Below, in pieces: positions 1 to 64,000 of a DNA stretch of 64,000 bases. Below the pieces are notes generated by a model. The model was not told the DNA's origin and searched no databases. It saw only the letters and a program-made list of their open reading frames with translations. Made by a program: the position numbers and the translations under genes. Position 1 is the first letter of the stretch. Every line of letters starts with the position of its first letter. Source of the stretch: Nemertoderma westbladi (lineage: Eukaryota > Animalia > Xenacoelomorpha); assembly GCA_032718475.1 (NCBI GenBank), contig JAUCBJ010004507.1:1-64000 (forward strand), written 5' to 3'.

Positions 1-540
1 TGCACTGTGTGACCAAGAGCCACTCTGTGTCGATCTGCGAATAATATCACTCAAACTCGATCACACTGAGACATTCAAGACATACATCCAAACCGCGACT
101 GACAAACTCGCCGAGATTCCACTGGAATTCTGGGATTCTATTGGGTTCAGTGACCGATCATGGACCCAATGTAGTCAACCGATGCGCCATGTAGTCACTC
201 GATTTAGTTGCACGGTTTTCACCACCACATATGTAGAACTCAAGGATTCCACCAGTTAGATGAAGGCTGCTGTTGTCGTTTGTGTGGGGAACCAGCCACT
301 TATTACCAACTGATCCACTGCCACCGGAACAAAAGCTCATTGTCACACTCGGACTCGCTATAGCTTTTTAAAACTATTTATATTAACTCAATTGTAACAA
401 TTATTTATTATTATGTGGATGTGCTATGTATGTGCGTTTTATATCTTCCCGTATTTTTCGTCTTAACATTTATTTTATTGTGTTGTGGCTTAACCCTAAA
501 ACCGTGCCACTACCATGGCTTCATCCTGATTATATATATA
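1..540 (+). mobile_element. 3' end of a degenerate APE-RT LINE, same family as the LINE at 2535-10223
   Basis: Manual translation from nt 2 gives ALCD...KLAEIPLEFWDSIGFSDRSWTQCSQPMRHVVTRFS, then after a frameshift near nt 209 HGFHHHICRTQGFHQLDEGCCCRLCGEPATYYQLIHC...SL* (stop 361-363). This is colinear with the C-terminus of ORF 8777-10108 (KLEIPVEFWNS...RHVTTRVSIHGFHHKIC...CMLCGNPAPLYHLLKC). An AT-rich 3' UTR and a small hairpin (506-519) follow. Confidence 0.85.
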
Positions 541-914
541 AATTTAAGAAATATGATAAAGATTTGTAGAAAAATACAATTCAAAAAGAAGATGGGGGGT
601 CATCAGGAAATTACGGGTCAGAGTAAAACGCGGATCCGGATCAGGATCCGGATTCTATCATTTAACATTGTCCCTATGGAAGTCGACTGAATTAACATTT
701 TTCGGGTGTAATCTGCGGATCCGCGCACTGCTAAATTTACCGAATCCGTAACCGAGTGTAAAATGCGGATTGGCCTTTTTTTCAGATCCGGAAAGGAGTG
801 TAAAGCGCGGATTCATGTTTTAGGGTAAATCCTGATCGGAGTGTAAAACGCGGATTCATATTTCTACTGAATCCGGGATTGGGTGTAAAATACGGATTCA
901 GGTTTATTACAAAG

Positions 915-2534
915 TTTTATTGGATCCGGGTAGGGGTGTAAAACACGGATTTACGTTAATTACCAAGTTTTATTGGATCCGGAATGGAGTGTAAAACACG
1001 GATTTACGTTAATTACCAATTTTTATTGGATCCGGAATGGAGTGTAAAACATGGATTTACGTTAATTACCAAGTTTTGTTGGATCCGGAATGGAGTGTAA
1101 AACACGGATTTACGTTAATTACCAAGTTTTATTGGATTCGGAATGGAGTGTAAAACACGGATTTACGTTAATTAATTACCAAGTTTTATTGGATCCGGAA
1201 TGGAGTGTAAAACACGGATTTTCGTTAATTACCAAGTTTTGTTGGATCCGGAATGGAGTGTAAAACACGGATTTACGTTAATTAATTACCAAGTTTTATT
1301 GGATTCGGAATGGAGTGTAAAACACGGATTTACGTTAATTAATTTCCAAGTGTTATTGGATCCGGAATGGAGTGTAAAACACGGATTTACGTTAATTACT
1401 AAGTTTTATTGGATCCGGAATGGAGTGTATAACACGGATTTACGTTAATTACCAATTTTATTGGATCCGGAATGGAGTGTAAAACACGGATTTACGTTAA
1501 TTACCAAGTTTTGTTGGATCCGGAATGGAGTGTAAAACACGGATTTACGTTAATACCAATTTTTATTGGATCCGGAATGGAGTGTAAAACACGGATTTAC
1601 GTTAATTACCAAGTTTTATTGGATTCGGAATGGAGTGTAAAACACGGATTTACGTTAATTAATTACCAAGTTTTATTGGATCCGGAATGGAGTGTAAAAC
1701 ACGGATTTACGTTAATTACTAAGTTTTATTGGATCCGGAATGGAGTGTATAACACGGATTTACGTTAATTACCAATTTTATTGGATCCGGAATGGAGTGT
1801 AAAACACGGATTTACGTTAATTACCAAGTTTTGTTGGATCCGGAATGGAGTGTAAAACACGGATTTACGTTAATACCAATTTTTATTGGATCCGGAATGG
1901 AGTGTAAAACACGGATTTACGTTAATTACGGTACCAAGTTTTGTTGGATCCGGAATGGAGTGTAAAACACGGATTTACGTTAATACCAATTTTTATTGGA
2001 TCCGGAATGGAGTGTAAAACACGGATTTACGTTAATTACCAAGTTTTATTGGATTCGGAATGGAGTGTAAAACACGGATTTACGTTAATTAATTACCAAG
2101 TTTTATTGGATCCGGAATGGAGTGTAAAACACGGATTTACGTTAATACCAATTTTTATTGGATCCGGAATGGAGTGTAAAACACGGATTTACGTTAATTA
2201 CCAAGTTTTATTGGATTCGGAATGGAGTGTAAAACACGGATTTACGTTAATTAATTACCAATTTTTATTGGATCCGGAATGGAGTGTAAAACACGGATTT
2301 ACGTTAATTACCAAGTTTTGTTGAATCTGGAATGGAGTGTAAAACACGGATTTACGTTAATACCAATTTTTATTGGATCCGGAATGGAGTGTAAAACACG
2401 GATTTACGTTAATTCCCAATTTTTATTGGATCCGGAATGGAGTGTAAAACACGGATTTACATTAATTACCAAGTTTTATTGGATCCGGAATGGAGTGTAA
2501 ATCACGGATTAACGTTAATTACCAAGTTTTATTG
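915..2534 (+). repeat. 53-bp tandem array, left arm of the foldback element (resumes at 10224-10375 after the LINE insertion)
   Basis: Unit TTATTGGATCCGGAATGGAGTGTAAAACACGGATTTACGTTAATTACCAAGTT. GGATCC recurs at 975, 1028 and 1081; 52- and 57-bp variants occur. Confidence 0.95.
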
Positions 2535-2577
2535 ACTACGACCTTTTATCGACCCTACCACGAGTAGTGATGAATTA

Positions 2578-2841
2578 GTGGATGGGGTGTATACTGCAAT
2601 CGAATCTATACCAGCTGGCTACAACGGTCCCATTATATTGGGCGGTGATTTCAACGCTAGATTGGATACCCAGAACTGTAAAGCGGAGTGTCTACAATAT
2701 CTCATGGAAGAATGTGTATATGGTCTGGAAATACAGAACGATTTAACCCAACCTACCTATTATTGTCACAACGGATCGAGTCTGATAGATTTAATATTCT
2801 CAAATCAGAAGGTTACTTCAATAGATTACCATATAAATGGA
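2578..2841 (+). pseudogene. Outer LINE ORF2, APE endonuclease fragment
   Basis: IILGGDFNA and PTYYCHNGSSLIDLIFSN motifs. It is cut at ~2841 by the poly-T tail of the inner LINE and continues at ~7971 (IRRKHVPL, the position of the SDH motif). Confidence 0.85.
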
Positions 2842-3192
2842 TTTTTTTTATTTAAAGCTCGGTTTACGCCCCGGCAGGCTATATTGATAAAATTATAGGG
2901 TGATAACTGTTAAAAACATAAGTTTAAAACGCACGGTATATAGGTTAAGTAAAATACGCAATTACAGTAAAATGGTGAGGTCTAAAAATCGCACCGTAAA
3001 TATATAACTGATAATGTCAGATTTAAATTATGTTTGATGAAATGACATTAATGAATATGATATAATAAATATAATAAACTGAGGAGACAGTATTTTACAA
3101 TCAATTATTTTAAATTAGAGAATGGAAGGGTGAAATTATATTATTATCATGATTATGATATTTATATACATAAGATACAGTATGTTAATGAT

Positions 3193-4731
3193 TTATCTTG
3201 AAAGATCAAGATAGTTTTGAACTAATTCAATACGGGTACGGGCATGTTGGTCAACCTTATTAAGAAGGGCGTTGCAATAGGCTAGAGTGAAGTTTTCCCC
3301 TGGTGTCATATTTTGGCATGAAGACTTCTCAGCCATTTTTACGCACTGCCTTATTGAGAACTCGTGGATGGCTAAAGAGCATAGACTTGGAAAGTCGTAG
3401 ATCCATGCTCCTTCGACATACGATTTGAAAAGTGCACTACTACGGCCGCTACAATGTTCACATAAAATATTTGTGAATAGGTAGGTTATCTTCCTGTTGC
3501 CGGAGTTGAATAATTGGTTGATCAATCTCAGTTGTTTCGCCCTTAGATATAGTTCGGTGTCGACTTCGAAAAGTCCATAAAGTACTTTAGTTGGAAGACG
3601 ATTATCTTGTCGAGCTATTGACCTCATTGCCTTTCTGCAGGTTTTGCTGACATTAGAAATCGTTTCAGTAGATAATGTGGCAGCGCCATATGATATGCTC
3701 GGTAGGCAGACGGCTCGCCATATCAGACTTGTTATGTCTAGTGATGCTTCATCTACTGCTAGACCGCGGTGATTTAGTTGGGAGACATTCTGCCATACTT
3801 TTGCTTTAACAATGTTCTCCATCTTATGGGGTTCTGCTGGCAGTGGCAGCCCCATATACATGCAGGATGCTTCTGAACGTAGAGTTAAAATTTCTGATTC
3901 CAGATAATCATGTGTGTTTGATTTTCCATTTGTTTCTATAGACAAGAAATGGCATTTCTTTGTATTCAGTAGCACGTTGTGGTCCTCAAAGTATTTCGAT
4001 GCCTTTTCCATTATTGCAGTCAGGTCTGGTTTAATGTTCGCCAACAGGATAATGTCATCAGCATAGCTTATTATGCTATATGATTCTGTACCTATATGTG
4101 ATCCAAGTTCCGAAGAGCTAATGTCCCTAATTAAATCATATAGGTAAAAGTTGAAGAGGAGCGGAGATAGGACGCCACCTTGCCGGACCCCCTGTTGTAA
4201 ACTAGAATTGTCGGTAAAGAGATAACCGCAACTTTTTAGGTAGGCATTCGAGTTGTTGTAGTACATTTCAAGTGCATCAATGACTGTAGTACAGGCACCG
4301 GCAGATCGTATTTTCCTGAATAGTTTTGGGTATGATACAGTGTCGAATGCAGAGGATAAGTCAAGGCTTAAAATGTACATCTGCGAATTGCTGCTTGTGA
4401 ATTTGTTGATGATGCTGGTTACAGATTGATGTGCCATTTCTGACCCAATTTTTGGTCTGTACCCGAATTGCAGATCATGGGCTTGCAGTGCAGAAAGTTC
4501 GCTTAGTAGTGAGATTTCCCACAGCTTTGCGATTGTCACTATGACGCTTATATTACATACTGAAATCGGTTGTGGAACAATTGTCTTGCGTTTTTGAGGT
4601 TTTGGAACAGGAGTGGTGATGCTTGTAGTAAACGCGATTGGGCAGATACCATCTCTGTTTATTTTGTTGAATAAATTTGCGATGAAATCATGCAAAGCGT
4701 CTTGAAGAAGCGTGTAACAGTGTTTCTGCAT
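3193..4731 (-). pseudogene. Inner LINE ORF2, reverse transcriptase part (frameshifted from the APE part near 4700)
   Basis: QFGYRP, SLDLSSAFDTV, GVRQGGVLSPLLFNFY and SYADDIILLA motifs. Confidence 0.93.
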
Positions 4732-6154
4732 TCAGATTGAAAATATCACTGGCTTTTCCTCTATTAAGCTTGTTTATATATGCTTCAATCTGTTCTGGGG
4801 TGACATCTTGCGGTTGCGCTGGTGTACCTGTTTCTGTGATAGGATTGGCATCATTGTCAGTGTCATCTCTTCCTGTTTTGAAGTGCTGTACTGTTTTTCT
4901 GTAAATTTGTGAGAGCTGGTTTTTGGTGTAAATTTGTTTGTGGTCCTTTGGTTTTACTTTCCGCCAGAATTGTTTTGTGTTCCTTTTGTATGTGTCGACT
5001 AATGATCTTATATGATCTCCGTATGATCTTTTCAAGAACTTTGTTGTGTTTATTGTGTGTTTCACATGTTTTTTGTATTTTACATAAGAATGTGGAATAT
5101 TTTGAGTTGCTGCCTCAGTGATTATAGTTATAAGCGAATCTGTCTTCTCATCCACTGACTGATTTCCATTACTGATGAGAGTAAGTTCGGCTCCTATTTG
5201 TTCCTTGTAGTGCAGGATTTGGGTTTCAGTCGCACTTCGAAAATGATATCTGATCTCCTTAGCTTTTTTTCGATTTGGTAACGCTTCACTTTTCTCAATG
5301 AGCCTCTCAAGTAATAGGTTAGCCATCACTGGTCTGTGATCAGACATGTTGTGCTTATCTTCCCTCAGGACCTTTGTGTGCATTATCTTGCCTGCCCAGG
5401 TATTCGGAATATTGATTAGATCTATATAACTTGTCCGTATTATGTCTCCTTCCTTGTCTTTAAAGCTATACGTATGTTTTGCTCCATGGCCGCAGTGACT
5501 AAGATCAGCTGCTGTGAGGTTGTATTTCCTCATAATGTTATTTTCAAATATTTTCCCGAAATCTGAAGGTTTATCTTCACCTCTTGGATGCATCTCACTG
5601 TTAAAGCTTAGAGTGCCATTTATGTCACCAAGAACAATTGTAGGTATATTAATGCTTATACATTCTTCTAATAGTGCTGATAAGTTGCCAGTTTCCATAA
5701 GATATAGTTCTTTATCTTCTGTTCTTTTGCAATCGGCAGGCATGTATATGTTTATTATGGCAAAATCATTCATGGTGAGATTTCGTACAATTGCCCCAGA
5801 TATACGGTCTGAGTTGCAGGTAAGTGGTGCACAATTTTGAGATATATTATCCCTGATAAAGATTGCAGTCCCTCCTTCCCCACGAGCACGTTTTTTGTCT
5901 TTGAACATTTCTTTTGATATTGTATGTGATATACAAGTATATTCGTCATGTAGCCCAGTTTCATAAAAATAGAAGTTGGCCTCTCGAGCACCCAGCCAGT
6001 GCTCCTGTATAGCTAGTAAGTCAGGTTTATGTTCATTACATATTTTCACTAAAAAGTGTATGTTCCTTGTATAACCTTTGCAGTTAAATGTTTCCATTTT
6101 GAGTTTCATTTTATCCTGTTCCTTTCCATCAATTGGTTTGGAGGCTTTTGGCAT
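4688..6154 (-). pseudogene. Inner LINE ORF2, APE endonuclease and linker
   Basis: TFNCKG, LLAIQEHWL, GEGGTAIFIR, IINIYMP, VLGDING, YIDLI and MSDHRPV motifs. It ends KASDIFNLNAETLLH, the start of the RT region, before a frameshift. Confidence 0.93.
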
Positions 6155-6194
6155 TGGGATTTCGTTCTTAAGATTGGATAGTGTTGTAAGTGAT

Positions 6195-7970
6195 TTAAAA
6201 GCGGTATCTTCGTTCCGGATGGGTAATGTTCTTCAGGTGCAATGATATGTATCTCGGATTTGTCTGAATCATGTCTTCTTGGTGGAGGTTTATTTGTTCA
6301 AGCCAGTAATAGTCATCATTGAATGTTTCTGGTTTGACTGTGGTTTTATTTGTCTTGCTACCACTTGTTTTATCTTGGTTATGGTTTATATATTCAAGCC
6401 AGTAGAATTGGTCTTTCAGATTATTTATTTGGTGAATATTGAAGTTAGAACTGCCATGTAGTTTTGCTGATTTACTGCTTGGGGAGATTATGGTTGCGAC
6501 TCTGGCTCCTTTTGGCCACAGGTCGGGTTTTTGGAAAGCAACCCGATGTACTGCCTTGATGGTGACTTTAGCTTCCTTTTCTGTTCCCCTTTGACCCATT
6601 ATTGTAATGTTTATCGGCCTGTAGCCTGTTTGCTTGTAGCAAAATTGAGATAAAGCAGTCGTAGAAGTGGTTGGAGGAAGACCATTTATTTGGAGAGTAA
6701 TGGTTTCTGTTGTATTTCCTTTGGGTAGTTCGTTAGACTTACTTTTTGGTAGGTATGTATTTGGTTTAGATCCAGTGGGTAATTTGATCTTATCATAACA
6801 TGGTTGTATTGTTTGTTCTTCTAGTATCTTATGTAGGAGGGAATTTTGTTGTACTATCAGTTTCTCTATGGCTTTGGCATCATCTAAGGCACTGTAACGA
6901 TTTGCTTCTACTGAAGATGGAAGTATAGTTGAGCTAGATTCCTTTTTAGGTGATTTGCGAGAGTTATTTTTATTTGTTACTTCTTGCCATGTCGAGGAGG
7001 AATTTTGAAGTACTTGTTCTATCGTATCTGGGTTAGATACTGATATACTGCTGTCATTTTTTATTTCATCGTGGTAATCATCTTCACTGCTAGTGTCATC
7101 GGATGATAGAATGCTAGGTGATGTAGAGTTTGTATGCTCATTCTTTATGTGTTTTGGAAGTTTTTTCTTCTTCTTTGTTTTTTTCTTATGTTTCAATGGT
7201 GAGCTTTGTTTTGTTGCATTGGTTTTATTGGTAGAAATTAAGATATTGACTTGCTTCTCAAGGTTTTGGATTGTGTTGCTGTGCGTTTTGCATTGCGTAG
7301 ATAGTGTTTTTACTTCAATCTGCAACGTGGTAACCAAGTTTATTAGCTCCATCAGTCCATAAGCGTCAGTACTGCTTGAGTTTATACGTTTTTTGAAAGT
7401 GTGGGTTAGTGCCTTGGACTCAAAAACAATTGCAAATTCTGCTACATCGGCTGCAAGCTCGTCTATTGATTTTCTGTTAATTGTTGTGCATTTGAGGCCA
7501 GCCTTTTCACCTATAATATTGGTCAGGATTTCTTTAAATAGTTCACGTTGGATCTTAAGAAGGAAATCAAAACCAAGTTCCTTTATTGTGCATATAAGGT
7601 CGTCTTTAGGGTTCTGTAAAAGGCGTGTTGAGCGGAGTGCTGCTACAAATGCACTTGCATCGTCTTTTCTTCTTAGATGATCAAGTAGAGGACGGCCAGT
7701 TAGTCTGCTGTTGGCATCCTGGTTATTCATTTTTAGATCATTACTTGTTGCTCCTATTTCATTACTTTTGTTATTTAATTTGATTAGTTTGACGGACTCA
7801 AGGCATGATTTTATCCAGTCTCTGCTCTTCTGGCTTTGGTTATGTATGTGATTAATGTCCTTGGAAGATTGTGCTATTGCGAGTGCATATAGGCACACAT
7901 AAATTCCACAATCGTGGCCATTTTGCTGTTTAGGAGACACTTGTGGAGGATCTGTTACTGCCCACGGTGC
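6195..7970 (-). CDS. Inner LINE ORF1 (5'-truncated): Ulp1/C48 protease C-terminal fragment, coiled coil, low-complexity linker, RRM-like domain
   Basis: PKQQNGHDCGIYVCLYA...SRDWI matches the Ulp1 catalytic-Cys motif. A heptad stretch LVTTLQIEVKTLSTQC...LEKQVNIL follows. TLQINGLPPTT...FQKPDLWPKGARV is typical of LINE ORF1 RRM-like regions. The ORF-track start at 8033 reads through into the host LINE. Confidence 0.75.
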   Translation of the reverse strand, partial: APWAVTDPPQVSPKQQNGHDCGIYVCLYALAIAQSSKDINHIHNQSQKSRDWIKSCLESVKLIKLNNKSNEIGATSNDLKMNNQDANSRLTGRPLLDHLRRKDDASAFVAALRSTRLLQNPKDDLICTIKELGFDFLLKIQRELFKEILTNIIGEKAGLKCTTINRKSIDELAADVAEFAIVFESKALTHTFKKRINSSSTDAYGLMELINLVTTLQIEVKTLSTQCKTHSNTIQNLEKQVNILISTNKTNATKQSSPLKHKKKTKKKKKLPKHIKNEHTNSTSPSILSSDDTSSEDDYHDEIKNDSSISVSNPDTIEQVLQNSSSTWQEVTNKNNSRKSPKKESSSTILPSSVEANRYSALDDAKAIEKLIVQQNSLLHKILEEQTIQPCYDKIKLPTGSKPNTYLPKSKSNELPKGNTTETITLQINGLPPTTSTTALSQFCYKQTGYRPINITIMGQRGTEKEAKVTIKAVHRVAFQKPDLWPKGARVATIISPSSKSAKLHGSSNFNIHQINNLKDQFYWLEYINHNQDKTSGSKTNKTTVKPETFNDDYYWLEQINLHQEDMIQTNPRYISLHLKNITHPERRYRF

Positions 7971-10108
7971 ATCAGAAGGAAACACGTACCACTTAGAATG
8001 GGTTGGGAACTGACCCGCATCAACGACCAACAAAACCTACCTAAGGGAAATGTCCAAAGGAAAACAAAGCGAGAACTCGACTTGGAAAATCTTGAAGTGG
8101 ACCCCAGGTTGTCCCAAGCGTTTAACTTCTTGTCGGAGTTCGATCAGGATATAGTACACAAATATTGCCGATGCAATTAAAGATTCGGTGGTACCTCTTA
8201 AAGTTACAGCGAAATTAAATCCCTGGTTTGATGCGGAATGTTTTAACCGACGACGGGAAGTAATAATGCTCCATCATAGGGCCAAAGTTGATCCCGCCCA
8301 ACGCGAATTCCTGTGCATATCGAAACGATCATATAAACTCCTATTAAAGGGTAAACAAGCAGCCTACGTCAAAATACAAGAGGAAAAACTGATCGCTAAT
8401 GCGGAATCCGAACCATACGAATGGTGGCAGAAACGCGGACCGGAACCCCCTTGCCCAGTCCCATTAGAAAGGTGGGAGAGACATTTTAGTGACCTCCTTT
8501 CTGACTCGACTGCCGACACACCCAGTCGAAATCTATCGCAGTCCGTGCCAGATGACAATGGCGGCGATCTTCCGTATAACGCTCCCTTTACCCCCGAGGA
8601 AGTAGAGGAAGAGTTTCGAAAGAAACCGAACTGGAAGTCTGGGGGACCCGATCTCCTCCCGTATGAACTCCTGAAGGCCGCATGCCCATTAACTCTTTAC
8701 TTTTGGGTAACACTATTTAATATATGTTTCATTTCAAGGATCTCGCAATGAACCGGACAATTATCGAGGCATAGCATTGTTGTGCAATGCATACAAGGTT
8801 CTAACTGGCCTCGTAGCTCGCCGCCTACGCACCGCCTTCCGACACAAGATACCCATAGAACAATTCGGATTCCTGCCGGGAAAATCTACAGCGCAACCAA
8901 TCCAGCAATTACTCAAGGATATAAACTATAACCTAAACCAACCCAGGAGACCTATCTATGCATGCTTTGTAGACTTCAGGAAAGCGTTCGATTCCATTCC
9001 AAGATCCAAACTCATCGATAAACTGCAGCGATTATTTGGGCTGAAAGGACGCATGCTGAGGTTTATACAACTTTTACTCTCTACGAATTATATTCAAGTA
9101 TTCGATGGGTTGCGGAAGACGAAACCTATAAGTCAGCTGATCGGTCTATTACAAGGAGATACACTGAGTCCTTATCTATTTATATTATATATCGCTGATC
9201 TTGTGGACGCACTCAAACGGGCTGCTACTTTAGTAATTCTATTGTTTGCAGACGACTTACTATTTTACTCACGCACTAGAGACGGTCTGCAGGCCGGGCT
9301 CGATGCTCTATCGGAGTGGGCAGCTCTGAACGGACTACAGGTGAATCTTAAGAAAACGGCCGTGATAAAGTTTCGACGGGGTGGACAACTATGTAAAACA
9401 GATAAGTTCGATTACAATGGGCAACCTGTAGAAATTCGAAATGCATACACTTATTTAGGCGTCACCTTCCAAACAACATTATCATTTTCGAAACACATTT
9501 CAAATATCTGCTGCAAATCTATAATATCTATACATAGTATAAATAACCCGCGTTTACTATCCCTGGCAACAGCTATTAAAGTCTTCAATATCAAGATTCG
9601 ACCCACGGTAACTTATAATTTTCATTTACTTTGGCCGCATTTGAGTACAACAAACCTTCATACAACCGACAGAGTGAAAACGAATTTCCTAAAGAAAACC
9701 CTCGGTCTGCATAAAAGTTCTCGGAATCGCCTGGTGATAGCGCTATGCGGAGTAAAGACCTTTGTTGAAGACATCGTTCTGCAACTGAGTTTAAACGATA
9801 CGGATGCCCTCCGGAAATACCGTACGGATATCGCCACAAAGAAGCTGGAAATACCGGTCGAATTCTGGAACAGTCCTGCATTCCAGAACCGGACGTGGAC
9901 AGAACCATACCAAACCGGTCGACATGTTACTACCAGGGTATCTATCCACGGATTCCACCATAAAATCTGTGCGATATCGAAATTCCACACCCCTAACCCA
10001 GAGAACTGGGTGTGTATGCTGTGCGGAAACCCAGCCCCACTCTACCACTTACTGAAATGTCAAAAAAACACGAAATCGTTAACTTCATGGGCCACTGATG
10101 ATAATTAG
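7971..10108 (+). pseudogene. Outer LINE ORF2 remainder (end of APE, linker, RT, Cys/His C-terminal domain), frameshifted
   Basis: ORF pieces to 8180, 8188-8751 (PWFDAEC, KSGGPD) and 8777-10108 (preceded in frame by PDNYRGIAL; QFGF, CFVDFRKAFD, GLLQGDTLSP, LLFADD, YTYLG, HGFHHKIC...CxxC...HxxxC). There is an apparent small deletion near 8750. Confidence 0.92.
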
Positions 10109-10459
10109 TCTACATTTTAACTCATTTTATATAATTTATTGCTATTTTTACTCACTGTGTTTTATTGTTCATAAATTGTTATTCTACCTATAATGCCAGT
10201 ACCCCGGCGAAATTAAATTGATATTATTGGATCCGGAATGGAGTGTAAAACACGGATTTACGTTAATTACCAAGTTTTAATGGATCCGGGAATGGGTGTA
10301 AAACGCGGATTCTAGTTAATTACAAAGTTTTATTGGATCCGGGAAGGGGTGTAAAACGCGGATACAAGTTAATTAGTAAGTTTAAATGAACAATTTGTAA
10401 AACGCATATGCAATAAAGACCCAGACCCTCATCCAGTTACAATTATGTAATTACAATTT

Positions 10460-11472
10460 TGTAATTAACGTAAATACGTGTTTTACACTCCATTCCGGAT
10501 CCAACAAAACTTGGTAATTCACGAAAATCCGTGTTTTACACTCAATTCCGGATCCAATAAAAATTGGTAATTAACTTAAATCCGTGTTTTACACTCCATT
10601 CCGGATCCAACAAAACTTGGTGATTCACGAAAATCCGTGTTTTACACTCAATTCCGGATCCAATAAAAATTGGTAATTAACTTAAATCCGTGTTCTGCAC
10701 TCCATTCCGGATCCAATAAAAATTGGTAATTAACGCAAATCCGTGTTTTACACTCCATTCCGGATCCAACAAAACTTGGTAATTAACGAAAACCCGTGTT
10801 TTACACTCCATTCCGGATCCAATAAAACTTGGTGATTAACGAAAATCAGTGTTTTACACTCCATTCCGGATCCAACAAAACTTGGTAATTCACGAAAATC
10901 CGTGTTTTACACTCCATTCCGGATCCAATAAAACTTGGTAATTAACGAAAATCCGTGTTTTACACTCCATTCCGGATCCAACAAAACTTGGTAATTCACG
11001 AAAATCCGTGTTTTACACTCCATTTCGGATCCAATAAAAATTGGTAATTAACGTAAATCCGTGTTTTACACTCCATTCCGGATCCAATTAAAATTGGTAA
11101 TTAACGTAAATCCGTGTTTTACACTCCATTCCGGATCCAACAAAACTTGGTAATTAACGAAAATCCGTGTTTTACACTCCATTCCGGATCCAATAAAACT
11201 TGGTAATTAAACGTAAATCCGTGTTTTACACTCCATTTCGGATCCAATAAAACTTGGTAATTAATTAACGTAAATCCGTGTTTTACACTCCATTCCGGAT
11301 CCAATAAAACTTGGTAATTAACTTAAATCCGTGTTTTACACTCCATTCCGGATCCAACAAAACTTGGTAATTAACGAAAATCCGTGTTTTACACTCCATT
11401 CCGGATCCAACAAAACTTGGTAATTAACGAAAATCCGTGTTTTACACCCCTTCCCGGATCCAATAAAACTTC
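10460..11472 (-). repeat. 53-bp tandem array, right (inverted) arm of the foldback element
   Basis: Reverse complement of the left-arm unit (AATCCGTGTTTTACACTCCATTCCGGATCCAATAAAACTTGGTAATTAACG...). The arm continues at 11798-12011. Confidence 0.95.
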
Positions 11473-11797
11473 TCACGCCCTTCGATGTCCTGCCTGTCCT
11501 AGCCTAAATTCGTTGGCTGCATGAGTTTTATATATGTATCCGTTTTGCACGATATTTTAGAATTATTTTTATCAACGAGTTGTTTATATTTAATTTAATA
11601 ATAATAAATTGTTTTATTCACACATTGAACCAAAGTAATACTGTACATATGTAAAATATTATGAAATATGTTTCATAGAGTAGCCTATCGTATTTCAATA
11701 TCATTGTTTAATAGTTGCGTTTATCACCAGTGCAATAAGATGAAATCCGATAAATATATTTACCCCGGTATGGGGGTGTTGATTGTCTTTAAAAAAA
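11473..11797 (+). mobile_element. Extremely 5'-truncated LINE copy (last codons, 3' UTR and poly-A)
   Basis: 11-bp TSD AATAAAACTTC at 11462-11472 and 11798-11808, with an A-run at 11791-11797. The 5' end reads HALRCPACPSLNSLAA*, resembling the outer LINE C-terminus HLLKCQKNTKSLTSWA. Confidence 0.75.
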
Positions 11798-12215
11798 AAT
11801 AAAACTTCATAATTAACGAAAATCCCTATTGTACACTCCATTCCGGATTCACAAAATATATGAATCCGCGTTTTACACTGCAATACGGATTGCGTATTTC
11901 AGAATCCGCATATTAAACTCAGTTACGGATTGTATGTAAATCCGGATCCGCCTTTTACACTCGCAAATCCGGGTCCTGATCCGTATCCGGATCCGCGTTT
12001 TACACCTACCCGGAAATTACACTATATTATGGGTCATGGTGTATATATATTAATATAAATTTCCTTGACAACAAAAGTTAATAGAGCAATTCTATCACAA
12101 GTCAAAGTCATCTAATCTACGGTATTGGCTCTCAGAAGGAATTATTTTCGCTCATATTTCAAGGAGATAAAACCAATTTTACATGACACCCAGTATATTC
12201 GTTAGAATCCTCGAA

Positions 12216-13790
12216 CTAAAATGTCAATTTTTGAAGAAAATTGTTTGCTGATTTACCATCATCTTGTAGTTCTTGTATTCCAACGTACAGTGACTTACGG
12301 TGGTCCCCATGCGAGGTCACAGAGGTTGACGTTAGTTTTGTGACGTCACTTCCTTGTATAACCATGACGTCTGTCTCGGAGTCTAAGTCCATTAAGTGTA
12401 TGGATTCTTCCCCGGTTGCTATTAGCAACAAACCATCCCATACACTGAGGTTGTTGGTCAGCTTGGTGGGCAACGCGTTTGTATATACGACGGTCTCTGC
12501 GCCCGATTTAACGCGCAACGTGTAGTCCCCTATGAGCCCGTAGTAGAGCGTGTCATTGTAGACCAGGGGCCATTGCACCCGGGACCCGGGTTCGATCCCA
12601 GGTCCCGCACTTTCGCTCAGTGTGTTGAAGGTTACCAAACCGTCCCGGTAGGTTCCCACGTACAGACTGCCCTCGTGGTAGCACATGGAGTACGGGGCCG
12701 GGGAGACGTCTAACTGTCCAATCCGCTGCGCCGTCCAGGCCTTCGTGCCCTCTGATTGGATGATTTCTTGCTCTTTGCGTCGCCATAGGAACAGGCGTGT
12801 AGCGCTCGGTTTTACCGCGGCTATGGTCCGTGGGTATCGTTTATTCCCGAGGTTGTTGACATGGCAACAGTAAATGATTCCGTGAAAGTCGATAATGAAT
12901 AGGAGCTGTCCGTGGGTGCAGACCGATCGGATCAAATGCGGTTGTTTGATGACGGCGTAAGGGTGGGATTCCAGCCAATCGGGTGCCGTCGTGTTCCACA
13001 GGTATAGGTCTGTGGCGTTCCGACGTTCTACCAGACAGCCGCCGTCGTCCGCGGTTCGGATCTCGGGGTAGAGGAGGGAACCCCCGGTCAGGGGCACCTC
13101 CCGGGTCGTCGTCGGGTTGCTTAGCGACGTCTGTATGAGGGAGCGCCCCGTGGTCGCGTACACCCGGTCGCCATGGGCAACCGTAGCGTACACCGGGTGC
13201 TGGGTGCTCTCGCTGTGTGTGGTTAGGTCGCCCACCTGGATCGATGGTATTCCGTATGTCAGCGACTGACTCCGTTTCACAACATCTGAACTTCCCTGGA
13301 TGCTCCGAGATAAACATAGACTTTTTAATCCAGCTAGTAAGTCTTTCACTTCCGGTGGATTAGCTGACAATCTCATCGTAGTTCCCACCTGAGTTACAAT
13401 ACTAAGATATTCCTCCGCTGTCTTTCTTAGTGTATCTGAATTAATCTCCAGAACTGAGGAACACAAAATGCCAGCTTGTATCGCTAGGAGGCGCTCCTTA
13501 ACCATGATATCCTTCAATTGCGATTGGACCTCGTCGCCTTTCCTTTTTGCTGTCTCGAGGATCATATTGGCTTCTGATTGGTTGGCGTACTTAAGGGCGG
13601 TTTCTATGGCCTTATAGGCCTCCCTCAACAGGCGGTTGGCCCCGGTATTGGCCAGCATCGCGCCAACAGCAATGACCTGCTGACCACATCTCTCTAATCT
13701 CAGCTGTTGGGGAGACCTGGTTGCAGGTGTGGGTTTACGTCTAAACGTTTCTACCAAGTCCATCACATTTATTAGCAATGATTCTGGCAT
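12216..13790 (-). CDS. Uncharacterised 524-aa protein: N-terminal helical/coiled-coil region and C-terminal beta-propeller-like domain
   Basis: Long ATG-initiated ORF in AT-rich flanks. The first ~160 aa look helical; later short beta-strand blades recur (HGDRVYATT, HGQLLFIID, HEGSLYVGT, NDTLYYG, WDGLLLIAT, SLYVG). The fold is inferred by eye. Confidence 0.7.
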   Translation of the reverse strand: MPESLLINVMDLVETFRRKPTPATRSPQQLRLERCGQQVIAVGAMLANTGANRLLREAYKAIETALKYANQSEANMILETAKRKGDEVQSQLKDIMVKERLLAIQAGILCSSVLEINSDTLRKTAEEYLSIVTQVGTTMRLSANPPEVKDLLAGLKSLCLSRSIQGSSDVVKRSQSLTYGIPSIQVGDLTTHSESTQHPVYATVAHGDRVYATTGRSLIQTSLSNPTTTREVPLTGGSLLYPEIRTADDGGCLVERRNATDLYLWNTTAPDWLESHPYAVIKQPHLIRSVCTHGQLLFIIDFHGIIYCCHVNNLGNKRYPRTIAAVKPSATRLFLWRRKEQEIIQSEGTKAWTAQRIGQLDVSPAPYSMCYHEGSLYVGTYRDGLVTFNTLSESAGPGIEPGSRVQWPLVYNDTLYYGLIGDYTLRVKSGAETVVYTNALPTKLTNNLSVWDGLLLIATGEESIHLMDLDSETDVMVIQGSDVTKLTSTSVTSHGDHRKSLYVGIQELQDDGKSANNFLQKLTF

Positions 13791-14158
13791 TTTTTAAGTT
13801 ACAATGGATTTTTAAGAAAATATTTCTGTTGAATTTTAGACATCCATTAAACCCTTCTTGAATGTTTAACAAAACCACTTATATAAATTAATAAATTTAT
13901 TAAGAGTTTGTTTATTTTAGTTGTATTGAATACATAATATAATATCATCTTTACCTATTTACTCCTCCTTGTGTATGTATGAAGTCCTATATTGTAAAAA
14001 TAATAATAATTATTTACTTTATTTATAGGTTATTCACAAAACATTAAACAAATGATTGCTACATTTTGTTTTTGTATGAGGCTGTACTGACAATTTGAAT
14101 AAAAAATAACACATTTAATACCGAAGAAATTGTCTAAAATGAATGGGAGAATTTTTTA

Positions 14159-14255
14159 GGTTCGTTCGGCCAAGGCCTGCTCTGCCATGCCTGTCCACCA
14201 CCATGGGTTCGTTCGGCCAAGGCCTGCTCTGCCATGCCTGTTCACCACCATGGGT
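14159..14255. repeat. Two-copy 47-bp tandem duplication
   Basis: GGTTCGTTCGGCCAAGGCCTGCTCTGCCATGCCTGT(C/T)CACCACCATG at 14159 and 14206. Confidence 0.9.
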
Positions 14256-15493
14256 GATCTTTCACCATAATCATAAATAAATTAAGTAATCACATTAATT
14301 AAAATAGACTATAATATAGTAATTCCCTAAATAACCCCCTTAATATTGGCTAATTTTATATTTCATTAAAGAATATACAGTTAGAGTAAATATAATATTC
14401 TATAAAATAAATTACACAAACAATAGACTGGTATTACCATATGTATAAGCACGAGAGTTATCCTATTTCTTGGAAGGTTGCGGGGTTTACTTGTAATTTG
14501 TAAAACTAACTACAGTTAATAAACAAATCGTCCCAAAGCAGATCTTCAGTGCGGAGATATTGGTTTGGTGTGAAAATAATAATGATTTCAGTTAAAATTG
14601 CAAATGTTTATGTGAACATAATAGTTTAGGATTTTAATTCAATTGGTATTCTTATACAATGGTGCCAAATTGGTTGGCATATTATCAAAAAATTGTTCTT
14701 ACATTACTGGGTATCTGTGTGGCTAATAAATTTTCTAAGGATGTTAATATCGTCTGTTAGTACCTAAAGACCCCATACTCAATTTTTGTGATTTTAAAAA
14801 GGAGAAGCAAAAACTGTTTCTTTTAGATGTAATAAATAGGACATCATAGATTGAAATTTTTTTAATGATCAAATATTTACTTTAGAAATAGAATGATAAT
14901 ATAAAATAGTTATATTTCAATCAAAATGAGCCTCCGATATCCTCAGAATTTTCGATTTTGCTGTTAAATTTTAAAAAAGTGAAATCGCACCCTTCGTATT
15001 GCGGCCATTCTTCACATTTTTTTCCTCTTGAACATTAATTAATTTCACCATTACCTGGAATATTAGTGTCTTTATTCAGGTACACCCCCCCCCCCCCAAA
15101 TTTTTCTACAAATCTTAATGAGATTGCAACATGTGAAATTTGCAACATAGATAGTTTCACCTCCCGACCACTGACTGGGTGAGCCAGAATTTATATTTTC
15201 GCTTTCATTCTTTAGCTACAAGCATTTGGAAAAAGTGTCTCCGGCGACATTTTACCATGCACACCGCAGTTAATATTCACCATTATAGTGATTTGTTTGT
15301 ACTATTCAAAAAAAGCTGGCTGTGCAAGGATTTCAAATATGTAAGATAATCTAAATGTCTTCGTAAAATAGCTGATTTTATTTATTGATCTATTAGGGCC
15401 TTGAACTTAAGCGACGATATGTTTTCTGTTTTGTGTTACATTAATCCCGCCCCGAGTCTACCAAGGGACTTTTTTTACTGACCCCACCATTGG

Positions 15494-16472
15494 GGTGTCG
15501 TCGCGTTACGGCTAATACCGCGTTACGGCTAATTTTTTGAGAGATTAGCCGTAACGCGACTTTCAAAGTCGCGTTACGGCTACTCTAAAATGTATGTTCT
15601 TCGACAACCTCACATTCAATATAATATTGTATTCTATAGTATTCTTAGTCACAGCCTCAAACACAGGTACCGAATACAGCCATTAATAGCAGCCGAAGAA
15701 GCAATGAGTGGTTTTGTGGAACATATTCCACTACTTCATATCGATGTTGTTAACCAACGCCTGGCTCGCTACCGAGACCATATGGCGTTCTGTTTGGGGA
15801 CTGACAAGCAGGCAATGGCCGTTGAAACCAGTTGAAGGTCCAGCTGCATTGGGAGGGGGTGGTGATCCCGACTGGCATGTTGGTGTAGTGAACCACACCT
15901 TCGCGGCTGAACTATTTCTTCCCGACCACCCCTCCGTGGTCGAACCATTCCAAACCACCCCACCACCGAACCAAATGCCATACGCGGGCGATGACTGGCT
16001 AATTCAAGACGTTTAGTTTTAGATACTTTTGATTTGATTATTATAATGATAAATTCAAAGTGCAATATTTCGGCAAAATACTGATATACTTTCGACCAAT
16101 TTACCTATATGGTACTGTGTACTGCGGTACTCAATGCAACCAAAATAATACAATAATTAATAAATTAAGTTTTTTTAGTTAAAATCCCCCCCCCCCCCCC
16201 CCCCCCTCCCCTGGATACTCCCATGCTGTAAAACATTATTACATTAAATTGTACGAACCTTTCTCATCTGTACGTAAACACCATAGAATAATATTGATAA
16301 TGATTCCCTATGTAAAACCAAGACAATAGATTAGCCGTAACGCGACAATTAGCCGTAACGCGACTTTTTGAGTAGCCGTACCGCGACTTTCAAAGTCGCG
16401 TTACGGCTACTCAGAAAATTAGCCGTAACGCGACTTTCCGTAACGCGACATTAGCCGTACCGCCACTGCGCC
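15494..16472. mobile_element. Non-autonomous TIR element with subterminal TAGCCGTAACGCGAC repeats (MITE/MULE-like)
   Basis: Left end GGTGTCGTCGCGTTACGGCTAAT versus reverse complement of the right end GGCGCAGTGGCGGTACGGCTAAT. Several copies of the 15-mer occur in both orientations at both ends. No clean TSD was found. Confidence 0.7.
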
Positions 16473-17258
16473 AGTGTAGACAGACTAAGAAACAAACAAT
16501 CCCGAATCTCTCAGTCAGCCCGTAGAGCCAGAAAAACAACCACAATGAATCACATTATCATCCAGACACTTTTCAATGTCACCAGTGCCCTTGAGGAGCA
16601 GGCGTGGAAAATGTTACTGACTGGCCGTGGCCAGTGGCCACTGTGTTCAACCCAGAAGGTTGCCATATCATAAGGGCGTGTTCAGAACAGGCTGATCCTT
16701 CAGGTCACAGCAGTGACCTGCTAGCTTGAACAGAAGTGGCTGAACGCAGAGAGAGCTGGGTTTTGACAATGGGGTACCACCCTAATTGCAGAGTACCTCA
16801 TGATGTCTTATAATATATATAATCTGTGTCATACAGCATTGTAAACTCCCCCTAACATCTAACATATCTGCCATTCAGGTATCTGCAGTCCCCCAACAGA
16901 TACAGTTCGCATGTCCTCTTCCCCCGGTCTTTGATTTTGTTTTTCTCCCACAGGAAGCGGTTGATGAGAACTGTAAAGGACGGGTCACCTCTCTTGCCAT
17001 CCCCTCTCTGAACCAACCATCTGTCTACCACGAACCCCAGGCTCTGGCCTCCCTGGCACTCACGGAACTAAGTCGTCAGGACTCTGGCGTCAGAATCGTA
17101 TCAAAGGGGCCCCGAGCTCAAATTGATTCTATACAGTACAGTAACAGGTAAAGTATTACTTGTCTATGTTCTATGGTGATTTTTAGCTAATTCTTCGTCC
17201 TCATTCACCTTATTAATGTCTGAAACACAATCAAACTATTATCGGTTTACTGTAAGAT

Positions 17259-17459
17259 TTAGCGCAGTGGCAGCAGTTGATTGGTATTGACAGATGGGGG
17301 CCCATGAGGACGTAAATTGCTGACATACAAGAAGGTATCATGTCGTATTTCCAGGTGTATCTTTTACCTGAGCCGCTAGCTGAATGGTTAGAGCGTCAGA
17401 CTTCCACACTGGATGTCACCATAGTTCAATCCCATCTGGACGTTTAAGCTGTCCCCAAC
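17259..17459 (+). repeat. Dispersed repeat containing an internal tRNA-like segment (copy 1)
   Basis: TAGCTGAATGG (A box) ... AGTTCAATCCC (B box) at ~17370-17445. The whole ~200 bp aligns with the reverse complement of 45254-45473. Confidence 0.75.
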
Positions 17460-17821
17460 GACAATTTTATAACGAACCCAATCAAGCGTCATTCTAAACA
17501 CAAATAAACCGAGAAGCGATATCGTACTCCAGGTGACCGACATCGTTGATTTAATTATGTCGATTTGTGTCGCGCCTTTAGTAGCGTAAAGTGGATGGAA
17601 TTAGTGAAACATGGGGTAATTAAATATAATAAACTGTCACTGTTTACGCTTACGGTCGGGCAAATATTGTTTCTTATTACAAACGCAAAATAATGATACA
17701 CAGATAGTCTAGATTTATTGTTTGGTCGCTTGTTGGTTTTCTTTCATTATAATGACAATCGAACTCAAAAAAAGATTTCCATGTTTTATTTGTTTTGAAT
17801 CTTAATGAACTAACAATTTAA

Positions 17822-19480
17822 TTATAGCCTAGACGGCGTTGACACAGATCTAGGCTTTTTCCAGCAACTCCAACAACTGTCCAACCTGTACATCTTCCTC
17901 AGCGTTCGTCTCAACGACTTGTTCCTCAACCCGTATAGTACCGGGTTGAATGTTGTGTTCATGTAGACCAGCCAAACCGAAATGTCGTAGAGAACGGTGA
18001 CGTAACAAGGCTGGTTTTCTTCGAAGTTCAGGGCCCACATGATTGTGTATGGAACCTGGCAAACCACGTACACCGTCACCAACACGAATATCGTCTGCGC
18101 CACTTGACGGTCATTTTGGAATCGCTTTTCTTGTTTTCGTTGCTCCCGAATAATGCCAGGGGGCTGCCTGGTTTGCTGTGCTATATCGAACGTGTTCAAC
18201 CTAGTCCGCCCGACGTTTGTTGGCGAGTATTTATCTTCATCAGAGGAATCTTCACCCCAACCACCGTAGCTGGTTGTTGTCGAATATCTATTCCTACTTT
18301 TGCGCTGTATTGTATTTTTTTCGTTGTCATCTGCGACCGTGACCGTACCACAATGCTCCCGTGCTATGGGATTCACTGACATCCAGTCCATTACGTCAGC
18401 TTTACCTGAAGGTAACCCATCTATTAGCAGAGTGAATTTTATAAGATGGACAGCCGCAAATGAATATATGAATTCCTTATGACTATTATCATGATATATA
18501 ACACGGTCGGTCATGAAACTGTACTGCACTGTAAGCTTCCTACGATGTTCACCTATAATCGATTCCTCGTTATCAATTTCGCTAGGAATACTGCTGACAC
18601 TCTCCGAGCCTATGATGAAGGTCTGTGAACCGCCATAGGGGTCTCCCCTACTCCGACCCTTCCCGTACTTCATGCTTAGTGCACGAGTTCGAACACGCGC
18701 TCGGTAGATAAAACTACTCCTTTTTTTACGACTGGATGTTATCGATGCGTGAACGCTTCCTGTTTTGGGTTGCTCTGTTGTTAGCGAGGAAAGCGACACT
18801 GTGCTACTGCCTGTCGTGGCGTGGTTGTCCAGCGACGCGTGACGTAGTCTGCGCAAGTTGTTTCGGATTACTCTATAGACGGCGTGGTTGAGTACTATTA
18901 GTGTCAGCAGAGGTATATAGGTGAATATTACGGTTGTAGTCACGTGGAAACCCAGGTCGTGGGCCCATTCTTCCACACACACAGTGGGGTCCGTCGGTTC
19001 TACAGTAAAGCCCAACGACCGTCTGATATCATCCCAGAAAAGCGTGGGAATTCCGATGATACAGAAAGGTATAATCCAGCAGGCTGCCAATAGGAACGCG
19101 ATGACAGAGCGACTGCGTCTGTATGTATGCATACGGGTTATAATCATGTATCGATCGTAAGTGATGACGCAGATAGTGAGTGTGCTAGCCGAGTATCCCA
19201 ACCAATCAGCTACCAACCCTATTTTGCACCAAGGGCTGTCGCCAATTGGGTAGGGGAGGAGATTGAGTTTGTTGCAAAGACTGAAAGGCGCCTCGATGGC
19301 CATCAGAAGGAAGTTGGCGAGGGCTAGTTGGAGGATGGGAAGGTTTCCGGTAATCCGAACGCGTTTATCGTATATGAAGGCTGCGATTATAGATCCGTTG
19401 GCGAAACACGAGAACACCGCTGCAGAGCTAATGATAACTAATACAAAGCCCTTAGCTAGTTCGGAATAACACACCAACAT
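17822..19480 (-). CDS. Rhodopsin-class GPCR, aminergic (muscarinic/histamine H3-like), intronless, paralog 1
   Basis: Seven hydrophobic segments; TM1 ANGS, TM3 C...D3.32...DRY, TM4 W, long ICL3, TM6 CQVPY, TM7 WLVYMNTTFNPVLY. Confidence 0.93.
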   Translation of the reverse strand: MLVCYSELAKGFVLVIISSAAVFSCFANGSIIAAFIYDKRVRITGNLPILQLALANFLLMAIEAPFSLCNKLNLLPYPIGDSPWCKIGLVADWLGYSASTLTICVITYDRYMIITRMHTYRRSRSVIAFLLAACWIIPFCIIGIPTLFWDDIRRSLGFTVEPTDPTVCVEEWAHDLGFHVTTTVIFTYIPLLTLIVLNHAVYRVIRNNLRRLRHASLDNHATTGSSTVSLSSLTTEQPKTGSVHASITSSRKKRSSFIYRARVRTRALSMKYGKGRSRGDPYGGSQTFIIGSESVSSIPSEIDNEESIIGEHRRKLTVQYSFMTDRVIYHDNSHKEFIYSFAAVHLIKFTLLIDGLPSGKADVMDWMSVNPIAREHCGTVTVADDNEKNTIQRKSRNRYSTTTSYGGWGEDSSDEDKYSPTNVGRTRLNTFDIAQQTRQPPGIIREQRKQEKRFQNDRQVAQTIFVLVTVYVVCQVPYTIMWALNFEENQPCYVTVLYDISVWLVYMNTTFNPVLYGLRNKSLRRTLRKMYRLDSCWSCWKKPRSVSTPSRL

Positions 19481-19719
19481 TGCGTAATTATTGTGTTTTG
19501 AATGTTAATTAAAAAAATATTATTTTGGTTCAACAATAATATTGTGCAGCCTATATAAACTTGAACTAATTCTACATAATTAATTAATCTTTAACAAGCA
19601 TGTTTTGAGGTTCACAGTTCAGATAAATTTATCTAGTTAACAGACATACAATTCAATTATTTGTGGTTCAGTTTTACCTGAGTTATTCTACCTTTGTTTG
19701 CGTGTGTCAATGTCCTATT

Positions 19720-20110
19720 GACATTGGGCTGTTTATCGCATGAAAGGCGTCCTTGTGGCTGCATTCCAGTAGATAGGGAGGCCTTCGAGCAGCATGCTTG
19801 TTTCTAAAAGTAGAACATGCTGGAATGTGGATATATCAAAATGATAATAGCAAATAAACAGTCCACCTCCCACATAAATGCGCCCTTCTGATGAATACCT
19901 GGTGTTTTTTGAGGGGGAGGGGGGGGAGGGGGAGGGGGGTAGGAGGAGGGGGGAGGGGGGGGCATTACCGCGTTATTCGAGTCTGTCCTTTGGATGATTT
20001 GGCAAGGCAGAAGTGCCGAAACGAAAACTACCCTGGCCCCCATGCGGGTATCGAACCCACGACCTCCGAGAGATGTGAATTCAATACAACCACTACACCA
20101 AGGTGGGACT
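19720..20110 (-). mobile_element. tRNA-derived SINE-like element
   Basis: Minus-strand head TGGTGTAGTGG (A box) ... GGGTTCGATACC (B box) at 20110-20040, followed by a GC-richer body with an internal poly-C/G tract (19911-19962). The 3' boundary is uncertain. Confidence 0.55.
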
Positions 20111-20649
20111 TAAATGTATATAGGATCATCAAAACACTCTAAAGTTATCTGCTGCAGTTATACAAAATTGTAATATTAACGGCATATTGGACCTTCAAAG
20201 TATTCACATCAAAGTAAGTAAAATGTTCGAACGTCATATTTTTCCACGAAATTAGAAGAGCTTCCATATTATGTAAAGTTCTCCATAAAAGGAAATAATG
20301 GCAAAGTGTAAATGATAATTTAAAATTTAAATGAAAAATAATGGCACAGTAAAGTTAAGGTCTAATTGATATTAATTACTTCTATATTGAATGTGCAACA
20401 TATTATATGTTGTCATTTAATTTTATTATGTGGTAAACAACACCCCGGTGTTAATAATTGCGCATTGGTCACATTCAAGGAATAAAATCAATGATAACAT
20501 TACTGTAGTTAACATATTAATATTAATTTTTTATTAAATACCAGGTTACAGATATATGAATATAATTATATTAGCAAAATTAGAGGTAATACTAAAAGCT
20601 ATACCATGCAGATACAACTTAGACCTTATTAGTTTCGCTTGCTTGGTCT

Positions 20650-23600
20650 TTCGCTACCACACCAATCAATATGTACGTGTACAATAGGTGACAGTTCGGG
20701 TTCGCTACCACACCAATCAATATGTACGTGTACAATAGGTAGCAGGGTCGGGTTCGCTACCACACCAATCAATATGTACATGTACAATAGGTGGCAGTTT
20801 GGGTTCGCTACCACACCAATCAATATGTACGTGTACAATAGGTGGCAGTTCGGGTTCGCTACCACACCAATCAATATGTACATGTACAATAGGTGGCAGT
20901 TCGGGTTCGCTACCACACCAATTAATATGTACGTGTACAATAGGTGGCAGTTCGGGTTCGCTACCACACCAATCAATATGTACGTGTACAATAGGTGGCA
21001 GTTTGGGTTCGCTACCACACCAATCAATATGTACGTGTACAATAGGTGGCAGTTCGGGTTCGCTACCACACCAATCAATATGTACGTGTACAATAGGTGG
21101 CAGTTCGGGTTCGCTACCACACCAATCAATCTGTACGTGTACAATAGGTGGCAGTTCGGGTTCGCTACCACACCAATCAATATGTACGTGTACAGTACAA
21201 TAGGTGGCAGTTCGGGTTCGCTACCACACCAATCAATATGTACGTGTACAATAGGTGAGCAGTTCGGGTTCGCTACCACACCAATCAATATGTACGTGTA
21301 CAATAGGTAGCAGGGTGGGTTCGCTACCACACCAATCAATATGTACATGTACAATAGGTGGCAGTTCGGGTTCGCTACCACACCAATCAATATGTACGTG
21401 TACAATAGGTGGCAGTTTGGGTTCGCTACCACACCAATCAATATGTACATGTACAATAGGTGGCAGTTCGGGTTCGCTACCACACCAATCAATATGTACG
21501 TGTACAATAGGTGGCAGTTCGGGTTCGCTACCACACCAATCAATATGTACGTGTACAATAGGTGGCAGTTTGGGTTCGCTACCACACCAATCAATATGTA
21601 CGTGTACAATAGGTGGCAGTTCGGGTTCGCTACCACACCAATCAATATGTACGTGTACAATAGGTGGCAGTTCGGGTTCGCTACCACACCAATCAATCTG
21701 TACGTGTACAATAGGTGGCAGTTCGGGTTCGCTACCACACCAATCAATATGTACGTGTACAGTACAATAGGTAGCAGGTCGGGTTCGCTACCACACCAAT
21801 CAATATGTACGTGTACAATAGGTGGCAGTTCGGGTTCGCTACCACACCAATCAATATGTACGTGTACAATAGGTGGCAGTTCGGGTTCGCTACCACACCA
21901 ATTAATATGTACGTGTACAATAGGTGGCAGTTCGGGTTCGCTACCACACCAATCAATATGTACGTGTACAATAGGTGGCAGTTCGGGTTCGCTACCACAC
22001 CAATCAATATGTACGGTCGTACAATAGGTAGCAGGTCGGGTTCGCTACCACACCAATCAATATGTACGTGTACAATAGGTGGCAGTTCGGGTTCGCTACC
22101 ACACCAATCAATATGTACGTGTACAATAGGTGGCAGTTCGGGTTCGCTACCACACCAATCAATATGTACGTGTACAGTACAATAGGTAGCAGGACGGGTT
22201 CGCTACCACACCAATCAATATGTACGTGTACAGTACAATAGGTAGCAGTTCGGGTTCGCTACCACACCAATCAATATGTACGTGTACAATAGGTGGCAGT
22301 TCGGGTTCGCTACCACACCAATCAATATGTACGTGTACAATAGGTAGCAGGGTGGGTTCGCTACCACACCAATCAATATGTACGTGTACAATAGGTGGCA
22401 GTTCGGGTTCGCTACCACACCAATCAATCTGTACGTGTACAATAGGTGGCAGTTCGGGTTCGCTACCACACCAATCGATATGTACATGTACAATAGGTGG
22501 CAGTTCGGGTTCGCTACCACACCAATCGATATGTACATGTACAATAGGTGGCAGTTCGGGTTCGCTACCACACCAATCAATATGTACATGTACAATAGGT
22601 GGCAGTTCGGGTTCGCTACCACACCAATCGATATGTACATGTACAATAGGTAGCAGTTCGGGGTCGCTACCACACCAATCAATATGTACGTGTACAATAG
22701 GTGGCAGTTCGGGTTCGCTACCACACCAATCAATATGTACGTGTACAATAGGTGGCAGTTCGGGTTCGCTACCACACCAATCGATATGTACATGTACAAT
22801 AGGTGGCAGTTCGGGTTCGCTACCACACCAATCAATATGTACGTGTACAATAGGTGGCAGTTCGGGTTCGCTACCACACCAATCAATATGTATGTGTACA
22901 ATAGGTGGCAGTTCGGGTTCGCTACCACACCAATCAATATGTACGTGTACAATAGGTGGCAGTTCGGGTTCGCTACCACACCAATCGATATGTACATGTA
23001 CAATAGGTGGCAGTTCGGGTTCGCTACCACACCAATTAATATGTACGTGTACAATAGGTGGCAGTTTGGGTTCGCTACCACACCAATCAATATGTACGTG
23101 TACAATAGGTGGCAGTTCGGGTTCGCTACCACACCAATCAATATGTACGTGTACAATAGGTAGCAGGGTGGGTTCGCTACCACACCAATCAATATGTACG
23201 TGTACAATAGGTAGCAGGGTGGGTTCGCTACCACACCAATTAATATGTACGTGTACAATAGGTGGCAGTTCGGGTTCGCTACCACACCAATTAATATGTA
23301 CGTGTACAATAGGTGGCAGTTTGGGTTCGCTACCACACCAATCAATATGTACGTGTACAATAGGTGGCAGTTCGGGTTCGCTACCACACCAATCAATATG
23401 TACGTGTACAATAGGTAGCAGGGTCGGGTTCGCTACCACACCAATCAATATGTACGTGTACAATAGGTAGCAGGGTGGGTTCGCTACCACACCAATCAAT
23501 ATGTACGTGTACAATAGGTGGCAGTTCGGGTTCGCTACCACACCAATCAATATGTACGTGTACAATAGGTAGCAGGGTCGGGTTCGCTACCACACCAATT

Positions 23601-26600
23601 AATATGTACGTGTACAATAGGTGGCAGTTCGGGTTCGCTACCACACCAATCGATATGTACATGTACAATAGGTGGCAGTTCGGGTTCGCTACCACACCAA
23701 TTAATATGTACGTGTACAATAGGTGGCAGTTTGGGTTCGCTACCACACCAATCAATATGTACGTGTACAATAGGTGGCAGTTCGGGTTCGCTACCACACC
23801 AATCAATATGTACGTGTACAATAGGTAGCAAGGTGGGTTCGCTACCACACCAATCAATATGTACGTGTACAATAGGTAGCAGGGTGGGTTCGCTACCACA
23901 CCAATTAATATGTACGTGTACAATAGGTGGCAGTTCGGGTTCGCTACCACACCAATCAATATGTACGTGTACAATAGGTAGCAGGGTGGGTTCGCTACCA
24001 CACCAATTAATATGTACGTTTACAATAGGTGGCAGTTCGGGTTCGCTACCACACCAATTAATATGTACGTGTACAATAGGTGGCAGTTTGGGTTCGCTAC
24101 CACACCAATCAATATGTACGTGTACAATAGGTGGCAGTTCGGGTTCGCTACCACACCAATCAATATGTACGTGTACAATAGGTGGCAGTTCGGGTTCGCT
24201 ACCACACCAATCAATCTGTACGTGTACAATAGGTGGCAGTTCGGGTTCGCTACCACACCAATCAATATGTACGTGTACAGTACAATAGGTAGCAGGACGG
24301 GTTCGCTACCACACCAATCAATCTGTACGTGTACAATAGGTGGCAGTTTGGGTCCGCTACCACACCAATCAATATGTACGTGTACAATAGGTGGCAGTTC
24401 GGGTTCGCTACCACACCAATCAATATGTACATGTACAATAGGTGGCAGTTCGGGTTCGCTACCACACCAATTAATATGTACGTGTACAATAGGTGGCAGT
24501 TCGGGTTCGCTACCACACCAATTAATATGTACGTGTACAATAGGTGGCAGTTTGGGTTCGCTACCACACCAATCAATATGTACGTGTACAATAGGTGGCA
24601 GTTCGGGTTCGCTACCACACCAATCAATATGTACGTGTACAATAGGTGGCAGTTCGGGTTCGCTACCACACCAATCAATCTGTACGTGTACAATAGGTGG
24701 CAGTTCGGGTTCGCTACCACACCAATCAATATGTACGTGTACAGTACAATAGGTAGCAGGACGGGTTCGCTACCACACCAATCAATCTGTACGTGTACAA
24801 TAGGTGGCAGTTTGGGTCCGCTACCACACCAATCAATATGTACGTGTACAATAGGTGGCAGTTCGGGTTCGCTACCACACCAATCAATATGTACGTGTAC
24901 AGTACAATAGGTAGCAGGACGGGTTCGCTACCACACCAATCAATATGTACGTGTACAGTACAATAGGTAGCAGTTCGGGTTCGCTACCACACCAATCAAT
25001 ATGTACGTGTACAATAGGTGGCAGTTCGGGTTCGCTACCACACCAATCAATATGTACGTGTACAATAGGTAGCAGGGTGGGTTCGCTACCACACCAATCA
25101 ATATGTACATGTACAATAGGTGGCAGTTCGGGTTCGCTACCACACCAATCAATCTGTACGTGTACAATAGGTGGCAGTTCGGGTTCGCTACCACACCAAT
25201 CGATATGTACATGTACAATAGGTGGCAGTTCGGGTTCGCTACCACACCAATCGATATGTACATGTACAATAGGTGGCAGTTCGGGTTCGCTACCACACCA
25301 ATCAATATGTACATGTACAATAGGTGGCAGTTCGGGTTCGCTACCACACCAATCGATATGTACATGTACAATAGGTAGCAGTTCGGGGTCGCTACCACAC
25401 CAATCAATATGTACGTGTACAATAGGTGGCAGTTCGGGTTCGCTACCACACCAATCAATATGTACGTGTACAATAGGTGGCAGTTCGGGTTCGCTACCAC
25501 ACCAATCAATATGTACGTGTACAATAGGTGGCAGTTCGGGTTCGCTACCACACCAATCGATATGTACATGTACAATAGGTGGCAGTTCGGGTTCGCTACC
25601 ACACCAATCAATATGTACGTGTACAATAGGTGGCAGTTCGGGTTCGCTACCACACCAATCAATATGTACATGTACAATAGGTAGCAGTTCGGGTTCGCTA
25701 CCACACCAATCAATATGTACGTGTACAATAGGTAGCAGTTCGGGGTCGCTACCACACCAATCAATATGTACGTGTACAATAGGTGGCAGTTCGGGTTCGC
25801 TACCACACCAATCAATATGTACGTGTACAATAGGTGGCAGTTCGGGTTCGCTACCACACCAATCGATATGTACATGTACAATAGGTGGCAGTTCGGGTTC
25901 GCTACCACACCAATCAATATGTACGTGTACAATAGGTAGCAGGGTGGGTTCGCTACCACACCAATCAATATGTACGTGTACAATAGGTAGCAGGGTGGGT
26001 TCGCTACCACACCAATCAATATGTACATGTACAATAGGTAGCAGTTCGGGTTCGCTACCACACCAATCAATATGTACGTGTACAATAGGTAGCAGTTCGG
26101 GGTCGCTACCACACCAATCAATATGTACGTGTACAATAGGTGGCAGTTCGGGTTCGCTACCACACCAATCAATATGTACGTGTACAATAGGTGGCAGTTT
26201 GGGTTCGCTACCACACCAATCAATATGTACGTGTACAATAGGTAGCAGTTCGGGGTCGCTACCACACCAATCAATATGTACGTGTACAATAGGTGGCAGT
26301 TCGGGTTCGCTACCACACCAATCAATATGTACGTGTACAATAGGTGGCAGTTCGGGTTCGCTACCACACCAATCGATATGTACATGTACAATAGGTGGCA
26401 GTTCGGGTTCGCTACCACACCAATCAATATGTACGTGTACAATAGGTAGCAGGGTGGGTTCGCTACCACACCAATCAATATGTACGTGTACAATAGGTAG
26501 CAGGGTGGGTTCGCTACCACACCAATCAATATGTACGTGTACAATAGGTGGCAGTTCGGATTCGCTACCACACCAATCAATATGTACGTGTACAATAGGT

Positions 26601-29600
26601 GGCAGTTCGGGTTCGCTACCACACCAATCAATCTGTACGTGTACAATAGGTGGCAGTTCGGGTTTGCTACCACACCAATCAATATGTACGTGTACAATAG
26701 GTGGCAGTTTGGGTTCGCTACCACACCAATCAATATGTACGTGTACAATAGGTGGCAGTTCGGGTTCGCTACCACACCAATCAATATGTACGTGTACAGT
26801 ACAATAGGTAGCAGGACGGGTTCGCTACCACACCAATCAATATGTATGTGTACAATAGGTGGCAGTTCGGGTTCGCTACCACACCAATCAATATGTACGT
26901 GTACAATAGGTAGCAGGGTGGGTTCGCTACCACACCAATCAATATGTACGTGTACAATAGGTAGCAGGGTGGGTTCGCTACCACACCAATCAATATGTAC
27001 GTGTACAATAGGTGGCAGTTCGGGTTCGCTACCACACCAATCAATCTGTACGTGTACAATAGGTGGCAGTTCGGGTTCGCTACCACACCAATCGATATGT
27101 ACATGTACAATAGGTGGCAGTTCGGGTTCGCTACCACACCAATCGATATGTACATGTACAATAGGTGGCAGTTCGGGTTCGCTACCACACCAATCAATAT
27201 GTACATGTACAATAGGTGGCAGTTCGGGTTCGCTACCACACCAATCGATATGTACATGTACAATAGGTAGCAGTTCGGGGTCGCTACCACACCAATCAAT
27301 ATGTACGTGTACAATAGGTGGCAGTTCGGGTTCGCTACCACACCAATCAATATGTACGTGTACAATAGGTGGCAGTTCGGGTTCGCTACCACACCAATCG
27401 ATATGTACATGTACAATAGGTGGCAGTTCGGGTTCGCTACCACACCAATCAATATGTACGTGTACAATAGGTGGCAGTTCGGGTTCGCTACCACACCAAT
27501 CAATATGTACATGTACAATAGGTAGCAGTTCGGGTTCGCTACCACACCAATCAATATGTACGTGTACAATAGGTAGCAGTTCGGGGTCGCTACCACACCA
27601 ATCAATATGTACGTGTACAATAGGTGGCAGTTCGGGTTCGCTACCACACCAATCAATATGTACGTGTACAATAGGTGGCAGTTCGGGTTCGCTACCACAC
27701 CAATCGATATGTACATGTACAATAGGTGGCAGTTCGGGTTCGCTACCACACCAATCAATATGTACGTGTACAATAGGTGGCAGTTCGGGTTCGCTACCAC
27801 ACCAATCAATATGTACGTGTACAATAGGTGGCAGTTCGGGTTCGCTACCACACCAATCAATATGTACGTGTACAGTACAATAGGTGGCAGTTCGGGTTCG
27901 CTACCACACCAATCGATATGTACATGTACAATAGGTGGCAGTTCGGGTTCGCTACCACACCAATCAATATGTACGTGTACAATAGGTAGCAGTTTGGGTT
28001 CGCTACCACACCAATCAATATGTACGTGTACAATAGGTGGCAGTTCGGGTTCGCTACCACACCAATCAATATGTACGTGTACAATAGGTGGCAGTTCGGG
28101 GTCGCTACCACACCAATCAATATGTACGTGTACAATAGGTGGCAGTTCGGGTTCGCTACCACACCAATCAATATGTACGTGTACAATAGGTGGCAGTTCG
28201 GGGTCGCTACCACACCAATCAATATGTACGTGTACAATAGGTGGCAGTTCGGGTTCGCTACCACATCAATCAATCTGTACGTGTACAATAGGTGGCAGTT
28301 CGGGGTCGCTACCACACCAATCAATATGTACGTGTACAATAGGTGGCAGTTCGGGGTCGCTACCACACCAATCAATATGTACGTGTACAATAGGTGGCAG
28401 TTCGGGTTCGCTACCACACCAATCGATATGTACATGTACAATAGGTAGCAGTTCGGGGTCGCTACCACACCAATCAATATGTACGTGTACAATAGGTGGC
28501 AGTTCGGGTTCGCTACCACATCAATCAATCTGTACGTGTACAATAGGTGGCAGTTCGGGGTCGCTACCACACCAATCAATATGTACGTGTACAATAGGTG
28601 GCAGTTCGGGGTCGCTACCACACCAATCAATATGTACGTGTACAATAGGTGGCAGTTCGGGTTCGCTACCACACCAATCAATATGTACGTGTACAGTACA
28701 ATAGGTAGCAGGGTGGGTTCGCTACCACACCAATCAATATGTACGTGTACAATAGGTGGCAGTTCGGGTTCGCTACCACACCAATCAATATGTACGTGTA
28801 CAATAGGTAGCAGTTCGGGTTCGCTACCACACCAATCAATATGTACGTGTACAATAGGTGGCAGTTTGGGTTCGCTACCACACCAATCAATATGTACGTG
28901 TACAGTACAATAGGTGGCAGTTCGGGTTCGCTACCACACCAATCAATATGTACGTGTACAATAGGTGGCAGGGTGGGTTCGCTACCACACCAATCAATAT
29001 GTACATGTACAATAGGTAGCAGTTCGGGTTCGCTACCACACCAATCAATATGTACGTGTACAATAGGTGGCAGTTTGGGTTCGCTACCACACCAATCAAT
29101 ATGTACGTGTACAGTACAATAGGTGGCAGTTCGGGTTCGCTACCACACCAATCAATATGTACGTGTACAGTACAATAGGTGGCAGTTCGGGTTCACTACC
29201 ACACCAATCAATATGTACGTGTACAATAGGTAGCAGTTTGGGTTCGCTACCACACCAATCAATATGTACGTGTACAGTACAATAGGTAGCAGTTTGGGTT
29301 CACTACCACACCAATCAATATGTACGTGTACAATAGGTAGCAGTTTGGGTTCGCTACCACACCAATCAATATGTACGTGTACAATAGGTGGCAGTTCGGG
29401 TTCGCTACCACACCAATCAATATGTACGTGTACAATAGGTGGCAGTTTGGGTTCGCTACCACACCAATCAATATGTACGTGTACAGTACAATAGGTGGCA
29501 GTTCGGGTTCGCTACCACACCAATCAATATGTACGTGTACAGTACAATAGGTGGCAGTTCGGGTTCGCTACCACACCAATCAATCTGTACGTGTACAATA

Positions 29601-30605
29601 GGTAGCAGTTCGGGGTCGCTACCACACCAATCAATATGTACGTGTACAATAGGTGGCAGTTTGGGTTCGCTACCACACCAATCAATATGTACGTGTACAG
29701 TACAATAGGTGGCAGTTCGGGTTCGCTACCACACCAATCAATATGTACGTGTACAATAGGTGGCAGTTTGGGTTCGCTACCACACCAATCAATATGTACG
29801 TGTACAATAGGTGGCAGTTTGGGTTCGCTACCACACCAATCAATATGTACGTGTACAGTACAATAGGTGGCAGTTCGGGTTCGCTACCACACCAATCAAT
29901 ATGTACGTGTACAGTACAATAGGTGGCAGTTCGGGTTCACTACCACACCAATCAATATGTACGTGTACAATAGGTAGCAGTTTGGGTTCGCTACCACACC
30001 AATTAATATGTACGTTTACAATAGGTAGCAGGGTGGGTTCGCTACCACACCAATCAATATGTACGTGTACAATAGGTAGCAGTTCGGGGTCGCTACCACA
30101 CCAATCAATATGTACGTGTACAATAGGTGGCAGTTCGGGTTCGCTACCACACCAATCAATATGTACGTGTACAATAGGTGGCAGTTCGGGTTCGCTACCA
30201 CACCAATCAATATGTACATGTACAATAGGTGGCAGTTCGGGTTCGCTACCACACCAATCAATATGTACATGTACAATAGGTGGCAGTTCGGGTTCGCTAC
30301 CACACCAATCAATATGTACGTGTACAATAGGTAGCAGTTCGGGGTCGCTACCACACCAATCAATATGTACGTGTACAATAGGTGGCAGTTCGGGTTCGCT
30401 ACCACACCAATCAATATGTACGTGTACAATAGGTGGCAGTTCGGGTTCGCTACCACACCAATCAATATGTACATGTACAATAGGTGGCAGTTCGGGTTCG
30501 CTACCACACCAATCAATATGTACATGTACAATAGGTGGCAGTTCGGGTTCGCTACCACACCAATCGATATGTACATGTACAATACAATAGGTAGCAGGAC
30601 GGGTT
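20650..30605. repeat. 51-bp satellite, ~195 copies
   Basis: Unit TTCGCTACCACACCAATCAATATGTACGTGTACAATAGGTGGCAGTTCGGG, with 56-bp (extra GTACA) and 52-bp variants. Confidence 0.97.
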
Positions 30606-30726
30606 CTGTCATACCTGTAATGGATTTCTCGTGCCTCTGGCACGATAAGCTCCTAAAGCGGCTTTGTATCTCTAAATAATTCGAAAAGTGCTAATGCATT
30701 TTCCTTATTGTTTTGGTTTCTCGTTG

Positions 30727-31366
30727 ACAAGACTGACTTGAAAATAGCTCGCAATAATACACGTTCGTGGGGCCTTCGCGCAGCACGAGAGCCTAAATTA
30801 GAAAGTACATTCTATTAATCTCTATTAGAAATACGAAAACTGTCTTTCCCAAAATATATATGAGTGAAAGCGAGGCTATCAGTTTGTGATAAACTAGTTG
30901 TAAAAATAGAGATCCATTTCAGTTTGCCCTTACAGACTTTAACTGTCATTTGTTAACCTTCTAACTAGAGCTATTTAAGTTAAGTATGACATTTTTAGTT
31001 TTACAATACTCTTCTCCTTCATTAGCCTCGTTGCGCTCGTCCTGTTTTGTCTTAAAATAATTTCCCTAAACGGAGACTAACGACCTTTACAACTGTGCAA
31101 AGTCTCGAAACTGTGAGAATAACTGCTGATTTATGGCAAATGGATAATCGTATCCAATGTAAACTCGTTGCGTTCGTTCGTTTTTGACCAAACTAGAGAT
31201 TATTTCTAAACTTTTGCCGGACTACATACGTACCAAGTTTCGTTTAATTTCATCGAGGAATAACCGAGTTATTAGCGATCAAAAATTTACGGCGACGACG
31301 ACGACAGACAACTCGTTAGTGGTACCCATATGCGAAGGCTTCGCTCACTTCGTGGCTCGCCCCACA
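30727..31366 (-). mobile_element. Non-autonomous Helentron/DINE-1-like element
   Basis: Minus strand: 5' TGTGGGGCGAG, a (GTC)n microsatellite, an AAACTTGGTAC core, a 3' subterminal inverted GCCCCACGAA (30764-30773) and a terminal hairpin CAAG-TCAGT-CTTG. Both ends match 45992-46945. Confidence 0.7.
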
Positions 31367-32011
31367 CGGTCCTTCCATGACTACTTGTTATTTACCGACA
31401 TCCACAACCCTTTCAAGATAATACTAAAACACAGTGATTTCTGTTCTCTCCAGATATTATTGCTTCCTTCTGGTATAACTTTACTTCAAAATAATATATT
31501 TATGAACAATAGACTGATCATATTATATGTTTATAGGTATAGTGTACTCTACGTAACACCATTGAAAAACCTCTGGGAAGAGGGAAAAATAGAAACCGGG
31601 TGAGGGGTGCTTTGGGTCCGTTAGGATCCAAAATATAACCTCGAAAAATAATACAACCCAACAAATTGTAACCGGAAAAAAATTTGCCCTAGTAAGAGGG
31701 TCTATGCAGCTACAGGTGGCACGTCCTTTATGCTGCATGGAGGTGGCAAGTTTTCTTGATCAATGATCTAGAATACCTGACCTGACCTTATCTGACTGAA
31801 TTATACTGAATTAATTAGTAATTAGGATAAGATAATTTAATAAAGAGTTTAAGGAGGCCAACGATCGATTCATTGTAGGGGAAGCTCTCCAGCAGCTTCA
31901 ATAGAATTCAATAGAATAAAAGGAACTAATTTGCAGGTTCAATAAGATTATAAACAATATATTGTTAATTCTATATTATATTTAACTTTATATCATGTAA
32001 TGTTTATATTA

Positions 32012-33679
32012 TTAGTGATAAGTTATAGATACTGTCCTCTTCTTCCCCAATATTCTAGAACTAATATCAGATAAAGTGCTTCGTATCACTTTATTCCTCA
32101 AGGCGTAAAGGATCGGATTGAACGTAGCGTTGGCGTAGACAAACCAGAGCGATATATCGAATCCGACGCATGAGGTAGAGATTCCTTTCCATGTTAGACC
32201 CCACATGATTGTGTATGGAATTTGGCAGATGATGTAAAGAGTAACCAGAATCACTATAGTCTGCGCAACCTTGAAGTCTCTGTAAATTCTTTGCTGCTGT
32301 TTACGTTGTTCTCTGACCACACCCGGCGGTTGTCTGGTAAGTTCTGCTATTTCAAATGTGTCTGATCGATTTCTGTTGCCTTCATCAACCTCTGATAGAC
32401 TCGCTGTTCTGTAATTAGCTGGCTTGCGTTCATTCGATTTCGGCCTTTTACTAACATACCGTTTCCTATCAGACCACCCATAAACCTCTTCCACTTGTTT
32501 GACATGGTCAATATCTACAACACTATCTCTTACGGTCATCCATTCCAATACATCTTCTTTACCAGATGGCAATGCCTGGACTAGAAGAGTAATTTTTAGA
32601 AGCCTAGGGAGACCATTAGTGATATCTTCATTTTCATTTTCATATATCACTCTGTTGGTAAGAAAGTTATACTGACTATCTTGTGTAGCAGGTGGTTCAA
32701 TCTCTCTCCCTTCATATACAGGGTTTATAACACTAAATGCTTCGTTGTTATCAGTGTTATCAACTTCAAGTATGCCCAACATGGAATCGCTGTGGGATCT
32801 ATTTTCACGGTCTATTCCTCTACTTGTTCCACTGATGCCTTTACCCAGCTTTTGCAACCGACTTCTGTATGTAAAGCTACTTAGTTTTTGTTTCCTCTCC
32901 GCTATTGGTCTGCTTGCGGTTGTTTCTGAGGTAGTGATGTTCTGTAGAGGAAAATTGGGCGTTTGTAGTGAATTTCGCGTGAGTTTTAGTGCGTTCTGGT
33001 GTATGGCGTTGTACACACCTTTATTTAAAATTATAAGCACCAATAGTGGGAAGAATGCAAGTGTTAATGTTACCACACCATTAAAAGTTCCATTATCGAT
33101 CCACTTTTCTGGGCACGCAATGTTACCAGAGCGGAATGGTGTAGTGTCTAAAAGTGAAGAGATCTCCTTCCACCATATTATGGTACTCCCAAATGTAACT
33201 AGAGGTATCAACCAACAGACTACCAGTAAAGTGGTTATGACGTAACGATTACGTTTATAGGTATGCAATCTTGTGATACACATGTAGCGGTCTAAGGTAA
33301 TCACGCATATGGTAAGACCGCCAGCGGCGACGCTCGTATAGTCTGCTATATGCCACACGGTACACCATCCTTGATGAGCCGGAAACGTGTCCTCGTGCAA
33401 TATAAGTTTGGATATATAACCGTATGGAGCCACGACAATGGAAATTATGAAATCAGCGCAGGCCAATGATAGTATTGGTAGATTTCCCAAGGTTCGCACT
33501 CGTTTCTCGTAGAAGAAAGCCGCTAATATTGATCCATTTGCGAGGATTGCTGTCACTGTTAGTGGTATAGCTATGATAAGAATAATTACTTTAGCATAAT
33601 CTGGGTAGGGACATTCCCCCTGTATTATTGGCACAGTTTGGTTTGTCTCGTTTTCTTTATTGAATTCAAATATCTCCAT
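32012..33679 (-). CDS. Rhodopsin-class GPCR, aminergic (muscarinic/histamine H3-like), intronless, paralog 2
   Basis: N-glycosylation sites in the N-terminus, LACAD, CTVWHIADY...DRY, long ICL3, CQIPY, WFVYANATFNPILY. Confidence 0.94.
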   Translation of the reverse strand: MEIFEFNKENETNQTVPIIQGECPYPDYAKVIILIIAIPLTVTAILANGSILAAFFYEKRVRTLGNLPILSLACADFIISIVVAPYGYISKLILHEDTFPAHQGWCTVWHIADYTSVAAGGLTICVITLDRYMCITRLHTYKRNRYVITTLLVVCWLIPLVTFGSTIIWWKEISSLLDTTPFRSGNIACPEKWIDNGTFNGVVTLTLAFFPLLVLIILNKGVYNAIHQNALKLTRNSLQTPNFPLQNITTSETTASRPIAERKQKLSSFTYRSRLQKLGKGISGTSRGIDRENRSHSDSMLGILEVDNTDNNEAFSVINPVYEGREIEPPATQDSQYNFLTNRVIYENENEDITNGLPRLLKITLLVQALPSGKEDVLEWMTVRDSVVDIDHVKQVEEVYGWSDRKRYVSKRPKSNERKPANYRTASLSEVDEGNRNRSDTFEIAELTRQPPGVVREQRKQQQRIYRDFKVAQTIVILVTLYIICQIPYTIMWGLTWKGISTSCVGFDISLWFVYANATFNPILYALRNKVIRSTLSDISSRILGKKRTVSITYH

Positions 33680-33813
33680 CTCAACTCTCGCTTAAACATT
33701 GAAATTGTTCATAACCAATTATTTATTATACAAGTTGTGATTAAAAACAAATATGCTACAAGTAGAGGTTAGTACAAGTACAAGTACAAGTGAGTGTTTG
33801 ATGATAATTTATA

Positions 33814-36800
33814 ACCTGTATCACTGATTTTATATACCTACCTGTATCACTGATTTTATATACCTACCTGTATCACTGATTTTATATACCTACCTGTATC
33901 ACTGATTTTATATACCTACCTGTATCACTGATTTTATATACCTACCTGTATCACTGATTTTATATATCTGCCTGTATCACTGATTTTATATACCTACCTG
34001 TATCACTGATTTTATATACCTACCTGTATCACTGATTTTATATACCTACCTGTATCACTGATTTTATATACCTACCTGTATCACTGATTTTATATACCTA
34101 CCTGTATCACTGATTTTATATACCTACCTGTATCACTGATTTTATATACCTACCTGTATCACTGATTTTATATACCTACCTGTATCACTGATTTTATATA
34201 TCTGCCTGTATCACTGATTTTATATACCTACCTGTATCACTGATTTTATATACCTACCTGTATCACTGATTTTATATACCTACCTGTATCACTGATTTTA
34301 TATACCTACCTGTATCACTGATTTTATATACCTACCTGTATCACTGATTTTATATACCAACCTGTATCACTGATTTTATATACCTACCTGTATCACTGAT
34401 TTTATATACCTACCTGTATCACTGATTTTATATACCAACCTGTATCACTGATTTTATATACCAACCTGTATCACTGATTTTATATACCAACCTGTATCAC
34501 TGATTTTATATACCTACCTGTATCACTGATTTTATATACCTACCTGTATCACTGATTTTATGTACCTACCTGTATCACTGATTTTATATACCTACCTGTA
34601 TCACTGATTTTATATACCTACCTGTATCACTGATTTTATATACCTACCTGTATCACTGATTTTATATACCTACCTGTATCACTGATTTTATATATCTGCC
34701 TGTATCACTGATTTTATATACCTACCTGTATCACTGATTTTATATACCTACCTGTATCACTGATTTTATATACCTACCTGTATCACTGATTTTATATACC
34801 TACCTGTATCACTGATTTTATATACCTACCTGTATCACTGATTTTATATATCTGCCTGTATCACTGATTTTATATACCTACCTGTATCACTGATTTTATA
34901 TACCTACCTGTATCACTGATTTTATATACCTACCTGTATCACTGATTTTATATACCTACCTGTATCACTGATTTTATATACCTACCTGTATCACTGATTT
35001 TATATACCAACCTGTATCACTGATTTTATATACCTACCTGTATCACTGATTTTATATACCTACCTGTATCACTGATTTTATATACCAACCTGTATCACTG
35101 ATTTTATATACCAACCTGTATCACTGATTTTATATACCAACCTGTATCACTGATTTTATATACCAACCTGTATCACTGATTTTATATACCAACCTGTATC
35201 ACTGATTTTATATACCTACCTGTATCACTGATTTTATATACCTACCTGTATCACTGATTTTATATATCTACCTGTATCACTGATTTTATGTACCTACCTG
35301 TATCACTGATTTTATATACCTACCTGTATCACTGATTTTATATACCTACCTGTATCACTGATTTTATATACCTACCTGTATCACTGATTTTATATATCTG
35401 CCTGTATCACTGATTTTATATACCTACCTGTATCACTGATTTTATATACCTACCTGTATCACTGATTTTATATACCTACCTGTATCACTGATTTTATATA
35501 CCTACCTGTATCACTGATTTTATATACCTACCTGTATCACTGATTTTATATACCTACCTGTATCACTGATTTTATATACCTACCTGTATCACTGATTTTA
35601 TATATCTGCCTGTATCACTGATTTTATATACCTACCTGTATCACTGATTTTATATACCTACCTGTATCACTGATTTTATATACCTACCTGTATCACTGAT
35701 TTTATATACCTACCTGTATCACTGATTTTATATACCTACCTGTATCACTGATTTTATATACCTACCTGTATCACTGATTTTATATACCTACCTGTATCAC
35801 TGATTTTATATACCTACCTGTATCACTGATTTTATATACCTACCTGTATCACTGATTTTATATACCTACCTGTATCACTGATTTTATATACCTACCTGTA
35901 TCACTGATTTTATATACCTACCTGTATCACTGATTTTATATACCTACCTGTATCACTGATTTTATATATCTGCCTGTATCACTGATTTTATATACCTACC
36001 TGTATCACTGATTTTATATACCTACCTGTATCACTGATTTTATATACCTACCTGTATCACTGATTTTATATACCTACCTGTATCACTGATTTTATATACC
36101 TACCTGTATCACTGATTTTATATACCTACCTGTATCACTGATTTTATATACCTACCTGTATCACTGATTTTATATACCAACCTGTATCACTGATTTTATA
36201 TACCAACCTGTATCACTGATTTTATATACCTACCTGTATCACTGATTTTATATACCAACCTGTATCACTGATTTTATATACCAACCTGTATCACTGATTT
36301 TATATACCTACCTGTATCACTGATTTTATATACCAACCTGTATCACTGATTTTATATACCAACCTGTATCACTGATTTTATATACTTACCTGTATCACTG
36401 ATTTTATATACCTACCTGTATCACTGATTTTATATACCTACCTGTATCACTGATTTTATATACCTACCTGTATCACTGATTTTATATACCAACCTGTATC
36501 ACTGATTTTATATACCAACCTGTATCACTGATTTTATATACCTACCTGTATCACTGATTTTATATACCTACCTGTATCACTGATTTTATATACCTACCTG
36601 TATCACTGATTTTATATACCAACCTGTATCACTGATTTTATATACCAACCTGTATCACTGATTTTATATACCAACCTGTATCACTGATTTTATATACCTA
36701 CCTGTATCACTGATTTTATGTACCTACCTGTATCACTGATTTTATATACCTACCTGTATCACTGATTTTATATACCTACCTGTATCACTGATTTTATATA

Positions 36801-37466
36801 CCTACCTGTATCACTGATTTTATATATCTGCCTGTATCACTGATTTTATATACCTACCTGTATCACTGATTTTATATACCTACCTGTATCACTGATTTTA
36901 TATATCTGCCTGTATCACTGATTTTATATACCTACCTGTATCACTGATTTTATATACCTACCTGTATCACTGATTTTATATATCTGCCTGTATCACTGAT
37001 TTTATATATCTGCCTGTATCACTGATTTTATATACCTACCTGTATCACTGATTTTATATATCTGCCTGTATCACTGATTTTATATACCTACCTGTATCAC
37101 TGATTTTATATACCTACCTGTATCACTGATTTTATATACCTACCTGTATCACTGATTTTATATACCTACCTGTATCACTGATTTTATATACCTACCTGTA
37201 TCACTGATTTTATATATCTGCCTGTATCACTGATTTTATATACCTACCTGTATCACTGATTTTATATACCTACCTGTATCACTGATTTTATATACCTACC
37301 TGTATCACTGATTTTATATATCTGCCTGTATCACTGATTTTATATACCTACCTGTATCACTGATTTTATATATCTGCCTGTATCACTGATTTTATATACC
37401 TACCTGTATCACTGATTTTATATACCTACCTGTATCACTGATTTTATATACCTACCTGTATCACTG
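33814..37466. repeat. 26-bp minisatellite, ~140 copies
   Basis: Unit ACCTGTATCACTGATTTTATATACCT, with variants ...ATATCTG and ...ACCAAC. Confidence 0.97.
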
Positions 37467-38524
37467 TGTAATTGCTGTATTAATAAATAGTTCACACATG
37501 AAGATCCAACTTCCAACTTGAACGTAAAACAACTCAGAACTCCCGAGTTATCACGAATGATATTGTACTTGCTTGGTTTGTAATAACTAACTAATACAAC
37601 ATGGGTAATTTTCAATGCTCTTCAAAGCTTCCCACCCCCTATCTTTGATATCGCGATTCAAATTTCTTGAGGATAATGGAATACCTGATGAGATAATTGC
37701 GCGTCGCTTAGTTATAGCTCCACAACATTATTTTCTACCAGTAGAACCTGTGCTGCTTGCTATAGGGCAGTTGCTGTAATTTAATAAAGTGGTAGATTGA
37801 TTATAAGACTTAAATTAAATAGTTATTGCTCAAAACTCAACACTATTTACTCACTTGTCTAACGTCCTGCATGTTATGTATAACCTCGCCTAATTAATAT
37901 TTTTTGTTCAACTTAATGTTTAGGCTGGTAAATACAGTATATAAGTATGCTATTAGTAATAATCGCGTACAGCCAGCAGTGCGTTAGTGCAAACTGTTGG
38001 CCATTATGATTGTCATTATATTGTTCTATTATTCTAACAATTTGGACTGTGAACTTTAGATGTTCCGGTATAACGTTTTTAAGCAGGTAGCTCTTGCTAT
38101 TGATTGAGGGACTTGGGTGTATTTCCTGTCACGACTTAGGGATATGGGTTCCCCTGTATATTACTTAACTATAATATATAATCTTTGTTAATTGGTTATG
38201 AATTTTAAGTGCAGATCCTATTAGTTTGTGCTAAGAAAACAAAGTATTTCAGATATCCTGTATTCAAATTCAAAAGTGGTAATGGAAATGATTCAATGTG
38301 GGATGATACCAAAAATGATACCATCAAAAAAATGATGAACATACCAAAGTGTCAGTTTATTAAGTGGTGTTGTTTATTTATTTAACCATTTATGTGTGTG
38401 AGACACTACTAATTACTCAAGTACATATTTGATTCCATATGGCTATTAATTAATGAATTGGAGTTGAACTGATAATGCAAAACTGTAATATATGATGTTT
38501 TAATATGATTTAGTTCAGAAATTG

Positions 38525-38627
38525 AAAAAATGAGGAAGCGCGTCACTGGGGATTGAACCAGCGCTATACGTACGTTTCGGCCACTCAGGCCTCATCAGAA
38601 GCGCTAACCAGTTCAGCCACGTGTCCC
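38525..38627 (-). ncRNA. Putative Pol III tRNA-like RNA containing a minimal type I hammerhead ribozyme
   Basis: Minus strand: GGGACACG TGGCTGAACTGG (A box) TTAGCGCTT CTGATGA GGCC TGAGT GGCC GAAA C GTAC G TA TAGCGCT GGTTCAATCCC (B box) CAGTGACGCGCTTCCTCA TTTTTT (terminator). The hammerhead core CUGAUGA/GAAA/GUA is complete. Confidence 0.8.
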
Positions 38628-38764
38628 TGACAATGGCTTGTTTATTTAGTCCACTTCTAAAACACTTAAACTTAAAACTACTTAAAAACACTTAAAAATA
38701 TAATTTTTACAATTACATTATAAGCTGAACTCAAATTCAACTAAGTGCAGCTTCATGAAAAATA

Positions 38765-41700
38765 AGTTCGGTTACTGCGTTGTAATTAGTTCGGTTACTG
38801 TGTTGTAATTAGTTCGGTTACTGCGTTGTAATTAGTTCGGTTATTGTGTTGTAATTAGTTCGCTTACTGCGTTGTAATTAGTTCGCTTACTGCGTTGTAA
38901 TTAGTTCGGTTACTGCGTTGTAATTAGTTCGGTTACTGCGTTGTAATTAGTTCGGTTACTGTGTTGTAATTAGTTCTGTTACTGCGTTGTAATTAGTTCG
39001 GTTACTGCGTTGTAATTAGTTCGGTTACTGCGTTGTAATTAGTTCGGTTACTGCGTTGTAATTAGTTCTGTTACTGCGTTGTAATTAGTTCGGTTACTGC
39101 GTTGTAATTAGTTCGGTTACTGCGTTGTAATTAGTTCGGTTACTGCGTTGTAATTAGTTCGGTTACTGCGTTGTAATTAGTTCGGTTATTGTGTTGTAAT
39201 TAGTTCGGTTACTGCGTTGTAATTAGTTCGGTTACTGCGTTGTAATTAGTTCGGTTATTGTGTTGTAATTAGTTCGCTTACTGCGTTGTAATTAGTTCGG
39301 TTACTGCGTTGTAATTAGTTCGGTTACTGCGTTGTAATTAGTTCGGTTACTGTGTTGTAATTAGTTCGGTTACTGCGTTGTAATTAGTTCGGTTACTGCG
39401 TTGTAATTAGTTCGGTTACTGCGTTGTAATTAGTTCGGTTACTGCGTTGTAATTAGTTCTGTTACTGCGTTGTAATTAGTTCGGTTACTGCGTTGTAATT
39501 AGTTCGGTTACTGCGTTGTAATTAGTTCGGTTACTGCGTTGTAATTAGTTCGGTTACTGCGTTGTAATTAGTTCGGTTACTGCGTTGTAATTAGATCGGT
39601 TACTGTGTTGTAATTAGTTCGGTTACTGCGTTGTAATTAGTTCGCTTACTGCGTTGTAATTAGTTCGGTTACTGCGTTGTAATTAGTTCGGTTACTGCGT
39701 TGTAATTAGTTCTGTTACTGCGTTGTAATTAGTTCGGTTACTGTGTTGTAATTAGTTCGGTTACTGTGTTGCAATTAGTTCGGTTACTGCGTTGTAATTA
39801 GTTCGGTTACTGTGTTGTAATTAGTTCGGTTACTGTGTTGTAATTAGTTCGGTTACTGCGTTGTAATTAGTTCTGTTACTGCGTTGTAATTAGTTCGGTT
39901 ACTGCGTTGTAATTAGATCGGTTACTGTGTTGTAATTAGTTCGGTTACTGCGTTGTAATTAGTTCGGTTACTGCGTTGTAATTAGTTCGGTTACTGTGTT
40001 GTAATTAGTTCGGTTACTGCGTTGTAATTAGTTCGGTTACTGCGTTGTAATTAGTTCGGTTACTGCGTTGTAATTAGTTCGGTTACTGCGTTGTAATTAG
40101 TTCGGTTACTGCGTTGTAATTAGTTCGGTTACTGTGTTGTAATTAGTTCGGTTACTGTGTTGTAATTAGTTCGGTTACTGCGTTGTAATTAGTTCTGTTA
40201 CTGCGTTGTAATTAGTTCGGTTACTGCGTTGTAATTAGTTCGGTTACTGCGTTGTAATTAGTTCGGTTACTGCGTTGTAATTAGTTCGCTTACTGCGTTG
40301 TAATTAGTTCGGTTACTGCGTTGTAATTAGTTCGGTTGCTGCGTTGTAATTAGTTCGGTTACTGCGTTGTAATTAGTTCGGTTACTGCGTTGTAATTAGT
40401 TCGGTTACTGCGTTGTAATTTGTTCGGTTGCTGCGTTGTAATTAGTTCGGTTGCTGCGTTGTAATTAGTTCGCTTACTGCGTTGTAATTAGTTCGGTTAC
40501 TGCGTTGTAATTAGTTCGGTTACTGCGTTGTAATTAGTTCGGTTACTGCGTTGTAATTAGTTCGGTTACTGCGTTGTAATTAGTTCGGTTACTGCGTTGT
40601 AATTAGTTCGGTTACTGCGTTGTAATTAGTTCGGTTACTGCGTTGTAATTAGTTCGCTTACTGCGTTGTAATTAGTTCGGTTACTGCGTTGTAATTAGTT
40701 CGGTTACTGCGTTGTAATTAGTTCGGTTACTGCGTTGTAATTAGTTCGGTTACTGCGTTGTAATTAGTTCTGTTACTGCGTTGTAATTAGTTCGGTTACT
40801 GTGTTGTAATTAGTTCGGTTACTGTGTTGCAATTAGTTCGGTTACTGCGTTGTAATTAGTTCGGTTACTGCGTTGTAATTAGTTCGGTTACTGTGTTGTA
40901 ATTAGTTCGGTTACTGTGTTGTAATTAGTTCGGTTACTGCGTTGTAATTAGTTCTGTTACTGCGTTGTAATTAGTTCGGTTATTGCGTTGTAATTAGATC
41001 GGTTACTGTGTTGTAATTAGTTCGGTTACTGCGTTGTAATTAGTTCGGTTACTGCGTTGTAATTAGTTCGGTTACTGTGTTGTAATTAGTTCGGTTACTG
41101 TGTTGTAATTAGTTCGGTTACTGCGTTGTAATTAGTTCTGTTACTGCGTTGTAATTAGTTCGGTTACTGCGTTGTAATTAGATCGGTTACTGTGTTGTAA
41201 TTAGTTCGGTTACTGCGTTGTAATTAGTTCGGTTACTGCGTTGTAATTAGTTCGGTTACTGCGTTGTAATTAGTTCGGTTACTGCGTTGTAATTAGTTCG
41301 GTTACTGCGTTGTAATTAGTTCGGTTACTGCGTTGTAATTAGATCGGTTACTGCGTTGTAATTAGTTCGGTTACTGCGTTGTAAATAGTTAGGTTACTAT
41401 GTTGTAATTAGTTCGGTTACTGTGTTGTAATTAGTTCGGTTACTGCGTTGTAATTAGTTCGGTTACTGCGTTGTAATTAGTTCGGTTACTGCATTGTAAT
41501 TAGTTCGGTTACTGCATTGTAATTAGTTCGGTTACTGCGTTGTAAATAGTTCGGTTACTATGTTGTAATTAGTTCGGTTACTGTGTTGTAATTAGTTCGG
41601 TTACTGCGTTGTAATTAGTTCGGTTACTGCGTTGTAATTAGTTCGGTTACTGCATTGTAATTAGTTCGGTTACTGCATTGTAATTAGTTCGGTTACTGCG

Positions 41701-44700
41701 TTGTAATTAGTTCGGTTACTGCGTTGTAATTAGTTCGCTTACTGCGTTGTAATTAGTTCGGTTACTGCATTGTAATTAGTTCGGTTACTGCGTTGTAATT
41801 AGTTCGGTTACTGCGTTGTAATTAGATCGGTTACTGTGTTGTAATTAGTTCGGTTACTGCGTTGTAATTAGTTCGGTTACTGCGTTGTAATTAGTTCGGT
41901 TACTGTGTTGTAATTAGTTCGGTTACTGTGTTGTAATTAGTTCGGTTACTGTGTTGTAATTAGTTCGGTTACTGCGTTGTAATTAGTTCGGTTACTGCGT
42001 TGTAATTAGTTCGGTTACTGCGTTGTAATTAGTTCTGTTACTGCGTTGTAATTAGTTCGGTTACTGCGTTGTAATTAGTTCGGTTACTGCGTTGTAATTA
42101 GTTCGGTTACTGCGTTGTAATTAGTTCGGTTACTGCGTTGTAATTAGTTCGGTTACTGCGTTGTAATTAGTTCGGTTACTGCGTTGTAATTAGTTCGGTT
42201 ACTGCGTTGTAATTAGTTCGGTTACTGCGTTGTAATTAGTTCGGTTACTGTGTTGTAATTAGTTCGGTTACTGCGTTGTAATTAGTTCGGTTACTGCGTT
42301 GTAATTAGTTCTGTTACTGCGTTGTAATTAGTTCGGTTACTGCGTTGTAATTAGTTCGGTTACTGCGTTGTAATTAGTTCGGTTACTGCGTTGTAATTAG
42401 TTCGGTTACTGCGTTGTAATTAGTTCGACTACTGCGTTGTAATTAGTTCGGTTACTGCGTTGTAATTAATTCGGTTACTGCGTTGTAATTAGTTCGGTTA
42501 CTTTATTGTAATTAGTTCGGTTACTGTGTTGTAATTAGTTCGGTTACTACGTTGTAATTAGTTCGGTTACTGCGTTGTAATTAGTTCGGTTACTGCGTTG
42601 TAATTAGTTCTGTTACTGCGTTGTAAAACGTTCGGTTACTGCGTTGTAATTAGTTCAACTACTGCGTTGTAATTAGTTCGGTTACTGCGTTGTAATTAGT
42701 TCTGTTACTGCGTTGTAATTAGTTCGGTTACTGCGTTGTAATTAGTTCGGTTACTGCGTTGTAATTAGTTCGGTTACTGCGTTGTAATTAGTTCGGTTAC
42801 TGCATTGTAATTAGTTCGGTTACTGCATTGTAATTAGTTCGGTTACTGCGTTGTAATTAGTTCGGTTACTGCGTTGTAATTAGTTCGCTTACTGCGTTGT
42901 AATTAGTTCGGTTACTGCGTTGTAATTAGTTCGGTTACTGCGTTGTAATTAGTTCGGTTACTGCGTTGTAATTAGTTCGGTTACTGCGTTGTAATTAGTT
43001 CGGTTACTGCGTTGTAATTAGTTCGGTTACTGCGTTGTAATTAGATCGGTTACTGTGTTGTAATTAGTTCGGTTACTGCGTTGTAATTAGTTCGGTTACT
43101 GCGTTGTAATTAGTTCGGTTACTGCGTTGTAATTAGTTCGGTTACTGCATTGTAATTAGTTCGGTTACTGCATTGTAATTAGTTCGGTTACTGCGTTGTA
43201 ATTAGTTCGGTTACTGCGTTGTAATTAGTTCGGTTACTGCATTGTAATTAGTTCGGTTACTGCATTGTAATTAGTTCGGTTACTGCGTTGTAATTAGTTC
43301 GGTTACTGCGTTGTAATTAGTTCGGTTACTGCGTTGTAATTAGTTCGGTTACTGCGTTGTAATTAGTTCGGTTACTGCGTTGTAATTAGTTCGGTTACTG
43401 CGTTGTAATTAGTTCGGTTGCTGCGTTGTAATTAGTTCGGTTACTGCGTTGTAATTAGTTCGGTTACTGCGTTGTAATTAGTTCGGTTACTGCGTTGTAA
43501 TTAGTTCGGTTACTGCGTTGTAATTAGTTCGGTTACTGTGTTGTATTAGTTCGGTTACTGCGTTGTAATTAGTTCGGTTACTGCGTTGTAATTAGTTCTG
43601 TTACTGCGTTGTAATTAGTTCGGTTACTGCGTTGTAATTAGTTCGGTTACTGCGTTGTAATTAGTTCGGTTACTGCGTTGTAATTAGTTCGGTTACTGCG
43701 TTGTAATTAGTTCGACTACTGCGTTGTAATTAGTTCGGTTACTGCGTTGTAATTAATTCGGTTACTGCGTTGTAATTAGTTCGGTTACTTTATTGTAATT
43801 AGTTCGGTTACTGTGTTGTAATTAGTTCGGTTACTACGTTGTAATTAGTTCGGTTACTGCGTTGTAATTAGTTCGGTTACTGCGTTGTAATTAGTTCTGT
43901 TACTGCGTTGTAAAACGTTCGGTTACTGCGTTGTAATTAGTTCAACTACTGCGTTGTAATTAGTTCTGTTACTGCGTTGTAATTAGTTCTGTTACTGCGT
44001 TGTAATTAGTTCGGTTACTGCGTTGTAAATAGTTCGGTTACTGCGTTGTAAATAGTTCGGTTACTGCGTTGTAATTAGTTCGGTTACTGCGTCGTAATTA
44101 GTTCGGTTACTGCGTTGTAATTAGTTCTGTTACTGCGTTGTAATTAGTTCTGTTACTGCGTTGTAATTAGTTCGGTTACTGCGTCGTAATTAGTTCGGTT
44201 ACTGCGTTGTAATTAGTTCGGTTACTGTGTTGTATTAGTTCGGTTACTGCGTTGTAATTAGTTCGGTTACTGCGTTGTAATTAGTTCTGTTACTGCGTTG
44301 TAATTAGTTCGGTTACTGCGTTGTAATTAGTTCGGTTACTGCGTTGTAATTAGTTCGGTTACTGCGTTGTAATTAGTTCGGTTACTGCGTTGTAATTAGT
44401 TCGACTACTGCGTTGTAATTAGTTCGGTTACTGCGTTGTAATTAATTCGGTTACTGCGTTGTAATTAGTTCGGTTACTTTATTGTAATTAGTTCGGTTAC
44501 TGTGTTGTAATTAGTTCGGTTACTACGTTGTAATTAGTTCGGTTACTGCGTTGTAATTAGTTCGGTTACTGCGTTGTAATTAGTTCTGTTACTGCGTTGT
44601 AAAACGTTCGGTTACTGCGTTGTAATTAGTTCAACTACTGCGTTGTAATTAGTTCTGTTACTGCGTTGTAATTAGTTCTGTTACTGCGTTGTAATTAGTT

Positions 44701-44852
44701 CGGTTACTGCGTTGTAAATAGTTCGGTTACTGCGTTGTAAATAGTTCGGTTACTGCGTTGTAATTAGTTCGGTTACTGCGTCGTAATTAGTTCGGTTACT
44801 GCGTTGTAATTAGTTCTGTTACTGCGTTGTAAATAGTTCGGTTACTGCGTTG
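38765..44852. repeat. 23-bp satellite, ~265 copies
   Basis: Unit TAGTTCGGTTACTGCGTTGTAAT. Confidence 0.97.
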
Positions 44853-45253
44853 CGTTTCGGCAAAAAGTTGCGTTTCGTAAAAAGAGAAAAATAAATTTCT
44901 AGATGTGTTGGATCAGGGTTGAATTCAATAATTAAAATTGGAGTGGTCTTCATGACAATAATATGCTAGGTATTAATAAGTACACAGTACTAATATTATT
45001 TTATTTATTTGTGTGGAATTAATTTCGCACTTCAAATCGCCAGGGCGACATATTTCCTAACTTTATATCGCAGTGCGACATTATTTCTCAGTACGTCCCT
45101 ACGCCATACATTTTACTATGTATGTCCAGTATATCTGGTATGTCACCTCGTCATTAATAGGCTTTTCTAGAAAGTTTAACTGCATAACTACAAATAATTC
45201 CCCACAAATAATAAAATTAGATTCGCCATTGTTCATAATTATTATAACTTTTT

Positions 45254-45473
45254 GTTGGGCACAGCTTTGCAAAGTCGACAATGACGTCCAGGTGGGATCG
45301 AACTGGTGACCTCCGGGTTGGAAGTCTGACGTTCTAACCATTCAGCTAGTGGCTCAGGTAAAAGATAGACATGGAAATTCTACATGATACCTTGTACAGT
45401 ATATCCGCAATTTACATCATCATGGCCTCCCTCCCATCTGTCTATACCATCACTTGCTGCCACTGGGCTCAAC
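45254..45473 (-). repeat. Dispersed repeat containing an internal tRNA-like segment (copy 2)
   Basis: Minus strand GAGCCACTAGCTGAATGGTTAGAACGTCAGACTTCCAACCCGGAGGTCACCAGTTCGATCCC. The upstream ~110 bp is also shared with 17259-17370. Confidence 0.75.
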
Positions 45474-45816
45474 CCTACTTTACTTGGCCGTCTTTAACCA
45501 CTCGCTACAATGAAAGGGTAGTGTATATTAACCATGAACCATCACGGCCACAATGACTAATTAAACACTCTAACTACTAATTTAGTTTATGCATTATTAT
45601 TATTTTTATATTTCTATAGCGCCAAATTTACATGAAAACACCCTGTGGTGCTGAAACTTATTTTCAACTCTTAAGTTTCGATTTAAAAAGTTCAAAGCCG
45701 TCCACCTATTATTTCCGGTAATTCGTTCCTAAAACTACAATGAGAACATCACAGATGGCAGGGCAGTCCGCGTATATTTAAATCAAACCAAACCTAAGCA
45801 GTGAAACTATATCAAA

Positions 45817-45995
45817 TTTGTGGGGCGAGTCAAAACTGCGAGCCAGGCCGTTTTCTAAAAGTCTCTGGGGGTTTGTGTGTGTATGAAGCCGTAATTGTCG
45901 GAAGCCAATATATATATAACTAGTCATAGTAAAATTATAATTGTTAGCTAAGATGGCTTGCAGCTTTTGCTGCACAAAGGCCCCACTCGTGTTAT
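45817..45995 (+). mobile_element. Short Helentron/DINE-like copy, head-to-tail with the next element
   Basis: Starts TTTGTGGGGCGAG and ends GCTGCACAAAGGCCCCACTCGTGTTATT, matching the 3' motif of the other two copies. Confidence 0.55.
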
Positions 45996-46945
45996 TGTGG
46001 GGCGAGCGACGAAAGTAAGCGAGCTTAGCATACAGGTACCACTAACTCAATCGGTGTGTCTGTTGGTCTGTTGATCTGTTGTTCTGTCGATCTGTTGTGG
46101 GGCGAGCGACGAAAGTAAGCGAGCTTAGCATACAGGTACCACTAACTCAATCGGTGTGTCTGTTGTTCTGTCGATCTGTTGTTCTGTTGTGTCCAATTTT
46201 AAACGTTAATAACTCAGCCAAATGTTAATGAAATTTAACCAAACTTGGTACACATAAAGTATGGCCAAAGTTTAGAAGTTTTTCAAGTTGAATTTTCGCG
46301 TGGCCTTCGAGAAGCTAAGATAATAGCAGTTAATTAGTTAATTAAGTTGATTAGGGTAAAAACATAAATTTCAACCTGCCCCCTTAAAGGATATGAATCA
46401 TTTTCTAGTATAAGATTTAAATAATTATACTTAAAAGTTATACAGCTGTAATCCCCATACACCATTCCATTATAGTTTTTAATTAGTTCAAGAGATTTGC
46501 TTTACGAAATGTATTTTTAATGGATCTAAACGTAATTAAATTAAGATGCATTCCATCACTCTATACTTCCAGTCTCATCATTCCTTGACATTCTTGATAT
46601 TGCCTAGATGGGAAACATTCCAATCATCCTTCCACTGAGCTTATTGCTCTATCTTGCACAATGATTGGCTAAATTTAATGGTGATTCTTTAGATATTAGC
46701 TAAATGATTTCGTTGAGGCATTGACATGATAAATTAATATTTCAGTATCAATACTATCGGCATAAGGTAAGGGGAACTTTCCTTTCTTCTTTGATTTATT
46801 CTTATAGGCGGTTTGGTTAAATTTCTTATTTATTTATTTAGATTTCTTAAGTACCGATTTTGGGATAGAATTGCTCAATTGTAATCTGTATCTGATAACT
46901 GAGCCTCGTCCTGCGCGATGGCCCCACGAACGTGTTATTTGCAAT
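45992..46945 (+). mobile_element. Non-autonomous Helentron/DINE-1-like element with a 100-bp 5' tandem duplication
   Basis: TTATTGTGGGGCGAGC...GGTACCACTAAC, a TCTG-type microsatellite, AAACTTGGTAC and 3' CTGCGCGATGGCCCCACGAACGTG (46911-46934). The 5' block repeats at 45995 and 46095. Confidence 0.7.
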
Positions 46946-47020
46946 TAAGGTAATATATCAGTACAAACTAAACTTCATATTGACGCCACCGGCCCCTTTT
47001 ACTTTCCTGCAATGGGAACA

Positions 47021-47125
47021 GGCGCGATTTTGCCGAAACGCATCTTTTGCCGAAACGCAACTTTTTTTGCCGAAACGCGACTTTTTGCCGAATCGCGATT
47101 TTTCTTGCAGAATCGCGATGTCACC
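47021..47125. repeat. Cluster of TTTTGCCGAAACGC motifs, probably the subterminal repeats of a TIR element end
   Basis: Five to six direct copies ending GATGTCACC. Inverted copies lie at 44851-44885. Confidence 0.55.
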
Positions 47126-47386
47126 ATTTCGTCACTGTTGAAAGCCCCCCTGAGTGAATAAAAATTCACAAACTCTGGAATGTGTGTGCAGGTATCAATC
47201 AGTAAGAAAATATTATAAACAATAATACGAGATGGCTGAAGGTTTTAATTTCAGACATTTCTAAAATGTTTTCATTTTTGCCCACTAGAGGTAGACTGGA
47301 GAACTGCGGTTGGATTACCGTCCCAACAAAGACACACAGTCCATGGTAGATCTGCCAAGTTTCATCTTGAACCGAAAATAAATAAT

Positions 47387-50300
47387 GAAAAGAGAGAAGG
47401 TTTTCACTTAGCGGCAACCAGTGCAGTATAAGTGTGAAGGAAAGCGAGAAGGTTTTTCACTTAGCGGTAACCAGTGCAGTATAAGTGTGAAGGAAAGAGA
47501 GAAGGTTTTCACGTAGCGGCAACCAGTGCAGTATATGTGTGAAGGAAAGAGAGAAGGTTTTCACTTAGCGGCAACCAGTGCAGTATAAGTGTGAAGGAAA
47601 GCGAGAAGGTTTTTCACTTAGCGGTAACCAGTGCAGTATAAGTGTGAAGGAAAGAGAGAAGGTTTTCACGTAGCGGCAACCAGTGCAGTATATGTGTGAA
47701 GGAAAGAGAGAAGGTTTTCACTTAGCGGCAACAAGTGCAGTATAAGTGTGAAGGAAAGAGAGAAGGTTTTCACTTAGCGGTAACCAGTGCAGTATAAGTG
47801 TGAAGGAAAGAGAGAAGGTTTTAACTTAGCGGCAACCTGTGCAGTATAAGTGTGAAGGAAAGAGAGAAGGTTTTTCACTTAGCGGTAACCTGTGCAGTAT
47901 AAGTGTGAAGGAAAGAGAGAAGGTTTTTCACTTAGCGGTAACCTGTGCAGTATAAGTGTGAAGGAAAGAGAGAAGGTTTTTCACTTAGCGGTAACCTGTG
48001 CAGTATAAGTGTGAAGGAAAGAGAGAAGGTTTTAACTTAGCGGCAACCAGTGCAGTATAAGTGTTAAGGAAAGAGAGAAGGTTTTAACTTAGCGGCAACC
48101 TGTGCAGTATAAGTGTGAAGGAAAGAGAGAAGGTTTTAACTTAGCGGCAACCAGTGCAGTATAAGTGTGAAGGAAAGAGAGAAGGTTTTAACTTAGCGGC
48201 AACCAGTGCAGTATAAGTGTGAAGGAAAGAGAGAAGGTTTTAACTTAGCGGCAACCTGTGCAGTATAAGTGTGAAGGAAAGAGAGAAGGTTTTTCACTTA
48301 GCGGTAACCTGTGCAGTATAAGTGTGAAGGAAAGAGAGAAGGTTTTCACGTAGCGGCAACCAGTGCAGTAAAAGTGTGAAGGAAAGAGAGAAGGTTTTAA
48401 CTTAGCGGCAACCTGTGCAGTATAAGTGTGAAGGAAAGAGAGAAGGTTTTTCACTTAGCGGTAACCTGTGCAGTATAAGTGTGAAGGAAAGAGAGAAGGT
48501 TTTTCACTTAGCGGTAACCAGTGCAGTATAAGTGTGAAGGAAAGAGAGAAGGTTTTCACGTAGCGGCAACCAGTGCAGTATATGTGTGAAGGAAAGAGAG
48601 AAGGTTTTCACTTAGCGGCAACAAGTGCAGTATAAGTGTGAAGGAAAGAGAGAAGGTTTTCACTTAGCGGTAACCAGTGCAGTATAAGTGTGAAGGAAAG
48701 AGAGAAGGTTTTAACTTAGCGGCAACCTGTGCAGTATAAGTGTGAAGGAAAGAGAGAAGGTTTTAACTTAGCGGCAACCAGTGCAGTATAAGTGTGAAGG
48801 AAAGAGAGAAGGTTTTAACTTAGCGGCAACCAGTGCAGTATAAGTGTGAAGGAAAGAGGGAAGGTTTTTCACTTAGCGGTAACCAGTGCAGTATAAGTGT
48901 TAAGGAAAGAGAGAAGGTTTTAACTTAGCGGCAACCTGTGCAGTATAAGTGTGAAGGAAAGAGAGAAGGTTTTAACTTAGCGGCAACCAGTGCAGTATAA
49001 GTGTGAAGGAAAGAGAGAAGGTTTTAACTTAGCGGCAACCAGTGCAGTATAAGTGTGAAGGAAAGAGAGAAGGTTTTAACTTAGCGGCAACCTGTGCAGT
49101 ATAAGTGTGAAGGAAAGAGAGAAGGTTTTTCACTTAGCGGTAACCTGTGCAGTATAAGTGTGAAGGAAAGAGAGAAGGTTTTCACGTAGCGGCAACCAGT
49201 GCAGTAAAAGTGTGAAGGAAAGAGAGAAGGTTTTAACTTAGCGGCAACCTGTGCAGTATAAGTGTGAAGGAAAGAGAGAAGGTTTTTCACTTAGCGGTAA
49301 CCTGTGCGTGCAGTATAAGTGTGAAGGAAAGAGAGAAGGTTTTAACTTAGCGGCAACCAGTGCAGTATAAGTGTGAAGGAAAGAGAGAAGGTTTTAACTT
49401 AGCGGCAACCAGAGCAGTATAAGTGTGAAGGAAAGAGAGACGGTTTTCACGTAGCGGCAACCAGTGCAGTATAAGTGTGAAGGAAAGAGAGAAGGTTTTA
49501 ACTTAGCGGCAACCAGTGCAGTATAAGTGTGAAGGAAAGAGAGAAGGTTTTCACGTAGCGGCAACCAGTGCAGTATAAGTGTGAAGGAAAGAGAGAAGGT
49601 TTTAACTTAGCGGCAACCAGTGCAGTATAAGTGTGAAGGAAAGAGAGAAGGTTTTAACTTAGCGGCAACCAGTGCAGTATAAGTGTGAAGGAAAGAGAGA
49701 AGGTTTTTCACTTAGCGGTAACCAGTGCAGTATAAGTGTGAAGGAAAGAGAGAAGGTTTTAACTTAGCGGCAACCAGTGCAGTATAAGTGTGAAGGAAAG
49801 AGAGAAGGTTTTCACTTAGCGGTAACCAGTGCAGTATAAGTGTGAAGGAAAGAGAGAAGGTTTTAACTTAGCGGCAACCAGTGCAGTATAAGTGTGAAGG
49901 AAAGAGAGAAGGTTTTAACTTAGCGGCAACCAGTGCAGTATAAGTGTGAAGGAAAGAGATAAGGATTCACTTAGCGGCAACCAGTGCAGTATAAGTGTGA
50001 AGGAAAGAGAGAAGGTTTTCAATTAACGGCAACCAGTGCAGTATAAGTGTGAAGGAAAGAGAGAAGGTTTTCACTTAGCGGCAACCAGTGCAGTATAAGT
50101 GTGAAGGAAAGAGAGAAGGTTTTCACTTAGCGGCAACCAGTGCATTATAAGTGTGAAGGAAAGAGAGAAGGTTTTAACTTAGCGGCAACCAGTGCAGTAT
50201 AAGTGTGAAGGAAAGAGAGAAGGTTTTCACTTAGCGGCAACCAGTGCAGTATAAGTGTGAAGGAAAGAGAGAAGGTTTTCACTTAGCGGCAACCAGTGCA

Positions 50301-53300
50301 GTATACGTGTGAAGGAAAGAGGGAAGGTTTTAACTTAGCGGCAACCAGTGCAGTATACGTGTGAAGGAAAGAGGGAAGGTTTTAACTTAGCGGCAACCAG
50401 TGCAGTATAAGTGTGAAGAAAAGAGAGAAGGTTTTAACTTAGCGGCAACCAGTGCAGTATAAGTGTGAAGGAAAGAGATAAGGATTCACTTAGCGGCAAC
50501 CAGTGCAGTATAAGTGTGAAGGAAAGAGAGAAGGTTTTAACTTAGCGGCAACCAGTGCAGTATAAGTGTGAAGGAAAGAGATAAGGATTCACTTAGCGGC
50601 AACCAGTGCAGTATACGTGTGAAGGAAAGAGGGAAGATTTTAACTTAGCGACAACCAGTGCAGTATACGTGTGAAGGAAAGAGGGGAGGTTTTAACTTAG
50701 CGGCAACCAGTGCAGTATAAGTGTGAAGGAAAGAGAGAAGGTTTTAACTTAGCGGCAACCAGTGCAGTATAAGTGTGAAGGAAATAGATAAGGATTCACT
50801 TAGCGGCAACCAGTGCAGTATAAGTGTGAAGGAAAGAGAGAAGGTTTTAACTTAGCGGCAACCAGTGCAGTATAAGTGTGAAGGAAAGAGATAAGGATTC
50901 ACTTAGCGGCAACCAGTGCAGTATAAGTGTGAAGGAAAGAGAGAAGGTTTTAAATTAACGGCAACCAGTGCAGTATAAGTGTGAAGGAAAGAGAGAAGGT
51001 TTTCACTTAGCGGCAACCAGTGCAGTATAAGTGTGAAGGAAAGAGAGAAGGTTTTCACTTAGCGGCAACCAGTGCAGTATAAGTGTGAAGGAAAGAGAGA
51101 AGGTTTTAACTTAGCGGCAACCAGTGCAGTATAAGTGTGAAGGAAAGAGAGAAGGTTTTAACTTAGCGGCAACCAGTGCAGTATACGTGTGAAGGAAAGA
51201 GGGAAGGTTTTCACTTAGCGGCAACCAGTGCCGTATAAGTGTGAAGGAAAGAGAGAAGGTTTTAACTTAGCGGCAACCAGTGCAGTATACGTGTGAAGGA
51301 AAGAGGGAAGGTTTTAACTTAGCGGCAACCAGTGCAGTATAAGTGTGAAGGAAAGAGAGAAGGTTTTAAATTAACGGCAACCAGTGCAGTATAAGTGTGA
51401 AGGAAAGAGAGAAGGTTTTCACTTAGCGGCAACCAGTGCAGTATAAGTGTGAAGGAAAGAGAGAAGGTTTTCACTTAGCGGCAACCAGTGCAGTATACGT
51501 GTGAAGGAAAGAGGGAAGGTTTTAACTTAGCGGCAACCAGTGCAGTATACGTGTGAAGGAAAGAGGGAAGGTTTTAACTTAGCGGCAACCAGTGCAGTAT
51601 AAGTGTGAAGGAAAGAGAGAAGGTTTTAACTTAGCGGCAACCAGTGCAGTATAAGTGTGAAGGAAAGAGATAAGGATTCACTTAGCGGCAACCAGTGCAG
51701 TATAAGTGTGAAGGAAAGAGAGAAGGTTTTAACTTAGCGGCAACCAGTGCAGTATAAGTGTGAAGGAAAGAGATAAGGATTCACTTAGTGGCAACCAGTG
51801 CAGTATACGTGTGAAGGAAAGAGGGAAGGTTTTAACTTAGCGGCAACCAGTGCAGTATACGTGTGAAGGAAAGAGGGGAGGTTTTAACTTAGCGGCAACC
51901 AGTGCAGTATAAGTGTGAAGGAAAGAGAGAAGGTTTTAACTTAGCGGCAACCAGTGCAGTATAAGTGTGAAGGAAAGAGATAAGGATTCACTTAGCGGCA
52001 ACCAGTGCAGTATAAGTGTGAAGGAAAGAGAGAAGGTTTTAACTTAGCGGCAACCAGTGCAGTATAAGTGTGAAGGAAAGAGATAAGGATTCACTTAGCG
52101 GCAACCAGTGCAGTATAAGTGTGAAGGAAAGAGAGAAGGTTTTAAATTAACGGCAACCAGTGCAGTATAAGTGTGAAGGAAAGAGAGAAGGTTTTCACTT
52201 AGCGGCAACCAGTGCAGTATAAGTGTGAAGGAAAGAGAGAAGGTTTTCACTTAGCGGCAACCAGTGCAGTATAAGTGTGAAGGAAAGAGAGAAGGTTTTA
52301 ACTTAGCGGCAACCAGTACAGTATAAGTGTGAAGGAAAGAGAGAAGGTTTTAACTTAGCGGCAACCAGTGCAGTATACGTGTGAAGGAAAGAGGGAAGGT
52401 TTTCACTTAGCGGCAACCAGTGCCGTATAAGTGTGAAGGAAAGAGAGAAGGTTTTAACTTAGCGGCAACCAGTGCAGTATACGTGTGAAGGAAAGAGGGA
52501 AGGTTTTAACTTAGCGGCAACCAGTGCAGTATAAGTGTGAAGGAAAGAGAGAAGGTTTTAAATTAACGGCAACCAGTGCAGTATAAGTGTGAAGGAAAGA
52601 GAGAAGGTTTTCACTTAGCGGCAACCAGTGCAGTATAAGTGTGAAGGAAAGAGAGAAGGTTTTCACTTAGCGGCAACCAGTGCAGTATACGTGTGAAGGA
52701 AAGAGGGAAGGTTTTAACTTAGCGGCAACCAGTGCAGTATACGTGTGAAGGAAAGAGGGAAGGTTTTAACTTAGCGGCAACCAGTGCAGTATAAGTGTGA
52801 AGGAAAGAGAGAAGGTTTTAACTTAGCGGCAACCAGTGCAGTATAAGTGTGAAGGAAAGAGATAAGGATTCACTTAGCGGCAACCAGTGCAGTATAAGTG
52901 TGAAGGAAAGAGAGAAGGTTTTAACTTAGCGGCAACCAGTGCAGTATAAGTGTGAAGGAAAGAGATAAGGATTCACTTAGTGGCAACCAGTGCAGTATAC
53001 GTGTGAAGGAAAGAGGGAAGGTTTTAACTTAGCGGCAACCAGTGCAGTATACGTGTGAAGGAAAGAGGGGAGGTTTTAACTTAGCGGCAACCAGTGCAGT
53101 ATAAGTGTGAAGGAAAGAGAGAAGGTTTTAACTTAGCGGCAACCAGTGCAGTATAAGTGTGAAGGAAAGAGATAAGGATTCACTTAGCGGCAACCAGTGC
53201 AGTATAAGTGTGAAGGAAAGAGAGAAGGTTTTAACTTAGCGGCAACCAGTGCAGTATAAGTGTGAAGGAAAGAGATAAGGATTCACTTAGCGGCAACCAG

Positions 53301-55340
53301 TGCAGTATAAGTGTGAAGGAAAGAGAGAAGGTTTTAAATTAACGGCAACCAGTGCAGTATAAGTGTGAAGGAAAGAGAGAAGGTTTTCACTTAGCGGCAA
53401 CCAGTGCAGTATAAGTGTGAAGGAAAGAGAGAAGGTTTTCACTTAGCGGCAACCAGTGCAGTATAAGTGTGAAGGAAAGAGAGAAGGTTTTAACTTAGCG
53501 GCAACCAGTACAGTATAAGTGAGAAGGAAAGAGAGAAGGTTTTAACTTAGCGGCAACCAGTGCAGTATACGTGTGAAGGAAAGAGGGAAGGTTTTCACTT
53601 AGCGGCAACCAGTGCCGTATAAGTGTGAAGGAAAGAGAGAAGGTTTTAACTTAGCGGCAACCAGTGCAGTATACGTGTGAAGGAAAGAGGGAAGGTTTTA
53701 ACTTAGCGGCAACCAGTGCAGTATAAGTGTGAAGGAAAGAGAGAAGGTTTTAAATTAACGGCAACCAGTGCAGTATAAGTGTGAAGGAAAGAGAGAAGGT
53801 TTTCACTTAGCGGCAACCAGTGCAGTATAAGTGTGAAGGAAAGAGAGAAGGTTTTCACTTAGCGGCAACCAGTGCAGTATACGTGTGAAGGAAAGAGGGA
53901 AGGTTTTCACTTAGCGGCAACCAGTGCCGTATAAGTGTGAAGGAAAGAGAGAAGGTTTTAACTTAGCGGCAACCAGTGCAGTATACGTGTGAAGGAAAGA
54001 GGGAAGGTTTTAACTTAGCGGCAACCAGTGCAGTATAAGTGTGAAGGAAAGAGAGAAGGTTTTAAATTAACGGCAACCAGTGCAGTATAAGTGTTAAGGA
54101 AAGAGAGAAGGTTTTCACTTAGCGGCAACCAGTGCAGTATAAGTGTGAAGGAAAGAGAGAAGGTTTTCACTTAGCGGCAACCAGTGCAGTATAAGTGTGA
54201 AGGAAAGAGAGAAGGTTTTAACTTAGCGGCAACCAGTGCAGTATAAGTGTGAAGGAAATAGAGAAGGTTTTAACTTAGCGGCAACCAGTGCAGTATACGT
54301 GTGAAGGAAAGAGGGAAGGTTTTAACTTAGCGGCAACCAGTGCAGTATAAGTGTGGAGGAAAGAGAGAAGGTTTTAACTTAGCGGCAACCAGTGCAGTAT
54401 ACGTGTGAAGGAAAGAGGGAAGGTTTTAACTTAGCGGCAACCAGTGCAGTATACGTGTGAAGGAAAGAGGGAAGGTTTTAACTTAGCTGCAACCAGTGCA
54501 GTATAAGTGTGAAGGAAAGAGAGAAGGTTTTAACTTAGCGGCAACCAGTGCAGTATAAGTGTGAAGGAAAGAGAGAAGGTTTTCACTTAGCGGCAACTAG
54601 TGCCGTATAAGTGTGAAGGAAAGAGAGAAGGTTTTCACTTAGCGGCAACCAGTGCAGTATAATTGTGAAGGAAAGAGAGAAGGTTTTAACTTAGCGGCAA
54701 CCAGTGCAGTATACGTGTGAAGGAAAGAGGGAAGGTTTTAACTTAGCGGCAACCAGTGCAGTATAAGTGTGAAGGAAAGGGAGAAGGTTTTAACTTAGCG
54801 GCAACCAGTGCAGTATAAGTGTGAAGGAAGGAGATAAGGTTTTAACTTAGCGGCAACCAGTGCAGTATAAGTGTGAAGGAAAGAGATAAGGTTTTAACTT
54901 AGTGGCAACCAGTGCAGTATAAGTGTGAAGGAAAGAGAGAAGGATTCACTTAGCGGCAACCAGTGCAGTATAAGTGTGAAGGAAAGAGAGAAGGTTTTAA
55001 CTTAGCGGCAACCAGTGCAGTATAAGTGTGAAGGAAAGAGAGAAGGTTTTAACCTAGCGGCAACCTGTGTAGTATAAGTGTGAAGGAAAGAGAGAAGGTT
55101 TTAACTTAGCGGCAACCAGTGCAGTATAAGTGTGAAGGAAAGAGAGAAGGTTTTAACTTAGCGGCAACCAGTGTAGTATAAGTGTGAAGGAAAGAGAGAA
55201 GGTTTTCACTTAGCGGCAACCAGTGCAGTATAAGTGTGAAGGAAAGAGATAAGGATTCACTTAGCGGCAACCAGTGCAGTATAAGTGTGAAGGAAAGAGA
55301 GAAGGTTTTAACTTAGCGGCAACCAGTGCAGTATAAGTGT
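47387..55340. repeat. 52-bp satellite, ~150 copies, with higher-order structure
   Basis: Unit GAAGGAAAGAGAGAAGGTTTTAACTTAGCGGCAACCAGTGCAGTATAAGTGT, with 51- and 53-bp variants. Confidence 0.97.
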
Positions 55341-55545
55341 AGATAGAGTAACGTCCACAAAGAAGCAGCCATTTTTCTAGTACATATATGCCAAATTTCA
55401 GATGAAATGGAATAAAATCAAGGAAATCGTGGAAGGTTTTCACTTTCAGACATTTCTGTAAGTAGGTTAGGTTCTTGCCCAGGACACCGGTGGTATCATT
55501 AGATAAAGAGTTTGTTTTGTTGGCTGGACCTATGTAAGTGACCAA

Positions 55546-56730
55546 ATGGAATCAAAAGAAAAAGACCTGAAGCACCAGGGATTGATTGCTGTGCCGTTCG
55601 AAAAGGGGAATGGATACTGTGTGATGAGGAAGGAGTCATTCCTCGCCCGGGCTGACACGCTTATTGCTGACCCTACTAAGTTTGGTCCCCCACTGGGTCA
55701 CCCCAGTGCTGTTAAGATTGATATCTACCGTCGGAGGGCGGAGGTTATTCGTGACGAGGTCATCAGTATTGTGGGGAAGGAGAGTAAGGAACTCCGAGCA
55801 AGGCTATTGCCTCGCAAGGATACCACTCCGCCAAGGCTGTATGGCCTTGCCAAGGTCCACAAGGCTGGTGTCCCCCTACGTCCAATAACCTCCATGCCCG
55901 GCAGCATTTGTCATCCTATCGCGGAGTTCCTCAGAGACATGCTGCCCGAAGGAAAGATATCGACTAACAGTGCTGGAGCTGCCAGTCTTCTCGCTGAACT
56001 GGATGTACAACCCACGGACCGTCTCTACTCACTGGACGTTGTGAGTTTATTCACTAACGTCCCACTGAGGGAGGCGGTGCAGCTTGCTACTGATCTACTG
56101 TATGAGCAACATCCTGACACCCAGCCAATCAGCAAGGTCCAATTTCTTCGTCTGCTACCAAGGATGTTGTATTCCTAGATCACCATGGCAACTACGTCTG
56201 TCAGAAAGATGGTGTCGCTATGGGGTCCCCTTTGGGTCCCATACTCGCCAACATCTTTCTCTCACAGTTCGACGAGCAGATCACTGTGGGGACCAAGCTT
56301 AGTACGAGGTAGGTCGATGACGTGTTCAGTGTTGGAAGTAACGACCCCACTGAGAATTTGAGGGAGGTCAATGACCTCCATCCGAATCTCAAGTTTACAC
56401 TTGAGTTGGAGGATCAGGGTCGCTTGTCCTTTCTCGATATGGATGTGACACGTACGAGTCACGCACTTTCAACAAGCCGCAAGCCTACAGATACTGGACT
56501 CGTCCTGAATGCTACTGCGTGCGCCCCTGAGTCATACAAACGCGGTGTGGTTCGTGGTATGTTCCATGTGACTCAGGGACTGAAGTGCCAGCGGTGGTTC
56601 CCACTGAGGTCATTGACCTTGATGGCAACGTGCCGGCTGACAGTTCCAGGCCCATTATCTGTAAGTTTTAGTACCGTGGCCGGGCAACCGACCTCTTTGT
56701 TCGAATCTTGCGTGGTCTCATATTCAGGTT
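55546..56730 (+). pseudogene. Penelope-like element (PLE) reverse transcriptase relic
   Basis: PFEKGNGYCVM, PRLYGLAKVHKAGVPLRPI and SLDVVSLFTNVP. After a frameshift: QKDGVAMGSPLGPILANIFL, R*VDD (stop in YVDD), LHPNLKFTLELE...LSFLD and RKPT. No GIY-YIG domain was seen. Confidence 0.9.
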
Positions 56731-57524
56731 AATAAATGATATAATATATCAGGTTAATAAACTGGAAACACCAGTAAACATTATAAAAAATTCATTTCGC
56801 GGAAAGTTACCATCACCCCATCATCATTGGTGACATGATCTAAGGACATGCAATTCCTTCAATTATCCTACCGGCTTACGATACATGTATATGTAGCAGT
56901 TTAGGCGTATCTTTGACCCCCGTCAAATGCCATATCGATGACTGATGCATCGTCACTGGTCTTAAATATGATTTATAAATTAAATTTAGGCCTCAAGGGA
57001 GTTCTGACACAGAACAGATATGTATTATTTATCTCTAAAACATTCCATCACCAACGAAAATGTTTATAAGTATAATTATTATAGGCTTCCAATTACCACT
57101 AAAACTATTAAATTTGGTTGAGATTTATAAAAGTCGTACTAAACTGTATAAAAATGTCATCCGTATTACATTATCTATTGAACATTACTGTAAAATCTGA
57201 AATTATGTTCCAATAAATTATTATCCATTGAGCATTGGCGCTTTTGTGTGTTCTCGGAGATCATAGTCCAAGGAAGCAGTATCGGCCTCTTTATGTGTTC
57301 TAGGCACATGGTGGCGGACATGGACAGCAAGTGAAAAGTGATCTCCATTGCAAATTTACCACATTTTAAATGTCCGCAAGTTTTGTTTATTGTTTTGGTT
57401 ATACTAAACCGCCACTGTAAACTGCTAATTTCCCTTAATGTACTAAAATAATTTAAATCAATTTTTTATGCCACTAAACGCATGTGTTTGCGGCCATTTT
57501 GCGCCAGTAAGTTGTTCTAGTAGA

Positions 57525-59291
57525 TCATTGCCCATTGAGTATTGGCATTTTAGAATCGGTTCTTTTTCGAGAAGTTAATCTTGTGAAGAGTTCATGCAGG
57601 GTACTTCTCAAAACCTTGTTCCGCAGGGCATAAAGGATTGGATTGAATGTTGCATTGGCGTAAACGAGCCAAACGGGTATATCGAAAGAATAACACCGCG
57701 ATATGTCATCTTTCCAATGTACAACCCAAGAGATGGTGTACGGGATTTGGCATATTATATAAACTGTTACTAATATCACAATCGTATGCGCAACTCTGCG
57801 GTCCCGATTGAATCGGTTTTGGAGTTTACGTTGTTGCCTGATTACACCGGGTGGTTGACTGGTAAGTTCTGCAATCTCAAATGTGTCTGTTCGATATCTA
57901 TGGCCTTTCTTGTCTGATAGCCTTGTTAATCCATAATTTTCTTCAGTGGGATCATTTGATGTCGACTTGTTTCTTCGTAGTGTCCCAGGCCAAGCATACT
58001 CCACAATGTCTTCCATGTCATCATTATCAACTACAATGTTGTCTTCTTGTAAAACCTTCTCCCTTAATGACATCCATTCTAAAACATCATCTTCACCTGA
58101 AGGCAATGCTTTTACCAACAGAGTAACTTGTCGAAGTCGAATAGTAACATCATTCATCATATCTTCTATGAAATCACCTTCATTAACATATATTACTTTA
58201 TTTGTAAGGAAGTTATACTGCGCGCTGCTTTCCCTTGCCCCAATGGGTTCTTCCTCTTGTTCCTGTTCCATAGGTTTTGATATTTCCTGTGCAATATTAT
58301 TTTCCTCATCACCTTCTCCGAGTATATTTATGGTGGAGACCGCCCGATCGTGTGGGCGTGATTTGTGAGATCTATATCTAACTCGAGGAGATCCGCTCAT
58401 CCTATGTCCGAGATTCTGAAGCTGCTTTGTAAACATAAAACTACTTCTCTTTGGCAATCTTTCTGTTGTGGCTGCCGCCACCGGCTGACTTTGTGAGGCA
58501 ACAATATTTGGAAAGATTGGTGGGGGTGTTGTTGGGAAGGAATGGCGGTTGAGTTTCAGTGCATTCCTATGTATGGCGAGGTAGACTCCTCTGTTAAGTA
58601 TAACAAGAATTATTAGAGGGAAGTAAGTGAATGTTACTGCGGCTATCCCTCGAAAAACCCCATTCTCAATCCACTCTTCTCTGCAACCTTTACTTATCGC
58701 AGGGCTGGAGGGTTCACTACCCGCTGCTATATAAATCGCATTCCAGAATACTGTTGGTATCCCATATACTATTAGAGGTATAACCCAACTGGAAGCTAAC
58801 AGGGAGCCAATCACGGTGTATTTACGTCGGTATGTGTGCAATCGTGTGATACACATGTAGCGGTCAAAGGTAATCACGCATATGGTGAGACCACCGGCGG
58901 AAGTGCAAACGTAATCGCAGATCAACCATAACTTGCACCAACCAATCGGGGCTGCGTATGAGCAATCGTTTAAGAACAGCTTCGATACGTAACTGTAAGG
59001 TGCCACTACTAGAGACACAACGAAATCAGCGCATGCCAGTGATAGTATCGGTAGTTTACCTAATGTTCGCAGTCGTTTTTCGTAAACGAATGCCGTGATT
59101 ACTGAGCCATTAGTGAAGATCGCTGTTAATGTTAAAGGTACAGCTATCGCTAGAATTATCCATTTGCCCAAGTATGTGTATGAGCAGAATTCTTCTGTAT
59201 TTGTGACATTTATTTGGTTGCACGTGTACCCTTGGACTTCGTGTGGCGTTGTGTTGGCATTAAGGTTCAACATTCTGTCCATGTCCACCAA
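57525..59291 (-). CDS. Rhodopsin-class GPCR, aminergic (muscarinic/histamine H3-like), intronless, paralog 3
   Basis: LACAD, CKLWLICDY...DRY, long ICL3, CQIPY, WLVYANATFNPILY. The start is probably the ATG at 59283; the ORF track begins upstream at a non-ATG codon. Confidence 0.94.
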   Translation of the reverse strand: MVDMDRMLNLNANTTPHEVQGYTCNQINVTNTEEFCSYTYLGKWIILAIAVPLTLTAIFTNGSVITAFVYEKRLRTLGKLPILSLACADFVVSLVVAPYSYVSKLFLNDCSYAAPIGWCKLWLICDYVCTSAGGLTICVITFDRYMCITRLHTYRRKYTVIGSLLASSWVIPLIVYGIPTVFWNAIYIAAGSEPSSPAISKGCREEWIENGVFRGIAAVTFTYFPLIILVILNRGVYLAIHRNALKLNRHSFPTTPPPIFPNIVASQSQPVAAATTERLPKRSSFMFTKQLQNLGHRMSGSPRVRYRSHKSRPHDRAVSTINILGEGDEENNIAQEISKPMEQEQEEEPIGARESSAQYNFLTNKVIYVNEGDFIEDMMNDVTIRLRQVTLLVKALPSGEDDVLEWMSLREKVLQEDNIVVDNDDMEDIVEYAWPGTLRRNKSTSNDPTEENYGLTRLSDKKGHRYRTDTFEIAELTSQPPGVIRQQRKLQNRFNRDRRVAHTIVILVTVYIICQIPYTISWVVHWKDDISRCYSFDIPVWLVYANATFNPILYALRNKVLRSTLHELFTRLTSRKRTDSKMPILNGQ

Positions 59292-59578
59292 AATACTGCA
59301 TGCACCTTTTACATTAGTATAAACAGTTCAGTTCATGACATTAATAATTCTAGAAAGTACCAATATTATGTACTCAATAATTTAATATGTACCGTTAATA
59401 TTATTTATCACTATTAATATCAACTACTTATTAAGTCCTCCAAGAGTGTGGGGCGAGCCTTGGAGTCTGTGAGTCCAGAGGCGTAGCGAGGGGGAGGGGA
59501 CGTTCCCCCCGGGCACTCTCACCCAGGGGCGCTAAAATGTCAGGGAATTCTTGTAAAAATAGGACAAATCAGTGAAAA

Positions 59579-60205
59579 GTCAGGGATTGTGATACTGTAT
59601 TTGTGTCATAAAGTCAGGAATTGTGATACTCTATTTGTGTCATAAAGTCAGGGATTGTGATACTGTATTTGTGTCAGGGATTGTGATACTGTATTTGTGT
59701 CAGGGATTGTGATACTGTATTTGTGTCAGGGATTGTGATACTGTATTTGTGTCATAAAGTCAGGGATTGTGATACTGTATTTGTGTCAGGGATTGTGATA
59801 CTGTATTTGTGTCAGGGATTGTGATACTGTATTTGTGTCAGGGATTGTGATACTGTATTTGTGTCATAAAGTCAGGGATTGTGATACTGTATTTGTGTCA
59901 GGGATTGTGATACTGTATTTGTGTCAGGGATTGTGATACTGTATTTGTGTCATAAAGTCAGGGATTGTGATACTGTATTTGTGTCAGGGATTGTGATACT
60001 GTATTTGTGTCAGGGATTGTGATACTGTATTTGTGTCATAAAGTCAGGGATTGTGATACTGTATTTGTGTCATTAGTCAGGGATTGTGATACTGTATTTG
60101 TGTCATAGTCAGGGATTGTGATACTGTATTTGTGTCATAAAGTCAGGGATTGTGATACTGTATTTGTGTCATTAGTCAGGGATTGTGATACTGTATTTGT
60201 GTCAT
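59579..60205. repeat. 26/34-bp tandem array inside the hAT-like element
   Basis: Unit CAGGGATTGTGATACTGTATTTGTGT with or without CATAAAGT. Confidence 0.95.
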
Positions 60206-60269
60206 TCAACTCATTAGCAAATATGTGGAAAACCTTTTTCTCTGCTCGTTTCGCTCGCCATTCAATATA

Positions 60270-60410
60270 TTATAAGTGCACTGTGCTGGCTTGTCGACAA
60301 AATTGCGCCGCCACAACTCCCTATCACCCCTGACATTTGCTAGATCATCCGCATCTTCAAGGCCAGTGTCCTTTAAGATTCGTCTCAAGAAAGTCATGGG
60401 CTGTCCACCT
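60270..60410 (-). mobile_element. 3' fragment of an RTE-clade LINE
   Basis: Minus-strand translation GGQPMTFLRRILKDTGLEDADDLANVRGDRELWR resembles the RTE C-terminal GRPxxTxxxxLxxDTG...DRxxWR motif. Confidence 0.6.
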
Positions 60411-60524
60411 ATGTAATAAATTATACTGTTAGATATATAATTTTTTAGAAAAAAACATCATAAATTAAATGTTAAAATTATTGGAGAGGGGGAGTGGCGG
60501 GGGGGGGGGGGGGATTATCTCAGC

Positions 60525-62615
60525 TTCTGTGTGAGCCTGGGGGGGGGTGCAGAAGGGCTCGCTACGCCTCTGTGTGAGCCTGGAGGGGGGCGCGCCAGAA
60601 GGGCTCGCTACGCCTCTGTGTGAGCCTGGAGGGGGGCGCACCAGAAGGGCTCGCTACGCCTCTGTGTGAGCCTTGAGGGGGGCGCGCCAGAAGGGCTCGC
60701 TACGCCTCTGTGTGAGCCGGGAGGGGGGGCGCGCCAGAAGGGCTCGCTATGGCTCTGTGTGAGCCTGGAGGGGGGCGCGCCAGAAGGGCTCGCTACGGCT
60801 CTGTGTGAGCCTGGGGGGGGGGGGGGGGCAGAAGGGCTCACTACGGCTCTGTGTGACCCTGGGGGGGGGGGGGGGGGCGCCAGAAGGGCTCGCTATGCCT
60901 CTGTGTGAGCCTGGAGGGGGGCGCGCCAGAAGGGCTCGCTACGCCTCTGTAAGCCTGGAGGGGGGTGCGCCAGAAGGGCTCGCTACGCCTCTGTGTGAGC
61001 CTGGCGGGGGGCGCGCCAGAAGGGCTCGCTACGCCTCTGTGTAAGCCTGGAGGGGGGCGCGCCAGAAGGGCTCGCTACGCCTCTGTGTGAGCCTGGAGGG
61101 GGGCGCGCCAGAAGGGCTCGCTACGCCTCTGTGTGAGCCTGGAGGGGGGCGCGCCAGAAGGGCTCGCTACACCTCTGTGTGAGCCTGGAGGGGGGCGTGC
61201 CAGAAGGGCTCGCTACGCCTCTGTGTGAGCCTGGAGGGAGGCGCGCCAGAAGGGCTCTCTACGCCTCTGTGTGAGCCTGGAGGGGGGCACGCCAGAAGGG
61301 CTCGCTACGCCTCTGTGTGAGCATGGAGGGGGGCGCGCCAGAAGGGCTCGCTACGCCTCTGTGTGAGCCTGGGGGGGGGGGCGCCAGAAGGGCTCGCTAC
61401 GCCTCTGTGTGAGCCTGGAGGGGGGCGTGCCAGAAGGGCTCGCTACGCCTCTGTGTGAGCCTGGAGGGGGCCTCGCCAGAAGGGCTCGCTACGCCTCTGT
61501 GTTACCCTGGAGGGGGGTGCGCCAGAAGGGCTCGCTACGCTACGCCTCTGTGTGAGCCTGGAGGGGGGCACGCCAGAAGGGCTCGCTACGCCTCTGTGTG
61601 AGCCTGGAGGGGGGCGCGCCAGAAAGGCTCGCTACGCCTCTGTGTGAGCCTGGAGGGGGGCGCGCCAGAAAGGCTCGCTACGCCTCTATGTGAGCCTGGA
61701 GGGGGGCGCGCCAGAAAGGCTCGCTACGCCTCTGTGTGAGCCTGGAGGGGGGCGCGCCAGAAGGGCTCGCTACGCCTCTGTGTGAGCCTGGAGGGGGGCG
61801 CGCCAGAAGGGCTCGCTACGCCTCTGTGTGAGCCTGGAGGGGGGCGCGCCAGAAAGGCTCGCTACGCCTCTGTGTGAGCCTGGAGGGGGGCGCGCCAGAA
61901 AGGCTCGCTACGCCTCTATGTGAGCCTGGAGGGGGGCGCGCCAGAAAGGCTCGCTACGCCTCTGTGTGAGCCTGGAGGGGGGCGCGCCAGAAGGGCTCGC
62001 TACGCCTCTGTGTGAGCCTGGAGGGGGGCGCGCCAGAAAGGCTCGCTACGCCTCTATGTGAGCCTGGAGGGGGCTCTCCAGAAAGGCTCGCTACGCCTCT
62101 GTGTGAGCCTGGAGGGGGGCGCGCCAGAAAGGCTCGCTACGCCTCTGTGTGAGCCTGGAGGGGGGCGCGCCAGAAAGGCTCGCTACGCCTCTATGTGAGC
62201 CTGGAGGGGGGCGCGCCAGAAAGGCTCGCTACGCCTCTGTGTGAGCCTGGAGGGGGGCGCGCCAGAAAGGCTCGCTACGCCTCTGTGTGAGCCTGGAGGG
62301 GGGCGCGCCAGAAAGGCTCGCTACGCCTCTGTGTGAGCCTGGAGGGGGGCGCGCCAGAAGGGCTCGCTACGCCTCTGTGTGAGCCTGGAGGGGGGCGCGC
62401 CAGAAGGGCTCGCTACGCCTCTGTGTGAGCCTTGAGGGGGGCGCGCCAGAAGGGCTCGCTACGCCTCTGTGTGAGCCTGGAGGGGGGCGCGCCAGAAGGG
62501 CTCGCTACGCCTCTGTGTGAGCCTGGAGGGGGGCGCGCCAGAAGGGCTCGCTACGCCTCTGTGTGAGCCTGGAGGGGGGCGCGCCAGAAGGGCTCGCTAC
62601 GCCTCTGTGTGAGCC
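60525..62615. repeat. 46-bp GC-rich tandem array, ~45 copies, built from the hAT right end plus TSD
   Basis: Unit TGGAGGGGGGCGCGCCAGAAGGG-CTCGCTACGCCTCTG-TGTGAGCC. Confidence 0.95.
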
Positions 62616-62986
62616 TTCGCATCTATTTGAGTTTGAAATTAAATGTATTTGCGGGTTTGGAATCCTCCAAGATCCCCTATACTAAGGTGGTCTTGGACTG
62701 GTCTTGGGGGTCTCCTACTCTAAGGACAAAGAATATCTGTTGAGCAAAAGTTTGTATAGAAAACTTATAATGTTAAAATATAAATGTTGACCCATGTTAT
62801 AGAAATTAATAGGCTCATGCTATATTGATCTGTTGAAGCAAATTTAATTCGTGGGGAATTATGATTTTGTCCCGTGGATTGTCGCTGTGACATGAACTGC
62901 CACTGTAGATATTCCCGGCATGTTAAAGTTTGTAGAGGTTTGTTTGAGAGTTTGTAAAATTCCTAAAAATCGTTTACACACACACA

Positions 62987-63214
62987 GGTACGCAGCAATC
63001 TACGCCCTCACAATGTGCAACTATCGCCCGGCGGAAACCTTCGCCCACACGCAATCTTCGCCCGCGAGCAACCTTCGCCAAATAAACAATTATTGTTTTG
63101 GTTAGAAACAGCCGCCTCTGTAACCCGGGCGATGTTTCCCCCGGGCGAAGGTTGTACGCGGGCGAAGATTGGACGCGGGCGAAGGTTGTACGCGGGCGAA
63201 GATTGCACCCGACC
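62987..63214. mobile_element. Small foldback MITE (MULE-like) with 18-bp subterminal repeats
   Basis: Left end GGTACGCAGCAATCTACGCCC versus reverse complement of the right end GGTCGGGTGCAATCTTCGCCC. Internal CAA(C/T)CTTCGCCC repeats are inverted. Flanked by CACACACACA on both sides (9-10-bp TSD). Confidence 0.8.
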
Positions 63215-64000
63215 CACACACACAGCTAGTTTTAGTTTGGTTGAGGTATACTAATGACAGGCATCACTACAACAGTTGCGTCACTACAACATTAATTACA
63301 ATTTTTTGGTACCCTTACTGTTGTACATATGGTTGATTCGGACCAGAAGGTTGGTAATTTGAATTTTATAATTTCGATAATTTGTATTCATGTCAAAGTG
63401 TAGCAATTTTCAATTAATTTAAACAAATTCGAGTATATATTTGTTTTAAATTAAACATATTCGAATATTCTTGTATATATATTTAGTGATTTAAAATTCA
63501 CACGGTAGAACTCGTAGAGCACACCAAATTAAGTATATAAACCTAAAAACTACAGTAGGCCCTATATCAAATAATTAAGGGGGGGGGGGTATACCCCCCC
63601 ATGAACCTGTTTTTAAAATGGCTGTCAATTAGTGTTAAATGATAATATTGCTAATTTTTGTCATTGTCAACCACTGTATGGAAGGCCAAATAGCCTTTAT
63701 AGTAAAATTTGAAAATTTATAGCCTCCCCCTAGCGGCTGGCGGCGGAATTAAAGATTTCACTAAAATTGCTACTAGTCCCTCAATTTCGGTCCAAATTTC
63801 TTGAAACCAACTTTTTTGGACTCAGCGTGATCGACTCTACAAAAGTTATCTTATAGAATTTTTAATTAGCCATTTTTATTTTAATTAATTAATTTAGCCC
63901 AGTAGGACAGGCCCGATAAGCATAGCCTATTCATTATTTAGTTGATCAAGAGTGGGTTGGTTTAACCCCGTCAACTAAATAAGTCATTGAGGTCTTTAAA

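Follow-up and report, generated by a model that had tools for sequence, protein, structure and literature searches.

A putative hammerhead ribozyme nested between the A and B boxes of a high-copy repeat in Nemertoderma westbladi

A hammerhead-like motif enclosed by the two boxes of a tRNA-type promoter raises two questions: whether it is likely to be a ribozyme, and what kind of element would carry it. The case considered here is the minus strand of positions 38525-38627 in the window, the 64,000-nucleotide stretch of DNA that was analysed as a whole. An earlier note had described the locus as a hammerhead at the anticodon-arm position of a tRNA-like Pol III unit. When the minus-strand coordinates were read again, the A box, core, stems, GAAA, GUA, B box, T6 run and the U-U at 1.1-2.1 were all found where that note had put them (Table 1).

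Table 1. Features of the hammerhead unit, its repeat and the surrounding window
Feature	Position	Strand	Basis or remark
A box	38608..38619	-	sequence; no variant at these positions among those listed
Hammerhead stem I, 5' strand	38599..38605	-	38599 is position 2.1, U in the window copy
Catalytic core C3-A9, CUGAUGA	38592..38598	-	sequence
Stem II (4 bp) and 5-nt loop II	38579..38591	-	pair probability 0.98-0.99; loop varies within the family
GAAA, helix III (2 bp, palindromic GUAC tetraloop) and GUA triplet	38567..38578	-	sequence
GAAA	38578-38575	-	
GUA cleavage triplet	38569-38567	-	
Predicted cut	between 38567 and 38566	-	
Hammerhead stem I, 3' strand	38560..38566	-	pair probability 0.87-0.92 in a 107-nt RNA
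6-bp stem I arms proper	38605-38600 / 38565-38560	-	1.1-2.1 is U-U at 38599/38566
B box	38549..38559	-	sequence; family differs at 38552, yet the consensus still fits
T6 run, Pol III terminator-like	38525..38530	-	sequence
Core repeat unit, TGTCA...TTACA, LTR-like ends	38484..38632	-	149 bp in the window; depth, loose ends and sequence; boundaries inferred
Conserved upstream motif with TATA-like hexamer	38651..38660	-	same offset in the window and in X1, X2, X3 and X5 loose-end consensuses
Purine tract abutting the TG start, possible polypurine tract	38633..38647	-	loose ends behind 38632
Shared 3' tail beyond T6, ending ATTACA	38484..38524	-	loose-end rows before 38504-38526
Extension found in some copies, forming an arm of a degenerate inverted repeat	38450..38483	-	records reaching 38446-38456, all four runs
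Upstream inverted copy of the extension	38700..38745	.	27 nt, 81% complementary core 38713-38739
Other tRNA-derived repeats without hammerhead	17360-17445, 45285-45365, 12545-12610	+, -, +	
Broken reverse transcriptase	55507-56650	+	Pfam RVT_1 E=0.0016 only
Three paralogous intronless rhodopsin-type receptor ORFs	17822-19504, 32012-33691, 57525-59327	-	Pfam 7tm_1
Six unrelated satellite types	871-2534 and 10461-11471; 20650-30584; 33814-37466; 38761-44852; 47389-55340; 60526-62616		53, 51, 26, 23, 52 and 46 bp, respectively

The hammerhead motif and its predicted folding

The conserved type I core is present (C3-A9, G12-A15.1 and U16.1-H17), and stems I, II and III pair next to it, with A-U at 2.1-1.1 in the family majority and U-U in the window copy. 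By sequence and modelled structure the motif is classed as a type I hammerhead, a putative ribozyme. The loose pattern CUGANGA...GAAA is not significant, with three matches in the window against 1.84 expected and 35 of 100 shuffles reaching three; the full type I descriptor matches once in the window, at this unit, and nowhere in 20 Mb of sequence simulated by an order-2 Markov model trained on the non-satellite parts of the window. The Rfam hammerhead models, by which the earlier note had proposed to check the assignment, gave no match to the window copy at the gathering score or at E<=10, and no second copy of the unit was found within the 64 kb. The earlier note had also called stem III minimal and set the motif beside minimal type I hammerheads, those of Penelope LTRs among them. 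The Penelope form does not apply: the Penelope minimal hammerhead has a helix II of 7-8 bp and an extra base after A9 (PMC4209133), neither of which is present here, and a 2-bp helix III with a tetraloop and a 4-bp helix II is the ordinary invertebrate type I form (PMC7229834, PMC4209133). Type I ribozymes with a 2-bp helix III and a tetraloop can cleave as monomers (PMC7229834).

In a 107-nt RNA from G38631 to the U-run, stems I and II are predicted with the probabilities given in Table 1, that of helix III in the monomer being 0.04-0.05 and those of the D-stem and T-stem 0.0. The 8-nt segment 38575-38568 of helix III is self-complementary (duplex -9.8 kcal/mol), so that a double hammerhead is possible. 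By position in the tRNA layout, stem I corresponds to the 3' strand of the D-stem and the 5' strand of the T-stem rather than to the anticodon stem, which displaces the anticodon-arm placement; because it takes strands that a cloverleaf needs, the hammerhead and tRNA folds would be mutually exclusive. ARAGORN reported no tRNA in the window copy, and a cloverleaf with an anticodon arm is absent; the 222 calls made at a lowered threshold were dismissed as noise. A tRNA-like fold is thus unsupported, and the modelled structures suggest that the A and B boxes most likely act at the DNA level. An origin of the hammerhead core from an anticodon loop, which it resembles, was considered; no paper deriving the one from the other was found in the literature searched.

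Once the upstream flank is included, stem I of the window copy is no longer predicted (probability 0.00-0.01), which argues against cutting in long transcripts of this copy. Its overall folding energy is unremarkable (z -0.80 and -0.63). A pairing of the 3' extension with the head (-15.5 kcal/mol) lay between the first and fifth percentile of controls and was not accepted. With a transcription start at G38631, the predicted cleavage pieces would measure 65 and 40-42 nt, replacing the earlier figures of about 61 nt for the 5' half and about 40 nt for the 3' half. The end chemistry of an RtcB substrate, which had been attributed to these halves, would indeed follow from a hammerhead cut, but from that of any hammerhead, and is not special to this layout.

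A dispersed family, its ends and its surroundings

The stretch is present in three of the six listed DNA runs, with no RNA run listed for it, and 527, 619, 906 and 47 contigs matched in runs X1, X2, X3 and X5, nearly all on 38445-38660; these four DNA runs stand for at most three samples, and X1 may be the source of the window itself. Summed depth over the body is 40,773-99,108, compared with 37.9 for the unique flank in X1, and the depth ratio at the A-box bin, an order of magnitude that measures depth and not copy number, is about 1,100 in X1 and 2,800 in X3. The 38525-38627 unit belongs to a dispersed high-copy repeat family, across which the nesting of the hammerhead between the A and B boxes, first seen in a single copy, is conserved.

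At 38599, the base that makes the 1.1-2.1 pair A-U accounts for 99.6%, 99.7% and 99.8% of depth in X1, X2 and X3. The restored pair that the earlier note had wished to see in other copies is therefore that of the family majority, and its caution over an impairing U-U is true of the window copy, a worn member to which the defect is confined, and not of the family (A-U in more than 99% of depth in X1-X3). In X5 the pairing base makes up 47% of depth and an insertion variant dominates. A high-depth X5 variant carries four extra bases at the start of the core (38598-38599) and a change at 38565, and may form a bulged stem I.

All figures on ribozyme variation concern the variants listed, which are unphased. 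Within X1-X3, three of the four listed polymorphic positions of the 46-nt ribozyme fall in loops or at position 7 (hand estimate, p about 0.03). Loop II is polymorphic at 38585 (17-33% of depth in X1-X3) and loop III at 38571 (2-14%), where self-pairing is still possible through G-U, and a variant of core position 7 makes up 1.6% of X3 depth. At position 11.1 the closing pair of stem II passes from G-C to G-U in 36-51% of X1-X3 depth, and A9 is altered in 0.14% of X3 depth and about 10% of X5 depth (two contigs). The G10.1-C11.1 pair is normally highly conserved in hammerheads (PMC4209133), and its change to G-U, together with those at A9, counts against activity. Stem changes among the listed, unphased variants are one-sided and of the G-U-compatible kind only, with no compensatory double change among these. 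Substitutions in T6 amount to about 1-2% of depth in X1-X3 and 6-7% in X5. No pile-up of contig ends occurs at the predicted cut site among those listed. An opposite-strand joint at 38566/38598 was considered as a trace of cleavage and rejected, as fold-back through the stem I arms yields the same joint.

The earlier note had taken a self-terminating RNA of about 100 nt for the whole unit. Sequence common to the copies reaches from about 28 nt upstream of the predicted start to some 30-40 nt past T6, so the unit exceeds the Pol III transcript. Its boundaries come from the loose ends of short contigs, and besides the TG start at 38632 another at 38664 is possible. The TATA-like hexamer, TAGAAG in the window and TATAAG in the X3/X5 consensus, lies at -28..-23 from G38631; type 2 Pol III promoters are helped by such a box at -31/-24 (PMC7279448). 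Purines occupy 13 of the 15 positions before the TG in one family subtype and 10 of 15 in the window copy. Behind 38632, three X5 contigs agree at 0.89 and 19 X3 contigs at 0.68 (purine-tract chance 0.004), agreement being 0.66-0.69 in X1-X3. The tail past T6 measures 41 nt in the window copy and about 30 nt elsewhere in the family. An X5 contig breaks off right at the inferred 3' end, and a second runs on into unrelated sequence.

Some copies, the window copy included, have a further extension of about 35 nt. The inverted-repeat arms 38454-38480 and 38713-38739 align with a score of 57, reached by three of 2000 shuffles, and in a joint from 38531 to 38703 (X1, X2 and X3) the cassette is missing and both arms remain. 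Among 2099 contigs, three joints are listed in which the unit meets a truncated inverted copy head to head (38575/38632, 38598/38631 and 38566/38620). No tail-to-head joint occurs among the contig joints listed, where short contigs and the divergent window tail could hide one. Target-site duplications and tandem copies had been proposed as things to look for: the window copy, which need not be a solo LTR, stands single in the window, with no such duplication in its flanks (CCAT and GTTT). Neither in the window nor in the few flanks seen is the 3' end followed by a TGG-type primer-binding site. Where such a site would lie, 6 nt past the inferred 3' end, the 10-mer at 38468-38477 (-) is identical to the opening 10 bases in two fungal Helenus internal regions, a match that may be due to chance.

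The unit lies in a 1.3-kb gap between two satellites, in a window that also holds LINE reverse transcriptases and large satellite arrays. No RT/GIY-YIG ORF lies beside it, the nearest candidate being the broken reverse transcriptase about 17 kb off, which has motifs that we take to be Penelope-like; no hammerhead was found near that fragment, and a PDB search with it was uninformative. Among the other tRNA-derived repeats of Table 1, those at 17360-17445 (+) and 45285-45365 (-) are copies of one SINE-like family. The 53-bp satellite occurs twice, in opposite orientation, around two LINE fragments. The receptor ORFs have very long third loops and satellites between them, and a protein search with one of the three found no relative at E<=1e-10. 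A 525-codon open frame at 12216-13793 (-) had no Pfam match.

The kind of element that carries the hammerhead

No hammerhead between A and B boxes was found described in the papers searched; the statement of the earlier note that no described family has this layout is upheld to that extent. Animal repeats are known with a hammerhead, with a tRNA-derived promoter and, in Sm-alpha, with both, but a ribozyme built into the promoter itself is described in none of the papers found.

The LTRs of Helenus elements, which are miniature, non-autonomous LTR retrotransposons, contain tRNA-like A and B boxes (PMC10886601). Read by eye in the supplement of that paper, the LTR consensuses typically open with TG and a short head, continue with the A box, the B box and a T-run, and close with 15-35 nt and ACA; a purine tract precedes them. 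Like Helenus and TRIMp3 (Kojima 2024, PMC10886601), the Nemertoderma repeat has A and B boxes in a short TG...CA unit, a T-run after the B box, an ACA tail, a candidate purine tract upstream and apparently solo copies; unlike Helenus as described there, it contains a putative ribozyme, the accessible text of PMC10886601 describing none and naming the hammerhead once, in the title of a reference. Like plant LTR retrozymes (Cervera et al. 2016, PMC4918200), it holds a hammerhead in a short non-coding repeat. Those elements, for which a cycle of cutting, circularisation and reverse transcription has been proposed (PMC4918200), have type III hammerheads and RNAs of 600-800 nt, with no internal Pol III promoter described in the portion available, whereas the present hammerhead is of type I, in an animal, and within A and B boxes.

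Four readings were compared, their probabilities being a matter of judgement and not of computation. At a little short of an even chance, we regard the repeat as the LTR of a tiny non-coding Helenus/TRIM-like retrotransposon with a hammerhead nested between the boxes, i.e. an animal LTR-retrozyme. This reading rests on the order of the unit (TG, head, A box, B box, T-run, tail, ACA), which matches Helenus LTRs, on the 13 purines of 15 against the TG in one subtype, and on the internal T-run, which a SINE or a Pol III retrozyme could not read through. The modest agreement behind 38632 fits one shared and many unrelated flanks and also counts in its favour, as do the two X5 contigs at the 3' end, the number of contigs matched in the four runs, and the polymorphisms, which lie mostly in loops or at position 7.

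A conventional SINE of tRNA origin, carried along by a LINE and with the hammerhead as an inactive passenger, would suit the two boxes, the dispersed high copy number, the LINE reverse transcriptases in the window and the G-U closing pair of stem II in a large subfamily. We nevertheless hold it to be very improbable: a SINE transcript cannot carry shared sequence upstream of its start or beyond T6, an active cut would destroy the template, and core and stems are kept while loops vary.

A precedent for the combination of Helenus and hammerhead is offered by two wasp LTRs. The string CTGATGA occurs eight times in the supplement text of PMC10886601, where line breaks may hide further matches, and two of these are hammerhead-like, of type III and downstream of the B box. 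They belong to Helenus-2_SyJa-LTR and Helenus-2_SyUm-LTR (Synergus; PMC10886601 DataS1), each with an apparent type III hammerhead, identified by eye only, that has a GUC site, a 7-bp stem I, a 4-bp stem II and loops I and II complementary over about 12 nt. The accessible main text of PMC10886601 makes no mention of them.

Several observations count against the LTR-retrozyme reading. Neither a TGG primer-binding site nor a target-site duplication accompanies the window copy, and the short contigs yielded no paired LTRs or internal region. The purine tract of the window copy is weak and the TATA-like motif better kept, which fits a promoter over a polypurine tract; the ends are inferred, with two TG starts possible. 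The LTR retrozymes known so far carry type III hammerheads, and the G-U at the stem II closing pair and the A9 change in X5 weigh on the same side. Finally, the head-to-head joints and the inverted repeat are features of Penelope type.

These last features lead to a reading that we think possible, though probably not the right one: a non-LTR retrozyme or Sm-alpha-like passenger, in which read-through transcription of a unit of about 170 nt would be followed by cutting, circularisation and reinsertion through a Penelope reverse transcriptase. In metazoans, canonical type I hammerheads belong to retrozymes of the non-LTR kind, 170-400 nt long (PMC7229834), for which a derivation from Penelope has been argued (bioRxiv 10.64898/2026.07.22.740005), and the upstream motif and unit together measure about 170 nt. 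The three joints match the inverted 5'-truncated copy of Penelope insertions and the 30-40-bp extension of some copies their 'tail' (PMC8557442). The window also holds the broken reverse transcriptase with Penelope-like motifs. The likeness to non-LTR retrozymes and Penelope pseudo-LTRs extends to the type I fold, the short palindromic helix III, the length of about 170 nt and the occasional inverted truncated copies (PMC7229834, PMC4209133, PMC8557442, bioRxiv 10.64898/2026.07.22.740005); in the portions of these sources available, however, they are tandem or flank an RT ORF, are reported without LTR marks, and have no A and B boxes described around the ribozyme. Here no tandem or permuted unit is seen in the window, no tail-to-head joint among those listed, and the head-to-head joints are rare; T6 would block Pol III read-through, and fixed TG/CA ends with a purine tract are unexpected, animal hammerhead repeats being reported in the accessible part of PMC4918200 without primer-binding site or polypurine tract and, in schistosomes, with just a full tRNA-Gln. 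The SINE-like Schistosoma repeats Sm-alpha and Sj-alpha likewise combine a type I hammerhead and a tRNA-derived Pol III promoter in a high-copy animal repeat (PMC6765202, PMC2770079, PMC4918200). In Sm-alpha, however, the full tRNA-Gln lies apart from the ribozyme and transcripts are multimers, whereas here the ribozyme replaces the tRNA middle and T6 follows the B box. The earlier note had placed the Sm-alpha ribozyme downstream of the tRNA-like head; the tRNA lies beside the ribozyme and not around it (PMC4918200).

The reading nearest to that of the earlier note, and in our judgement an unlikely one, is a Pol III gene for a self-cutting RNA whose copies multiplied as DNA, for example by riding in a MITE or fold-back element, or as a multigene family of the host; the RNA of about 105 nt and its two halves would then be the product. 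The cassette is complete from promoter to terminator, and its TATA-like motif is suitably spaced. An RNA of Pol III size favours stems I and II (0.87-0.99), stem I being lost in longer contexts, and degenerate inverted repeats flank the window copy, the joint 38531-38703 keeping the arms without the cassette. The inverted arm is nevertheless found in some copies only and has no target-site duplication, an X5 contig leaves the tail into unrelated sequence, and subfamilies, worn copies and high depth are easier to reconcile with a mobile element than with a gene family under maintenance.

Under the LTR-retrozyme reading, an RNA would run from one LTR through a short internal part into the second, with one cut in each LTR; the two palindromic helix III loops would pair as a double hammerhead and aid cutting. 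The resulting unit-length RNA, with 5'-OH and 2',3'-cyclic phosphate, would be closed by RtcB, whose circularising activity was shown in vitro for other retrozymes (PMC7229834), and a partner LTR retrotransposon would provide for reverse transcription of the circle, in line with the proposal for plant LTR retrozymes. Apart from this, an RNA of about 105 nt ending at T6 would come from Pol III; it is predicted to fold as a hammerhead hairpin and not as a tRNA, and could cut itself or serve as dimer partner in trans. A more specific version, which we put forward tentatively and with clear reserve, is a Helenus-type element in which a tRNA gene, its anticodon region converted into a hammerhead, forms the LTR. 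A stretch of about 60 bp would then be both Pol III promoter as DNA and self-cutting RNA, the short Pol III product would license cutting of the long RNA in trans, and the element would be the first animal LTR-retrozyme. Since the features that define Helenus, Sm-alpha and the retrozymes are not all established for it, the element is assigned to none of them.

Patterns of the unit layout found nothing in viral contigs or prokaryote genomes and 12 matches in metagenome contigs, none related in sequence to the Nemertoderma family by inspection. An A-box-like motif followed by the core occurs at 105 viral loci, 56 with a paired stem II and none with a B box. Four of the metagenome loci (L003:36-112, L006, L008 and L012) share a repeated element, near identical over about 125 nt with differing 3' flanks, whose type III hammerhead scores below the gathering score (Rfam RF00008, 27.6 bits, E 0.013); a related core lies in L001:490-559. 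Its loop I is like a tRNA D-loop, its loop II of 7 nt is anticodon-loop-like, and a B box follows. The flank of L006 translates, by eye, to a WD40-like frame with intron-like breaks, so that it is probably eukaryotic. This element is possibly an independent ribozyme-in-tRNA fusion and, with the two wasp Helenus LTRs, suggests that such fusions may have arisen more than once. L002, L005, L007 and L010 (about 475-529) hold type III hammerheads (RF00008, 39 bits), behind which lies a hairpin whose fit to the B-box pattern is probably fortuitous.

If the LTR reading is true, the repeat would link plant LTR retrozymes and Helenus, groups thought separate, and would offer a way in which elements whose LTR contains a terminator could define the ends of their RNA. 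Under any of the readings, it provides an easily tested, high-copy case of about 105 nt in which one sequence is both promoter and putative catalyst, and a possible enzyme-free source of tRNA-half-like RNAs.
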